Source: Patescibacteria group bacterium (GTDB lineage: Bacteria > Patescibacteriota > Minisyncoccia > UBA6257 > GWB1-50-10). From it: a DNA stretch of 42,968 nucleotides. The notes beneath the pieces are model-generated. The model was not told where the DNA came from. It did not search any database and was given only the letters and a program-made list of their open reading frames with translations. Shown piece by piece: positions 1-42,968 of this stretch. Both the position numbers and the translations under genes were made by a program. The stretch lies in contig JAMCYI010000007.1 in NCBI GenBank assembly GCA_023474215.1, positions 1 through 42,968 of the forward strand, in the 5' to 3' direction. Numbering within the stretch: the stretch's first letter is position 1; every line of letters begins with the position of its first letter.

Positions 1-57
1 GGCATCGTGACGCGCGAGGACATTTACGGTACCATACTCAAGAAACACTTGGGTTAA
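1..57 (+). CDS. 3' end of probable CBS-domain protein (partial)
   Basis: Frame 1 reads GIVTREDIYGTILKKHLG*. GIVT-x-x-D is the CBS C-terminal motif. TAATG overlap with the next gene. Confidence 0.6.
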   Translation, partial: GIVTREDIYGTILKKHLG

Positions 58-326
58 TGTACTTCGTCTATATCATCGAATGCGAAGACGGAAGTTTGTA
101 CACCGGCATCACGACGGACGTCGAGCGGCGCTTCCTTGAACACCGAAAAGGCATCGGCGGTGGGTATACCGCTGCGCACAAACCGAAGAAAATCGCCTAC
201 ACCGAAAAGCGCAAAACGCGGAGCGCGGCCTTGAAGCGCGAGGCCGAGATTAAAAAACTGAAGCGAGAAGAGAAATTAAAGCTGATAGGAAAACGATCGG
301 GAAAGGAGTACCATATAATGCTATGA
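57..326 (+). CDS. GIY-YIG nuclease family protein (UPF0213-like)
   Basis: YFVYIIECEDGSLYTGITTDVERRFLEH...ALKREAEIKK. Confidence 0.92.
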   Translation: MYFVYIIECEDGSLYTGITTDVERRFLEHRKGIGGGYTAAHKPKKIAYTEKRKTRSAALKREAEIKKLKREEKLKLIGKRSGKEYHIML

Positions 327-817
327 ACCACATTATCATCTACACTGCGGAGTACCTTTATCTCGTCGTGCTCCTTGTCGCTGCGATCTTCTTCTTTAAG
401 CAGCCGCGGAAGATCCAGAAGAGCATGATCGTCTGCGGCGTGATCATCGCGCCGGTTTCCTACATTCTCGCGAAGATCGGCTCGCATCTCTACTACGACA
501 CCCGACCCTTCGTTGTGGGCCATTTTACTCCCCTCATCGCCCATGCCGCCGACAACGGTTTCCCATCAGACCACATGCTCCTTGTATCCGCCGTTGCGAT
601 GATCGTCACGTTCTACAATAAAAGACTCGGTGCGGTGCTTTGGGTACTCGCGCTCTTCGTTGGCATCGCGCGCGTCTTGTCCGGCGTCCACCATGTCACG
701 GACATCGTGGGAAGCATCGTCTTCGTCCTCATCGCAGCCGCTATCTACTACTTCACCGTCGGCAAGAAACAGATCGAACGAGAAAAGAACCCTCTCGAAA
801 ACCGCATCCGCATATGA
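323..817 (+). CDS. PAP2 family phosphatase (BcrC-like undecaprenyl-diphosphatase)
   Basis: RP..FPSDH..ARVLSGVHHVTD motifs; several TM helices. Confidence 0.9.
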   Translation: MNHIIIYTAEYLYLVVLLVAAIFFFKQPRKIQKSMIVCGVIIAPVSYILAKIGSHLYYDTRPFVVGHFTPLIAHAADNGFPSDHMLLVSAVAMIVTFYNKRLGAVLWVLALFVGIARVLSGVHHVTDIVGSIVFVLIAAAIYYFTVGKKQIEREKNPLENRIRI

Positions 818-1428
818 AATACAAAGCGGTGATATTCGACTTCGGCGGCGTCATTGAGCTCGACGGCGGCGGGAGCATGCTGGAGGATATCGCCGAAAAC
901 CTCCATGTCCCCCCAGAAGACCTCAAAAGAGCCTACTTCGAACGCAACCACCTCTCGAATGTACACAACGTAAAGTGGGAAGATATGATGAAAGAAGTGA
1001 TACGCGTCTTCGATAAAAGCAAGGCTGCTGAAGACCGCGTTATGGAGCTGGTACGTGAACGCCGGAACAGGAGCGCCATCAACACAGAACTTTTGAAGCT
1101 GTTTCCTATTCTCCGCCGGGAAGGATACAAAGTCGCTATTTTGAGCAATAATACGTCGGACCTCAGAAAATTTCTGGGAGAAAAAGGGATCGACAAACTC
1201 GTGGATGAGATCGTGATCTCCGGAGAAATAGGATTTCAAAAACCCCACAAGGAGGCATTCGACATCGCTTTCAAAAAATTGGGAATCCGGGCGGAAGAAG
1301 CTGTCTTCGTCGATGATTCGCCGAAAAGTCTCGAAAAAGCAGCCGAAATCGGCTATCACCCGATCCTCTTCACGGACAATGAGTCTCTGAAATCGGCCTT
1401 GGATAAGGTCGACATAACGATACAATGA
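814..1428 (+). CDS. HAD family hydrolase, subfamily IA
   Basis: Likely start MKYKAVIFDFGGV at an ATGA overlap; ILSN, QKP and FVDD motifs. Confidence 0.9.
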   Translation: MKYKAVIFDFGGVIELDGGGSMLEDIAENLHVPPEDLKRAYFERNHLSNVHNVKWEDMMKEVIRVFDKSKAAEDRVMELVRERRNRSAINTELLKLFPILRREGYKVAILSNNTSDLRKFLGEKGIDKLVDEIVISGEIGFQKPHKEAFDIAFKKLGIRAEEAVFVDDSPKSLEKAAEIGYHPILFTDNESLKSALDKVDITIQ

Positions 1429-1961
1429 AGAGAGCAGAGAAATTTATCATCATTCTGGACGGGCCAATGGGTGCCGGGAAAAGTACGGTAGGAGAACTCC
1501 TCGCAAAGAGGCTGAAGCGAACTGCCATCGTGAACGAAGACAAGATCAAATGGTTCATCTCGGATTTCAAGCGGTGCAAGCGGGACAATGCCATCGTCCG
1601 CGCAGTCCTCATCGCCATGTGCAAGGAATATCTGCAGCAAGGCATCAATCTCGTGATCGCGCAGGGATTTTCGAAAACGGCGCGGCCACTCACGCCGTTT
1701 TCGACCATGGCAAAGAAGAGCGGCTACCGGCTCTTCGTCTACCACCTCAATGCCCCGAAAAATGTTCTCTTGAAGCGTATCAAGACCAGGAAGACATCGA
1801 AGAACGTTCGGGTCCCGATCGCCCAATCGAGGATCCACCGGAACATCAAAATTTGGAACGCGAACCGTTACTTCGTCGGGAAAGAGTTCCCGACCGAAAA
1901 AATGAGCGCAGAGAAAATCGCCCGGTCGATTTTGAAAGAAATGAAGCCGATCATCAAATGA
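1425..1961 (+). CDS. P-loop nucleotide kinase-like (AAA_33-type) protein
   Basis: Walker A GPMGAGKST; kinase-type LxKRIxxR lid. Confidence 0.8.
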   Translation: MKRAEKFIIILDGPMGAGKSTVGELLAKRLKRTAIVNEDKIKWFISDFKRCKRDNAIVRAVLIAMCKEYLQQGINLVIAQGFSKTARPLTPFSTMAKKSGYRLFVYHLNAPKNVLLKRIKTRKTSKNVRVPIAQSRIHRNIKIWNANRYFVGKEFPTEKMSAEKIARSILKEMKPIIK

Positions 1962-2680
1962 AACTGAAAATTCTTTCGTGGAACATCTGGGGCGGACAAC
2001 ATCTCCCCGAAATACTGGAACTCATCGAACGGGAAAAACCGGACGTCATCGGCCTCCAGGAAGTCATCGAAGACCTCGACGGGACGAACAATACCGCGAG
2101 AACCATCGCGGAAAGGCTGGGATACGAATGGTTTTTCTACCCGACATACGAAGTGGATACCGGCCGGCTCTATCATCTCCTCGAACCCCGGACGGTACGC
2201 ATGGGAAACGCGATCTTGAGCAAACCCAAGATCGCGGAAACGGACGTGCGCCAGTTATCTGAAGAAAAGGGCAGGTTTGCCGTCGAAGCCGTTATCAACG
2301 CAGGCGGGAAAGATATCCGTTTCTTCTCGACCCACCTGAAACACACCCATCAGAAACCCGAGGAATTGCAGAACGCGCAAGCACAGTCGCTCGTGAAACT
2401 CATGCCGAAAGAGAACGCCATCCTCATGGGCGACTTCAACGCGACGCCGGAAAGCGATTGCCTCGCAATCATAAACGGAGGAACGATGAAAAATACGGAT
2501 GCGAAGCTCAAGCCAACCTGGAGCGTATACCCCGAAGGCTGCCCAATCTGCAAACCGCAGAAACTCGACACCCGCCTCGATTACCTGTTCGCCTCGAAAG
2601 ATCTGAAAACCGATTCATTCATTATTTACGATTCAAAGGGGTCCGACCACCTTCCCATTTCGGTCGTTCTCAAGATTTGA
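1958..2680 (+). CDS. Endonuclease/exonuclease/phosphatase (EEP) family protein
   Basis: Start MKLKILSWNI at an ATGA overlap; GLQEV, THL, MGDFNA, LDY and SDHLPI motifs. Confidence 0.92.
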   Translation: MKLKILSWNIWGGQHLPEILELIEREKPDVIGLQEVIEDLDGTNNTARTIAERLGYEWFFYPTYEVDTGRLYHLLEPRTVRMGNAILSKPKIAETDVRQLSEEKGRFAVEAVINAGGKDIRFFSTHLKHTHQKPEELQNAQAQSLVKLMPKENAILMGDFNATPESDCLAIINGGTMKNTDAKLKPTWSVYPEGCPICKPQKLDTRLDYLFASKDLKTDSFIIYDSKGSDHLPISVVLKI

Positions 2681-2684
2681 ACCG

Positions 2685-3422
2685 ATGATCGTCAAATCCA
2701 TACAAACGCGCATATTCAGGGAAGGAGAACCACTTCTGCCGTTCATCAACCGCTATATCAAAAAACTGAACGATAAGTCCATTCTCGTCGTGACGTCGAA
2801 AATCGTTTCCCTCTCGGAAGGGAATGTCCGAGAAATAAAAAACTCCCGCACGCGGGAAAATCTCATTAAAGCGGAAAGCGAATTCGCGATGCGCACGAAG
2901 TACACCTGGCTCACCGTGAAAGACGGCATGGTGATGTCCTCGGCCGGCGTCGACGAATCAAATGCAAACGGGAAGATCGTTCTCCTTCCGCGGGACAGCT
3001 TTAAAACGGCGGGAATGCTGCGGCTCGATCTCATGAAACGGCACCGCATCAAAAACCTCGGCATCATCATAACCGACAGCCGTCTCCTTCCCCTCCGCGC
3101 CGGTGTCGTGGGCGTCGCTCTCGGCTGGAGCGGCTTTTCAGGCGTGCGGGACTACCGCGGGAAACCCGATATTTTCGGCAGAATCCTCAGACTTTCGCGA
3201 ACCGACCTCGCGGACAGTCTGGCGACCGCGGCAGTCGCGGTCATGGGCGAAGGCGCGGAACAACAACCGCTGGCCCTCATAACCGGCGCACCCGTGGAAT
3301 TCAGGAAAAATACCGATAGAAACGAGCTCTCCATCGACATTAAGGAGGATATTTATCAACCCCTCTTCGAAAAAATAAAGAAACTGAAACTGCCGAAAAA
3401 ACATGCGGGAAATAGAAATTAA
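2685..3422 (+). CDS. CofE-like gamma-glutamyl ligase (F420-0:glutamate ligase family; possibly alternative folylpolyglutamate synthase)
   Basis: VVTSKIVS, AGVDESN, IITDS, DYRGKPDIFGR, DSLA and MGEGAEQQP motifs. Confidence 0.85.
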   Translation: MIVKSIQTRIFREGEPLLPFINRYIKKLNDKSILVVTSKIVSLSEGNVREIKNSRTRENLIKAESEFAMRTKYTWLTVKDGMVMSSAGVDESNANGKIVLLPRDSFKTAGMLRLDLMKRHRIKNLGIIITDSRLLPLRAGVVGVALGWSGFSGVRDYRGKPDIFGRILRLSRTDLADSLATAAVAVMGEGAEQQPLALITGAPVEFRKNTDRNELSIDIKEDIYQPLFEKIKKLKLPKKHAGNRN

Positions 3423-3951
3423 ACTCAGGGTAAAAAATTTCAAAGCATTGGAAGTGAAGCTCACCGCCGATAACTGCCGGCTCTCGGATCCGATCCGACA
3501 GGAAGACGTCATCTATTCGCTTCGCGGAAGTGAAAATGAATGGCGGGAAGCCAAAGAGGGTGATATCATCGTCCGGATACGACGAGAAAACAACCGCTCT
3601 CTTTTTACTTTGAAAAAGCAGCAAACAAATGAAATGGACAACACGGAGCTTGAGACGGAAGTGAGCGATCCGGATGCTCTCCACGAAGCACTTCTCCTCA
3701 TGGGATACGTTCCTCAGGTAGAGGTCAAGAAAAACCGAAGGGAGGGCAAATGGGGAGAATATGAGATTTGCCTCGACGAGGTCGATGAACTCGGCACGTT
3801 TGTCGAACTTGAGAAACTAACATCCGAAGACGCCGATCCGAATGAGGTCCGGGAAGAATTATTTAAAGTCCTCGAAAACCTTGGCCTCTCGCGGAATGAT
3901 GAAGAAACGCGGGGATACGATACCCAGATGTACCTCCTCCGGAAAAAGTGA
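3403..3951 (+). CDS. CYTH domain protein (class IV adenylate cyclase / triphosphate tunnel metalloenzyme)
   Basis: EIEIK N-terminal motif; RIR, ELETEV, LDEVDELGTFVELE. Confidence 0.88.
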   Translation: MREIEIKLRVKNFKALEVKLTADNCRLSDPIRQEDVIYSLRGSENEWREAKEGDIIVRIRRENNRSLFTLKKQQTNEMDNTELETEVSDPDALHEALLLMGYVPQVEVKKNRREGKWGEYEICLDEVDELGTFVELEKLTSEDADPNEVREELFKVLENLGLSRNDEETRGYDTQMYLLRKK

Positions 3952-6124
3952 TCACTGTTTTTTGAGGGGGAACGAAACCGTAAACGTACTCCCCTTTCCT
4001 TCCGAAGATTTGAACGTGACGGCACCGCCCATCTTGTCCGAGAGCATCCGGACGATAAAGAGCCCCAACCCCGTACCCGAGACCTCTTGAGTGTTCTTTC
4101 CGCGGACCCGGAAAAACTTTTGAAAGATATGTTCCTTTTGGTCCTCCGGAATGCCATAGCCGGTATCCTTGAATTCCATAACGACGCTCGACCCCTTTTT
4201 TGAGACGACAATGCCGAGCGTTCCGCCGGTTTTATTGTACTTGATGCCGTTGCTCACCAGATTCATAATGACCTCCTTCACTTTGTCGGAATCCACGAGC
4301 GCCGGAGGGATCTTGCCGCTGGAACGGAACGTCACCCGGACTTTCTGCTTGCGGGGCCAGCGAAGACATTTCCTTCACGACCGACTGAACGATCGGAACG
4401 ACATCGGTCGGCTGCACGGAAACTTTCACGGTGCCGGATTCCGAACGAGCGATCTCAAGGAGATCATTGATAAGCTGGTTCAAAATGTCGCTCGCCGAAT
4501 TGATCGCCTTTAAATTTTCCCGTACGTCCTTCGGGAATTTCACGCTGGTCTTTGAAACCATTTGAAGGAATCCCTTGATGGCCGCAATGGGAGTTCGAAG
4601 CTCGTGCGCGGCGATGAACACGAATTCGTCCTTCAACCGGGCGACGTTCCTTGCCTCGGCGAGTTCGCGCTCTTCGGTTTCTTTCAACTCCTTCGTGCGC
4701 TCTTCCACGCGCCCTTCCAATTCCTTGTTGAATTCCTTGATTTCGGCGTAAGACTGCGCATTGTCGATGGCAACGCCGGCGCTTAAAGCAAAGGTATTCA
4801 AAAACTTCAGATCCTGGCTGTAGTACACCTCCCCCGATCTCTTTTCTCCGAGCACCAGAAGGGCAACTTCGCGCTTTTCGACGCGGATAGGGATGGCAAC
4901 GGCAACATCGAACGACCGGAAAAGCTGTTTCAACGGCCCTTCCTCAAGATCGTCGAAGAGGAAATACGGCACCGCATCGAAAGACCCGTGAAAAAGTCCC
5001 TCGAACCCCGAAGCGGTCAAAAGCCGCTTGTCGTAACCGACACCAAAGACATTCACAAAAACATGATCACGCATAATGAGGAATGCCCCCTTCGAAATAT
5101 TCATGCTTTTCATGAGCGCTTTGAGGATTTGATCCGTCAGCGCCTCAAGATCGATCGTCTCCGCCATGATGTGAGTAAGCTCCGAAAGAAGGATGTCGCT
5201 GTCGTACGACCCGGCGAAAAAGATCTTGTTCGTTATGCGCCGCATCGAGCGCTCAAGCGGTTCGAAAGAAAGAGCGGTCACGGCTAAAAGGATGAGGAAT
5301 ATGATGAAAAGATTGAAACTGATGGGAATGAAACGATCGGCAATCAAGAGAAGCACAAGAGAATATGCACCAGCGAGGAGGACGACCAGGACCACGAAAG
5401 AAACTATGCGGACGATGACGGGCTTGATGTCCAACAGATGATACCTGCTGATGGCGTATGCGATGGCGGTAAGCAGTACAAAGAGATAGGACGGACCCAA
5501 AAACACCGTGGCGGAAGTCTTGAAAAAAACCACGAGAATGAACGTCAAAACAGCCAAGACTGAAAAAGAAAATGACATGCCGACCAAGAGGGTGCCCCAC
5601 CCGGCTTTTTCGATGCCCGTCGCCCGGTGATACTTCCTGACCATAATGACCAAACTGAGAGCTATGAGCGCCACAAAATCAATGAAGTAGAGGAAAATAC
5701 CCGGCCCCGGCACGGGAACCGGCTGGCCATTCGGATACTGAATGCCTTGGAAGATGAGCGGGGTGAACGACAAGACGGCCGTCGCCCCCATGAGAAGGAT
5801 GAGCGGAACGGAATACCGCTTCTTCATTTGAAATTTTGCACGGGGAAAGGTAGCCGCAAAAAACACCAAAAGAGGGCCGAGGAACGCGCTGAAAAACATC
5901 ACCACCCGTATCCAAAAAAGCTGATCGCCGGGGGTTTGTATCGGCGGATGCAACGACAAGAAATTCGAAATATCGTAAATGTCGATATAAACGGCGATAA
6001 GCAGGAAAAATCGGTGCGTCCAACTTTTGGGATTCTTGAGAAAAACAGCAAGACCAATGAACGTCGTAATGGCAAACACGGCGATCCCCAACACAACTTC
6101 TATCGTTTTCACCTCAAGAGGCAT
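3952..6124 (-). pseudogene. Membrane sensor histidine kinase (multi-TM / HisKA_7TM-like + GAF + HisKA + HATPase) split by a +1 frameshift
   Basis: H-box AAHELRTP lies in ORF 4232..6184. N, G1, F and G2 boxes (NLVSNGIKY, DTGYGI, FQKFFR, GTGLGL) lie in ORF 3952..4335. Removing one G from GGGG at 4353-4356 joins them as ...SSLA-RKQKVRVTF... (~723 aa). Confidence 0.85.
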
Positions 6125-6131
6125 CATTCCT

Positions 6132-6140
6132 ATTATACCA
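6132..6140 (-). promoter_or_regulatory. Extended -10 promoter (TGgTATAAT) of the kinase gene, probably leaderless
   Basis: TATAAT 7 nt upstream of ATG 6124. Confidence 0.6.
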
Positions 6141-6144
6141 ATAC

Positions 6145-6175
6145 AAAAATAAAAGGACCGCGGAATGCGGTCCTT
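6145..6175 (-). terminator. Rho-independent terminator of the ThiF operon
   Basis: AAGGACCGC-ATTCC-GCGGTCCTT followed by TTATTTTTG on the minus strand. Confidence 0.75.
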
Positions 6176-6188
6176 GAAAGGCAACAGA

Positions 6189-7184
6189 TCAATGATCGGC
6201 CGCCCGTATCATTTGCCGGATGCTCTTCGATCGGTCCGGTAGAGATGTGATCTTGAGTCTCAAAGCAGGGTTGTCCCCGACCTCGCGATCGAGGATATCC
6301 CGAAGCTTGCCGTCATCGGACTTGATAAAGAGTCCGATATCGTCGACCGAAAGATGCAGTTTTCTCACGGAAGCATACAACTCCTCGTTATTCAAAAAAT
6401 ACAACGGGAATCGATACACATACGAAGAAAGTGCTTGCCGATCCAAGCGGATCGACGCTTCCGGAACGCCGAGGATCACATGCGCCGGTGTGAAGGCAGG
6501 TGGAAAGATAGCGTCATTGCGTCTCACGGACAACGCTTTGACAATGAGCTCATCTCGAATGATGCCGAAGAGATACCGAAACGGAAACCCTTTCCGGGAA
6601 CATTCATCGAGGAACGATTCGTTGATGACGGCGAAACCCAGTGCAACATCCGCATGTTTCGACGGCAAGAGATCCGAGTACTTTTCGAATCCTCGGTCGC
6701 GAAAAAAGGGACGGATGCCGCAAAGCCGCGAACTGTTCACGATAAAATCCCGATAATCGGATCGGGAGCCGAAAAGAATCTCCTTCGCCGCTTCCATGAC
6801 GGGCTTGCCGTTGCAAACGAAGAGCGACAATTCCTCCACGTCAGGAGGATCGCCGCTGGCCGGTACAAAACGGTAGCTCACCCATTCTTCGATCATGGCT
6901 CCATCGAGCTTTTTCCGGTGAGGATAATCCAACCGAACAAGATACACAACGGCTTTCCCGTCGTCGCGATCGAGCGGCCGGAAATCTCCCCAACGCTGAT
7001 ACGAAGTTCTCGAAGCAACGACGAGCTTCCGCAGCGCATCGCTTTCCCATTCGTCGCGGAAAAGGCTCTTTGCTCGATACACCTCGAACTGAATTCCACC
7101 GATGACACGCTTTGCGATCGGCGGAGGAAGTGCTGTTCCGAGCTCCCGTATTTCGACAAGAGAAATTGCGGATTCGTTCTTCAT
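6189..7184 (-). CDS. Hypothetical protein, putative GNAT-fold (LuxI/FeeM-like) N-acyltransferase
   Basis: LDRDD..AVVYL, SYRFVPASGDP and NSSRLCGI resemble the LuxI/FeeM D-x-x-D, RLLP and ExSRF blocks. SD GGAG; ATGA-coupled to the nitroreductase. Fold assignment is inference. Confidence 0.55.
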   Translation of the reverse strand: MKNESAISLVEIRELGTALPPPIAKRVIGGIQFEVYRAKSLFRDEWESDALRKLVVASRTSYQRWGDFRPLDRDDGKAVVYLVRLDYPHRKKLDGAMIEEWVSYRFVPASGDPPDVEELSLFVCNGKPVMEAAKEILFGSRSDYRDFIVNSSRLCGIRPFFRDRGFEKYSDLLPSKHADVALGFAVINESFLDECSRKGFPFRYLFGIIRDELIVKALSVRRNDAIFPPAFTPAHVILGVPEASIRLDRQALSSYVYRFPLYFLNNEELYASVRKLHLSVDDIGLFIKSDDGKLRDILDREVGDNPALRLKITSLPDRSKSIRQMIRAADH

Positions 7185-8257
7185 AGCAACTCCCCTTCCT
7201 CGGCAATGATCTCTCCGACCTCGTTGACCGAAAGACGCGGTGCATGGGGCATTGTTTCTTTCGCATACCCCATTCGAAAGAGCATGGTCGGACGACCCTT
7301 GCCTTTCAATCTCAGCCGGAGCATTTGATTTGCCAGGCCGACTTCGATGATGCCTGCATGAACCGCGACGCTCAGTCCGTTCGATTGAGCGGAGAGGGCG
7401 GCTTTTTCAAAAGCCATCCCGACCGTAAGCCACGACCGCGGCGTATCTTCCGGAGCGCTCACCACAAAAACGGCAGGCGAACTCCGGATACCGTTGCGGC
7501 TTGAACGGGCGAATCCCGCCATTTTTCCGGGATTCACCGGTCCGACTTTCCCCAGTTCCTGCTTTATGGAAGATGCCGTCATATCGTCCAAACCGAACGT
7601 CATTCCGGGCATTCCCCTCCCTTCCAGAGAATTGTTTACCAAAAAGAACTTCGACAGTTCGTTTCGGAAACGAGTTCTCATCACGACCGTACTGTCGGCC
7701 ATATACTGGAAGTCGGAAATGGCGAGAATGGTCGGCATATCTGTTATGACCTGCAGTTCCAAGCCCATGTCTTGAATCATTCCCGTGATCCGATCGATGA
7801 TTGCGGAAGGGATCGGCTTCGTTGAATCGTATTCGTTCCGATTCATGCTCCGCGCTTTCATGACATTCAAAAGTTCACGGTCACTGTGGAGCACGTACGA
7901 TTCGCGGACATCTTCAAGGCGGAATGAAACAATGGGCGCCGGGTACAACGGCATGCCGGGCAGAAAATCGAAGGAATAGGACAAATGGTATGATTCCGCT
8001 GCCGAAACGACATTTTGGAGCGCGCATCCGATACTGACGACCGACTGGCGCCCCCGTTTGTCGGATTCCGGTAAAACGAACCGACCGTCCAAGCAAAGAT
8101 CGATCACTCCTTTCGATGGAATGATGCGGAATTTCCACGGCTGGGTGTTATGCGTGCTTGGCGCAAGGATCCCCCACCCGACAAGATGTTCCAAGAGCTC
8201 TTCGACACCGACATCCCCTTCGAGGATCGGGATATTCCAAGGATCGTAGTTCTTCAC
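7181..8257 (-). CDS. Nitroreductase family protein (Acg/Rv1355c C-terminal-like)
   Basis: LAPSTHNTQPWKF, SIGCALQN, RSMNR, LFRMGY..PR; SD AAGGAGG, GTG start overlapping the upstream stop. Confidence 0.9.
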   Translation of the reverse strand: MKNYDPWNIPILEGDVGVEELLEHLVGWGILAPSTHNTQPWKFRIIPSKGVIDLCLDGRFVLPESDKRGRQSVVSIGCALQNVVSAAESYHLSYSFDFLPGMPLYPAPIVSFRLEDVRESYVLHSDRELLNVMKARSMNRNEYDSTKPIPSAIIDRITGMIQDMGLELQVITDMPTILAISDFQYMADSTVVMRTRFRNELSKFFLVNNSLEGRGMPGMTFGLDDMTASSIKQELGKVGPVNPGKMAGFARSSRNGIRSSPAVFVVSAPEDTPRSWLTVGMAFEKAALSAQSNGLSVAVHAGIIEVGLANQMLRLRLKGKGRPTMLFRMGYAKETMPHAPRLSVNEVGEIIAEEGELL

Positions 8258-9456
8258 CGACTCACCCTCCTTTCAGCGTTCGTTATGTTGATGAATGTTC
8301 GTTCCTTCAGCTCGTGTCCCAAAATGATCCGCGGAACCGCTTCTCCGGCGAGACCAGCAGCAACCATGGCGGTCGATCCGAGCTGAGGCGCACCGCCGAA
8401 CTCCGGCGGAACGCCGTCGTGCATAAGACTTTCGACAATGATCTTGAATTCGGGCATCTGCCGATAGGTATGGCCTATCAGACCGAAGGCGAATTGAAAA
8501 AAATTGCCGAGGCTCGGATTTTTCCGGTACTGCTCTTCGACGGCGGAAATCTCTTCGTCCGACATGCCGCCGATGACAAGCGGTGATCCGGGATCAAGGT
8601 CGTACCGCTGGACATCCCGCTCGGCACCGGAACCGACATCTGAACTCATGACGACCGGTTTTCGAAGCTCGCGCGCTTTGCGGCGGATAAGCATTTTGAT
8701 GTCCGGATTGTCCACTTCATCGATGACGACGGTTGCCGGCGGCTCCCCGATAGACGGATTTCCGCCGATGAAATCATCGATGTTTCCCGCGTGGATCCCT
8801 TCGTTGAAGACGGAAATCTTCAAAAAGGGGTCGATAGCGTGGAGCTGTTCGGCAGTAACGATTGCCTTGTTCCTGCCAAGCTCATCGTAGCTTATCCGCA
8901 TCCGATTTGCGTTCGTGAGATCGAATATATCTTGATCTGCAATCTTGACATGCAGGGGGCGTACATTGAACACCACGGCATGAACGACATGGTTGCCCAA
9001 GCTGCAACCGGCAACCGCCGGAACGGACTGTTCGAAACGGTTGCGCACCTTCTGCCAATCGAGTTTCATCTCGGGATCGAGGAACAGCGTTCCGTTCCTC
9101 ACCACAAGCGACAAACGGTGCCAAAACGGCGGTGCAAACCGCACCACGTGTCCGCGGCGCGGATAGTAAACGAGTGTACCGTACCCGGACATATCGCTTT
9201 CCCCTTCTTCATATGCCTCCCATTCTTCCTGGAAACTCTCGGCAAGGGGCGAACCTTGCGTCAGATCGGCGAGGAGGCCCCTCATGGTGGGGATCAGTTG
9301 ATCGAAAAAATTCTTCCGCTCCACCATGCGGAAAAATTTACCGTTCCGATCCGCCAGCTCGATGCCGTCGTCTCGGTCGCGGATTTGAAATCCTTCCGGA
9401 AGCAGAAATTCCGGTTTCCCCTCGTAATCGGCGTAGGGATTCTTTTGCGCTTCCAT
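8254..9456 (-). CDS. ThiF/MoeB-family adenylyltransferase (Rv1355c N-terminal-like)
   Basis: LVYYP...RN, VAGCSLG, IADQDIFDLTNANR, LGRNKA, IDPF, IDEVD..K, DVQRYD and PQLGS; SD AAGGAG. Confidence 0.9.
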   Translation of the reverse strand: MEAQKNPYADYEGKPEFLLPEGFQIRDRDDGIELADRNGKFFRMVERKNFFDQLIPTMRGLLADLTQGSPLAESFQEEWEAYEEGESDMSGYGTLVYYPRRGHVVRFAPPFWHRLSLVVRNGTLFLDPEMKLDWQKVRNRFEQSVPAVAGCSLGNHVVHAVVFNVRPLHVKIADQDIFDLTNANRMRISYDELGRNKAIVTAEQLHAIDPFLKISVFNEGIHAGNIDDFIGGNPSIGEPPATVVIDEVDNPDIKMLIRRKARELRKPVVMSSDVGSGAERDVQRYDLDPGSPLVIGGMSDEEISAVEEQYRKNPSLGNFFQFAFGLIGHTYRQMPEFKIIVESLMHDGVPPEFGGAPQLGSTAMVAAGLAGEAVPRIILGHELKERTFINITNAERRVSR

Positions 9457-9583
9457 GGACGCAAACTCCTTTCTTTAAAGTTATTTCGTTCGTTATGAAA
9501 TTATCAAGAGAGCACTCTCTCATCTGCTATAAAATAGCGTGGCACGGCAGCAACACCTTGTCAAAGTATGATATAATGGAAAA

Positions 9584-9991
9584 ATGACAACTCAAACGGA
9601 TGCCCCCTTGAACGGCGTGACCGTCCTTATTGCCGACGACGATCCGCTTATTTGCCAGCTGTACCGAGAAACCGTGGAACGGGCGGGCGGAAGTGCCGTC
9701 GTGGCAGTCGACGGCGGCGATGCGCTCCGGAAACTCGGAGAAGCGAGCGTTGATTTGATCCTCCTTGATATTAAAATGCCGAATATGAACGGCTATGAGG
9801 TGGTTCGAAGGCTGCGGAGCGACCCGAAAACGAAGGACATTCCGGTCTTTATTCTCACGAGCCTCGATACTCATCCGGAATACTTGGAAGAGACGACTGG
9901 CGTAAAGGTGGATGAATATATCATCAAAACGAAAATACTGCCGGATGAGATCGTGGGAAAGATACGCGAACACTTGAAGAAAGAAAATTAA
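9584..9991 (+). CDS. Stand-alone response regulator receiver (CheY-like)
   Basis: IADDD, LLDIKMPNMNG, ILTS, YIIK. Confidence 0.92.
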   Translation: MTTQTDAPLNGVTVLIADDDPLICQLYRETVERAGGSAVVAVDGGDALRKLGEASVDLILLDIKMPNMNGYEVVRRLRSDPKTKDIPVFILTSLDTHPEYLEETTGVKVDEYIIKTKILPDEIVGKIREHLKKEN

Positions 9992-9996
9992 AAATC

Positions 9997-10034
9997 AAAC
10001 GGCATCTTTGGACAAGATGCCGTTTTTTTATTTT
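9997..10034. terminator. Rho-independent terminator between convergent genes
   Basis: AAACGGCATCTT-TGGAC-AAGATGCCGTTT followed by a T-tract. Confidence 0.8.
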
Positions 10035-10043
10035 GCCTTACGG

Positions 10044-10610
10044 TCAGTTATACATGATCCCCCGCGTGAGCCGGAATCCTCGTATCGCCTTCAGCGCCAC
10101 CTCGTAGGCAGCGAACAACACAAAGCTGTACGCGAACGTACTGAGGAAAGTGTTCCCGAGGAACGGTACAGCGGCGACATAGCATGCAACGAGTCCGTTC
10201 CAGGTTATGGGGTACATTCCGCTTGCTGCCCACACGCCGAAGTTCGATATCAAAAAGAATGTTATCGAACCAGCAAGGGACCCTGCGAACGATGCAGGAA
10301 CTACCTTCTTTCCGCCGATTTCCTTCCTGTGCATGGTAAGAGCCATGCCAATCACCATGACAAGAATGACGGCAAGGTAATCAACTCCCGCCACGATACC
10401 GAAGTGATATTGTCCGGGATGGTAGTACATCCAAAGGGCATCGCTGAATGCCATGGAACCGAATGCAACGAGCGTTCCGCGCGCCCCTCCCAGATACGCT
10501 CCCGCAAAGAGAGCAGCTGCCAAGACCGCGGTGAAATTCGGTGCGGGTTCTGTAAATCTGGAAATGGTCGCAATGGCAATCAATGCGATTGCCAACAATG
10601 TTTTTTTCAT
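10044..10610 (-). CDS. DUF6580-like putative membrane transporter (ECF S-component-like)
   Basis: PNFTAVLAAALFAGAY, FFLISNFGVW, YP....GLVACYVAAVPF; 5-6 TM helices. Confidence 0.75.
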   Translation of the reverse strand: MKKTLLAIALIAIATISRFTEPAPNFTAVLAAALFAGAYLGGARGTLVAFGSMAFSDALWMYYHPGQYHFGIVAGVDYLAVILVMVIGMALTMHRKEIGGKKVVPASFAGSLAGSITFFLISNFGVWAASGMYPITWNGLVACYVAAVPFLGNTFLSTFAYSFVLFAAYEVALKAIRGFRLTRGIMYN

Positions 10611-10690
10611 TTTTATCTCCTTACTTTATTTTTCAGATATTCAGCTTATATTCAAATGTTAAGAAGCTGACTTGGGATTTCCAGTATATC

Positions 10691-11245
10691 CTACCCCAGC
10701 TTCCTTGTCCACGCGACAAGCGCTTCGATCATTTCTTTCACCTTGGCCTTCGTCGCTTCGTCTGTGAGGTTGCCACCCGCATCGAATTTGTCCTGGATCA
10801 TCGAGACCATCACCTCGGGTTTATTCAAGGGGTGCATATCGAGAAAAACCATCATCTGGCGCAAGTGATACTGGGCGCGGGAACCGCCCAGCATACCAAC
10901 TGAGCCGCTTATGATGGCCGCGGGCTTGCCAGACCAAGCGCTCTCCCCGTACGGACGGGACCCGCAATCAATGGCGTTTTTGAGGGCGCCCGACACGGAA
11001 TAGTTGTACTCCGGCGTCACAAAAAGCACCGCGTCACTTTCTTTGATTTTCTTCTTGAATTCCTTGACCGCTTCCGGCATATCCATTTCCCAGTCTTGAT
11101 TAAAAAGCGGCAATCCGCCGATGTCGACGATTTCCACTTCCGCGTCCTCAAATTTCATCCCCGCCGCCGCTTTCAGAAGCTTCGTATGAAACGACTCTTT
11201 CCGCAAACTCCCCGAAATACCCACGATCTTTATTTTATCGTTCAT
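10691..11245 (-). CDS. NAD(P)H-dependent FMN reductase (ChrR/SsuE family)
   Basis: GISGSLRKES, VTPEYNYSVSGALKNAID, GGSRAQYHLRQ; start MNDKIK. Confidence 0.93.
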   Translation of the reverse strand: MNDKIKIVGISGSLRKESFHTKLLKAAAGMKFEDAEVEIVDIGGLPLFNQDWEMDMPEAVKEFKKKIKESDAVLFVTPEYNYSVSGALKNAIDCGSRPYGESAWSGKPAAIISGSVGMLGGSRAQYHLRQMMVFLDMHPLNKPEVMVSMIQDKFDAGGNLTDEATKAKVKEMIEALVAWTRKLG

Positions 11246-11249
11246 GCCA

Positions 11250-11558
11250 TTATTTGTTTTTATTTTTCGTATTTGACCTTTGTTTTTTGACATCGCTGAC
11301 CAAGTTCATCAGAAGGTCGAGCGTATATTTGGAATTTAAAGTGTAGAATATCTCCTGGCCGCGCCGCTCGTCGATGACCAGATTGCAGGCCTTCAGAACT
11401 TTCAGATGCTGGGAAACCGCCGGCTGGGAAAGTTTCACGATCCCGACGAGCTCCCCGACGGTCTTCCGGCCCTTCAGAAGCGCTTCGATGATGCGGTAGC
11501 GCGAGGCATTGCCGATGCCCTTGCCGAATTTCTCTATCTCGCTGCACAAATCACTCAT
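11250..11558 (-). CDS. ArsR/SmtB family transcriptional regulator
   Basis: SRYRII..L...TVGEL...LSQPAVSQHLKVLK..NLV..ERRG..IFY. Confidence 0.92.
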   Translation of the reverse strand: MSDLCSEIEKFGKGIGNASRYRIIEALLKGRKTVGELVGIVKLSQPAVSQHLKVLKACNLVIDERRGQEIFYTLNSKYTLDLLMNLVSDVKKQRSNTKNKNK

Positions 11559-11594
11559 ATATAAACATATTAGCATATGCTTATATATTGTCAA
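11557..11594 (-). promoter_or_regulatory. Sigma70 promoter overlapped by a 14-4-14 inverted repeat (probable ArsR operator)
   Basis: TTGACA (11594-11589)-N16-TAATAT with extended TG; IR ATATATAAACATAT / ATATGCTTATATAT. Confidence 0.8.
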
Positions 11595-11602
11595 CCCCAA
11601 CC

Positions 11603-11629
11603 AAAAACCGCCCGGAAAGGACGGTTTTT
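11603..11629 (-). terminator. Rho-independent terminator of zwf-gnd
   Basis: AAAAACCGTCC-TTTCC-GGGCGGTTTTT on the minus strand. Confidence 0.75.
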
Positions 11630-11634
11630 GAATA

Positions 11635-14001
11635 TCAGCGCCTTTTCGGTCCCTTTATGGAATGTCCACCAAATTGATTCCGCAGCATCGAAAGGATCTG
11701 ACCGATGTAACTCGGATGTTTTTCCGATTGGACTCGGAAATCGAACGAATCCTTGATCACTTTGACCGACACGCCGAGTTTCTTCGCCGTCTTCACGGTC
11801 CACTCGCCTTCCCCGGTATGCGCCACGGTTCCCGAAACACCCCTCAAGTCGTCGCCGTACTCCGCAAAACCTGATTTCAGCCAATCAACAAGGCGCGACG
11901 TGATGACGCTCCCGTGGCCGTATACCCGCGCGATCTCCTGTAAATCCAGCGCGAGCTTCGATTTCTTGATGACCGCGAACCCTTCCGCCAGAGCCTGCAT
12001 CATGCCGTACTCGATTCCGTTATGGACCATCTTCACGAAATGCCCCGCGCCATGGCGACCCATATACCCATAGCCATCCTTGAGTGCGAGATCGAAGAAG
12101 AGCGGCTCGAGATAGTCGAAATCTTTCCGATCGCCGCCCACCATGAGGGATGCCCCGTTCAGGGCGCCTCCCGGTCCCCCTGAAACGCCCACATCGATAA
12201 ACCGGATGCCTGCTTTTTGAAGTTTCTTCGCGCGCGTGATTGAATCTTCAAAAAACGAATTGCCCCCGTCAACGATGACATCTCCTTTTTTCAAATATCT
12301 GAGGATCCCCCCACTTCCGAAAATCATTTCATCAACCGTCTTGCCGGCGGGAACCATAAGCCATACGACTTTTGGAGAAGGGAGTTTCGAGACAAGTTCC
12401 TCGATCGAAGAAGCCGCAATAAGGCCTTCCTTTCCCATATTCCTTGCAATTTCGGTCGTCCGGTTCCATACATGGACTTTCCACCCCTTCCCATGCAATT
12501 GCCGTGCGAGCGCGGCGCCCATCTTCCCCAAACCAACAATGCCGATTTCTTTCGGCATGCCGACTGAAACGGCCGGCCCGTCCACAACTTCAGCCTCCTT
12601 TGCAATGCGGCTTGAATCGGGCTCATAACGCATCAAGGGAACTGTCCCCCTTCGCCATCCGGCGATGATCGGATCGATGAATTTCCACATCGCCTTGATT
12701 TCGCCCGATGAAACGAAGAGTGTTTGATCGTCTGAAATGCAATCAAAAAGGAGCTTCTCGTATTCTTCGGTATACTGAGAGTGTTCGCCGCTCCTCCTGA
12801 ATTCGAAACCGAGCGTACGTTTCTCAAGCTCCATCCGGTGCCCCGGCTTTTTAGACCAAAAACATACCGTAATCCCCTCCTTCGGTTCGAGATGGATGGT
12901 AAGTGAATCTTTGTACGGCGTGTCGTTCCTGAAAACGACTTCGATCTCCTTCAGGGGCTTTCCCATCCGCTTTCCGGATTCCAAGGTGATGTCGACACCC
13001 TGCCAGCGGGGATGCATAAGCGCGGCCTTGATCTTGAAATAGGTTTCAGTATCCGAGTCGGTCGTAACGCCCTTGATCGTTCGGTAACCATTGTACTGGG
13101 CGCGGAAAGTTCCTCTTTGAACCTCGCCGGCCGAGGGCGTTTTCAACGTTTCGATGATCCTCGCCCGTTCCCGCCTGATGTCCTCGGCCGAAAACGATGC
13201 CGGCTTTTCCATCGCAATGAGCGCGAGCATTTGAAGCAGATGATTTTGCCCGACGTCCCGGAGGGCCCCCACACCGTCGTAAAACCCTCCCCGCTCTTCG
13301 ACGCCGATCGATTCCCAAAGGCGGATATGAATGCTTTCGATAAGCTCCTTATCCCACGCCGACTCGAAGAGATTGTTCGAGAAACGGAATACCAGGATGT
13401 TTTGAAGCATCTCTTTTGCAAGGTAGTGATCGATCCGGTAAATTTGTTTTTCCTTGAACAGTTTGTCGAGCAGGCCGTCGAGCGCCTTCGCGCTTTTTTC
13501 GTCGCTCCCGAACGGCTTTTCGACAATGACGCGCGTCCACCCTTCGTCGGGCCCGCCGCACGGCTCATTCAGACCCGTTGCCGCAAGATTGTTCAAAATT
13601 TCCGGATACATCCGGGGCGGAACGGCCAAATACAAAAGTTTATTGGAACACATGCCCCATGATTCATCGATCGATTGCAGCGTCTTCGCTAGGGCTTCGA
13701 AGTCTTTCTTGCTCTCGAATGTTCCCCGCTGATACGAATAGAGGGACAGGAAATCCTTAATGATCGTATCACTCTTCTTCACTTTGTGGCGCTTCGCGAG
13801 AACCTCGAATGCCCGATCCCGGAGATCTTGGTCGGTAAGATCGCGCCGCGCAAAACCGACGAGGCGAAACCGTTCGGGAAGCAAACCTTTCTGATAAAGA
13901 TTGAAAAGCGAGGGAACGATCTTTTTCCCCATAAGGTCTCCTGTTGCCCCCAAAACCACGACAATGGTCGGTATTTGCGGCGTCTTCGTTTTCTTTTTCA
14001 T
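11635..14001 (-). CDS. zwf: Fused glucose-6-phosphate dehydrogenase / 6-phosphogluconate dehydrogenase (Zwf-Gnd)
   Basis: GATGDL, EKPFG and RIDHYLAKE (G6PD), then GLGKMG, DGGNS, VSGG, KMVHNGIEY and LRNQFGGH (short YqeC-type 6PGDH) in one ORF. Confidence 0.92.
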   Translation of the reverse strand: MKKKTKTPQIPTIVVVLGATGDLMGKKIVPSLFNLYQKGLLPERFRLVGFARRDLTDQDLRDRAFEVLAKRHKVKKSDTIIKDFLSLYSYQRGTFESKKDFEALAKTLQSIDESWGMCSNKLLYLAVPPRMYPEILNNLAATGLNEPCGGPDEGWTRVIVEKPFGSDEKSAKALDGLLDKLFKEKQIYRIDHYLAKEMLQNILVFRFSNNLFESAWDKELIESIHIRLWESIGVEERGGFYDGVGALRDVGQNHLLQMLALIAMEKPASFSAEDIRRERARIIETLKTPSAGEVQRGTFRAQYNGYRTIKGVTTDSDTETYFKIKAALMHPRWQGVDITLESGKRMGKPLKEIEVVFRNDTPYKDSLTIHLEPKEGITVCFWSKKPGHRMELEKRTLGFEFRRSGEHSQYTEEYEKLLFDCISDDQTLFVSSGEIKAMWKFIDPIIAGWRRGTVPLMRYEPDSSRIAKEAEVVDGPAVSVGMPKEIGIVGLGKMGAALARQLHGKGWKVHVWNRTTEIARNMGKEGLIAASSIEELVSKLPSPKVVWLMVPAGKTVDEMIFGSGGILRYLKKGDVIVDGGNSFFEDSITRAKKLQKAGIRFIDVGVSGGPGGALNGASLMVGGDRKDFDYLEPLFFDLALKDGYGYMGRHGAGHFVKMVHNGIEYGMMQALAEGFAVIKKSKLALDLQEIARVYGHGSVITSRLVDWLKSGFAEYGDDLRGVSGTVAHTGEGEWTVKTAKKLGVSVKVIKDSFDFRVQSEKHPSYIGQILSMLRNQFGGHSIKGPKRR

Positions 14002-14070
14002 GATTGTTTATACATTTTATACCTTTGTAAGGGATACGCAAAAACCGGGAAAATGTTCCCTAAAAACATG

Positions 14071-14105
14071 AAGAGCGCTCAAGATTTGAATCTTGGCGCT
14101 CTTTT
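14071..14105. terminator. Hairpin, probable terminator after the cysteine-synthase-like gene
   Basis: AAGAGCGC(T)CAAGATT-TG-AATCTTGGCGCTCTT. Confidence 0.55.
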
Positions 14106-14118
14106 GCGTCAACGGAAA

Positions 14119-15165
14119 CTACAAGATTTCCCATGGCATCGGCGCCGTGGAGGGTCTTTGCCACTCGAGAGGCAGAAAAACGGTGAATCGGTCTGCCACG
14201 TACGGTCTGAAATTGTCATGAAATATCATGACAACCTTGATAATCCCGCTTTTTTTGTGGCGGAGACGGTCAAGTGTCCCCTTTTCCTTTTCGGATCTCA
14301 GGAACTTCAAACCAGCGGCATACGTGAGTCCACTGCTCACCCCAGGAGTTATTCCCTGGTGCCAGGCAAAGTGGAGCGCAGAGAGATACGAAACCCTCGT
14401 CTCGACCTCAATCCGCTCATCGATGGCATCCCGCCAGGGAAGGAGAATCTCTTTCATTCCCATAAGATCGCGTACGCCGGGAACTTCGTGGCCCGGAGCA
14501 CACATAGCTCCAACCACCGTCACTTTCCCGTCGAGCTTCTCCCGTACCCCTCCACCGATTCCGACAACCGAACCACCCGTACCGACCGGTACGACAAGTG
14601 TCGTCACTTGAGGTACCTGAGCTAAAATCCGCGGAGCAGCCCACGTTCGATAGAAGGAAGCATTGGCGGGGTTGGCATACTGATCCAGATCCAACCAACC
14701 TTCCGGTGACATTGTCCATTCTCCGTCGGGTTTCCATCCACCGCCGCCGAGCTTCCGCGCGGTCGCAATCGGACTTAACCCTTCAAGAGGTGGAATGATA
14801 TGTGCACCGACCAAGTACGGGGGATATTTTTTACCGTGCGGAACATCCTCCTTCATGACCAAGGTTATCTTCGGAATGTTGAACGGCTCCGCTGGAGCAA
14901 TCGCCGCCATAACCAATCCGAAAGCACCGGACGTTCCGTCGATCAGCGTTTTTACCCCTTCAAGCATTCCCTTCGCCTTTGCATCTTGGAGAAGCCCCAA
15001 GACAGCCAAAAACTTCATCGTCTCGTAAGGCATTGAGTATCCAAGAACGGCATACATTTCAACCTTATCTTCCTTGAAGGGATTCAACGCATCAGCTACC
15101 GGAACGACCAAAAGAGGCCAATCTCTGTGCTTATCCGCAAACGTCTCTAGATAAAAGTTCTTCAT
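14119..15165 (-). CDS. Divergent PLP-dependent cysteine-synthase-like (fold type II) enzyme
   Basis: GTSGAFG, LDQYANPAN, VGTGGS, GVSSG; probable PLP lysine in ETMK; SD GAGGTG. Confidence 0.8.
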   Translation of the reverse strand: MKNFYLETFADKHRDWPLLVVPVADALNPFKEDKVEMYAVLGYSMPYETMKFLAVLGLLQDAKAKGMLEGVKTLIDGTSGAFGLVMAAIAPAEPFNIPKITLVMKEDVPHGKKYPPYLVGAHIIPPLEGLSPIATARKLGGGGWKPDGEWTMSPEGWLDLDQYANPANASFYRTWAAPRILAQVPQVTTLVVPVGTGGSVVGIGGGVREKLDGKVTVVGAMCAPGHEVPGVRDLMGMKEILLPWRDAIDERIEVETRVSYLSALHFAWHQGITPGVSSGLTYAAGLKFLRSEKEKGTLDRLRHKKSGIIKVVMIFHDNFRPYVADRFTVFLPLEWQRPSTAPMPWEIL

Positions 15166-15236
15166 ATTATCACCTCATTTTGATGAACTTCCCCCAGTTT
15201 GCCTCTCTTTAAAGCCATCTGTCAAACCCCACAACA

Positions 15237-16760
15237 TCAAGCAAACCCCGGGAAAAAGTCGGATTTCACGTTTTTCTTTTCGACACCCATATCGTGCAGA
15301 ACTTTCTTCACGTGCTCCACCATGGCATTGGTGCCGGAAATATAAAACAATCTCTCCCGATAATCGGGGATGCGCTTTCGGATCATTTCGCCGTCGATGC
15401 GCCCCCGTTCACCTTTCCATCCCGGAGGAGCCTCGCCCGTCAGGGTATAGATCGTCTTCATGCCGAGCGATTGCTCCGCTCCATCAAAAACATCGCGGTA
15501 TGCCAAGTCATCGGCCGTCCGCGCCGAATAAAGGAGAATGATCGGGCGGCGGTCATGCATATCCACGAGATACCGCACCATGCTCCGGATCGGCGTGACG
15601 CCGATGCCGCCCGCGATAAGAACCAACTTTTTCGACTTGTCGCGCGGCAGCGTAAAATCGCCCGAAAGCTGCGATGCGACAATGGTATCACCCTTTTGCA
15701 TGGTACCGAGCGCCTTTTTGAACGAGCTGGGATTCGGGTTGAACCGCACCCCCATCCGCATATCGCGTTCGGTCGGTGACGACGCAATGGTAAAGTAGCG
15801 GCGGTTGCCGCGCGAATCGGGATGCGCGTGCGAAAGCGTCCACTCGAGATACTGCCCCGGCTTGAAGCTCAATTTTTCATCCGTCTTGAAAACGAAATCG
15901 TAAAGATTGGTGCCGATCTTCTTCCGCTCGGCAAGCGTCAGGATCAATTTTTTCTTCGAGCTCACGAGATACGAAAAAACGTTCCCGGCAATGAGTGCAA
16001 GTTCCGGCGAGAAATAAAACGACCCGAGGTGCACTTGCGGCGCAAAGAGGAAGCCGACGAGCATCCCATACATCATCCGAAGATTTTCCGTGGGCGGCGC
16101 CGTGAGGGGCTCCGTGAGCATCACGAACGCGAAGAAAAAGAGCGGCGAATCAAGAAGGGCTTGGGACATGAGCCTTGCGATATCCTGGCCGGCAGCGATC
16201 CCGAGAAACAAGGCGGTAACGAGCGCCGTTGCAAGGAAACTGAAAACTAAATCAGACCGCAGAAGTTTTCTGACCATCAAAATGCCTCCCGCAAGAACAA
16301 ACGGCAAAAGAGATACGGTCCCAACCCACCAGCTCGCCGCTTGATTGATCGTCAAGGCCGTCAGCGCAACGCCGAACGCCGCTGGATTGAACAGGTGTTT
16401 CTTTTTGATCGCAAAAATATACTTCGAAGCCATGGCCCAAATGGAAGCCCACACGGCGATCGAAAAATAAGAAGCGGCATGAGATCCGGAAAAAGGCGTT
16501 ATGATGAGGGTCAAGATGAGCGCGGTAATGTAAACCGACTCGACGTTCGTCTGCGCCCTGAAAACACGCGCAAAAACGGAGTTGGCTATCCAAGAAACGC
16601 CCGTTATAAAGAGAGCTGAAAATAAAAGGCCGACCGGGCTGTAGGGAAGAATGCGGACGGCCGAAAAAACGACGGCGACCAAAAGAAGCCCGAGGAGGTA
16701 GTAAAGCACCACCCGGTACATCGTCGTGTTATTCAAAAATCTATCAATGAAACGCAACAT
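15237..16760 (-). CDS. NqrB/RnfD-like membrane domain fused to a ferredoxin-NADP reductase-type FAD/NAD(P)-binding domain
   Basis: KHLFNPAAFG and MLTEPLTAP (NqrB/RnfD-like), then FKPGQY, RYFTIASSP, IAGGIGVTP and FYISG. Confidence 0.85.
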   Translation of the reverse strand: MLRFIDRFLNNTTMYRVVLYYLLGLLLVAVVFSAVRILPYSPVGLLFSALFITGVSWIANSVFARVFRAQTNVESVYITALILTLIITPFSGSHAASYFSIAVWASIWAMASKYIFAIKKKHLFNPAAFGVALTALTINQAASWWVGTVSLLPFVLAGGILMVRKLLRSDLVFSFLATALVTALFLGIAAGQDIARLMSQALLDSPLFFFAFVMLTEPLTAPPTENLRMMYGMLVGFLFAPQVHLGSFYFSPELALIAGNVFSYLVSSKKKLILTLAERKKIGTNLYDFVFKTDEKLSFKPGQYLEWTLSHAHPDSRGNRRYFTIASSPTERDMRMGVRFNPNPSSFKKALGTMQKGDTIVASQLSGDFTLPRDKSKKLVLIAGGIGVTPIRSMVRYLVDMHDRRPIILLYSARTADDLAYRDVFDGAEQSLGMKTIYTLTGEAPPGWKGERGRIDGEMIRKRIPDYRERLFYISGTNAMVEHVKKVLHDMGVEKKNVKSDFFPGFA

Positions 16761-16774
16761 AAAATTTGATCTTC

Positions 16775-16912
16775 CAACCAATCCATCGTTAAGTCAGCCG
16801 TCTCGCAGGGTGAACGGGCACGGTTCGAGCGAAGCGAGAGAGCGAACCCGAGAGCGAGCCGAATTCCTCGCCGGGGAATTCGATAGCGTGCTGGCGTACG
16901 ATGGATTGGTTG
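16775..16912 (+). repeat. Structured intergenic element, copy 1 (15-bp closing stem, multi-stem core)
   Basis: CAACCAATCCATCGT...ACGATGGATTGGTTG; core homologous to 25018..25160. Confidence 0.8.
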
Positions 16913-16914
16913 AA

Positions 16915-17658
16915 TTAGAGCACATAATTTTCAAAGCCTGAAGTCATGGTTGCAATACCCCATCGATCGATCACATATCCTTCGATGCCCGGTACCTGCT
17001 CGATGAATTGAATGCCGCTTCTTCCCATCGCGAAAGCCGCCGTCGCGAATCGATCCGCTTCGTAAACGTTCGGTCCTACGACGCTCACGCTCACAATATC
17101 GGGATCGGCGGCTTTCCCCGTCTTCGGATTGTAAATATGGTTTCCCCGCTCATACGTCCCTGAAGTGGCGATGCCGCCGTCGGTCAATGCAACCTTCTTT
17201 ACGACCTCGCTGACATTGAAGGGATTTCGGATGCCGATGATCCATCGCTCACCTTTTCCATTGGCGCCGGAAACCTCGATATCCCCCCCTGCATCGACAT
17301 AAAAATTCTTAAAGCCCTTCTTCCTTAAAATGCCGGCGGCCCTCCAAATTGCCCATCCCTTTACCACACCGGAAGGATCGTAAGAACCGCCGGGAGTTTT
17401 TATGTCAAAATAGCCATTCGTCTCGTTCTTCGTTCTTTCGGCAAGATCGAAGATCTCTTTCATATCAGGACTCCACTGCGATCGATCGAGCTCCCCCCGA
17501 TTGATCCTCGTTATTTCGCTCGAACTTTTGAACGTGCTGAAGGTATCGTCAATATACTCAAAGTAAGAAAAAACGTCGTCGATATCGCGGGAATTCGCGC
17601 CGGGATCGGCGATCTCCACGGTGACGGGCATGCCCATCAGTATTTTCGTTTCCTTCAT
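16915..17658 (-). CDS. apbE: FAD:protein FMN transferase (ApbE family)
   Basis: LMGMPV, FSTFKSSSEITRIN, DPSGVVKGWA, DAGGDI, IATSGTYERGNHIYNP, ADRFATA. Confidence 0.9.
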   Translation of the reverse strand: MKETKILMGMPVTVEIADPGANSRDIDDVFSYFEYIDDTFSTFKSSSEITRINRGELDRSQWSPDMKEIFDLAERTKNETNGYFDIKTPGGSYDPSGVVKGWAIWRAAGILRKKGFKNFYVDAGGDIEVSGANGKGERWIIGIRNPFNVSEVVKKVALTDGGIATSGTYERGNHIYNPKTGKAADPDIVSVSVVGPNVYEADRFATAAFAMGRSGIQFIEQVPGIEGYVIDRWGIATMTSGFENYVL

Positions 17659-17706
17659 ATACGTACGCGATTCGATTCGTTTTCGTTTCAAGAACCCAGC
17701 CGGTCT

Positions 17707-18717
17707 TCACAAATAATTCGGCTTGTTGCTGAACGATTCAGCCTGCCGCACGATCTTCGCCATGGCCTTCAGGGCCTGTACCGGGTATTCGCCGGACGCC
17801 GTTTCGTCGGAAAGCATGACCGCATCCGTTCCATCCCAAATCGCATTTGCGATATCGGAAACTTCGGCCCGCGTCGGATGCGCATGATTGACCATCGATG
17901 TCAACATTTGCGTCGCCGTAATGGAAAACTTCCCGTGCCATGCAGCATGGCGGATCAGGTTTTTTTGAATGAACGGCAGTCTTTCTTCCGGCACCTCGAT
18001 GCCCAAATCGCCGCGGGCGATCATGATGCCGTCGGAAGCTTGGATGATCGCATCGATGTTCTTCAAGGCCAGCGCCGTTTCGATCTTTGCAATGATCTTC
18101 GCCCTGCCGCGTATGATCCGCTTCGCTCGGACGATATCATCCGCCGTCTGAACGAACGAAACTGCGACGTAGTCGATCCCTTCCCGAAGACCGAATTTCA
18201 AATCCGCAACATCCTTCTTGGTAAGGCCGGCAGCGGAAAGTTTCGTATCCGGAACGTTGACGGCTTTCCGGGAATACAGCACCCCTCCCCGCACGACACT
18301 GGCGAAGATCTTCCGATCCTTGACCCTGAGAGTCTTCAGTTCCATGTCGCCGTTCGAAAGAAAGATCGAATCCCCCTTCTTGATCTCAAGATGAAGCCGC
18401 GGGCTGTCGACGAAAATGGCATCCCGGTCGAGAGCGTTGGTCGAAAAAACGATCGTACTTCCCTCTTCCAGTTTTATGCCCTCGGAAGGCAGTTTGCCGA
18501 CCCTGATGCGGGGCCCTTGAAGGTCCTGCAGCACCCGGATCTCTCTTCTGCATTTTTTAGCCGCCCACAGTAGCGTTTTTTTGACTTCTTTCAGCTCCTC
18601 ATGGGTGCAATGGGAAAAATTCAGCCGAGCGATATCCATCCCCGCTTCCCCGAGTTTCACGACGGTATCGCGGCCCTCCGAAACCGGACCCAATGTCGCT
18701 ATGATCTTCGTTCTCAT
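17707..18717 (-). CDS. pyk: Pyruvate kinase lacking the C-terminal regulatory domain
   Basis: RTKIIATLGP, RLNFSH, DLQGP, AKIE, ARGDLGIE, ATQML, PTRAEVSD, MLSDETASGEYP; stops soon after the A domain. Confidence 0.92.
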   Translation of the reverse strand: MRTKIIATLGPVSEGRDTVVKLGEAGMDIARLNFSHCTHEELKEVKKTLLWAAKKCRREIRVLQDLQGPRIRVGKLPSEGIKLEEGSTIVFSTNALDRDAIFVDSPRLHLEIKKGDSIFLSNGDMELKTLRVKDRKIFASVVRGGVLYSRKAVNVPDTKLSAAGLTKKDVADLKFGLREGIDYVAVSFVQTADDIVRAKRIIRGRAKIIAKIETALALKNIDAIIQASDGIMIARGDLGIEVPEERLPFIQKNLIRHAAWHGKFSITATQMLTSMVNHAHPTRAEVSDIANAIWDGTDAVMLSDETASGEYPVQALKAMAKIVRQAESFSNKPNYL

Positions 18718-18741
18718 ACTCCTCATGATATACTGGAAGTT

Positions 18742-19113
18742 ATGGAAAGTGAATTGCGGTTTTGCCCTCATTGCGGGGCAGGCGTGACCCCCGATGCGAT
18801 CTTTTGTTCACACTGCGGCAAGCCGCTCGAAGAACCGAAACTCTCGACATCGATCGGAAAACAGATCCTCATTTACTTCGTGAGCCTTTTTTTGCCGCCG
18901 TTCGGCCTCGCATGGACATTCAAGTACCTCCGCCAACAAAATAAAACGGCGAGGACTGTCGGCCTCGTCTCGCTTATCCTCACCATCGTCGGCATCATCG
19001 GGACCGTTTGGATCACGATGGGTCTCCTCAACAATTTAAGTTCTTCCTTGAATTCTTCCCTCGGCGGTTCAATCAACGACTCCCAACTAAACCAGTTTCT
19101 CCAAAACTACTAG
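18742..19113 (+). CDS. Zinc-ribbon membrane protein
   Basis: FCPHCG...FCSHCG followed by two TM helices; TATACT 7 nt upstream of ATG. Confidence 0.8.
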   Translation: MESELRFCPHCGAGVTPDAIFCSHCGKPLEEPKLSTSIGKQILIYFVSLFLPPFGLAWTFKYLRQQNKTARTVGLVSLILTIVGIIGTVWITMGLLNNLSSSLNSSLGGSINDSQLNQFLQNY

Positions 19114-20207
19114 ATCTCCTTGAAATGCTTTGAGAGTTTCGCGTTGGATTGCGCGGTATAATTCGACGTGCCGATGGAGTCATAAATGACCTCGGGAATC
19201 TCCGTCAAATATTCGAATTTCACTTTTGCGATCGCTTGCTTATTCCGGATGATCATATCCTCGAACGGCCTCACCTCCAAGGTCGCCGGACGTCCCTTTG
19301 CTTCGCCGTTTTTGCCGTATCCCCATCCCGGGTCGAAAAAGCCGGCATAGTGCGATCGGAATTCGCCGCTTCGTTCATCCATCGGCGCAACTTCAAGCGC
19401 CATTGAAGGCGGCACTCGGACAGCTTCCTTCGTCGAAAGGATATAAAACCCGCCTTTTTTCAAGGAAATGCTTTCTTCTTCTTTTTTTACTTCGCGGAAA
19501 AAGTCATCGGGATGGTAGAACTTCCGCTTCGAAAAATCCATCACCTTGTTCGACCCCAAACATTCAAAGCCAACGACATCTTGATCGAGATCCAGCCTTA
19601 AAATGACCGATCCGTCGCCGTCCTTTATCTTTATGTCTTCGTAGCGGATCGGCTCGCCGTGACTGTCAAAAACAAGGGATTCCTTGCTCATAACTTCCTC
19701 CAATTCCTGCTCGGAAAGCCGCGTATCACGATTGAAAAAACGGCCTTGGGTCAACCGTTCACCGGGAGAAACCTTCACGGGGTATGAGCGGGGGTTCACT
19801 GCAAGCCAAAGCGTCCCGCGGTATCCGCGCGGGATCGTATCGTAACGGGAAACGCCGTCCGCGAGGACGCGGACATGGACATCGTTCCGCCCCGTCGAAC
19901 TTTTCGGATTGCAGTAGCCGTAAATGTCCGGCGGCAGAGCGATAACCTCATTGAGGCGCGCAAGATACGTGACGTCGCGCTCGAGCGGATTTTCGAACGT
20001 GTGCTTCGAATGCTCGGCTTTTTCCAAAAGCTCCGCCACCTTTTCCCCCGGCCGCGGGAGAAAAATCCCTTCCACTCGGTATATTTCTTCGGAGAGGGAA
20101 AAATCGAGCGAGGCCGGATTGACGTTTTCCTCTTTTGCGTTCTTGAACGTGCCGTCCGCGATGAACGCTTTGATGCTTTGATAAGGCAGCGCTCCCAGTT
20201 TATCCAT
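19110..20207 (-). CDS. dcd: dCTP deaminase (long two-domain DCD type)
   Basis: NPASLD, NPKSSTGRND, GEFRSHYAGFFDPGWG, LEVRP, SNY..Q..KLSKHF. Confidence 0.9.
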   Translation of the reverse strand: MDKLGALPYQSIKAFIADGTFKNAKEENVNPASLDFSLSEEIYRVEGIFLPRPGEKVAELLEKAEHSKHTFENPLERDVTYLARLNEVIALPPDIYGYCNPKSSTGRNDVHVRVLADGVSRYDTIPRGYRGTLWLAVNPRSYPVKVSPGERLTQGRFFNRDTRLSEQELEEVMSKESLVFDSHGEPIRYEDIKIKDGDGSVILRLDLDQDVVGFECLGSNKVMDFSKRKFYHPDDFFREVKKEEESISLKKGGFYILSTKEAVRVPPSMALEVAPMDERSGEFRSHYAGFFDPGWGYGKNGEAKGRPATLEVRPFEDMIIRNKQAIAKVKFEYLTEIPEVIYDSIGTSNYTAQSNAKLSKHFKEI

Positions 20208-20589
20208 TTGAAAAGGGTTCGATGAGCTTGTGCTTTTTGACTTCGGTTATTTTATTTTTGTCGTCGACGAATACGACGACCGGTTCGATGTGTTCCATTT
20301 CCTCCGGTTCCACCCATGCTTCCGCAAGAATGATCACCTTATCCCCCGGCTGAAAGATCCTCGCTGGCGGCCCATTGAGGCAAATATCTCCCTTCCCTCG
20401 ATCGCCTGCTATCGCATACGTTCTCCACAAAGACCCGTTCGAACAATTGGTTATTTGGAGGATTTGGTACGGCTTGATGTGCGCCGCGTCCATAAGATCT
20501 TGGTCGATGGTAATGGAGCCGACATAGTTCAAGTCGGCCTCGGTGACCGTCGCCCGGTGTATTTTCGACGTGCAAATGGTTATTTTCAT
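20200..20589 (-). CDS. panD: Aspartate 1-decarboxylase (pyruvoyl-dependent)
   Basis: SKIHRATVTEADLNYVG/SITID self-cleavage site, TYAI, ICLNG, GDKVII. Confidence 0.92.
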   Translation of the reverse strand: MKITICTSKIHRATVTEADLNYVGSITIDQDLMDAAHIKPYQILQITNCSNGSLWRTYAIAGDRGKGDICLNGPPARIFQPGDKVIILAEAWVEPEEMEHIEPVVVFVDDKNKITEVKKHKLIEPFSNG

Positions 20590-20599
20590 CGTGATTTCA

Positions 20600-20669
20600 G
20601 TATACCTCCACACCTGACGGCGGACAATCCCATCGCCATGCACATCCACTGCTAGGTGTGGGGGTATAC
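20600..20669. other. Long intergenic stem-loop upstream of panD
   Basis: GTATACCTCCACACCT...AGGTGTGGGGGTATAC, 16-bp stem with one G-T. Confidence 0.7.
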
Positions 20670-20677
20670 CTCCGGCC

Positions 20678-21319
20678 TTATTCCAGTTCAATCTTGAAAT
20701 CCGAAGGGGTTCCTCCGCAATACTTTTGGAAACTTTCCCATGATGCCTCTTCGACAACGGCCCGGCTCTTTTTGCCGCTCTTCGAGATCATATCTCCGAA
20801 TGAACTGCAAAAGGATATGGCGTCGATCTTCACATTTTTCTTCTTGGCGCTCGTAAAAGCTTCATTGACCTCCGTCTTGAAATCGTCGTCCAAAGTCTTC
20901 ACGATTTGATTTTTCTTCGTCGAGGAAGCGGCCGAAGAAACCTCTTCAATTTCCTCCAAACGCCGCTCGGCAAACTCACGATGGAGATACGGTTTGCTCC
21001 CCGAAGAAGCGAAGGTGAGCGTAATGTCTTCCCCGAGCCGCTTCAAAGGATATAAAGGATGGGTCGGCGGAACATTTTGGGCGTCGGCGTAAGCGACCAA
21101 TCCCCCGCCGAGTCCCACAATGATCGCAAAGGTTACGGAATATTTGAGCATCCAGCCGAATCTTTTCCTTACGGGAACAGCAATGCCCTTCGTGCCGGAA
21201 ATGCGCGAAAGAAAATCGGCTTTGGCGGCTTCCAGAAACGCAGGATCCGGCGAAAATTTCTTCCGGAGAAGCTTCTTTATTTTCCGCGTATGGACGTGAT
21301 GCTGGATGAATTTAATCAT
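20678..21319 (-). CDS. DUF5667-type membrane-anchored protein, probable anti-sigma factor
   Basis: One TM helix, then A..VPPTHPLYPLKRLGE...AERRLEE; overlaps the ECF sigma gene. Confidence 0.7.
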   Translation of the reverse strand: MIKFIQHHVHTRKIKKLLRKKFSPDPAFLEAAKADFLSRISGTKGIAVPVRKRFGWMLKYSVTFAIIVGLGGGLVAYADAQNVPPTHPLYPLKRLGEDITLTFASSGSKPYLHREFAERRLEEIEEVSSAASSTKKNQIVKTLDDDFKTEVNEAFTSAKKKNVKIDAISFCSSFGDMISKSGKKSRAVVEEASWESFQKYCGGTPSDFKIELE

Positions 21320-21857
21320 GATAAAGATTTTTGATTTTTTTGATCAGGCGATGAGCGGCAACGCGAAGCGAGACTTCGGTTTTCCCCAAGGCAGCCGACA
21401 TTTCCCGGTATGACAATCCTTCAATGTATCTCATGAGAAAAATGTCCTGGTCTTCTTCTGAGAATTCTTTGACTTTGTTCAAGATTTCCGAGACGAATTC
21501 CTTGGTATCCAAAGACTCATCGATCGCAAACTCATCCTCTTCGACGTCCTCGATCCCGGAAAGCGATACGTTCTTCCGCTCCCGGAAGTAGTCGTTCAAG
21601 GTATTTCGCGCAATCTGCCAAAACCAAGGCGTGAAATTTCCGACCGAAGGGTTGAACGTTTCGATCCTCCCGACCAATTTGACGAAGACTTCCTGAACCA
21701 GATCTTCGGCAACGCCTTTTATGCCGGTCCGCTGCAGGAAAAAACCAAAGAAAAGCGGGGCGAATTTTTCGAAAATGGCCGCACCCGCCCGCTCATCGCC
21801 ATCCTTGAGCCGCACCGCCAATGCATTCCAATCCTCTGGTGTGGAAGTTTTTCTCAT
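21312..21857 (-). CDS. ECF RNA polymerase sigma factor
   Basis: AEDLVQEVF, FTPWFWQIARNTLNDYFR, EGLSYREMSAALGK..SLRV..HR. Confidence 0.92.
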   Translation of the reverse strand: MRKTSTPEDWNALAVRLKDGDERAGAAIFEKFAPLFFGFFLQRTGIKGVAEDLVQEVFVKLVGRIETFNPSVGNFTPWFWQIARNTLNDYFRERKNVSLSGIEDVEEDEFAIDESLDTKEFVSEILNKVKEFSEEDQDIFLMRYIEGLSYREMSAALGKTEVSLRVAAHRLIKKIKNLYHD

Positions 21858-21861
21858 ATAA

Positions 21862-21889
21862 TATACGGGACGTTTTGTCAATTGTTACA
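21862..21889 (-). promoter_or_regulatory. Putative ECF-dependent autoregulatory promoter
   Basis: TGTAAC-N16-CGTATA directly before the sigma ATG; matches the AAC/CGT ECF consensus. Confidence 0.65.
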
Positions 21890-22790
21890 CGTTCAGGTAG
21901 CGTCTCGTTGCAACGATGCTCGAGACAACTCCCAATCCAATTCCAAAAAGTGCCTGGTACAAAAACAAAATGAGAAAATTGCCGGCAAAGTAAGAACTCA
22001 AGTTCACCTCCGGAATGAAACTATTCACGTGGGGAGATATGAACGTGATGACGGGGATCATAACGAGAAAGCTCACGAACGCCGCAATGAGTCCGTACAT
22101 GGCCCCTTCGATGAGATACGGGCCGCTGATGAATTTGTTGGATGCCCCCACGAGGCGCATGATGCCGATTTGATCTTTGTTCGAAAAGATCGCAAGGCGA
22201 ATGGTATTGAACGTCACCGCAGCCGCGAGGAACGCCAGAAACACCGTAAGGACGAAACCTCCGGTCGTAAAATTGTCGACCAACGATACCAAACGGTTGA
22301 TGACCACTTGGTTTTGGGCGTAATTGATCTTGTAGATGATATTCTGGAAGTCCGGCTTTTCGAGATACGCGGCGATCGTGTCGTAATGGTGGATATCCTT
22401 CGCCTTGATGTCGAGCGAAGGAAGAAGCGGATTGGAGCCGAGGGTATCGAGCGTCTTCGTGATCGCTTGATCGCCCGCATGGAGCGCTTTGAAGTTGGCA
22501 AGCGCTTGCTCTTCGGAAACGTAGGTCACATACTGCACTTCGTTCAATCCTTCAAGCGACTGTTTCAAGTTCAAAATGGTATCTTCTGGCACATTGCTCT
22601 GGAAATAAACCGTGATATCAACCTTGTCCTGAATGGTTTGAATGGCACCTTGAGAAATGATGTTGAAAAGTATGAGCCCTTCGAAGACGATAAGCGCGAG
22701 GATCATGATGGCGATCGTCGAAAAAGAGAGCCACCCATCCCTCAAAAAACTCTGAACGCCGTATTTAAAAATCCTGAATAAATTGATCAT
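21885..22790 (-). CDS. ftsX: Cell division permease FtsX
   Basis: TM + extracytoplasmic domain, NPL, NTIRLAI, IMRLVGAS..FI..PY.IEG. Confidence 0.93.
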   Translation of the reverse strand: MINLFRIFKYGVQSFLRDGWLSFSTIAIMILALIVFEGLILFNIISQGAIQTIQDKVDITVYFQSNVPEDTILNLKQSLEGLNEVQYVTYVSEEQALANFKALHAGDQAITKTLDTLGSNPLLPSLDIKAKDIHHYDTIAAYLEKPDFQNIIYKINYAQNQVVINRLVSLVDNFTTGGFVLTVFLAFLAAAVTFNTIRLAIFSNKDQIGIMRLVGASNKFISGPYLIEGAMYGLIAAFVSFLVMIPVITFISPHVNSFIPEVNLSSYFAGNFLILFLYQALFGIGLGVVSSIVATRRYLNV

Positions 22791-22797
22791 CTTTTTC

Positions 22798-23481
22798 TTA
22801 ATCTATTATAAATCTTCCGTGGGCCTCGTCTTTTATAACCTCCCCCTTTTCGAGCGTGATCACCCGCTCCCCGAGCGCATTCACGATCTCCTTGTCATGC
22901 GTTGCAAGGATCACGACGCTCCCCAACTCATTGATCTTCTTCAAAAGCTTGATGACCTCCCACGTATTGAAGGGGTCCAAGTTGCCGGTCGGTTCGTCCG
23001 CAACGAGAACGTCCGGTTGGTTGATCATTGCCCGGGCGATCGCGACCCGCTGTTTTTCTCCGCCCGAGAGCTCGGCTGGAAAATTCTGCGCCTTATCCTT
23101 CAAACCGACCATATCCAAAACTTGCGGGACCAGTTCATTGATATCGCGCTGCGGCCTCCCTTCAACCTCCAAGGCGAACGCAACGTTCTCAAAAGCGGTC
23201 TTCTTGGGCAGGAGACGGAAATCTTGGAAGATGACGCCGATATGCCTTCTGAACTCCGGCAACTCCGACGGCTTCAGCTTGTTCACTTCATACGAACCGA
23301 AGAAGATCTGCCCTTTGGTTGGTTTTTCTTCGCCGGTAAGGAGTTTGATGATGGTCGATTTCCCCGCGCCGGATCGGCCGACGAGCGATACGAATTCGTT
23401 CGGCTGTATCTTGAAGCCCACCTTGTCGAGCGCAACTGTTCCATGGTTGTACGTTTTCGTTACGTTTTGAAACGTGATCAT
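22798..23481 (-). CDS. ftsE: Cell division ATP-binding protein FtsE
   Basis: GRSGAGKST, VIFQDFRLL, LSGGEKQR, ADEPTGNLD; adjacent to ftsX. Confidence 0.95.
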   Translation of the reverse strand: MITFQNVTKTYNHGTVALDKVGFKIQPNEFVSLVGRSGAGKSTIIKLLTGEEKPTKGQIFFGSYEVNKLKPSELPEFRRHIGVIFQDFRLLPKKTAFENVAFALEVEGRPQRDINELVPQVLDMVGLKDKAQNFPAELSGGEKQRVAIARAMINQPDVLVADEPTGNLDPFNTWEVIKLLKKINELGSVVILATHDKEIVNALGERVITLEKGEVIKDEAHGRFIID

Positions 23482-23561
23482 GATAATAAAAAGCTCTAAG
23501 CTTCCGCTTTTAGCCTCACGTGGTGATTATAGAACATATCCCCTCTTGAAACAACCAGTTA

Positions 23562-23700
23562 CCTAAAAACTCTAAATCCTAAGCACTAAATCCTAAACAA
23601 CGAACGAAATCAAAAATCACAATGACCAAAACGTGTTTAGCACTTTGGATTTGGAACATTGGAATTTATTTAGGATTTAAGATTTTGAATTTAGGATTTC
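23562..23700 (-). repeat. Heptamer-periodic palindromic repeat, copy A
   Basis: (AAATCCT)n-like arm and (AGGATTT)n-like arm; reverse-complement homolog of 32866..33003. Confidence 0.85.
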
Positions 23701-24401
23701 AGATCTTGCTTGATAAGGTCGAGGTTTCCCTCTAAAACCTCCTCCACTTTCGTGATCTTGAGTCCCGTTCGATGATCTTTCACTTGCTTGTACGGGTGGA
23801 GGACGTATGAACGGATCTCATGCCCCCATTCCGGTTCCACCCTGACACGCAAATTGGCGACTTCCTTTTCGTGTTTTTCTTCCATGATTTTCACGAGCTT
23901 CGATTTCAAAAGCATCATTGCCTTTTCGCGATTTTGGCTTTGCGACCGCTCACTTTGAGAAGAAACCGCAATGCCGGTCGGCACGTGCACAATGCGGACG
24001 GCCGTCTCCACCTTGTTGACATTCTGTCCCCCAGGGCCGGAAGACCGGGCAAATTCAATCTTCAGATCTTTCTCCGGGATCACGAGGTCGTCGGCGCCGA
24101 CCCTCCGGAACGCCGGGACGGCTTCGACGAGAGCGAACGACGTATGGCGCAGTTTCTTGGCGTCAAAGGGCGAAATGCGGACCAGCCGGTGTACGCCCGA
24201 CTCATCCTTCAGAAGGTCGTAGACATCTTTTCCCCTGACCTCTAAAGTGTTGTCGTTCACGAAAGAATATTTCAATCCTTTCCGGTCGGAATATTTCTTG
24301 TACATAAGAAGAAGCATCCGCGCCCAGTCCTTGGCGTCTTCTCCTCCTGCACCGGCAAAAACGGAGAGGTAAACCGTATTGGTATCGAAATGCGAATCCA
24401 T
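23691..24401 (-). CDS. prfB: Peptide chain release factor 2, N-terminally truncated (~236 aa)
   Basis: GAGGEDAKDWA, ESGVHRLVRISPF (RF2 SPF motif), RHTSFA, GPGGQNVNK, IRSYVLHPY. Confidence 0.88.
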   Translation of the reverse strand: MDSHFDTNTVYLSVFAGAGGEDAKDWARMLLLMYKKYSDRKGLKYSFVNDNTLEVRGKDVYDLLKDESGVHRLVRISPFDAKKLRHTSFALVEAVPAFRRVGADDLVIPEKDLKIEFARSSGPGGQNVNKVETAVRIVHVPTGIAVSSQSERSQSQNREKAMMLLKSKLVKIMEEKHEKEVANLRVRVEPEWGHEIRSYVLHPYKQVKDHRTGLKITKVEEVLEGNLDLIKQDLKS

Positions 24402-24476
24402 GGAGCCAATGGTCGGATTTGAACCGACGACCCACGCTTTACGAAAGCGTTGCTCTACCAGCTGAGCTACATTGGC
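24401..24476 (-). tRNA. tRNA-Thr (anticodon CGU), CCA encoded
   Basis: GCCAATG/CATTGGC acceptor stem, D-arm AGCTCAGCTGGTAGAGC, anticodon arm ACGCT-TTCGTAA-AGCGT, T-loop GGTTCAAATCC. Confidence 0.96.
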
Positions 24477-24482
24477 AAAATA

Positions 24483-24831
24483 GGCAAGCCGTAAGCGGGA
24501 TTCTGTGTCGCCCGCGAATCCGCGGGCTAGCGACAATCTGTCTGGGCCCTCGATCGCTCTCGGGCTCTGGCGGCGCTTCCGCCTCATGGGCGGACACGGC
24601 CTTGCATCCCGTAAGGATTTAGCCGTTTCACCTCCGCTTTTTTGTCCCTATGGCGGAGTTGAGCCAACGAGCTTGGGATTGGGCTCCTCCGGGCTTTTCA
24701 ACCCGAAGCGTCACTGCTCGCACCTCTATCCTTTCGGACGACGGCTGTTAGCCGCTACGTTTAGCCCCTATGGGCTGGATGTCCCGACTTTCCTCCCCGA
24801 TCTTGCGACCGGAGCTGTCGCCTGGCTTGCC
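24483..24831 (-). ncRNA. rnpB: RNase P RNA
   Basis: P1 GGCAAGCC/GGCTTGCC; GAGGAAAGTCGGG ... ACAGAATCCCGCTTA P4 pairing; GGTGAAACGG and GCAAG conserved regions. Confidence 0.93.
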
Positions 24832-25017
24832 GGGTACCATAGTATCATGAAAACCTCGCAAAATAAAGGGCCAGCACCGTTTACCTTCTCCCCATAAGAT
24901 ATTGCGTTTAAATAAAAAGACTCGGGACAATAGCCACATATTCCCCCGAGTTCCCGAGAATAGTGTGTGGCCACTATTCTCGGGTGGAGCGGGTATAGCC
25001 CAATAAAACCTTCAAGC

Positions 25018-25160
25018 AAGTGTGAGTACTCTTTGAGCAAACCGTTGCGGAGTCCGAGCGGGCACGGGTTCCGCCGGAGGCGGAAGAGCGAGGACGAGCA
25101 CGAGCGCGCATTCCACGCCGGGGAATGCGACGCGTGTTTGCAAAGAGAGTACTCACACTT
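25018..25160 (+). repeat. Structured intergenic element, copy 2
   Basis: AAGTGTGAGTACTCT...AGAGTACTCACACTT closing stem; core homologous to 16775..16912. Confidence 0.8.
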
Positions 25161-25164
25161 ACGC

Positions 25165-25764
25165 CTACACGAACTTGCAAAACGTCTTCCGGTGCACCGG
25201 CGAGAGTCCGTGCTTCTTGATCGCTGCAAGGTGCGCGCGCGTTCCGTACCCGACATGCCTCTCGAATCCGTACGCCGGATATTTTATGGAAAGCCTTTTC
25301 ATATACCGATCGCGATGCACTTTTGCCAAGACAGACGCAGCGCGCACGGCATTGATCTTTTGATCGGCTTTAATCATGGTCCGTCCGCCTTCAACAAAAA
25401 GGCCGCCGTCCAAAAAAACAACCGAGTGCTCGATCGGTATCCCCTTTTCTTCCGTGAGCTTCTTTAACGAGCGCTTAACCGCGAGGTTTGCCGCACGGGA
25501 AATGTTCACGCGGTCGATAACCGCGGGCGAGATGCTCGTAACGGCAAAGGCGACTCCGGCCTTTTTCAATTTTTTTACCCACGCTTCGCGCGACTTTGCG
25601 GTGAGTTTTTTCGAATCATCCAAACGGACGCCGTTTTCAAGCGGAGTGAATTTCATGCCCCGCGGGATGGCCGCGGCGCAAACCGTAACGGGCCCCGCCA
25701 AAGGTCCTCGCCCCACTTCATCGATGCCAATAATGTATCTATTCACAGCGTTATTACCCATCAT
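25165..25764 (-). CDS. rnhB: Ribonuclease HII
   Basis: GIDEVGRGPLAGPV, LDDSKKL, FLDG, AASVLAKVHRD, GYGT..H, HRKTF. Confidence 0.95.
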   Translation of the reverse strand: MMGNNAVNRYIIGIDEVGRGPLAGPVTVCAAAIPRGMKFTPLENGVRLDDSKKLTAKSREAWVKKLKKAGVAFAVTSISPAVIDRVNISRAANLAVKRSLKKLTEEKGIPIEHSVVFLDGGLFVEGGRTMIKADQKINAVRAASVLAKVHRDRYMKRLSIKYPAYGFERHVGYGTRAHLAAIKKHGLSPVHRKTFCKFV

Positions 25765-25832
25765 ATCTCAAATGAGCCCAGCTATAAAACAAATCGGCCG
25801 ATCGGGCAATTGCCTTTCGAAAGGAACTTTTT

Positions 25833-25919
25833 ATAATGAAGGGGTATTCAGAGATAAACGCACTCCGCCATCCGGGAAACCGGCGATCGGCGAGACGGCG
25901 CAATCTCCCCATTCATTAT
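25833..25919 (+). other. Long stem-loop between TATAAT and the dnaE start codon
   Basis: ATAATGAA-GGGG...CCCC-ATTCATTAT closing stem; inner GAGAT/ATCTC and CCGG-GAAA-CCGG. Confidence 0.65.
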
Positions 25920-28900
25920 GACCAAATTCGTTCACCTCCACACACACTCGCACTTCTCGCTCTTGGACGGTCTTTCGAAAATCGACGGCATTGTGGAGAA
26001 AGCAAAGAGCTACGGCATGGATGCCGTGGCGATCACGGACCACGGTAACCTCTACGGCGCCGTGGAATTTTATAAGAAAGCGAAAAAAGCCGGCGTGAAG
26101 GCGATCAACGGCGTCGAAGCGTACATCGCGCCGTTCGGGCGACTGAACCGGCGGCCGAAAATGGACGAGCTTCGCTACCACGTGATCCTCCTCGCAAAGA
26201 ACGAAACGGGATGGAAGAATCTCATGAAGCTCGTTACGTCATCCCACCTCGAAGGGTTTTACTACAAGCCGCGCATCGACAAGGAAATTCTCGCGGAGTG
26301 GCACGAGGGGATCATTTGCATCTCGGGATGTTCTTCCGGCGAAATTTCCCGGCTCCTCGCCGCAGGCAAGGCAAAAGAAGCGGAAGAGGTCGCGGGGTGG
26401 TATCAAAACATTTTCGGTGAAGATTTTTACATCGAGCTTCAGCCGCATACGCCGGAGTTGAATCAAAAAGCGATCGCGCTTGCAAAAAAACTCGGCATCG
26501 AGGTCGTTGCAACACAGGACAGCCACTACCTCGACTTGAGCGACAAAACGGAACACGAGATCCTTCTTGCTATCCAAACCAACAATCGCGTGACGGAGGA
26601 TGAACGAATGTCCTTAAAAAACTACGACTTGCATTTCCGGAGCGGCGACGAGATGGCGGAGTTTTTTAAAGACGTTCCCGAAGCGATCGAAAACACCGTG
26701 CGTATCGCCGAAAAATGCGAATGGGAATTCACGCTCGGCAAAACCCATCTTCCCAAATTCCCCCTTCCCGAAGGAAAAACATCGATAGCATACCTCAGGG
26801 AGCTTGTGGACGAACGGATCGGCAAGCACTATCCGGAAGTGACCGACGAAGTGCAGGAAAGGGTCAAAATGGAACTCGGTGTCATCGAGAAAACAGGGTT
26901 TGCCGATTACTTTTTGATCGTCCAGGATTATGTAAATTGGGCGAAAGATCACGGCATCATCGTGGGGCCGGGCCGTGGATCGGCCGCCGGCAGCATTGTT
27001 TCTTACATCCTTGGCATTACGGCGCTCGATCCTATGCGCTATGAGCTCCTTTTTGAAAGATTCTTGAATCCGGACCGCATCCAAGCACCGGACATCGACG
27101 TCGACTTCACCGACCTCCGGCGGGACGAGGTCTTGGCATACGTCAAAGAAAAATACGGGGAAGACCGTGTTGCCCAGATCATCACGTTCGGAATGATGAT
27201 GGCAAAAGCAGCCGTCCGCGACGTCACGCGCGCCTTAGGCTTCCCTTATTCCTTGGGCGACCAAATAGCGAAGCTCATCCCCTTCAACCTCGACCTCAAG
27301 CAATCCCTTGAAACCATCCCCGATCTCAAAAAGATATACGACACAAATCCCGACGCGAAGCGGATCCTTGATTCCGCCGTGAAACTCGAGGGAACGGCGC
27401 GGCACGCATCGGTCCACGCCTGCGGCGTCGTGATCGCACCGGAGCCGCTTGTAAACTTCATGCCCCTTCAGCACGCTCCCCAAAGCGACAATGCGATCTT
27501 GACCCAATTCGAGGGCCATGCCGTCGAAGATCTCGGACTTTTGAAGATGGACTTTTTGGGACTCCGCAATTTAAGCATCATTGAAGAAACGCTCCGCGTC
27601 ATCAAGGAAACCAGGGGCGACGACATCGATATCGAACATCTTCCTTTGGACGACCCCAAAACATTCAAGCTTTTCCAGTCGGCGGAAACCACCGGCATCT
27701 TCCAACTCGAGTCATCCGGCATGCGAAGGTATTTGAAAGAACTCAAACCGACCGAGCTCGAGGACATCATCGTCATGATCTCGCTCTACCGTCCGGGACC
27801 GATGGAACTGATCCCTTCGTATATCAACCGGAAATTCGGCAAGGAAAAAGTCACCTACCTCCATCCGAAATTGGAACCGATCCTCAGAGCCACGTACGGC
27901 GTCGGCGTCTACCAGGAACAAATGATGCGCATTGCGCGCGATCTTGCGGGGTTCACGCTCGCCGAAGCCGATACGCTCCGCAAAGCCATCGGCAAAAAAA
28001 TCAAAGCTCTCCTCGACGAACAGCAGGAAAAACTCGTGAAGGGAATGGTAAAGAACGGCATCGACGAAAAGACTGCACAGGAGATCTGGGAACTCTTCCC
28101 GCCCTTCGCCCGGTACGGCTTCAACCGATCGCATGCAGCATGTTACGCAATGATCAGCTATGAGACCGCCTATCTCAAAGCCCATTACCCGATCGAATTC
28201 GCCGCAAGCTTGCTCAATATTTCCGGAACGGACGTCGAACGGATCAGCTTCCTCATCAACGAGACGAAACGCCTCGGCATCAAGGTGCTGCCGCCGGACA
28301 TCAACTTAAGTTTCGAAAAATTCACCGTCGACGGCGAGAACATCCGCTTCGGCCTCTCGGCCGTGAAAAACGTCGGCGCCCATATCGTGGAAAAGATCAT
28401 CGAGGAGCGCTCGCTCCGCGGCCCGTACGAAGACTTGAGCGATTTTCTCTCAAGAGTGCAAGACCGGGATCTCAACAAAAAATCCCTGGAAAGCCTTGTG
28501 AAGGTCGGGGCTTTCGACTCGTTCAGTTTGGATCGGGGACAGCTTTTGGAAGGCCTCGACGACCTCGTCCGGTTCAATCAAGCCGCCAAGAAGAGCGCTT
28601 CGAGCAACCAAACATTCCTTTTTTCCGGAGAAAAGCAATTCAGCAAAATAAAATTGAAACCCGCAAAACCGGCCGACAAGAAGTCGATGCTCTCGTGGGA
28701 AAAAGAGCTTCTCGGCCTTTATCTCACCGATCATCCCGTGAACGGCCACGTCGCAAAACTCAACTCGAGCGAGCTCATCAAACCCGTCCGGTATGCCCTC
28801 TCGCTCCCCAAGAGCGGCGAGCGGTCCCGCAAGATCATCATGGGGGGCGTCATCACGAAAACGCAAAAGATCGTGACGAAAAACGGACAGCCGATGATGT

Positions 28901-29070
28901 TCGTCACGCTGGAGGATATGTCCGATTCGATAGAACTTTTGGTTTTCAATAGTACTCTCAAAAACAATCCAGACGCCTGGCAGGAAAACAAGGTGGTGAT
29001 GGTGGAAGGATGCATCTCGTGGAAGAACGGCGACACGAAATTCATTTGCGACCGCGTGAAGGAGCTCTGA
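25918..29070 (+). CDS. dnaE: DNA polymerase III alpha subunit
   Basis: HLHTHSHFSLLDG PHP domain, GPGRGSAAGS, PDIDVDF, LLKMDFLGL, YGFNRSH, OB fold. Confidence 0.97.
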   Translation: MTKFVHLHTHSHFSLLDGLSKIDGIVEKAKSYGMDAVAITDHGNLYGAVEFYKKAKKAGVKAINGVEAYIAPFGRLNRRPKMDELRYHVILLAKNETGWKNLMKLVTSSHLEGFYYKPRIDKEILAEWHEGIICISGCSSGEISRLLAAGKAKEAEEVAGWYQNIFGEDFYIELQPHTPELNQKAIALAKKLGIEVVATQDSHYLDLSDKTEHEILLAIQTNNRVTEDERMSLKNYDLHFRSGDEMAEFFKDVPEAIENTVRIAEKCEWEFTLGKTHLPKFPLPEGKTSIAYLRELVDERIGKHYPEVTDEVQERVKMELGVIEKTGFADYFLIVQDYVNWAKDHGIIVGPGRGSAAGSIVSYILGITALDPMRYELLFERFLNPDRIQAPDIDVDFTDLRRDEVLAYVKEKYGEDRVAQIITFGMMMAKAAVRDVTRALGFPYSLGDQIAKLIPFNLDLKQSLETIPDLKKIYDTNPDAKRILDSAVKLEGTARHASVHACGVVIAPEPLVNFMPLQHAPQSDNAILTQFEGHAVEDLGLLKMDFLGLRNLSIIEETLRVIKETRGDDIDIEHLPLDDPKTFKLFQSAETTGIFQLESSGMRRYLKELKPTELEDIIVMISLYRPGPMELIPSYINRKFGKEKVTYLHPKLEPILRATYGVGVYQEQMMRIARDLAGFTLAEADTLRKAIGKKIKALLDEQQEKLVKGMVKNGIDEKTAQEIWELFPPFARYGFNRSHAACYAMISYETAYLKAHYPIEFAASLLNISGTDVERISFLINETKRLGIKVLPPDINLSFEKFTVDGENIRFGLSAVKNVGAHIVEKIIEERSLRGPYEDLSDFLSRVQDRDLNKKSLESLVKVGAFDSFSLDRGQLLEGLDDLVRFNQAAKKSASSNQTFLFSGEKQFSKIKLKPAKPADKKSMLSWEKELLGLYLTDHPVNGHVAKLNSSELIKPVRYALSLPKSGERSRKIIMGGVITKTQKIVTKNGQPMMFVTLEDMSDSIELLVFNSTLKNNPDAWQENKVVMVEGCISWKNGDTKFICDRVKEL

Positions 29071-29073
29071 GGC

Positions 29074-29150
29074 GCAACGAATATCCCCTCGCTCAGGCTG
29101 TCTCCGGGGCGACGCCCAAGTCTTAGCCTTCGCGAAGGAATATTCGTTGC
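29074..29150 (-). other. Long intergenic stem-loop after dnaE
   Basis: Minus strand GCAACGAATATTCCTTCGC-GA-AGGCT...AGCCT-GA-GCGAGGGGATATTCGTTGC, with G-T pairs and a tandem GA loop. Confidence 0.7.
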
Positions 29151-29236
29151 TCTCTCTATCATTATTATTGGAAAATCCTTCGGGCAATGTGCGCGGGAGG
29201 TTCTTCTTATTGTTAGTATTGTTAGTAAAAGGATAG

Positions 29237-29265
29237 TTGACAGGGAATGATAAACGTGATAGAAT
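29237..29265 (+). promoter_or_regulatory. Sigma70 promoter
   Basis: TTGACA-N17-TAGAAT with extended TG. Confidence 0.8.
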
Positions 29266-29364
29266 AGCGACCATTGATTGCTGGGTATTTTCTTTTTTAT
29301 CCGGAAATCAAGAGGGGTTAGTTCTTTGTCATATTTATTCACATATAACAGAAAGGAATACGCC

Positions 29365-29805
29365 ATGTTGGTAGTATTTTTTATTATCGTTGCACTCGTC
29401 ATCGGTTACTACGCAGGAAAGAAGATCAATCAACCTCTTCCCATCGCCGTTGATCTTCAAACATTCGAACGCATGTTCGACAATCTCAATGGCCAAGCCG
29501 ACGGCGCTGGATCTATCGTTGTTCAAACCACCAAGCAGCTCACGGCAGCATCGCGAGGCAGAATGGTTTTTTCCGCTCCTGCGGAAGCCAAAAAGGCTGA
29601 ACAGGAAGCGCTTACATCAGCTGAGCTGAATGAAAATTCAGCGAAAAGCGTGGTGGAGAACAGCGAGCAGACAGCCCGCAGTCTTGAGCAGCAGGCTCAA
29701 GATGTCCGGAAAAGCGGCAAAGTGAGAGCAGAGTCGATGAAACGTCTAGCCCAAGGACAGCGCACCAGAGCGGCAAAGCTTCAGGGCATGCAGCAATATA
29801 TGTAA
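29365..29805 (+). CDS. Hypothetical membrane-anchored coiled-coil protein
   Basis: SD AAGGA, N-terminal TM MLVVFFIIVALVIGYYAG, A/E/Q/K-rich helical tail; has its own promoter and terminator. Confidence 0.75.
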   Translation: MLVVFFIIVALVIGYYAGKKINQPLPIAVDLQTFERMFDNLNGQADGAGSIVVQTTKQLTAASRGRMVFSAPAEAKKAEQEALTSAELNENSAKSVVENSEQTARSLEQQAQDVRKSGKVRAESMKRLAQGQRTRAAKLQGMQQYM

Positions 29806-29832
29806 ACTCCAGGGCATTCATCTTGCCCATCC

Positions 29833-29873
29833 AACCCCGCACGACATTCGTCGTTGCGGGGTTGATTTCTTTT
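29833..29873 (+). terminator. Rho-independent terminator
   Basis: CAACCCCGCA..CGAC-ATTC-GTCG..TGCGGGGTTG followed by ATTTCTTTT. Confidence 0.7.
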
Positions 29874-29890
29874 CCCTATAATACCCCTAT

Positions 29891-31711
29891 ATGGCAAAAC
29901 TCGAGAAAATAGAGGAAATACGGCACTCGCTCGCGCACTTGCTTGCAGCAGCGGTTTTGAAAAAATTCCCGAAAGCGAAACTCGGCATCGGCCCTGTCAT
30001 CGAAAATGGCTTTTATTACGACTTCAAGCTCCCCCGCCCGCTGACGGAGGCTGATCTCAAGGAATTGGAGCACACGATGCGCGCTCTCATCATGGAGAAA
30101 CTCCCGTTCTCCGGCAAGAAGATCACTCCGGCCGCGGCGAAGAAATTATTCAAAGACCAGCCTTTCAAATTGGATCTCATTAAAGATTTTCAAAAAGAAA
30201 GAAAACCCCTTACCGTATACGAAACGGGCTTCCCTCCGAGCAAAAAATCTAAACCCAATACCCTATCCCCTAAACCCTATTTCGTGGACCTCTGCCGCGG
30301 CGGCCACGTGAAGAATACGTCGGAGATTAATACCGACAGCTTCAAACTGACGTCGATCGCCGGAGCCTATTGGCGCGGCGACGAGAAAAACCCCCAACTC
30401 CAGCGGATCTACGGCGCGGCGTTCATAACAAAAAAAGAACTCGACGAGTACTTCGCCATGCTCGAAGAGGCCAAACGGCGCGATCACAAGAAACTCGGCG
30501 TTGATCTCGACCTCTTCACGTTCTCCGATCTCGTTGGCGCGGGGCTACCCCTCTGGACGCCGCGGGGCACGCTCGTCCGGAACCTGCTCGATAATTTCGT
30601 CTGGGAACTCCGCAAGAGGGTTGGCTACGAGCAAGTGGACATCCCTCACATCACAAAGAAAGACCTCTACGAGCGGAGCGGCCATTGGGAGAAATTCAAG
30701 GATGACCTCTTCAAGATCCAAACCCGCGAAGGACACCTCTTCGCTATGAAACCAATGAACTGTCCCCACCACACGCAAATCTACGCCCGAAAGCCCTGGA
30801 GTTATCGCGATCTTCCCCAGCGCTACGCCAATACCACCAAGGTATACCGCGACGAGCAGACGGGCGAACTTGCCGGCCTCTCGCGCGTCCGCGCCATCAC
30901 CCAGGACGATGCCCACGTTTTCTGCCGACTTTCGCAGACCAAGGAGGAATTCCTGAAGATCTGGGACATCGTCCAAACCTTCTACGGATCGTTCGGGTTC
31001 AAACTCAGAATCCGCGTCTCGACGCACGATCCAAAACATCCGGAAAAATATCTCGGCGACAAGAAAAAATGGAAATTCGCCGAGGATATGCTCTATGAAA
31101 TAGCGAGATCGAAGAGGGCCGATACATTCGACGGCATCGGCGAAGCTGCTTTTTACGGCCCCAAGCTCGACTTCATGGCGAAGGACTCGCTCGGCCGCGA
31201 GTGGCAGGTTGCGACTATCCAGCTCGACGTCAATATGCCCGACCGCTTCGATCTCACCTGCACGAACGAGGAAGGCAAACCGGAACGGATCGTCATGATC
31301 CACGCAGCCATCATGGGTTCCATTGAGCGGTTTTTGTCAGTCATCATTGAACACTTGGCCGGCGATTTCCCGGTCTGGCTTTCTCCCATCCAAGCGCGCA
31401 TAATCCCGATCTCGGAAAAGCATCTCAAATATGCGGAAGAATTGCGGAAGAAAATGAAGGAGCAAAATCTCCGCATCGACATCGCTTCGACCGGCGAAAC
31501 GCTCAGCAAGAACATCCGCCAAGGAGAATTGGAAAAGATCCCCTACCTCCTCGTCGTCGGCGACAAAGAAATCGAGGCTAAATCAGTAAATGTCCGTGAG
31601 CGCCACAAAAAAGAAACCTCGACCGTTCCGATCGAGAAATTCATAGAAAAGATAAAGAAAGAAGACGAGGAAAAAAATAGAGGAGAAGAAAACATTCGAG
31701 GTGGTGCATAG
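29891..31711 (+). CDS. thrS: Threonine--tRNA ligase (no TGS domain; low-complexity insertion in the editing domain)
   Basis: RHSLAH, DLCRGGH, GAYWRG, RDHKKLG, KPMNCP, QDDAH, AFYGPK, GSIERF. Confidence 0.97.
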   Translation: MAKLEKIEEIRHSLAHLLAAAVLKKFPKAKLGIGPVIENGFYYDFKLPRPLTEADLKELEHTMRALIMEKLPFSGKKITPAAAKKLFKDQPFKLDLIKDFQKERKPLTVYETGFPPSKKSKPNTLSPKPYFVDLCRGGHVKNTSEINTDSFKLTSIAGAYWRGDEKNPQLQRIYGAAFITKKELDEYFAMLEEAKRRDHKKLGVDLDLFTFSDLVGAGLPLWTPRGTLVRNLLDNFVWELRKRVGYEQVDIPHITKKDLYERSGHWEKFKDDLFKIQTREGHLFAMKPMNCPHHTQIYARKPWSYRDLPQRYANTTKVYRDEQTGELAGLSRVRAITQDDAHVFCRLSQTKEEFLKIWDIVQTFYGSFGFKLRIRVSTHDPKHPEKYLGDKKKWKFAEDMLYEIARSKRADTFDGIGEAAFYGPKLDFMAKDSLGREWQVATIQLDVNMPDRFDLTCTNEEGKPERIVMIHAAIMGSIERFLSVIIEHLAGDFPVWLSPIQARIIPISEKHLKYAEELRKKMKEQNLRIDIASTGETLSKNIRQGELEKIPYLLVVGDKEIEAKSVNVRERHKKETSTVPIEKFIEKIKKEDEEKNRGEENIRGGA

Positions 31712-31731
31712 AGAGTACCACCTCGTTTTTT
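31697..31731 (+). terminator. Rho-independent terminator overlapping the thrS stop codon
   Basis: CGAGGTGGTGC-ATAGAGA-GTACCACCTCG followed by TTTTTT. Confidence 0.8.
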
Positions 31732-31739
31732 GAAACCTT

Positions 31740-31910
31740 TTAATCGTCGACTCGCCGCGGTCCCGGCATTTCGGAAGAACCGACGAGTTCTTCTTCGAGC
31801 CCGTCATCCGGCGGCGAAGTGACTTCTTTTGCCACATGCCAACTGACCACCGTGGCAAGGACGATGGTCGGCGCAAGGACGAGGCCGACAACAAGTAACA
31901 ACCTTTTCAT
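31740..31910 (-). CDS. Small (56 aa) secreted or membrane protein absent from the ORF track
   Basis: GGAGG SD 5 nt before ATG; MKRLLLVVGLVLAPTIVLATVVSWHVAKEVTSPPDDGLEEELVGSSEMPGPRRVDD*. Confidence 0.7.
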   Translation of the reverse strand: MKRLLLVVGLVLAPTIVLATVVSWHVAKEVTSPPDDGLEEELVGSSEMPGPRRVDD

Positions 31911-31969
31911 GACTGCCTCCGGTTTTTAGTGTGCAGCTTGTTTTAAAATAATATACAATCGTACTTACC

Positions 31970-32875
31970 ATGAGTCAAGAAGGGGAAAAACTGCTGGTTA
32001 TTGTTGGGCCGACCGCCTCCGGCAAGAGCGCCCTTGCGGCCGCCCTAGCAAAAAAACTGAATGGTGAGATCGTATCGGCCGACTCCCGGCAAGTGTATCG
32101 TGGCCTCGAGATCGGTTCGAATTATCCGACAAAAACGGAATTGAAAGCCGTCCCCCATCATCTGGTCGGCTTCGTGGACCCGAAAAAAACGTTCACTGTT
32201 GCCGAATACCAAAAGAAAGCAAGGAAAACGATCGATGACATTTGGAAACGGCATAAATTGCCAATCCTCGTCGGCGGCACCGGTTTTTACATCCAAGCTG
32301 TTGTCGACGGAACCGTCATGCCCGAAGTGCCGCCGAATGAAACGTTACGAGGGAAGCTCAAAGCGAAATCGACCGAAGAGCTCGCCAACATGCTGCGGAA
32401 CAAGGACAAAAAGCGCTGGGAAACCGTCGATCGGCGGAACCCACGGCGCCTCGTCCGCGCGATCGAAATCGCAACGGTTCTCGGCAAGGTGCCCGCTCCG
32501 CGATCGAATCCGATCAAGGCCGACGTGACAATGATCGGCATCGATCCGGAGAAAGAGCTTCTTGAAACCGCCATCAAGAAAAGATCCCGAGGGATGGTGC
32601 ACAGCGGATTTATTCATGAAGTCAAAATGCTCCTCAAGGACGGCATCAAGGAGGAAAAGATGCAGGAACTGGGATTTGAGTATCAGGCCGCTCTCCGCTA
32701 CCTCAAAGGAGAAATTAAATCGAAACGGGAACTTGAGAACGAAATATCGAAAATGACGTTGCAATACGTGAAACGACAAATGACCTGGTTCCGTAAGGAT
32801 TCCCGCATCATCTGGGTACGCAGTTCCAATGAGATTTTATCCGTAGTTCAGCAATTCCTTAAAAAGAAATCTTAA
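31970..32875 (+). CDS. miaA: tRNA dimethylallyltransferase
   Basis: GPTASGKS, SADSRQVYRG, PHHL, VGGTGFY, NPRRLVRAIE, YVKRQMTWFR. Confidence 0.96.
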   Translation: MSQEGEKLLVIVGPTASGKSALAAALAKKLNGEIVSADSRQVYRGLEIGSNYPTKTELKAVPHHLVGFVDPKKTFTVAEYQKKARKTIDDIWKRHKLPILVGGTGFYIQAVVDGTVMPEVPPNETLRGKLKAKSTEELANMLRNKDKKRWETVDRRNPRRLVRAIEIATVLGKVPAPRSNPIKADVTMIGIDPEKELLETAIKKRSRGMVHSGFIHEVKMLLKDGIKEEKMQELGFEYQAALRYLKGEIKSKRELENEISKMTLQYVKRQMTWFRKDSRIIWVRSSNEILSVVQQFLKKKS

Positions 32876-33003
32876 TTTCAAAATCCTAAATCCTAAATAA
32901 ATCCCAAGGCGCCAAATGCCAAATTCAAAACACGCGTTTTGGTCATTGGAATCTTGGATTTCGGCATTGTTTAGGATTTAGTGCTTAGAATTTAGAATTT
33001 ATT
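32866..33003 (+). repeat. Heptamer-periodic palindromic repeat, copy B
   Basis: Homolog of copy A; shares TTTTGGTCATTG and TTGTTTAGGATTTAGTGCTTAG. Confidence 0.85.
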
Positions 33004-33031
33004 TGACTTTGACCTCCTCCTATACTAAAAT
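33003..33031 (+). promoter_or_regulatory. Sigma70 promoter of rpmF-nusB
   Basis: TTGACT-N17-TAAAAT. Confidence 0.65.
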
Positions 33032-33045
33032 AAGGTTAAACTACT

Positions 33046-33246
33046 ATGGGTGGCGTACCTACCAAACATCATTCAAAATCGAAGGTCGGCAGACGGCGTT
33101 CACAGCTCGGCATGAAGAAGGTGAACGTCATCCCCTGCCCCGAGTGCGGGGGACCGGCACTACCGCACAAGATTTGTCCGCAATGCGGAACGTACGTGAA
33201 AGTTGCAAAATCCAAGCCGCAGACCTCGAGCACAACGCAACAATAA
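33046..33246 (+). CDS. rpmF: 50S ribosomal protein L32
   Basis: VP....SK...RRR, CPECG...[11 protein letters not shown]. Confidence 0.95.
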
Positions 33247-33250
33247 GAGC

Positions 33251-33685
33251 ATGGCGACGCGCCATTTAGCCCGCACGATTGTCCTCCAATCACTCTACGA
33301 GTGGGATTTTTACGGTAAAAAAACTGATCTCGCCGAAATCCTCGACCGGAACTTGAACGAGTTCGGCCCCGGCATCGATGAACCGGAATTCGCGTGGCGG
33401 CTTATGAAAGGCGTCATTGAACATCTCCCCCAAATTGACGAATTCATCCGGACCTACGCCAGCGAATGGCCGCTCGAACAGATCGCCATTGTCGACCGAA
33501 ACATCCTCCGTATCGGACTCTACGAACTCATCTACGCGGATAAGAACGAGGTGCCGCCGAAAGTCGCCATCAACGAAGCGATAGAAATAGCCAAGAACTA
33601 CAGCGGCCAGAATTCTCCCCGGTTCATCAACGGCGTTTTGGGAACTGTTTATAAGGAAATGGAAGAGGGGAAGATCAAGCCTTGA
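33251..33685 (+). CDS. nusB: Transcription antitermination factor NusB
   Basis: [36 protein letters not shown]. Confidence 0.95.
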
Positions 33686-34361
33686 GAACTTTCTGAATCT
33701 CTTTCCATACTTTCTCGTGTACCTCCTCGATCGTGAGGAGTTTTTTGTTTGGGGCGCACCGAACCACTCTGAAATCGCGGGGGAATAATTTTGCCATTTC
33801 GAGGTATGTTTCCTCGGCCCTTCTCAAATGCGATCTGTCCTTCTCATGAATATCCCGTCTCTTTCCTTTGAGATACCCCCTTGAGTGCTTTCGGCTGATA
33901 AGGGTGTATGCCATTTCGGCCGGCACATGAAGAATGAGGGAAATATTCGGCTTCGGGATACCCATAACGCCGTACTCGAAATCGCGAACCCACTGAAGAT
34001 AATCCTTCCTCTTCTGAGCGTCATCTATCTTGGCTCCCTGATGTCCCATATTCGACGGCACGTAGCGGTTCGAGATCACCACCCGACCCTCATCAATCCA
34101 CTTTTTGATCTTCGGCCCCACATCGAATCGGTCCAGGGCATAGAAAACCGATGCCTTGTAGGGACCAACTTCTCGCCAACCGCCGTAGCGACCGTTCAGA
34201 TACTGCTCCACAAAAAAAGCCGACGGCTTGCCGTACTGGGGAAAATCGAACGTCGCAATCCTGAAACCCTCGCGCTTCAATCGGCGGAGAAGAAGCTTGA
34301 ATTGTTCCCCCTTTCCCGATCCGTCGATCCCTTCGATTGCGATGAATTTCCCTTTTTTCAT
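33675..34361 (-). CDS. tmk: Thymidylate kinase
   Basis: [30 protein letters not shown]. Confidence 0.9.
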
Positions 34362-34376
34362 AATCTCATTATAAAC

Positions 34377-34401
34377 AAAAAACGGGCCCGAGGCCCGTTT
34401 T
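34377..34401 (-). terminator. Rho-independent terminator directly after rplK
   Basis: AAAACGGGCC-TC-GGGCCCGTTTTTTG on the minus strand. Confidence 0.8.
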
Positions 34402-34404
34402 CCT

Positions 34405-34830
34405 TTAATCGATGATCTCTATCCCCATGTTCTTCGCGGTGCCCGCGATGATCTTCATCGCTGACTCCACGTCGTTCGCATTCAAATCCACCATCTTCTT
34501 TTCGGCGATCGCCCGAAGGTCTTCGCGCGTTACTCTGCCGACCGCCTTCCTTCCGGGTTCAGCGGAAGCTTTTTCGAGGCCGGCAGCTTTCTTCAAAAGA
34601 GCCGATGCCGGAGGTGTTTTCAGCTTGAAATCAAAAGAACGATCCTCGTAGATGGTGATCTCAGCCGGAATGACATCGCCCCGCATATCTTTCGTTGCCT
34701 CATTGAACTGAGCCACGAACGCGCCGATATTGACGCCGTGCTGGCCGAGCGCCGGACCGATTGGCGGCGCCGGAGTCGCTTCACCGGCCTTGATCTGTAA
34801 TTTTAACGTTGTTTTAATTGGTTTTGCCAT
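34405..34830 (-). CDS. rplK: 50S ribosomal protein L11
   Basis: [26 protein letters not shown]...[10 protein letters not shown]. Confidence 0.97.
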
Positions 34831-34897
34831 ATTAGTATTTTGTATTTTGTAGTTAGTATTTAGTATACGAAATACCAAATACTGTATACTACCTACT
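34831..34897. repeat. Heptamer-periodic AT-rich palindromic tract between nusG and rplK
   Basis: TAGTATT/TTGTATT units followed by AATACCA/AATACTG units. Confidence 0.7.
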
Positions 34898-34900
34898 CGT

Positions 34901-35455
34901 CTATAATTTTCTGACCTGCAAAGAGTCCAGTTCGACAACCGTATCTCTTCCGAATATCGGAACGAGCACCTTAATCCTCCCCCGCTCGTCATCGATTTCG
35001 GAAATCCTCCCTTCCTGATCCTTGAACGGTCCGTCGGTTATTTTTACCATTTCATCGACTTTGAAGTCAACTTTGAATTTCGGCTCCTGTCCGCCCATCC
35101 GCATCATAAGCTCATCAACCTCGTTCTTGGAAAGCGGCGTCGGCTTCGTTGAATCGGCCCCGACGAATCCGGTGACGCGCGGCGTATTCCTCACCACGTA
35201 CCACGAATCGTTGTCCAAGACCATATGGACGAGAACATAGCCGGGATAAATTTTTTCCTCCGTCTTTTGCCGTTTGCCGTTTCTGATCTTGATCTTCACC
35301 TCTTTCGGCACTACGACATCAAAGATCTTGTCGGTCATGCCAAGCGACGATATCCTCTGTTTCAGGTATTTCGCCACTGCATCCTCGTAGCCTGAATAGG
35401 TATGCACCGCATACCAAGCCTTATTTCTTTGGGTTGTATCTTTTTCCGGTTCCAT
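34901..35455 (-). CDS. nusG: Transcription termination/antitermination factor NusG
   Basis: [33 protein letters not shown] motif DGPF. Confidence 0.97.
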
Positions 35456-35457
35456 TC

Positions 35458-35643
35458 TTAAAAAACAATCCGTTGAAGGATTTGAACGAAGACAAAATCA
35501 AGAATTCCCAAGAATACCGATAAACCGACTGAAAATCCTATCACAAAAAGCGTATATCGGGTCGTCTCTTCGCGGGTCGGCCAATTCACCTTCTTCAATT
35601 CTTGCTTGGAATCTTGTATAAAATTACCTATTTTTTCGAACAT
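35458..35643 (-). CDS. secE: Preprotein translocase subunit SecE
   Basis: ELKKVNWPTREE plus one TM helix; upstream of nusG. Confidence 0.95.
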   Translation of the reverse strand: MFEKIGNFIQDSKQELKKVNWPTREETTRYTLFVIGFSVGLSVFLGILDFVFVQILQRIVF

Positions 35644-35672
35644 GCCAGTAGGTACAAAATACCATGAAATCG

Positions 35673-36272
35673 TTATTTTATCAACCCTTTAAGGCTGGAA
35701 GCGCCTTCTCGCAGGATTTTCGGCTCATGGACCAAGGATACGAGAGTCGAAGGGGCGGAAATCAAATTTCCCCTTGAAACATAGAAATCCACTTTGTCGC
35801 CGAAGTACTTCCTCGCCTCGCGTACGTTTCTCGAGGGCTCCTTCCCCTCCCAATTGGCGGAAGGTGCAACGAGAGGACCTGAAGCCGACAAGAAATCGCG
35901 GAGCCATACCGGCTTGGGAACACGGAAGGCCAAACTGCCTTCCCCTCTCATTAAATGATCGAATTTCCCGCTCGATATCGCAAAAATCAAGCTCGTAGGC
36001 CCCGGCCAAACGGCATTCATGATCCTCCTCTGCCGGGCCAAGGGCTGCACACCGAACTTCGCAAGGTCGCGGGGAGAGGAAATAAGTATGATGAAAGGTT
36101 TCCGCGGGTTTCTCTTTCGCAGGCGATAAATACGGCGAACCCCCTGAGAGGAAAAGGCCGAAGCGACGATGCCGTAAATGGTATCTGTCGGGAAAATTCC
36201 CACCGCACCGTTCCGAAGCGATGCAGCAAGATTATTCTTCAGTTCTTTCGAGATTTTCCCGCGGTATTTCAT
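35673..36272 (-). CDS. tsaC: L-threonylcarbamoyladenylate synthase (Sua5/YrdC/TsaC)
   Basis: FPTDTIYG, KRNPRKP, WPGPTS, AFRVP, APSAN, PSTLV; start uncertain (36272 or 36290). Confidence 0.9.
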   Translation of the reverse strand: MKYRGKISKELKNNLAASLRNGAVGIFPTDTIYGIVASAFSSQGVRRIYRLRKRNPRKPFIILISSPRDLAKFGVQPLARQRRIMNAVWPGPTSLIFAISSGKFDHLMRGEGSLAFRVPKPVWLRDFLSASGPLVAPSANWEGKEPSRNVREARKYFGDKVDFYVSRGNLISAPSTLVSLVHEPKILREGASSLKGLIK

Positions 36273-36801
36273 CGGGGATGATCGATTCATGTCGAGAATG
36301 GAAAAGGAATTTATAAATGAGGAAGGTGACGAACCCGATCACGACCCCTCCCACGATATCCGACGGATAGTGGACCCCGACGAATATCCTTGCGATGCCC
36401 ATGACCGTCGAAAGGAAAAGGAACCAAACTCCCCACTTTTTGTTTATCGAAAGAAGGACGAAGGATACGGCAAAGAAGAAGGCTGCGTGCGCCGACGGAA
36501 ATGAGGTGCCGTTCGCCGCTATCAGCGGGGTGATATTGAGAGATACGGACGGCCGTTCACGCGGAAAGAAAAAATCAACGAGCGCGGTCAAAACGGAATA
36601 AGAAACAAGAGCGGTAAAAACGAGGGAAAAGAAGGCCATGAGCTTGTTTTTTGTCCCCTCACGTTTGAAAATAAAAAAAAGGAGCGCTACTCCCATAAGA
36701 TACGGCAAGTATTCCGCCAAAAAAACACCGAAGAAATCCACGATACCCGAAATACCGGACAGTCCGTGGATCAACTGGAAAACCTTGAGGTCCAAAGCCA
36801 T
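36232..36801 (-). CDS. PAP2 family phosphatase (second copy)
   Basis: RERP, SFPSAHA, ARIFVGVHYPSD. Confidence 0.9.
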   Translation of the reverse strand: MALDLKVFQLIHGLSGISGIVDFFGVFLAEYLPYLMGVALLFFIFKREGTKNKLMAFFSLVFTALVSYSVLTALVDFFFPRERPSVSLNITPLIAANGTSFPSAHAAFFFAVSFVLLSINKKWGVWFLFLSTVMGIARIFVGVHYPSDIVGGVVIGFVTFLIYKFLFHSRHESIIPDEIPRENLERTEE

Positions 36802-36808
36802 CGCTTCT

Positions 36809-37018
36809 TTACTTCTTCACGAAGGGTAAAAGGCCCATAACCCTCGCGAGCTTCACAGCCTTTGCAAGCCTCCGTTGATGCTTCGCGCAAATATGGCTAT
36901 GGCGCGGATCGATGATTTTAAGCTGGCTCGAGACGAACTTCTTCAAGGTATCGACATCGTGGTAATCGATGACCTTCGAGTTCTGCGAACAAAAAAAACA
37001 CTGTTTTTGCTGTTTCAT
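36809..37018 (-). CDS. rpsR: 30S ribosomal protein S18
   Basis: CFFC..IDY..V..LKKF..KI...CAKHQR.LA.AVK.AR..GLLPF. Confidence 0.95.
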   Translation of the reverse strand: MKQQKQCFFCSQNSKVIDYHDVDTLKKFVSSQLKIIDPRHSHICAKHQRRLAKAVKLARVMGLLPFVKK

Positions 37019-37036
37019 GGCAATAAATACTCTTTT

Positions 37037-37881
<845 letters not shown>

Positions 37882-37904
<23 letters not shown>

Positions 37905-40900
37905 CTGGTGTAGTTTGAGTCACATTATCAGAAACGACGGTTCCTGTCAATTTTATCTTCATTTCACGCAAAGCTTCTTCTGGTATCTTTTTCACCCCCG
38001 TACCGGCCGGTATGAGACGGCCGATGATCACGTTTTCCTTGAGTCCCTTCAGCGAATCAACCTTCGCAGCGACAGCGGCTTCGACGAGCACTCGTGCGGT
38101 TTCCTGAAATGAAGCAGCCGAAAGGAAGCTCTCGGTGCCGAGCGCGATCCTTGTAATGCCGAAAACCTTTTGGACGGCGCGCGGCGGCTTTTTCTTCGAT
38201 CGCTTTGCTTCTTTTGCAACCGCTATGAACTTGGACTTACCGACGATTTCCCCGAGCATAAATTCGGTATCCCCCGGATCCTTCACGGTAACTTTGGAAA
38301 GCATCTGCCGCACCATGATCTCGATATGTTTGTCGTTGATGACCGATCCTTGCGTCACATAGATCTTTTGGATTTCGTTCACCACATAGTGGATGAGTTT
38401 ATTGAGACCGCGGTAAGCGAGAATCTCCCGCAAGTCCATTGGTCCTTCGTATATTTGCTCCCCGCGCCGCACCGTATCCCCGATTTTAACCCGAATGCCG
38501 GCGCGCGGCGGAACCAAGTATTCGTAAACGTTCTTTTCTTTTGAAGTTCTCCTGCCTCTCCGCTTCACGCCGGACGAGGCTTCTTCTCTGACTGCAATGA
38601 CGGTCGAAAGGCCCCGATCGGCGATATCGGTCACAATGCCGTCGGCCCGTACCAAGGTTGCCTTTCCCTTCGGGATCCTGGATTCGAAGATTTCCTCGAT
38701 CCTCGGCAAGCCGTGCGTGATGTCCGATCCGGCAATACCGCCGATGTGGAACGTTCTGAGCGTAAGCTGAGTACCGGGTTCACCGATAGATTGAGCGGCT
38801 ATAACACCGACCGCTTCTCCCCGCTCGACTTTCTTGTTTCTCCCCAGGTCCAACCCGTAGCACGTCGCACAAATGCCGGAAGTTGCTTTACAAGTAATGG
38901 GGGTTCTCACCTTGATCGATTCCAATTTCGAATTTTGGATCTCCTTCGCCGCTTCGCGGCCGATCGGCTCGCCGGCCTTCACGACAACTTTTCGGTCGAC
39001 ACGGATATCTTCCAATGCCGTCCGTGAAAAGATGCGCTCGGCAAACGAATACCCGTACGCATCACCTTCAGCTCGTATGATCTCGATCCCTTCTTTCGCT
39101 CCGCAATCCGGCTCGCTCACGAAAACGTCCTGCGCGACGTCAACCAAGCGCCGCGTCAGGTACCCGGCGGCTGCAGTCTTCAAAGCTGTATCGGTCGAAC
39201 CCTTTCGGGCGCCGTGGGCGCTGATGAAGTACTCAAGGACGCCTAATCCTTCCTTGTACGAGGATTTGGCGGGCAATTCTATCGTTTCGCCGCGCACGTC
39301 TTGAATCAATCCCTTCATACCGACCATCTGGATCATTTGCGACCAGCTGCCGCGTGATTTGGAGTTCAAGATCATGGAAAGAGGATTCTCTTCTGTCAGC
39401 GTCTTGGGAAGGATTTTTGCGATCCGTTCCCGAGCATCGGTCCAAATCGTAATGATCCTGCTCTTTCGCTCTTCAAATGTTAAGAGCCCTTCGCTATATT
39501 GATCTTCGATCAAAGCGACTTCCTTTCCAGCACTTTCGAGAATACCCTTCTTCTCTTCTGGAAGTATCGTATCGAGCATGCCCCACGTTATCGAAGAGAT
39601 CGTCGAGTAGTAGAAACCAAGGTCCTTGATCTTATCGACATAAAACCTGCTTTCATCTACGCTTCGATCCTCAATGATCCGAGAAACCAAGCTCTTCAAG
39701 CCGCCCTTGTCGAGCGTATCATTCACGTATTCGAAATCATCCGGCAAAACCTCGTTGAAAATGAGGCGGCCGAACGATGTCTCCATAAGCTTTCCTTCGA
39801 CATACACCTTGACCATCGCGCTTATATCAACCAAGCCGTTCTCGACGGCAAACGAGAGATCCCGGACGTCGGCGAACGATTTCCCCTCCCCTTGTGCGCC
39901 TTTCTTCACATGGGTCAGGAAATAAACGCCCAAAATGACGTCATTGGTCGGCGTGACGATCGGTCCGCCGTCGGCCGGCTTCAAGAGGTTCTTTCCGGCA
40001 TCCATGAGATTTTCCGCCTCGTACTGCGCCTCGGCGGTCAAAGGCAAGTGGATAGCCATTTGATCTCCATCGAAGTCGGCATTGAAAGCGGTGCAGACCA
40101 AAGGCGGGATCCGAATCGCAAGGTCCTCAATCAGAACTGGCTTGAATGCTTGAATGCCGAGGCGGTGGAGAGTCGGAGCGCGATTCAAAAGCACCCTCCT
40201 CGATTGAATGACTTCTTCCAAGATTGCCCACACTTCCGGCGGCCCCTGCTCGATCAAGCGGTTTGCTTGCTTGATATTGAACGCGAATCCGCGCTCTATT
40301 ATTTTATTGATGACGAACGGCCGGAAGAGTTCGATCGCCATGTTCTTCGGAAGACCGCATTCATTGAGCTTCAATTCGGGGCCGACAACGATGACCGAGC
40401 GGCCGGAATAGTCGACGCGTTTTCCGAGAAGATTTTGACGGAACCGCCCTTGCTTCCCCTTCAACATGTCGGCAAGCGACTTCAAGGGCCGGCGCTTGGA
40501 CGACAAAAGCTGGCTTCCCAAGCGAGCTGTGTTGTCGATAAGCGCATCTACCGCCTCCTGGAGCATCCGCTTTTCGTTCACGATGATGACTTCAGGTGAT
40601 TTAAGTTCGATAAGCTTTTTCAATCGGTTGTTCCGGTTGATGACCCGAGCATAAAGATCGTTCAAATCGGCCGTCGCATAAAACCCGCCATCCAAGACCA
40701 CCATCGGGCGGAGTTCCGGAGGAAGGACCGGCAACGTCGTCAAAACCATCCATTCGGGACGGACGCCGGATTTCAACATCGAGCGGACAAGCTTCAAGCG
40801 GAGGAGGATTTTCTTTTGCTTCAGAGCGTCATTCACTTCTTCCAATTCTTTTTCAAGCTGCTTCAAAAGAGCTTTCAAGTCGACGCTTTCCATGATCTTC

Positions 40901-41568
40901 CGTATCGCTTCCGCTCCTTGGCCAGCCTCGAAAACATCGCCGAACCGTTCGACCAAGCTGTAGTATTCATCTTGGCTCAAGATCAACCCCGGCTTCAAAA
41001 GCGAAAGGATTTCCTTGACTTCGGTTTGTTTCTTTTTGAGTTCTTCCGATTTAAAGCCTTCTTCTTTCAACGATTTAAACTCCTTACTGATATTTTCAAG
41101 AGCCCTCTTTTTGTTCTCCTCGTTCACCTTGGTGACAATGTACGCCGCATAGTAGATCACCTTCTCGAGTTTCGGTTCGGAGATATTCAAAACAAGACTG
41201 AGCCGCGAAGGGACCGTCTTCAAAAACCAAATGTGAGCAACCGGCGCGGCGAGCTTGATATGCCCCATCCGCTCCCGGCGGACCGACGAATGGGTGACTT
41301 CGACGCCGCATTTTTCGCACACAATACCCTTGAACTTCACCTTTTTGTACTTCCCGCAGTAGCACTCGTAATCCCTCGTGGGTCCGAAGATCCGTTCGGA
41401 AAACAAGCCGTCCTTTTCCGGGCGCTGCGTCCGATAGTTCAACGTTTCCGGCTTTGTCACTTCGCCATAGATCTTTTCGCCGTCCGGCCCCTTATGGGCG
41501 GACCATTCCATGATCTCGTCCGGCGAAGCCAACTTGATACCGATTTTTTTGATGTCGTCTCTGGTCAT
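37882..41568 (-). CDS. rpoC: RNA polymerase beta' subunit
   Basis: GKQGRFRQNLLGKRVDYSGRSVI, catalytic NADFDGD, AAQSIGEPGTQLT, GLKENVIIGRLIPAGTG. Confidence 0.98.
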
Positions 41569-41583
41569 GGTCGTAATATTTGG

Positions 41584-42968
41584 TTATTCGTTTTCTTCGT
41601 TTTGACCTTCCTCCTCGCGACTATGCTCGTATTCGTAACTCACGTCGAGCCCCAAGGATTTCATTTCGGAGACCAATACATTGAACGAAGCGGGAACATT
41701 CGGCTTGCGTATTTCTTGTCCTCTGATGATCGATTCGAACGCCGCCGAGCGGCCCATGACATCGTCCGACTTGATGGTCAGCATTTCTTGAAGGGTGTGA
41801 GCCGCTCCGTATCCTTCGAGCGCCCACACCTCCATTTCTCCGAAACGCTGGCCGCCGAGATTCGCTTTTCCGCCTAAAGGTTGCTGAGTGATCAAGGAAT
41901 ACGGCCCAGTGGACCTGACGTGCATCTTGTCTTCCACCAAGTGATTCAATTTCATGATATACATATAGCCCACGGTGATCGGTTTGGCGAAAGGCTGGCC
42001 CGTAAGGCCGTTCATGACTGTCATCTTTCCGCTCGATTCATATCCTGCAGCCACAAGTTCGTCCTTGATATCATCGTCGGACGCACCGACGAAGTTCTTC
42101 ACGACGGCTCGATAGCCGAGTTTTTTTGCAGCGAGGCCCAAGCTCACCTCCATGATTTGACCCAAATTCATGCGAGAGACGACGCCCAAAGGATTTAAAA
42201 CAATGTCGACAGGCGTCCCGTCAGCAAGATACGGCATATCTTCCACTTTCCGTATCTGGGAAATGACGCCTTTGTTGCCGTAGCGTCCCGCAAGCTTGTC
42301 GCCCGCTTTGATCTTTCGGAGCTGCGCAACTTCTACCTGGATCTTTTTGATGATGCCAGGATCGAGTTTGTCGCCTTTGTCGCGCGAGAATATCTTGATA
42401 CCGATCACCCTTCCTTCCTTGCCGTGTGGCAGCGTAAGCGATGTATCCTTGATGTCTCTCGCCTTCTCACCGAAAATGGCGCGGAGGAGTCGCTCTTCGG
42501 AAGTAAGTTCCGATTCACCTTTCGGAGAGATCTTCCCGACCAAGATATCGTTCGCACGTACCTCGGCGCCGATCCGGATGATTCCTTCGGCATCCAAATT
42601 CCTCAATTTTTCCTCGGAGACATTCGGAATGTCGGGTGTCGTTATTTCAGGGCCCAGCTTCGTATCTTTTACAAGACAGGTATGCGTATCGATGTAGACG
42701 GAAGTAAAGAGGTCCTCGCGGGCAACCCGCTCGGAAACGACGATGGCGTCTTCGAAGTTTGCTCCGTAGAACGGAACGAAGGCCACGAGAAGATTTTTAC
42801 CGAGCGCCAAGACGCCGTTCTCGGTCGCCGGACCATCTGCTAAAACCGTTCCGGGTTTCACTTTCTCGCCGACGGAAACGACGGGGCGCTGGGACATACA
42901 CGTCGAATTGTTCGATCGTTTGAATTTATAAAGATTGTAAACTTTGTTTCCTTTCTCCGATTTCACCG
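41584..42968 (-). CDS. rpoB: RNA polymerase beta subunit (C-terminal part; runs off the window)
   Basis: [57 protein letters not shown]. Confidence 0.98.

Follow-up and report, generated by a model that had tools for sequence, protein, structure and literature searches.

An oxazolone-synthetase-type operon linked to a 7TM histidine kinase in Saccharibacteria-like genomes suggests a make-and-sense chemical signal module, with the kinase gene broken in the source strain

LuxM/LuxN and CqsA/CqsS each combine the synthase of a lipophilic autoinducer with a membrane-embedded kinase receptor, and the N-acyl amino acid synthase of PEP-CTERM/exosortase systems (TIGR03694) is genomically associated with PrsK/PrsR, in which the kinase is a multi-TM, GAF-containing protein. 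Among CPR bacteria, 18 LuxI homologues located next to a sensory kinase have been described and proposed to form a complete quorum-sensing system (Bernard et al. 2020, PMC7567580). [quoted passage not shown]

We analyzed a 42,968-nt stretch of DNA (hereafter, the window) from a Patescibacteria group bacterium (GCA_023474215.1, contig JAMCYI010000007.1). The 704-kb source genome (92.7% completeness) has Candidatus Saccharibacteria as its relatives, in agreement with the CPR-like host surmised in an earlier reading that used the letters and open reading frames alone (the sequence-only reading). The window contains three consecutive, overlapping genes, followed by a histidine kinase gene and preceded by a divergent receiver gene (Table 1). 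The ThiF, nitroreductase, X, and receiver open reading frames were found where that reading had placed them, and its further observations, namely, translational coupling with Shine-Dalgarno sites, a terminator between X and the kinase, and divergent transcription of the receiver, hold as well.

Table 1. Features of the module in the window (+, forward strand; -, reverse strand)
Feature	Position	Strand	Description
Kinase C-terminal frame	3952-4335	-	HATPase_c (Pfam, 1.1e-28)
Kinase N-terminal frame	4232-6127 from ATG (open frame 4232-6184)	-	HisKA_7TM, GAF-like, HisKA (Pfam)
Frameshift site, four-C run	4353-4356	-	Three C in three relatives
Kinase start signals	6122-6140	-	Extended -10 (TGGTATAAT, 6140-6132), AGGA directly after, two in-frame ATGs (6127, 6124)
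Intrinsic-terminator-like hairpin, end of three-gene operon	6153-6175	-	9-bp stem with 6 G-C pairs, then TTATTTTTGT (T-run); between X and kinase
Protein X, unclassified family	6189-7184	-	331 aa; proposed substrate-forming N-acyltransferase equivalent
Acg/FDO-type nitroreductase-superfamily flavoprotein	7181-8257	-	358 aa; predicted desaturase
ThiF-like adenylating enzyme	8254-9456	-	400 aa; predicted ATP-dependent cyclase
Divergent control region, ThiF/receiver	9457-9583		Extended -10 and ThiF Shine-Dalgarno site
Receiver-only (CheY-like) response regulator	9584-9991	+	135 aa; Response_reg (Pfam, 1.1e-21)

The ThiF gene is preceded by the Shine-Dalgarno sequence AAAGGAG, 9 nt ahead of the ATG. 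Its stop and the nitroreductase start share a 4-nt overlap, GTGA, with AAAGGAGG ahead of it, and the nitroreductase stop and the X start likewise overlap by 4 nt (ATGA), with GGAAGGGGAG upstream. An extended -10 element, TGATATAAT (9569-9577), is located 6 nt ahead of the receiver ATG; the promoter-like matches in this control region are consensus matches only. The scanned region shows just a mild excess of terminator-like sites (17, compared with 9.7 +/- 3.0 in shuffles).

As the sequence-only reading had inferred, the first two proteins of the operon are of the oxazolone-synthetase type, each corresponding to one half of the Rv1355c/TrzS family. In addition to the Pfam ThiF domain (2.5e-15), the ThiF-like protein matches the N-terminal part of the NCBIfam model NF005901, "Rv1355c family" (2e-37, residues 85-307), with a score that stays under the whole-protein cut-off, as no more than half of this fused model can be matched. 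BLASTP aligned it with a Rhodococcus Rv1355c-family protein over 356 aa (28% identity, E 1e-29), and in this alignment, the G-x-S-x-G loop and the D-x-D..N-x-NR and DE-x-D motifs (nucleotide-binding and Asp motifs) line up. ThiF matches were also found in all 15 plasmid records, the best of them annotated "Rv1355c family protein." The nitroreductase matches the C-terminal part of NF005901 (9.7e-20), the Pfam Nitroreductase domain (9.8e-11), and the Acg family model NF047509 (1.3e-55; 189.2 bits, just under the cut-off of 199); in pairwise BLASTP, it aligns weakly with the Rhodococcus fusion protein (E 0.002).

The main new result of this work is the conserved linkage of oxazolone-type enzymes to one 7TM kinase. 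The sequence-only reading had supposed that such triads are tied to signaling genes, and we put this claim at risk in a survey of 13 X-bearing loci (window, G003, G007, L025, G001, G058, G198, L021, L022, L023, L024, L026, and L028), all retrieved via X alone. The claim withstood it: ThiF and the nitroreductase are present in all 13 loci, an orthologous kinase in 12 (homology extending through the 7TM part, 21-52% identity), and a receiver-only regulator adjoining the module in 10. The one locus without the kinase, G001, retains the triad and the receiver and has an IS integrase in the kinase position. In genus g70, gene order and strands are altered, and the kinase is still adjacent. All-against-all clustering of the ORFs from 9 distinct loci revealed no further gene common to more than 3 of them and no exosortase context. 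Oxazolone-type enzymes are co-inherited with one kinase and a receiver in approximately 9 distinct lineages, through gene rearrangement. The module was detected in 4 of the 9 genomes of the genus, none of the 16 other genera of the family, and 3 of the 401 genomes in a phylum-wide sample; within the genus, module alleles at one chromosomal site are 35-40% identical, compared with 82% for the flanking genes. This linkage suggests that the kinase senses the product of the operon.

Linkage alone is compatible with a kinase that senses the product as well as with one that regulates its synthesis.

The kinase contains HisKA_7TM (1.9e-11), HisKA (3.4e-16), and HATPase_c domains. The sequence-only reading had described it as a membrane GAF histidine kinase: a 7TM kinase indeed adjoins the operon, but the GAF_2 match (1.3e-5, 25.9 bits) is below the cut-off of 28.6, hence "GAF-like," and the gene is split over two frames, such that HisKA and HATPase_c are not parts of one polypeptide in the window. 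No NCBIfam model, PrsK included, matched the 7TM/GAF-like part. The split is due to one extra C in the four-C run; in blastn alignments, each of three related sequences (L011, L012, and L025) shows a 1-nt gap at this run, and the G003 kinase, which starts at the equivalent Met, is a single 723-aa ORF with all three domains. The frameshifted allele was also found in exact-match contigs of runs X2 and X3, from the same study, and contigs of other runs differ from the window at position 4353. An intact kinase is encoded by a co-occurring strain (~94% identical) and by relatives (84-97% identical). With the kinase frameshifted, sensing is probably disabled or changed in the window strain. The kinase is the only HisKA_7TM match in the genome and accounts for one of no more than four HATPase_c matches, so the module makes up a large share of the sensory apparatus of the cell. 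The receiver has no Pfam domain besides Response_reg and no output domain.

Protein X showed no sequence match in Pfam, NCBIfam, or PDB, including a PDB profile search. Searches of Pfam and NCBIfam with 7 members of the X family (E<=10) and with 127 members (E<=1) detected no acyltransferase or other domain; the LuxI, FeeM, Acetyltransf_5, and N-acyl synthase models (PF00765, PF21926, PF13444, and TIGR03694) had no significant match to the family, and cross-family hmmsearch yielded none either. The family comprises 233 representative clusters (E<=0.001) and includes proteins in which X is fused to ThiF (P0146) or to a flavin dehydrogenase (P0123). In profile-profile comparison with hhalign, X aligned weakly with a TrzA-like family (40-sequence alignment; score 25.7, P 0.011, Prob 3.8%) and with canonical LuxI/FeeM-type acyltransferases (PF13444; TIGR03694), here denoted NAS (score 22.3, P 0.032). 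The positive control, TrzA-like against NAS, scored 27.5, and ten decoy or unrelated pairs scored 12.3-18.1; the Prob values for X against these two LuxI-like families are only 1.6-3.8%, yet the scores exceed those of all 10 controls. Both matches cover the same N-terminal region of X; a separate alignment shows that X also carries a C-terminal region of ~115 residues that is absent from LuxI-type enzymes. The profile-profile signals are only suggestive of X being a GNAT/LuxI-like acyltransferase. One X protein, P0084, consists of a canonical NAS N-terminal fragment joined to a complete X domain, and there is a stand-alone NAS-like relative, P0155; such co-occurrence of X with an NAS-like gene, in one lineage at least, argues for a possible different role of X.

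NAS genes (PF13444) were identified in 11 of the 401 sampled Patescibacteria, two of which scored above the TIGR03694 cut-off of 111.95 bits (126.6 and 122.8), and in 9 of these 11 genomes, the next same-strand gene encodes a kinase from the 7TM family of the window kinase (E down to 1e-77). Two NAS-kinase genomes also encode ThiF, in the orders ThiF-NAS-kinase-receiver (L047) and NAS-ThiF-kinase (L048), and these bridge the X-type and NAS-type architectures. Because NAS adjoins the same kinase family, and ThiF, elsewhere, X occupies the position of a known N-acyltransferase. In the kinase tree, 7 of 8 X-linked kinases form a clade with 100/100 support, apart from the NAS-linked kinases. Kinase clades that follow the synthase type are the pattern of synthase-receptor pairs, but related genomes have labels in common, and the pattern therefore falls short of proving co-evolution.

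Taken together, these observations suggest a five-gene module that makes and probably senses a chemical signal. The reading that we prefer, to which we give about even credence, is that the three-gene operon makes an oxazolone-type or dehydro-acyl-amino-acid molecule and that the 7TM kinase and receiver inherited with it most likely detect this molecule or control the response. Under this scheme, X would supply an N-acylated amino-acid-like substrate, ThiF would adenylate the substrate carboxylate and close the oxazolone ring, and the flavoprotein would desaturate the C-alpha/C-beta bond; the lipophilic product could then reach the kinase at its 7TM domain, and the kinase would pass phosphate to the single-domain receiver. 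The source genome yielded no match for ACP, AMP-binding ligase, or phosphotransacetylase, which fits the host-derived acyl donor put forward in the sequence-only reading; at the same time, it counts against the scheme, since the genome itself offers no visible acyl donor. A more far-reaching version appears improbable at present: oxazolone-type acyl-amino-acid derivatives would be true autoinducers with a dedicated 7TM kinase receptor, the module being the first such synthase-receptor pair; the output would report host attachment, and the divergent alleles would be signal-specificity types, like pherotypes elsewhere. In this version, considering that neither ACP, acyl-CoA ligase, nor a canonical acyltransferase was found in the genome, X would represent a new and strongly diverged class of N-acyl synthase using an acyl or other donor (e.g., aminoacyl-tRNA) from the host cell.

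The operon product might instead be an effector (antimicrobial, membrane or stress lipid, or host-aimed molecule), with the kinase and receiver sensing an outside cue, such as host contact or envelope stress, and controlling production or self-protection. The available text of two reports cites antimicrobial N-acyl-tyrosine derivatives and stress- or antibiotic-induced oxazolone production (PMC12856293; bioRxiv 10.1101/2020.06.11.147165); moreover, the kinase, with a promoter of its own beyond the operon terminator, is uncoupled from the synthesis genes, the triad persists without the kinase in G001, and the window strain tolerates a broken kinase. We nevertheless consider an effector unlikely: the receiver has no DNA-binding domain, so that transcriptional control of the operon would be indirect, and the pairing of the same kinase family with LuxI/FeeM-type synthases, along with kinase clades that track the synthase type, is what synthase-receptor pairs would show. 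It is also distinctly unlikely, in our view, that X is an accessory protein involved in delivery, export, hydrolysis, or tailoring, with ThiF and the flavoprotein acting on a preformed substrate (for instance, an N-acyl amino acid from the host, an N-acetyl amino acid, or the C-terminus of a peptide). X occupies the NAS position next to the kinase and ThiF, its weak profile matches converge on one N-terminal region and surpass every control, and the module contains no other conserved candidate for the first step, nor was PF13444 found in the source genome. What speaks for an accessory role is the lack of any acyltransferase family match, the NAS-like gene found adjacent to X or joined with it, the additional C-terminal region, and the genome without ACP and acyl-activating enzymes.

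A different question is whether the circuit is decaying in the window strain, the kinase being a pseudogene and the module an accessory island of patchy inheritance on its way to loss; we rate this at slightly short of even. The extra C that parts HisKA from HATPase_c is retained in the exact-match contigs of X2 and X3, the distribution of the module is patchy both within the genus and beyond it, and an IS element occupies the kinase position in G001. On the other hand, no disruption is seen in the receiver or in the three synthesis genes, the starts of which are coupled, and the kinase is whole in the co-occurring strain and in the relatives. A shared assembly artefact is possible as well, given that runs X2 and X3 share their study with X1, which is possibly the source sample; moreover, a kinase supplied in two pieces might remain functional.

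If the preferred make-and-sense reading is correct, the conserved kinase is a concrete candidate receptor, and the oxazolone signaling hypothesis becomes directly testable. The X family, previously unannotated, is now defined and tied by position to LuxI/FeeM-type synthases. A lipid-like signal pathway would thereby be placed in 0.7-Mb genomes that yielded neither an acyl carrier nor an acyl-activating enzyme, which raises the question of the source of the acyl group in an episymbiont.

The logic of the module is that of LuxM/LuxN and CqsA/CqsS, that is, an enzyme for a hydrophobic molecule encoded beside a polytopic kinase without a large periplasmic domain, with no known sequence relation. 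The PEP-CTERM N-acyl amino acid synthase and PrsK/PrsR resemble the CPR NAS genes beside 7TM kinases, which match TIGR03694; by contrast, the 7TM/GAF-like part of the window kinase has no PrsK match, and the window regulator is receiver-only. As in the CPR LuxI-kinase pairs (PMC7567580), a synthase is encoded directly beside a transmembrane sensor kinase, a pairing that we re-found through the NAS genes, but the synthase in the window is a three-enzyme oxazolone-type operon, the first enzyme of which is not detectably LuxI-like; the term "ThiF" is absent from the main text of that report. Among the oxazolone synthetase systems, TyzB and TyzC are, as in the window, a separate cyclase and flavoprotein. 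The third gene of the OxzA, TyzA, and TrzA systems encodes an acyltransferase, whereas that in the window encodes X, which is not recognizable as one and comes from an unclassified family with an extra C-terminal region, and the window host, unlike those of the described systems, has a 0.7-Mb Saccharibacteria-like genome in which no ACP or acyl-CoA ligase was found. Finally, c-di-GMP genes are the only signaling neighbors of these systems mentioned in the available text of the respective reports (PMC12856293; PMC10404671; bioRxiv 10.1101/2020.06.11.147165), whereas the module described here is accompanied by a 7TM kinase and a receiver.

The window carries three translationally coupled genes, encoding a ThiF-family protein, a nitroreductase-superfamily flavoprotein and a 331-aa protein that we denote X. 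The ThiF ATG has AAAGGAG 9 nt upstream, and the nitroreductase and X starts overlap the preceding stops as GTGA and ATGA, respectively, with a purine-rich Shine-Dalgarno site before each. On the 3' side of the hairpin that follows X lies an extended -10 box (TGGTATAAT), and a membrane histidine kinase gene starts (ATG) immediately after it; a receiver-only regulator is transcribed divergently. This layout, including the coupled starts and the terminator, is the one described in the sequence-only reading. In contrast to the three synthesis genes, all with classical Shine-Dalgarno sites, the kinase and receiver genes have their extended -10 boxes only 4-6 nt from the ATG, which suggests that both mRNAs are leaderless. 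The rest of the window encodes housekeeping functions (a G6PD-6PGD fusion, pyruvate kinase, DnaE, ThrRS, and RpoC), which places the module, that is, the triad with kinase and receiver, on the chromosome. The genome (704 kb in 16 contigs, 92.7% completeness) has close relatives labelled Candidatus Saccharibacteria. The F420-ligase-like/CYTH gene pair of the window is syntenic in G003 and L025; in G007 the CYTH gene alone was detected.

Coordinates of the module and of other features of the window
Feature	Position	Strand	Description
F420-0:gamma-glutamyl-ligase-like gene	2685-3422	+	20-nt overlap with CYTH-domain gene
CYTH-domain gene	3403-3951	+	
Kinase HATPase_c domain	3952-4335	-	Pfam 1.1e-28, separate frame from HisKA
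Extra C in kinase gene	4353-4356		
Extended -10 box and start region, kinase	6122-6140	-	TGGTATAAT
Terminator-like hairpin 3' of X	6175-6153	-	9-bp stem and T-run
X	6189-7184	-	331 aa
Nitroreductase-superfamily protein	7181-8257	-	358 aa
ThiF	8254-9456	-	400 aa
Extended -10 box and start region, receiver	9569-9586	+	TGATATAAT
Receiver-only regulator	9584-9991	divergent from ThiF	135 aa
Bidirectional hairpin 3' of receiver	9997-10025		
G6PD-6PGD fusion	11635-14001	-	one 788-aa ORF, G6PD_N and G6PD_C joined to NAD_binding_2 and 6PGD domains

The two enzymes match different parts of the NCBIfam model NF005901 (Rv1355c family), ThiF the N-terminal part (2e-37) and the nitroreductase the C-terminal one (9.7e-20); the nitroreductase is matched by the Acg-family FMN oxidoreductase model as well (1.3e-55, 189.2 bits vs a cut-off of 199). 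A tblastn search of plasmids with ThiF matched 15 records, the best annotated as Rv1355c family proteins of Rhodococcus and Mycobacterium, and BLASTP against one such protein gave 28% identity over 356 residues (E = 1e-29), with alignment of the glycine-rich loop, D-x-D..N-x-NR, and DE-x-D segments. Rv1355c is described as TrzS, a fusion of ThiF and a nitroreductase-superfamily flavoprotein (FDO), in which N-acyl-tryptophan is cyclised and then desaturated to tryptazolone; TyzB/TyzC and OxzB perform the same reactions on acyl-tyrosine (PMC12856293; PMC10404671; bioRxiv 10.1101/2020.06.11.147165). The oxazolone-synthetase background invoked in the sequence-only reading, and its placing of both enzymes, are thus accurate. 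A RiPP/TOMM-like system, which would pair an E1-like protein with a SagB-type dehydrogenase, was rejected because the module has no conserved YcaO-like or precursor gene and the matches of both enzymes are to the Rv1355c/Acg models; a TcdA-like role in tRNA modification was also set aside, with the TcdA model matching at only 0.0026. On the Rhodococcus qingshengii plasmid pLP1 (L031, 1384-5708), a gene with a GGDEF domain adjoins a TrzA-like/Rv1355c-family pair, echoing the c-di-GMP neighborhood noted for rv1354c/rv1357c (PMC12856293).

X itself matched no Pfam or NCBIfam model, and neither seven close homologues (E <= 10) nor 127 family members (E <= 1) pointed to a relevant family. Profile searches of PDB sequences found no relative; the sole row, thioesterase 4xjv (E = 1.1), was taken as a chance match. 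A word-indexed search returned only seven relatives, and plasmids gave no match. When 1.84 billion representatives were searched with a profile, 233 clusters were recovered at E <= 0.001, including 138 at E <= 1e-30, and X therefore represents a real, unannotated family. Its near-invariant positions include R59, D72, D75, K77, E100, W101, R105, P108, S152, R153, and C155. Several members have informative architectures: P0146 (795 aa, in a cluster with a member named Candidatus Poribacteria) is an X-ThiF fusion, P0123 (Candidatus Magasanikbacteria) joins a dihydroorotate-dehydrogenase-type flavoenzyme to X, and P0084 has a canonical Acetyltransf_5 domain, its N-terminal half only, ahead of a complete X domain. 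P0155, a 177-aa stand-alone protein resembling N-acyl synthases (NAS) and LuxI, is a relative of the Acetyltransf_5 half of P0084. A Nocardia locus (H6/L029) proved to hold an unrelated acyltransferase neighborhood, and the uncharacterised 333-aa protein next to ThiF in L047 does not resemble X (Prob 0.18%).

For analysis of linkage, loci were retrieved through X alone and the other genes were then sought by tblastn; the search for related loci used a seven-sequence alignment (A4), whose motif pattern limits the relatives that can be found. The resulting 13 loci comprise the window, its close relatives G003, G007 (two contigs), and L025, the same-genus G001, G058 and G198 from another genus, and L021-L024, L026, and L028 (L022 is from Candidatus Harrisonbacteria; L027 is identical in sequence). 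ThiF and nitroreductase genes are present in all 13. An adjacent kinase homologous through the 7TM region (21-52% identity) is found in 12, the exception being G001, where an rve-type IS integrase (L010, 7717-8499, +) directly follows X, in the position of the kinase elsewhere. A receiver-only regulator lies in the fetched DNA of 10 loci and was not seen in that of G058, G198 (a 7-kb contig), or L028. A lack of linkage between homologous triads and signaling genes, named in the sequence-only reading as counting against a signaling module, is not what these loci show. In G058 and G198, gene order and strands are altered (kinase -, nitroreductase +, ThiF and X -), with the genes still clustered. 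ORF clustering of nine distinct loci found only the five module genes to be common to more than three; its overlap filter left out the ThiF of L026 and the receiver of the window, both present by tblastn/Pfam. The four host genomes reached through these loci are all 0.7-0.8 Mb. In the Saccharibacteria MAGs L023 and L024, the module kinase is followed by a further histidine kinase (~780 aa) and a further receiver (13380-16126 and 13462-16197, respectively), which hints at a longer phosphorelay.

The distribution of the module is patchy: it is present in 4 of 9 genomes of the same genus (this one included), in none of 16 from other genera of the family, in none of 16 from other families of the order, and in 3 of 401 in the phylum sample. 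The G001 module occupies the same chromosomal place and is 35-40% identical to that of the window, vs 82% for the flanking FMN reductase and 62% for the receiver. Among the four large genes, X diverges fastest, and the G001 X resembles its L021 counterpart (42%) more than it does the X of the window.

A parallel arrangement occurs in other Patescibacteria. The Acetyltransf_5 family (PF13444), not found in the genome under study, is represented in 11 of 401 sampled Patescibacteria genomes, and in nine of these the same-strand neighbor is a HisKA_7TM kinase homologous to that of the window (E down to 1e-77); the two loci lacking the kinase, L053 and L054, are two of the three weakest PF13444 matches. 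These acyltransferases match TIGR03694 (PEP-CTERM/exosortase-associated acyltransferase), two above the cut-off, and some also match TraI models. Two loci bridge the arrangements: L047 (ThiF, NAS, 7TM kinase, receiver) and L048, in which the ThiF gene lies between the NAS and kinase genes. Thus, X holds the position that is filled in other genomes by a bona fide N-acyl synthase, beside ThiF and a kinase of the same family. When the 7TM regions were placed in a tree, seven of the eight X-linked kinases formed a clade (100/100) separate from the NAS-linked ones, and the L028 kinase fell with the kinases of L047 and L049. The partner label changes twice on this tree, compared with a shuffled mean of ~6, a count that is not a test of co-evolution because related genomes share labels; in the tree of the concatenated triad, two close pairs alone were resolved, and it says little on congruence with the kinase tree. 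Among the NAS-kinase loci, L045 (G348, 7746-9047, -) encodes a 434-aa NAS-like protein with a SAM-methyltransferase-like domain (UbiE/MenG-type matches) fused at its N terminus, and in L052 (G081, 9546-12234, +) two tandem ~455-aa ORFs adjoin the pair; their similarity to the kinase is confined to its 7TM/GAF-like part (residues 31-479), and tblastn detected no kinase core in them.

Direct profile comparison also suggests, short of proof, that X is related to LuxI-like acyltransferases. By hhalign, the X family matched 40 TrzA-like proteins, collected from the gene adjoining a Rhodococcus Rv1355c homologue (score 25.7, P = 0.011, 70 columns), and 12 canonical NAS-like proteins (22.3, P = 0.032, 62 columns). 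The positive control, TrzA-like vs NAS, scored 27.5 (P = 0.004, 24 columns), and ten reversed or unrelated pairs scored 12.3-18.1 (P = 0.13-0.71, 10-39 columns). Both matches fall within X residues 24-112. In the alignment to NAS, the E-x-D-x-x-D segment of the NAS profile lies opposite D72-x-x-D75 of X, and its R-L-I-P segment opposite S-x-R105-F-V-P; we take these to be LuxI-type motifs.

The kinase matches HisKA_7TM (1.9e-11) and HisKA (3.4e-16), in agreement with its earlier description as a membrane histidine kinase; the GAF domain assigned to it stayed below threshold (25.9 bits vs a cut-off of 28.6). In this strain the gene is broken: the window has GGCCCCGC where the related loci L011, L012, and L025 (81-99% nucleotide identity) have GGCCCGC, and the extra C puts HisKA and HATPase_c in different frames. 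The circuit could be decaying here; the G003 orthologue is an unbroken 723-aa ORF with the full domain set. When public contigs were compared with the stretch, exact-match contigs from sequencing runs X2 and X3 retained the extra C, and a co-occurring variant (16 differences in 262 nt) and a contig from X4 lacked it. This recurrence favors a real allele without proving it independently, as X2 and X3 come from the same study and X1 may be the source sample. Across 3952-6200 in runs X2-X4, at least two strains, ~94% identical, co-occur in mine-tailings/mine-drainage metagenomes, one with the frameshifted and one with an intact allele.

From their family membership, the ThiF/flavoprotein pair would probably act in the manner of TrzS, closing a ring on a carboxylate-bearing N-acyl substrate and desaturating it. 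X would be the most likely supplier of that substrate, a near-even proposition given its position, its fusion to ThiF, and its weak profile similarity to acyltransferases. Alternatively, X may have another role. The models did not place it in the LuxI/FeeM families, and cross-family hmmsearch against acyltransferases gave nothing below E = 0.1. With P0155 or the Rhodococcus TrzA-like protein as a single-sequence target, hhalign reached Prob 0.1-0.3%. No PP-binding (ACP), AMP-binding ligase, or phosphotransacetylase match was found in this genome, although control genomes matched; at 92.7% completeness such genes are not found rather than absent. This negative result fits the earlier suggestion that the acyl donor may come from the host. 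Judging from linkage, the kinase would most likely respond to the product of the triad through its membrane domain, the more tentative part of the proposal. The product could instead be an effector under kinase control. The receiver carries no output domain.

Oxazolone synthetases have been described in Proteobacteria and Mycobacteriales. LuxI homologues of the Candidate Phyla Radiation (CPR) have been reported beside sensory kinases (18 of 36 HMM-detected) and proposed to form complete quorum-sensing systems (PMC7567580, the main text of which does not contain the term ThiF). Our literature searches, on oxazolones in the CPR and on N-acyl amino acids in Patescibacteria, found no description of a system like this one, and a search for HisKA_7TM returned, judging by titles, archaeal or eukaryotic kinases only. 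The module is therefore a variant on known kinds of system. As in Tyz, ThiF and the flavoprotein are split, but here they are joined to an unclassified third protein; what is new is the hard-wiring of oxazolone-type enzymes so arranged, in ultra-small genomes, to a receiver and a kinase of the 7TM type.

Follow-up and report, generated by a model that had tools for sequence, protein, structure and literature searches.

Probable REP- or MITE-like hairpin repeats with copy-specific closing stems and a conserved three-way-junction core, widespread in Patescibacteria

We suggest, with a probability of roughly two in three, that two structured elements in a 42,968-nt stretch of DNA from a Patescibacteria group bacterium (the window) are members of a hitherto undescribed hairpin-repeat family, interspersed and non-coding, that is of the REP or MITE kind and widespread in Patescibacteria. 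A sequence-only reading had taken the element for a pair of copies; it is instead a large dispersed family, here called family A, with 18 strong copies in the 704-kb source genome (G000). More than 100 copies have been gathered from several classes of the phylum, and the family has no coding capacity. Each unit consists of a near-perfect closing stem of 15-25 bp (P0), whose sequence is specific to its locus, around a core of ~106 nt that forms a three-way junction, in which P1 closes two arms, P2-P3-P4 and P5. That the element is undescribed is upheld in that it matches no Rfam family and that full-text literature searches aimed at it found no description. The features of the window referred to below are as follows.

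15237..16760, - strand: NQR2/RnfD-like plus NAD-binding oxidoreductase gene, downstream of copy 1
16775..16912, + strand: family-A hairpin, copy 1, entire element with core and private stem; R1 covariance model 112.7 bits for 16792-16896
16775-16789, + strand: copy 1 P0, 5' arm, CAACCAATCCATCGT; pairs with 16898-16912 over 15 bp
16792-16896, + strand: copy 1 conserved core, three-way junction; the column pairs with the highest mutual information are the core helices
16793-16798/16890-16895, + strand: copy 1 P1
16799-16800 plus 16802-16804, paired with 16852-16856, + strand: copy 1 P2
16808-16811/16846-16849, + strand: copy 1 P3
~16824-16840, + strand: copy 1 P4 hairpin, with GCGAAGC at 16829-16835
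16860-16867/16875-16882, + strand: copy 1 P5, loop TCGCCGG
16898-16912, + strand: copy 1 P0, 3' arm; ends 2 nt short of the ApbE stop codon (16915-16917, - strand)
16915..17691, - strand: ApbE-family flavin transferase gene (PF02424, 151.7 bits); stop codon abuts copy 1
25018..25160, + strand: family-A hairpin, copy 2, whole unit; R1 model 108.4 bits for 25036-25142
25018-25034, + strand: copy 2 P0, 5' arm; pairs with 25144-25160 over 17 bp
25144-25160, + strand: copy 2 P0, 3' arm; ends 4 nt short of the RNase HII stop codon
25165..25764, - strand: RNase HII gene (PF01351, 108.2 bits); stop codon abuts copy 2
29093..29131, - strand: family C core, 39 nt, identical in 11 of 12 genome copies; has a private closing stem

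The cores of copies 1 and 2 align at 78% column identity, and the two units have the same architecture with unrelated closing stems (15 bp in copy 1, 17 bp in copy 2), as the sequence-only reading had described. All four paired changes that it listed are seen (GTCAGC/GCTGGC vs GCAAAC/GTTTGC; CTC/GAG vs TGC/GCA; GGGT/ACCC vs GTCC/GGAC; CGAATTCC/GGAATTCG vs CGCATTCC/GGAATGCG), as are the conserved junction strings and the apical loops GCGAAGC and C-GGA-G. When folded as RNA, the + strand reaches -67.8 kcal/mol for copy 1 (z -5.47) and -77.7 kcal/mol for copy 2 (z -7.27), and no shuffle folds as well as either copy (0/200); DNA parameters give z-scores of -5.08 and -6.70, respectively. The claim that both copies fold best antisense to the flanking genes holds for the energies, which are lower on the antisense strand in both (+ vs -: -67.8 vs -58.2 for copy 1, -77.7 vs -70.6 for copy 2), but not for the z-scores of copy 2, which are similar on both strands (-7.27 on + vs -7.54 on -). 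With filters off, the covariance model finds only copies 1 and 2 in the whole window, and the next match scores 11.3 bits.

In the source genome the covariance model gives 18 matches at 75.6-117.8 bits, and 33 at E<=1. Family A was matched in 21 of the 41 genomes of the order sample (8/8 other members of the genus, 15/24 of the taxonomic family), and in 8 of 150 other genomes sampled from the phylum. A core pattern of 26 letters, with 21 fixed bases and one Y, was run over genome records and hit 63 stretches; 44 pattern loci were searched with the covariance model, resulting in 42 matches at 37.6-123.6 bits, while the pattern had 0 matches in viral contigs. Full-scoring copies also occur in records that their submitters titled Actinomycetota, Saganbacteria, and Delta- and Gammaproteobacteria, at loci of 37-53% G+C. 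Pattern matches in Phycicoccus elongatus and in a Micrococcales record are considered chance hits, as they lie in coding-like DNA of 68% G+C and have no model match. Many family-A copies are found at contig ends, and the family breaks assemblies.

The search of the genome and its relatives thus produced the further homologs on which the earlier claim depended, and these show strong covariation. In an alignment of 61 distinct copies (A4), 93.6% of the pair cells are paired, against 73.2% after shuffling and 33-43% after sliding, with double changes in 28 of 34 pairs; none of 500 shuffles was as high, for all five measures. A separate alignment of 42 copies found by the pattern in other genome records (A6) behaves in the same way, with 93.7% of cells paired against 79.5% in shuffles, and double changes in 26 of 34 pairs (0/500 shuffles). 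The pairs with the strongest mutual information coincide with the predicted helices, and the inner AAAC/GTTT helix is the only conserved helix toward the ends of the unit. Pair cells of the core contain 131 G.U against 34 A.C, with the G.U concentrated at few fixed positions, one pair being G.U in 29 copies and G-C in 28. As the core tolerates G.U far more than A.C, it is the fold of one particular strand that is conserved. Selection on folding, which had been proposed from two copies, is therefore strengthened by strong covariation in two separate alignments, and judged from these alignments it is the fold of one strand that is under selection.

A functional RNA would likewise give strong strand-specific covariation, and to that extent this result weighs against the repeat reading. 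Family A might then represent functional structured RNAs, either a processed small RNA that a double-strand-specific RNase cuts out of the long stem, or an element that acts in cis at the 3' end or as antisense; as part of the same reading, the junction nucleotides are candidates for binding a protein or ligand, with dispersal being secondary. We consider this unlikely on the whole. It is favored by covariation in every helix in both sets, by the few fixed G.U positions on one strand, and by the unpaired junction strings, which are highly conserved across classes of the phylum; a comparable long-stem insertion within a 23S rRNA gene also speaks for it. Against it, no pseudoknot or tertiary covariation was found in the family-A alignment, and GNA triloops with a closing C-G pair form the apical loops. 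Such loops, which had been pointed out as mini-hairpins in the two copies, prove to be a constant feature at the apex across the family alignment; they are typical of very stable DNA mini-hairpins, not of RNA tetraloops. Neither is there a sigma-70-like promoter beside copy 1 or copy 2, and no RNA run is listed as containing the stretch 16300-17300.

The Rfam results point the same way. Rfam 15 includes the hammerhead, twister, pistol, hatchet and HDV-like ribozymes, riboswitches, 6S and Y RNA, and membership requires a score at or above the family gathering score; at this threshold only a tRNA was found in the whole window, while twelve other copy-bearing loci likewise gave a tRNA and nothing else. 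At E<=10, the best matches around both copies are RtT with 15.3 bits (cut-off 45) and HgcF with 13.5 bits (cut-off 70). That family A is a self-cleaving ribozyme travelling on a mobile element, which would fit the compact multi-helix junction with its invariant unpaired nucleotides and the multi-copy occurrence known for many small ribozymes, is very hard to reconcile with the failure to match any Rfam ribozyme even at E<=10, with the absence of pseudoknot covariation, and with most of the carrier genomes examined having no reverse transcriptase; we regard it as highly improbable.

The closing stems behave very differently from the core. No match of >=15 nt between outer arms of non-orthologous family-A copies was found in G000 or in the closely similar genome G007, and the P0 arm of copy 1 matches G000 elsewhere over >=15 nt at its partner arm alone. 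Had a copy-and-paste element been active in recent times, non-orthologous pairs of copies with a common stem would be expected, and the lack of such pairs in G000/G007 argues against the repeat reading. Related stems were seen in two G021 paralogues (14/18, differences all transitions), and seven family-A copies within a 265-nt TIR element have one common P0. With symmetric scoring, P0 contains 28 G.U and 18 A.C (p = 0.18); this lack of significant strand asymmetry in the outer stem is a further point against the repeat reading. An apparent asymmetry of 70 G.U against 18 A.C was a product of scoring that favors G.U, and was gone once scoring was symmetric.

Several possible sources or uses of the stems found no support. 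A role of P0 as guides to the own genome is not supported, as arms of >=13 nt have no perfect matches of >=15 nt in G000/G007 beyond their own arms or the orthologous site; the exceptions, a single perfect match of 15 nt and three of 16 nt that have one mismatch, are off-site, and we take them as chance. Copying of stems from nearby flanks, considered for family C only, did not rise above the null: within 200 nt the longest words in common measure 4-8 nt, a value that the null reaches in 12-100% of trials. An origin of P0 from pre-existing terminator hairpins is disfavored, as the simple long hairpins of the genome have an A-tract/GC-stem make-up that is unlike P0.

Comparison of orthologous sites reveals what had been proposed as the behavior of a mobile unit: in addition to the many copies, there is presence and absence, inversion, replacement and nesting. 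At the copy-1 site, G007 has the same element, while G008 and G003 precisely lack the whole hairpin, providing the empty orthologous site that the sequence-only reading had asked to be looked for. G005 has another hairpin at this site, and in G001, G002 and G006 a family-A element is present whose core is inverted; the P0 arm of G002 is 11/15 like that of G000. Copy 2 is identical in G007, and at its site six members of the genus each have a different family right after the RNase HII stop codon. Between G000 and G007, different families occupy nine sites with flanks that are mostly 93-99% identical (85% in one case), and 42 indels of 60-600 nt are found genome-wide. Nesting is seen where family B occupies the P4 position of family A, and exchange of cores at C9:30208 and C9:33199, which have an identical 116-nt core in unrelated stems. 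In G000 C8:5345-5614, P0 is the same as in the G007 orthologue while the interior differs and carries family B; a G007 copy from a different locus shares 93% identity with this interior. No clear direct repeat indicative of a target-site duplication is present at the only empty sites available, one of family A (G008/G003) and one of family E, both of which may be secondary deletions. Contigs assembled from four DNA runs over 16000-26000 break inside the repeat, and show no inversion or excision at the elements.

That copies are dispensable, being precisely absent or swapped for unrelated families in close relatives, speaks against a functional RNA, while the cores kept at old orthologous sites speak for it. 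A purely selfish, decaying repeat should not keep old cores so well; this good preservation, together with the near-identity of the family C core, suggests either function at each locus or very efficient gene conversion.

Family A is not alone in its host. Structured hairpin repeats of at least ten families occur in the source genome, and they turn over faster than the surrounding genes. Family G, found in the same genomes as family A, is a classical MITE with conserved TIR and a 4-7-bp TSD. The 23S rRNA gene of G000 contains a 283-nt long-stem insertion that is absent from G007.

Copies of family A sit directly 3' of the stop codons of unrelated genes; as the core ends ~20 nt from the stop of the neighboring gene, P0 begins 0-5 nt past the stop. 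This constant location would suit a functional RNA, but the orientation relative to genes does not: it flips at an orthologous site, and outside G000/G007 there are 6 copies antisense to both neighbors and 7 sense to both. In G000 itself, 11 copies are antisense to both neighbors and 1 is sense to both, and among all 63 distinct copies the ratio is 25 to 10, an excess driven by G000 and its near twin; the gene calls rest on codon scores trained on G000 and lose reliability in distant genomes. Antisense orientation was therefore rejected as a family rule and is considered a G000 feature, also in view of the inverted core in three members of the genus at the copy-1 site. An intrinsic terminator would have a T run after its G+C-rich hairpin on the transcribed strand; a scan for terminator-like sites at copies 1 and 2 found none, with loops limited to 3-8 nt, so that a giant hairpin would escape it. 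The flank 5' of P0 is only mildly A-rich, position -1 being A in 35 of 55 copies.

The sequence-only reading had also offered an HUH/RAYT substrate as an alternative, and this specific link is not supported. According to this view, family A would be a REPIN-like substrate of RAYT-like Y1 HUH proteins that folds as ssDNA at the replication fork and is cut and rejoined. G000 does have two RAYT-like Y1 ORFs, C16:46048-46806 and C16:66303-67073 (252 and 256 aa), which have HUH-type and Y-type motifs and score 31.6 and 25.4 bits with PF01797 (cut-off 23), although they stay under the cut-off of 80 for NCBIfam REP_Tyr_transpos (37.1 and 33.8 bits). Their genes are flanked by other sequence-conserved palindromes, namely family K and a CTTACGAAGT palindrome, and not by family A; no family-A copy adjoins a Y1 gene among the genomes compared by position, the closest being 3.5 kb away in G023. 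Y1 matches co-occur with family A in the order sample (13 of the 21 carriers of family A, 4 of the other 20 genomes), but not in the phylum sample (4/8 with, 66/142 without), and G069 and G173, both 100% complete, have 8 and 11 copies, respectively, and no Y1 match. The target duplications not seen at empty sites would be in line with such a mechanism, as would the scarcity of other enzymes: reverse transcriptase (PF00078) is absent from four of the five element-rich genomes, G000, G007, G002 (80% complete) and G008 (85% complete), with two in G006, and an association with TnpA Y1/TnpB as in IS200/IS605-derived elements is not seen, the TnpB domain being absent from all five (0/5). The reverse-transcriptase result also speaks against a retroelement-derived repeat such as a retron, a group II intron or a SINE-like element. 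On the other hand, stems of family A are not conserved as REP stems are. The G-rich strand is usually read from GC skew as the lagging-strand template, and the folded strand is more often on the C-rich than on the G-rich strand (15 of 25 copies), without reaching significance. We thus believe that family A is most improbably a substrate of the RAYT-like proteins. One Xer-like tyrosine recombinase gene (PF00589) is present per genome, and it must be counted against the repeat reading that no transposase among Y1, reverse transcriptase, TnpB and integrase is tied to family A.

How the repeats might be maintained can be outlined on the basis of these comparisons. We infer that the entire hairpin is what spreads, or did so in the past, and that the core is kept alike by gene conversion combined with constraint on the single-stranded form, which could be ssDNA exposed in replication or repair, or RNA from the + strand. 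P0, by this scheme, would need only to pair, and would drift by compensatory change because nothing else is required of the stem. The effect on the host would likely be of the REP/BIME type, with a large hairpin standing at the gene's 3' end.

A bolder idea is that families A, B and C and their sisters represent a new class of hairpin cassettes, where every installation of a core would come with a closing stem that is newly made or brought in from outside, and which would then persist behind genes as single-strand structures of use to the host. The stem could arise through fold-back synthesis, with one arm serving as template for the other, or cells could take up finished hairpins from their neighbors. 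Such a scheme would explain why identical cores are seen in unrelated stems, why recent arrivals have stems that are unique in the genome, and why conserved ends, target duplications and a linked transposase are lacking; we nevertheless hold it to be doubtful. If stems are indeed made or imported at insertion, small DNA would have a new means of spreading, and if the fold acts as RNA, it would be among the most widespread unassigned RNA motifs of the phylum. Patescibacteria genomes are very small and tightly packed, and yet the source genome bears at least ten such hairpin-repeat families. Family A marks a permissive spot behind stop codons, and provides an example of dispersed repeats that evolve in concert within a minimal genome.

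Among known systems, bacterial MITEs resemble family A in that they are non-coding, intergenic hairpins of 100-200 nt with insertion polymorphism between close strains and some compensatory changes; Correia/NEMIS, ERIC and the bcr1-type repeats of the Bacillus cereus group are MITEs with conserved RNA-type folds. Family A is likewise short, non-coding, multi-copy and polymorphic between relatives, but MITEs have conserved TIRs and target-site duplications, while the outermost inverted repeat of family A is its variable part, with no conserved terminal inverted repeats among the copies in G000 and G007. The attC sites are also imperfect palindromes that differ from copy to copy, are conserved in structure and not in sequence, and recombine as one folded strand. 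They have conserved outer R''/R' boxes and a variable centre, and form an array beside an integron integrase; in family A, by contrast, the centre is conserved and the outside variable, and copies are single, with no cassette arrays. By analogy, the T-shaped terminal hairpins of parvovirus-type ssDNA replicons are similar in size (~140 nt), in the long stem closing two arms and in the flip/flop interior, although these are genome termini and replication origins for an HUH Rep, whereas family A is chromosomal, internal and dispersed. Small dispersed repeats of cyanobacteria are reportedly nested in hairpins (Elhai et al. 2008 are said to describe this). Fungal double-hairpin elements and the RNase III-excised 23S IVS occupy tolerated sites in rRNA genes, as does the 283-nt insertion of G000, and in organelles the sponge mitochondrial RHE, in the available text of PMC2800124, are small hairpin repeats that invade intergenic DNA, with no enzyme known to move them; both groups occur in other hosts and have other sequences.

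Family A also resembles the REP/BIME/REPIN systems, which, in the available parts of PMC3733652, PMC6006769 and PMC3116915, are interspersed extragenic palindromes, mostly behind coding regions of co-directional or convergent genes, are thought to fold single-stranded, and occur as several families together with RAYT-like genes per genome. REPs are described in the accessible text of PMC3733652 as 20-40 bp long, with a single 8-9-bp stem that is conserved within a family, a 4-5-nt loop, and an unpaired GTAG or CGTC tag at one hairpin foot. In family A, CGTC (within CCGTCTCG) is found in 8 of 11 aligned copies, with CGTT in two and TGTC in one; the tetranucleotide is placed at the core's 5' foot, with part of it paired in P2, and may be a coincidence. 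Unlike REPINs, family A neither flanks RAYT-like genes nor is co-distributed with them, and compared to REPs it is larger (~140 nt) and more elaborate, with five helices, a core built as a three-way junction and a stem that varies from copy to copy. Such copy-specific stems are at odds with the usual MITE or REPIN models.

Both copies in the window are long hairpins in which an outer stem closes a core of ~106 nt, and the sequence agrees with the earlier, sequence-only reading in their coordinates, their unrelated closing stems and their common architecture. The outer stems of copies 1 and 2 are unrelated, and the cores share 78% column identity in a pairwise alignment. RNAalifold predicts a three-way junction from 11 full, well-aligned copies of the source genome (G000), with core helices P1 to P5.

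Window 16775-16912, + strand: family-A copy 1, long hairpin with a 15-bp outer stem closing the core
Window 25018-25160, + strand: family-A copy 2, long hairpin with a 17-bp outer stem closing the core
P1, AAAC/GTTT: closes the core
P2, CG.CTC/GAGCG: first helix of one arm (P2-P3-P4)
P3, 4 bp: same arm as P2 and P4
P4, hairpin with a GNA triloop closed by C-G: arm P2-P3-P4
P5, 8-10 bp, loop YCGCYGG: forms the other arm

The paired differences described in four helices were all found, along with the conserved junction strings, and the GCGAAGC and C-GGA-G apical loops are present. Folded as RNA, the + strand reaches -67.8 kcal/mol for copy 1 (z -5.47) and -77.7 kcal/mol for copy 2 (z -7.27), equalled in each case by 0 of 200 shuffles; the - strand reaches -58.2 and -70.6 kcal/mol, and this ranking is unchanged with DNA folding parameters. 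A separate 13-bp perfect hairpin (CCCGAGAATAGTG ... CACTATTCTCGGG) at window 24953-24984, 34 nt upstream of copy 2, is part of the spacer that separates this copy from a tRNA.

R1, a covariance model of the core (106 positions, 34 pairs), matches copies 1 and 2 and nothing else in the window, while in G000 (704 kb, 16 contigs, 92.7% complete), whose contig C7 is the window, it gives 18 matches of 75.6-117.8 bits and 33 at E<=1; a similarity search with the core finds 13 places at E<1e-3. The two copies are real but not a pair: the R1 counts in G000 and its relatives place them in a large family, here family A. Further homologues were found in 21 of 41 genomes of an order sample (8 of 8 other genus members, 15 of 24 members of the same taxonomic family, and 5 of the 16 other families, each represented by one genome) and in 8 of 150 others sampled from the phylum. 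A 26-letter core pattern (21 fixed bases and one Y) occurs exactly 63 times in one-genome-per-species records; R1, run on 44 of these 63 loci (further contigs of represented records and one duplicate record were omitted), matched 42, at 37.6-123.6 bits. By submitter title, these records are Saccharibacteria, Jorgensenbacteria, Wolfebacteria, Azambacteria, Minisyncoccia, Parcubacteria and Patescibacteria group MAGs, with further ones that are Saganbacteria, Actinomycetota, Delta- and Gammaproteobacteria MAGs by title alone. Two pattern matches in actinobacterial DNA of 68% G+C were set aside as chance. Rfam at gathering thresholds recognizes only tRNA in the window, leaving family A unmatched, and the best scores around both copies at E<=10 were 15.3 bits (cut-off 45) and 13.5 bits (cut-off 70); the suggestion that the element is undescribed thus holds against Rfam. 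Searches of main texts in the literature turned up no account of elements of this sort in Patescibacteria.

Selection on folding, proposed from the two copies, is borne out by covariation in two alignments. In A4 (61 distinct copies), 93.6% of cells hold standard pairs, compared to 73.2% after shuffling and 33-43% with partners slid; both-side changes occur in 28 of 34 pairs, and 0 of 500 shuffles match the observed value on any of five measures. In A6, built from 42 other copies found by pattern and kept outside model building, 93.7% are paired versus 79.5% when shuffled, with both-side changes in 26 of 34 pairs and 0 of 500 shuffles matching, although the counts for A4 and A6 lean towards structure since both were fitted to R1. 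The control with slid partners and the RNAalifold prediction, which is independent, speak for a genuine signal. The top mutual-information column pairs are the predicted helices, and no pseudoknot appears among them; the P5 variants form a limited number of linked haplotypes, so that independent events are fewer than the cell counts suggest. Family A is a real, well-supported, undescribed structured repeat family.

On the model strand (the + strand of the window), core G.U cells outnumber A.C cells by 131 to 34, with ~80 of the 131 at five positions (one P5 pair, one pair at the base of P4 and three within P4), so it is one strand's fold that is preserved. In the outer stem, symmetric scoring gives G.U 28 vs A.C 18 (p = 0.18), indicating a stem equally good on both strands; a larger excess of 70 vs 18 was withdrawn, as its scoring scheme favoured G.U.

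A one-stranded fold brings up the main rival reading, that family A would be a functional RNA, which from the sequence we consider improbable. No promoter-like or terminator-like sites were found at copy 1 or copy 2. Copy 1 is bordered by an ApbE gene and an RnfD/NQR2-like oxidoreductase gene, both on the - strand, and copy 2 follows the stop of the RNase HII gene, also on the - strand, at a distance of 4 nt. Across copies, where a core end faces the 3' end of a gene, ~20 nt usually separate it from the stop codon, so the outer stem begins 0-5 nt after this codon; the neighboring genes (alaS, tRNAs, others) are unrelated to one another. The copies had been said to fold best antisense to their flanking genes. 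This stands for the two window copies, where the + strand energy is lower and the flanking genes are on the - strand, but it does not extend beyond G000 and its near twin G007: in the other genomes both-antisense and both-sense copies number 6 and 7. Using codon-score gene calls trained on G000, 63 distinct copies divide into 25 both-antisense, 10 both-sense, 11 convergent, 5 divergent and 12 undetermined, and G000 alone has 11 both-antisense vs 1 both-sense. The folded strand is the C-rich strand in 15 of 25 G000 copies, which is not significant.

We suggest instead, with a probability of roughly two in three, that family A is mobile-type DNA with a single-strand fold under selection. At the copy-1 site, G007 (96% identical) has the same element; in G001, G002 and G006 the site holds family A with an inverted core, with arms 11/15 identical to G000 in G002 and partly similar in G001; G005 has a 21-bp hairpin of another family. 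A search for empty orthologous sites found this site empty in G008 and G003, where the flanks abut and the entire hairpin including its stem is gone, though this empty site, like one of another family (E), may be a secondary deletion. The comparison indicates that the element is old there, was precisely lost in some lineages, and had its core flipped between the arms. The copy-2 site is identical in G007; in G008, G003, G005, G002 and G001 the RNase HII stop is immediately followed by hairpins of other families, which have stems of their own.

Comparing G000 with nearly all of G007 (656 kb), we found nine sites with family A in one genome and a different family or interior in the other, within flanks that are mostly 93-99% identical (one 85%). 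Over the whole genomes, 42 indels measure 60-600 nt, and the majority are hairpin repeats, which belong to at least ten families. One of these is a classical MITE whose ends are conserved (CCCCCACACYTA...) and whose target duplications appear to be 4-7 bp long; G007 carries insertions of it that G000 lacks:

G007 L075:4979-5104: MITE insertion, matching G000 C2:26895
G007 L087:15632-15761: MITE insertion, matching window ~35684
G007 L112:11724-11778: MITE insertion, matching G000 C10:3590

The 23S rRNA gene of G000 has a 283-nt insertion with a very long stem (C16:8733-9017) that the G007 gene lacks, window 11238-11651 is 412 nt in G000 vs 27 nt in G007, and a tRNA-like gene of G007 (L074:2885-3024, versus G000 C4:12910) has a 138-nt insertion, itself tRNA-like and closed by a long stem.

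Cores also move between stems. Copy 1 and C13:87270 combine cores of 96% identity with unrelated stems, C9:30208 and C9:33199 share an identical 116-nt core within unrelated stems, and orthologous copies with the same stem can differ in their interior. In G000 C8:5345-5614, family B replaces the short P4 hairpin of the G007 orthologue, and this interior matches a copy elsewhere in G007 at 93% identity; C8:1854 behaves likewise. We take such movement to be the product of gene conversion between dispersed copies, which explains why core similarity does not date them. Family B (core TCGGAACCRGGCGTTC...GCCGCCCTGCGCTCTCGG...CCGAGAGCTTC, own private stem) is also found by itself at sites occupied in G000 by family A, and is nested at the P4 hairpin position of family A at four G000 places:

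C8:1754-1906
C8:5400-5549
C13:80905-81033
C2:42175-42308

A new copy inherits its stem. Nested elements retain theirs, as family B does inside family A; the stems of orthologous copies have persisted within the genus, accompanied by compensatory changes; and two paralogues in another sampled genome (G021) have a related stem (14/18, all four differences transitions) and ~25 nt of flank in common. One stem is common to seven family-A copies found within a ~265-nt repeat that is bounded by terminal inverted repeats of 11 bp (ACTTTTGCGTT / AACGCAAAAGT), a conventional MITE with family A as passenger:

L155, L156, L160, L187, L189, L199, L200: the seven copies, in one MAG titled Actinomycetota, loci 45-53% G+C

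Among non-orthologous copies, no stem sharing was found in G000 or G007, and at several sites where these genomes differ, the stems of the incoming elements are absent elsewhere in either. A sister family sharpens this problem of copy-specific stems:

Window 29093-29131, - strand: family C core, 39 nt; also at 11 other G000 places

This core has AAAAGCGAGC at one edge and GCGAGC at the opposite edge, and does not vary among 11 of the 12 copies in G000. Every copy nevertheless has private 11-14-bp arms, which have only a loose pattern in common and show no relation to the adjacent 200 nt. Family-A outer stems are alike in make-up, with a 5' arm purine-rich at its outer end and T-rich at its inner end, unlike the A-tract/GC-stem terminator hairpins of G000. 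Such stems could have three origins: whole hairpins may be taken up from other cells, one arm may be synthesized on its partner during insertion, or the element may enter hairpins that escaped notice, the last being conceivable since both empty sites may be secondary deletions.

The proposed HUH/RAYT link is not supported: the RAYT-like genes are flanked by other palindromes, and there is no co-distribution in the phylum sample. G000 has two such genes:

C16:46048-46806, - strand: RAYT-like Y1 HUH gene, paralogue of C16:66303-67073
C16:66303-67073, + strand: RAYT-like Y1 HUH gene, paralogue of C16:46048-46806

They encode 252 and 256 aa and score 31.6 and 25.4 bits with Pfam Y1_Tnp (cut-off 23), and 37.1 and 33.8 bits with NCBIfam REP_Tyr_transpos (cut-off 80). 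Both are flanked by sequence-conserved palindromes: a family-K palindrome (GGCCCCCCGCTCTCCT type, at least 10 genome copies) 57 nt upstream of the first, and a CTTACGAAGT...ACTTCGTAAG palindrome before the start, within the coding sequence and across the stop codon of the second. Y1 genes occur in 13 of 21 order-sample genomes with family A vs 4 of 20 without, and in 4 of 8 vs 66 of 142 in the phylum sample, counts from related, non-independent genomes that make no proper test; two complete genomes with 8 and 11 family-A copies have no Y1 gene. Reverse transcriptases are absent from G000, G007, G002 and G008 (G006 has two), and a TnpB domain from all five genomes. G000, G007 and G002 each have one Xer-like tyrosine recombinase, with a second PF00589 match in G006 and G008.

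By position, size class, multiplicity and turnover, all shared with REP/BIME/REPIN and MITE elements, family A is an interspersed palindromic repeat of their kind. It nonetheless lacks their defining features: the conserved stem or terminal repeat, the RAYT link, and the target duplication, none of which was seen, though both empty sites may be secondary deletions. It also lacks the tag-plus-short-hairpin form of the REP criteria, as set out in PMC3733652. The copy-specific closing stems are its unusual feature and merit follow-up. Integron attC sites resemble family A in having a conserved shape that is read on one strand, but in family A the conserved and variable parts are swapped.
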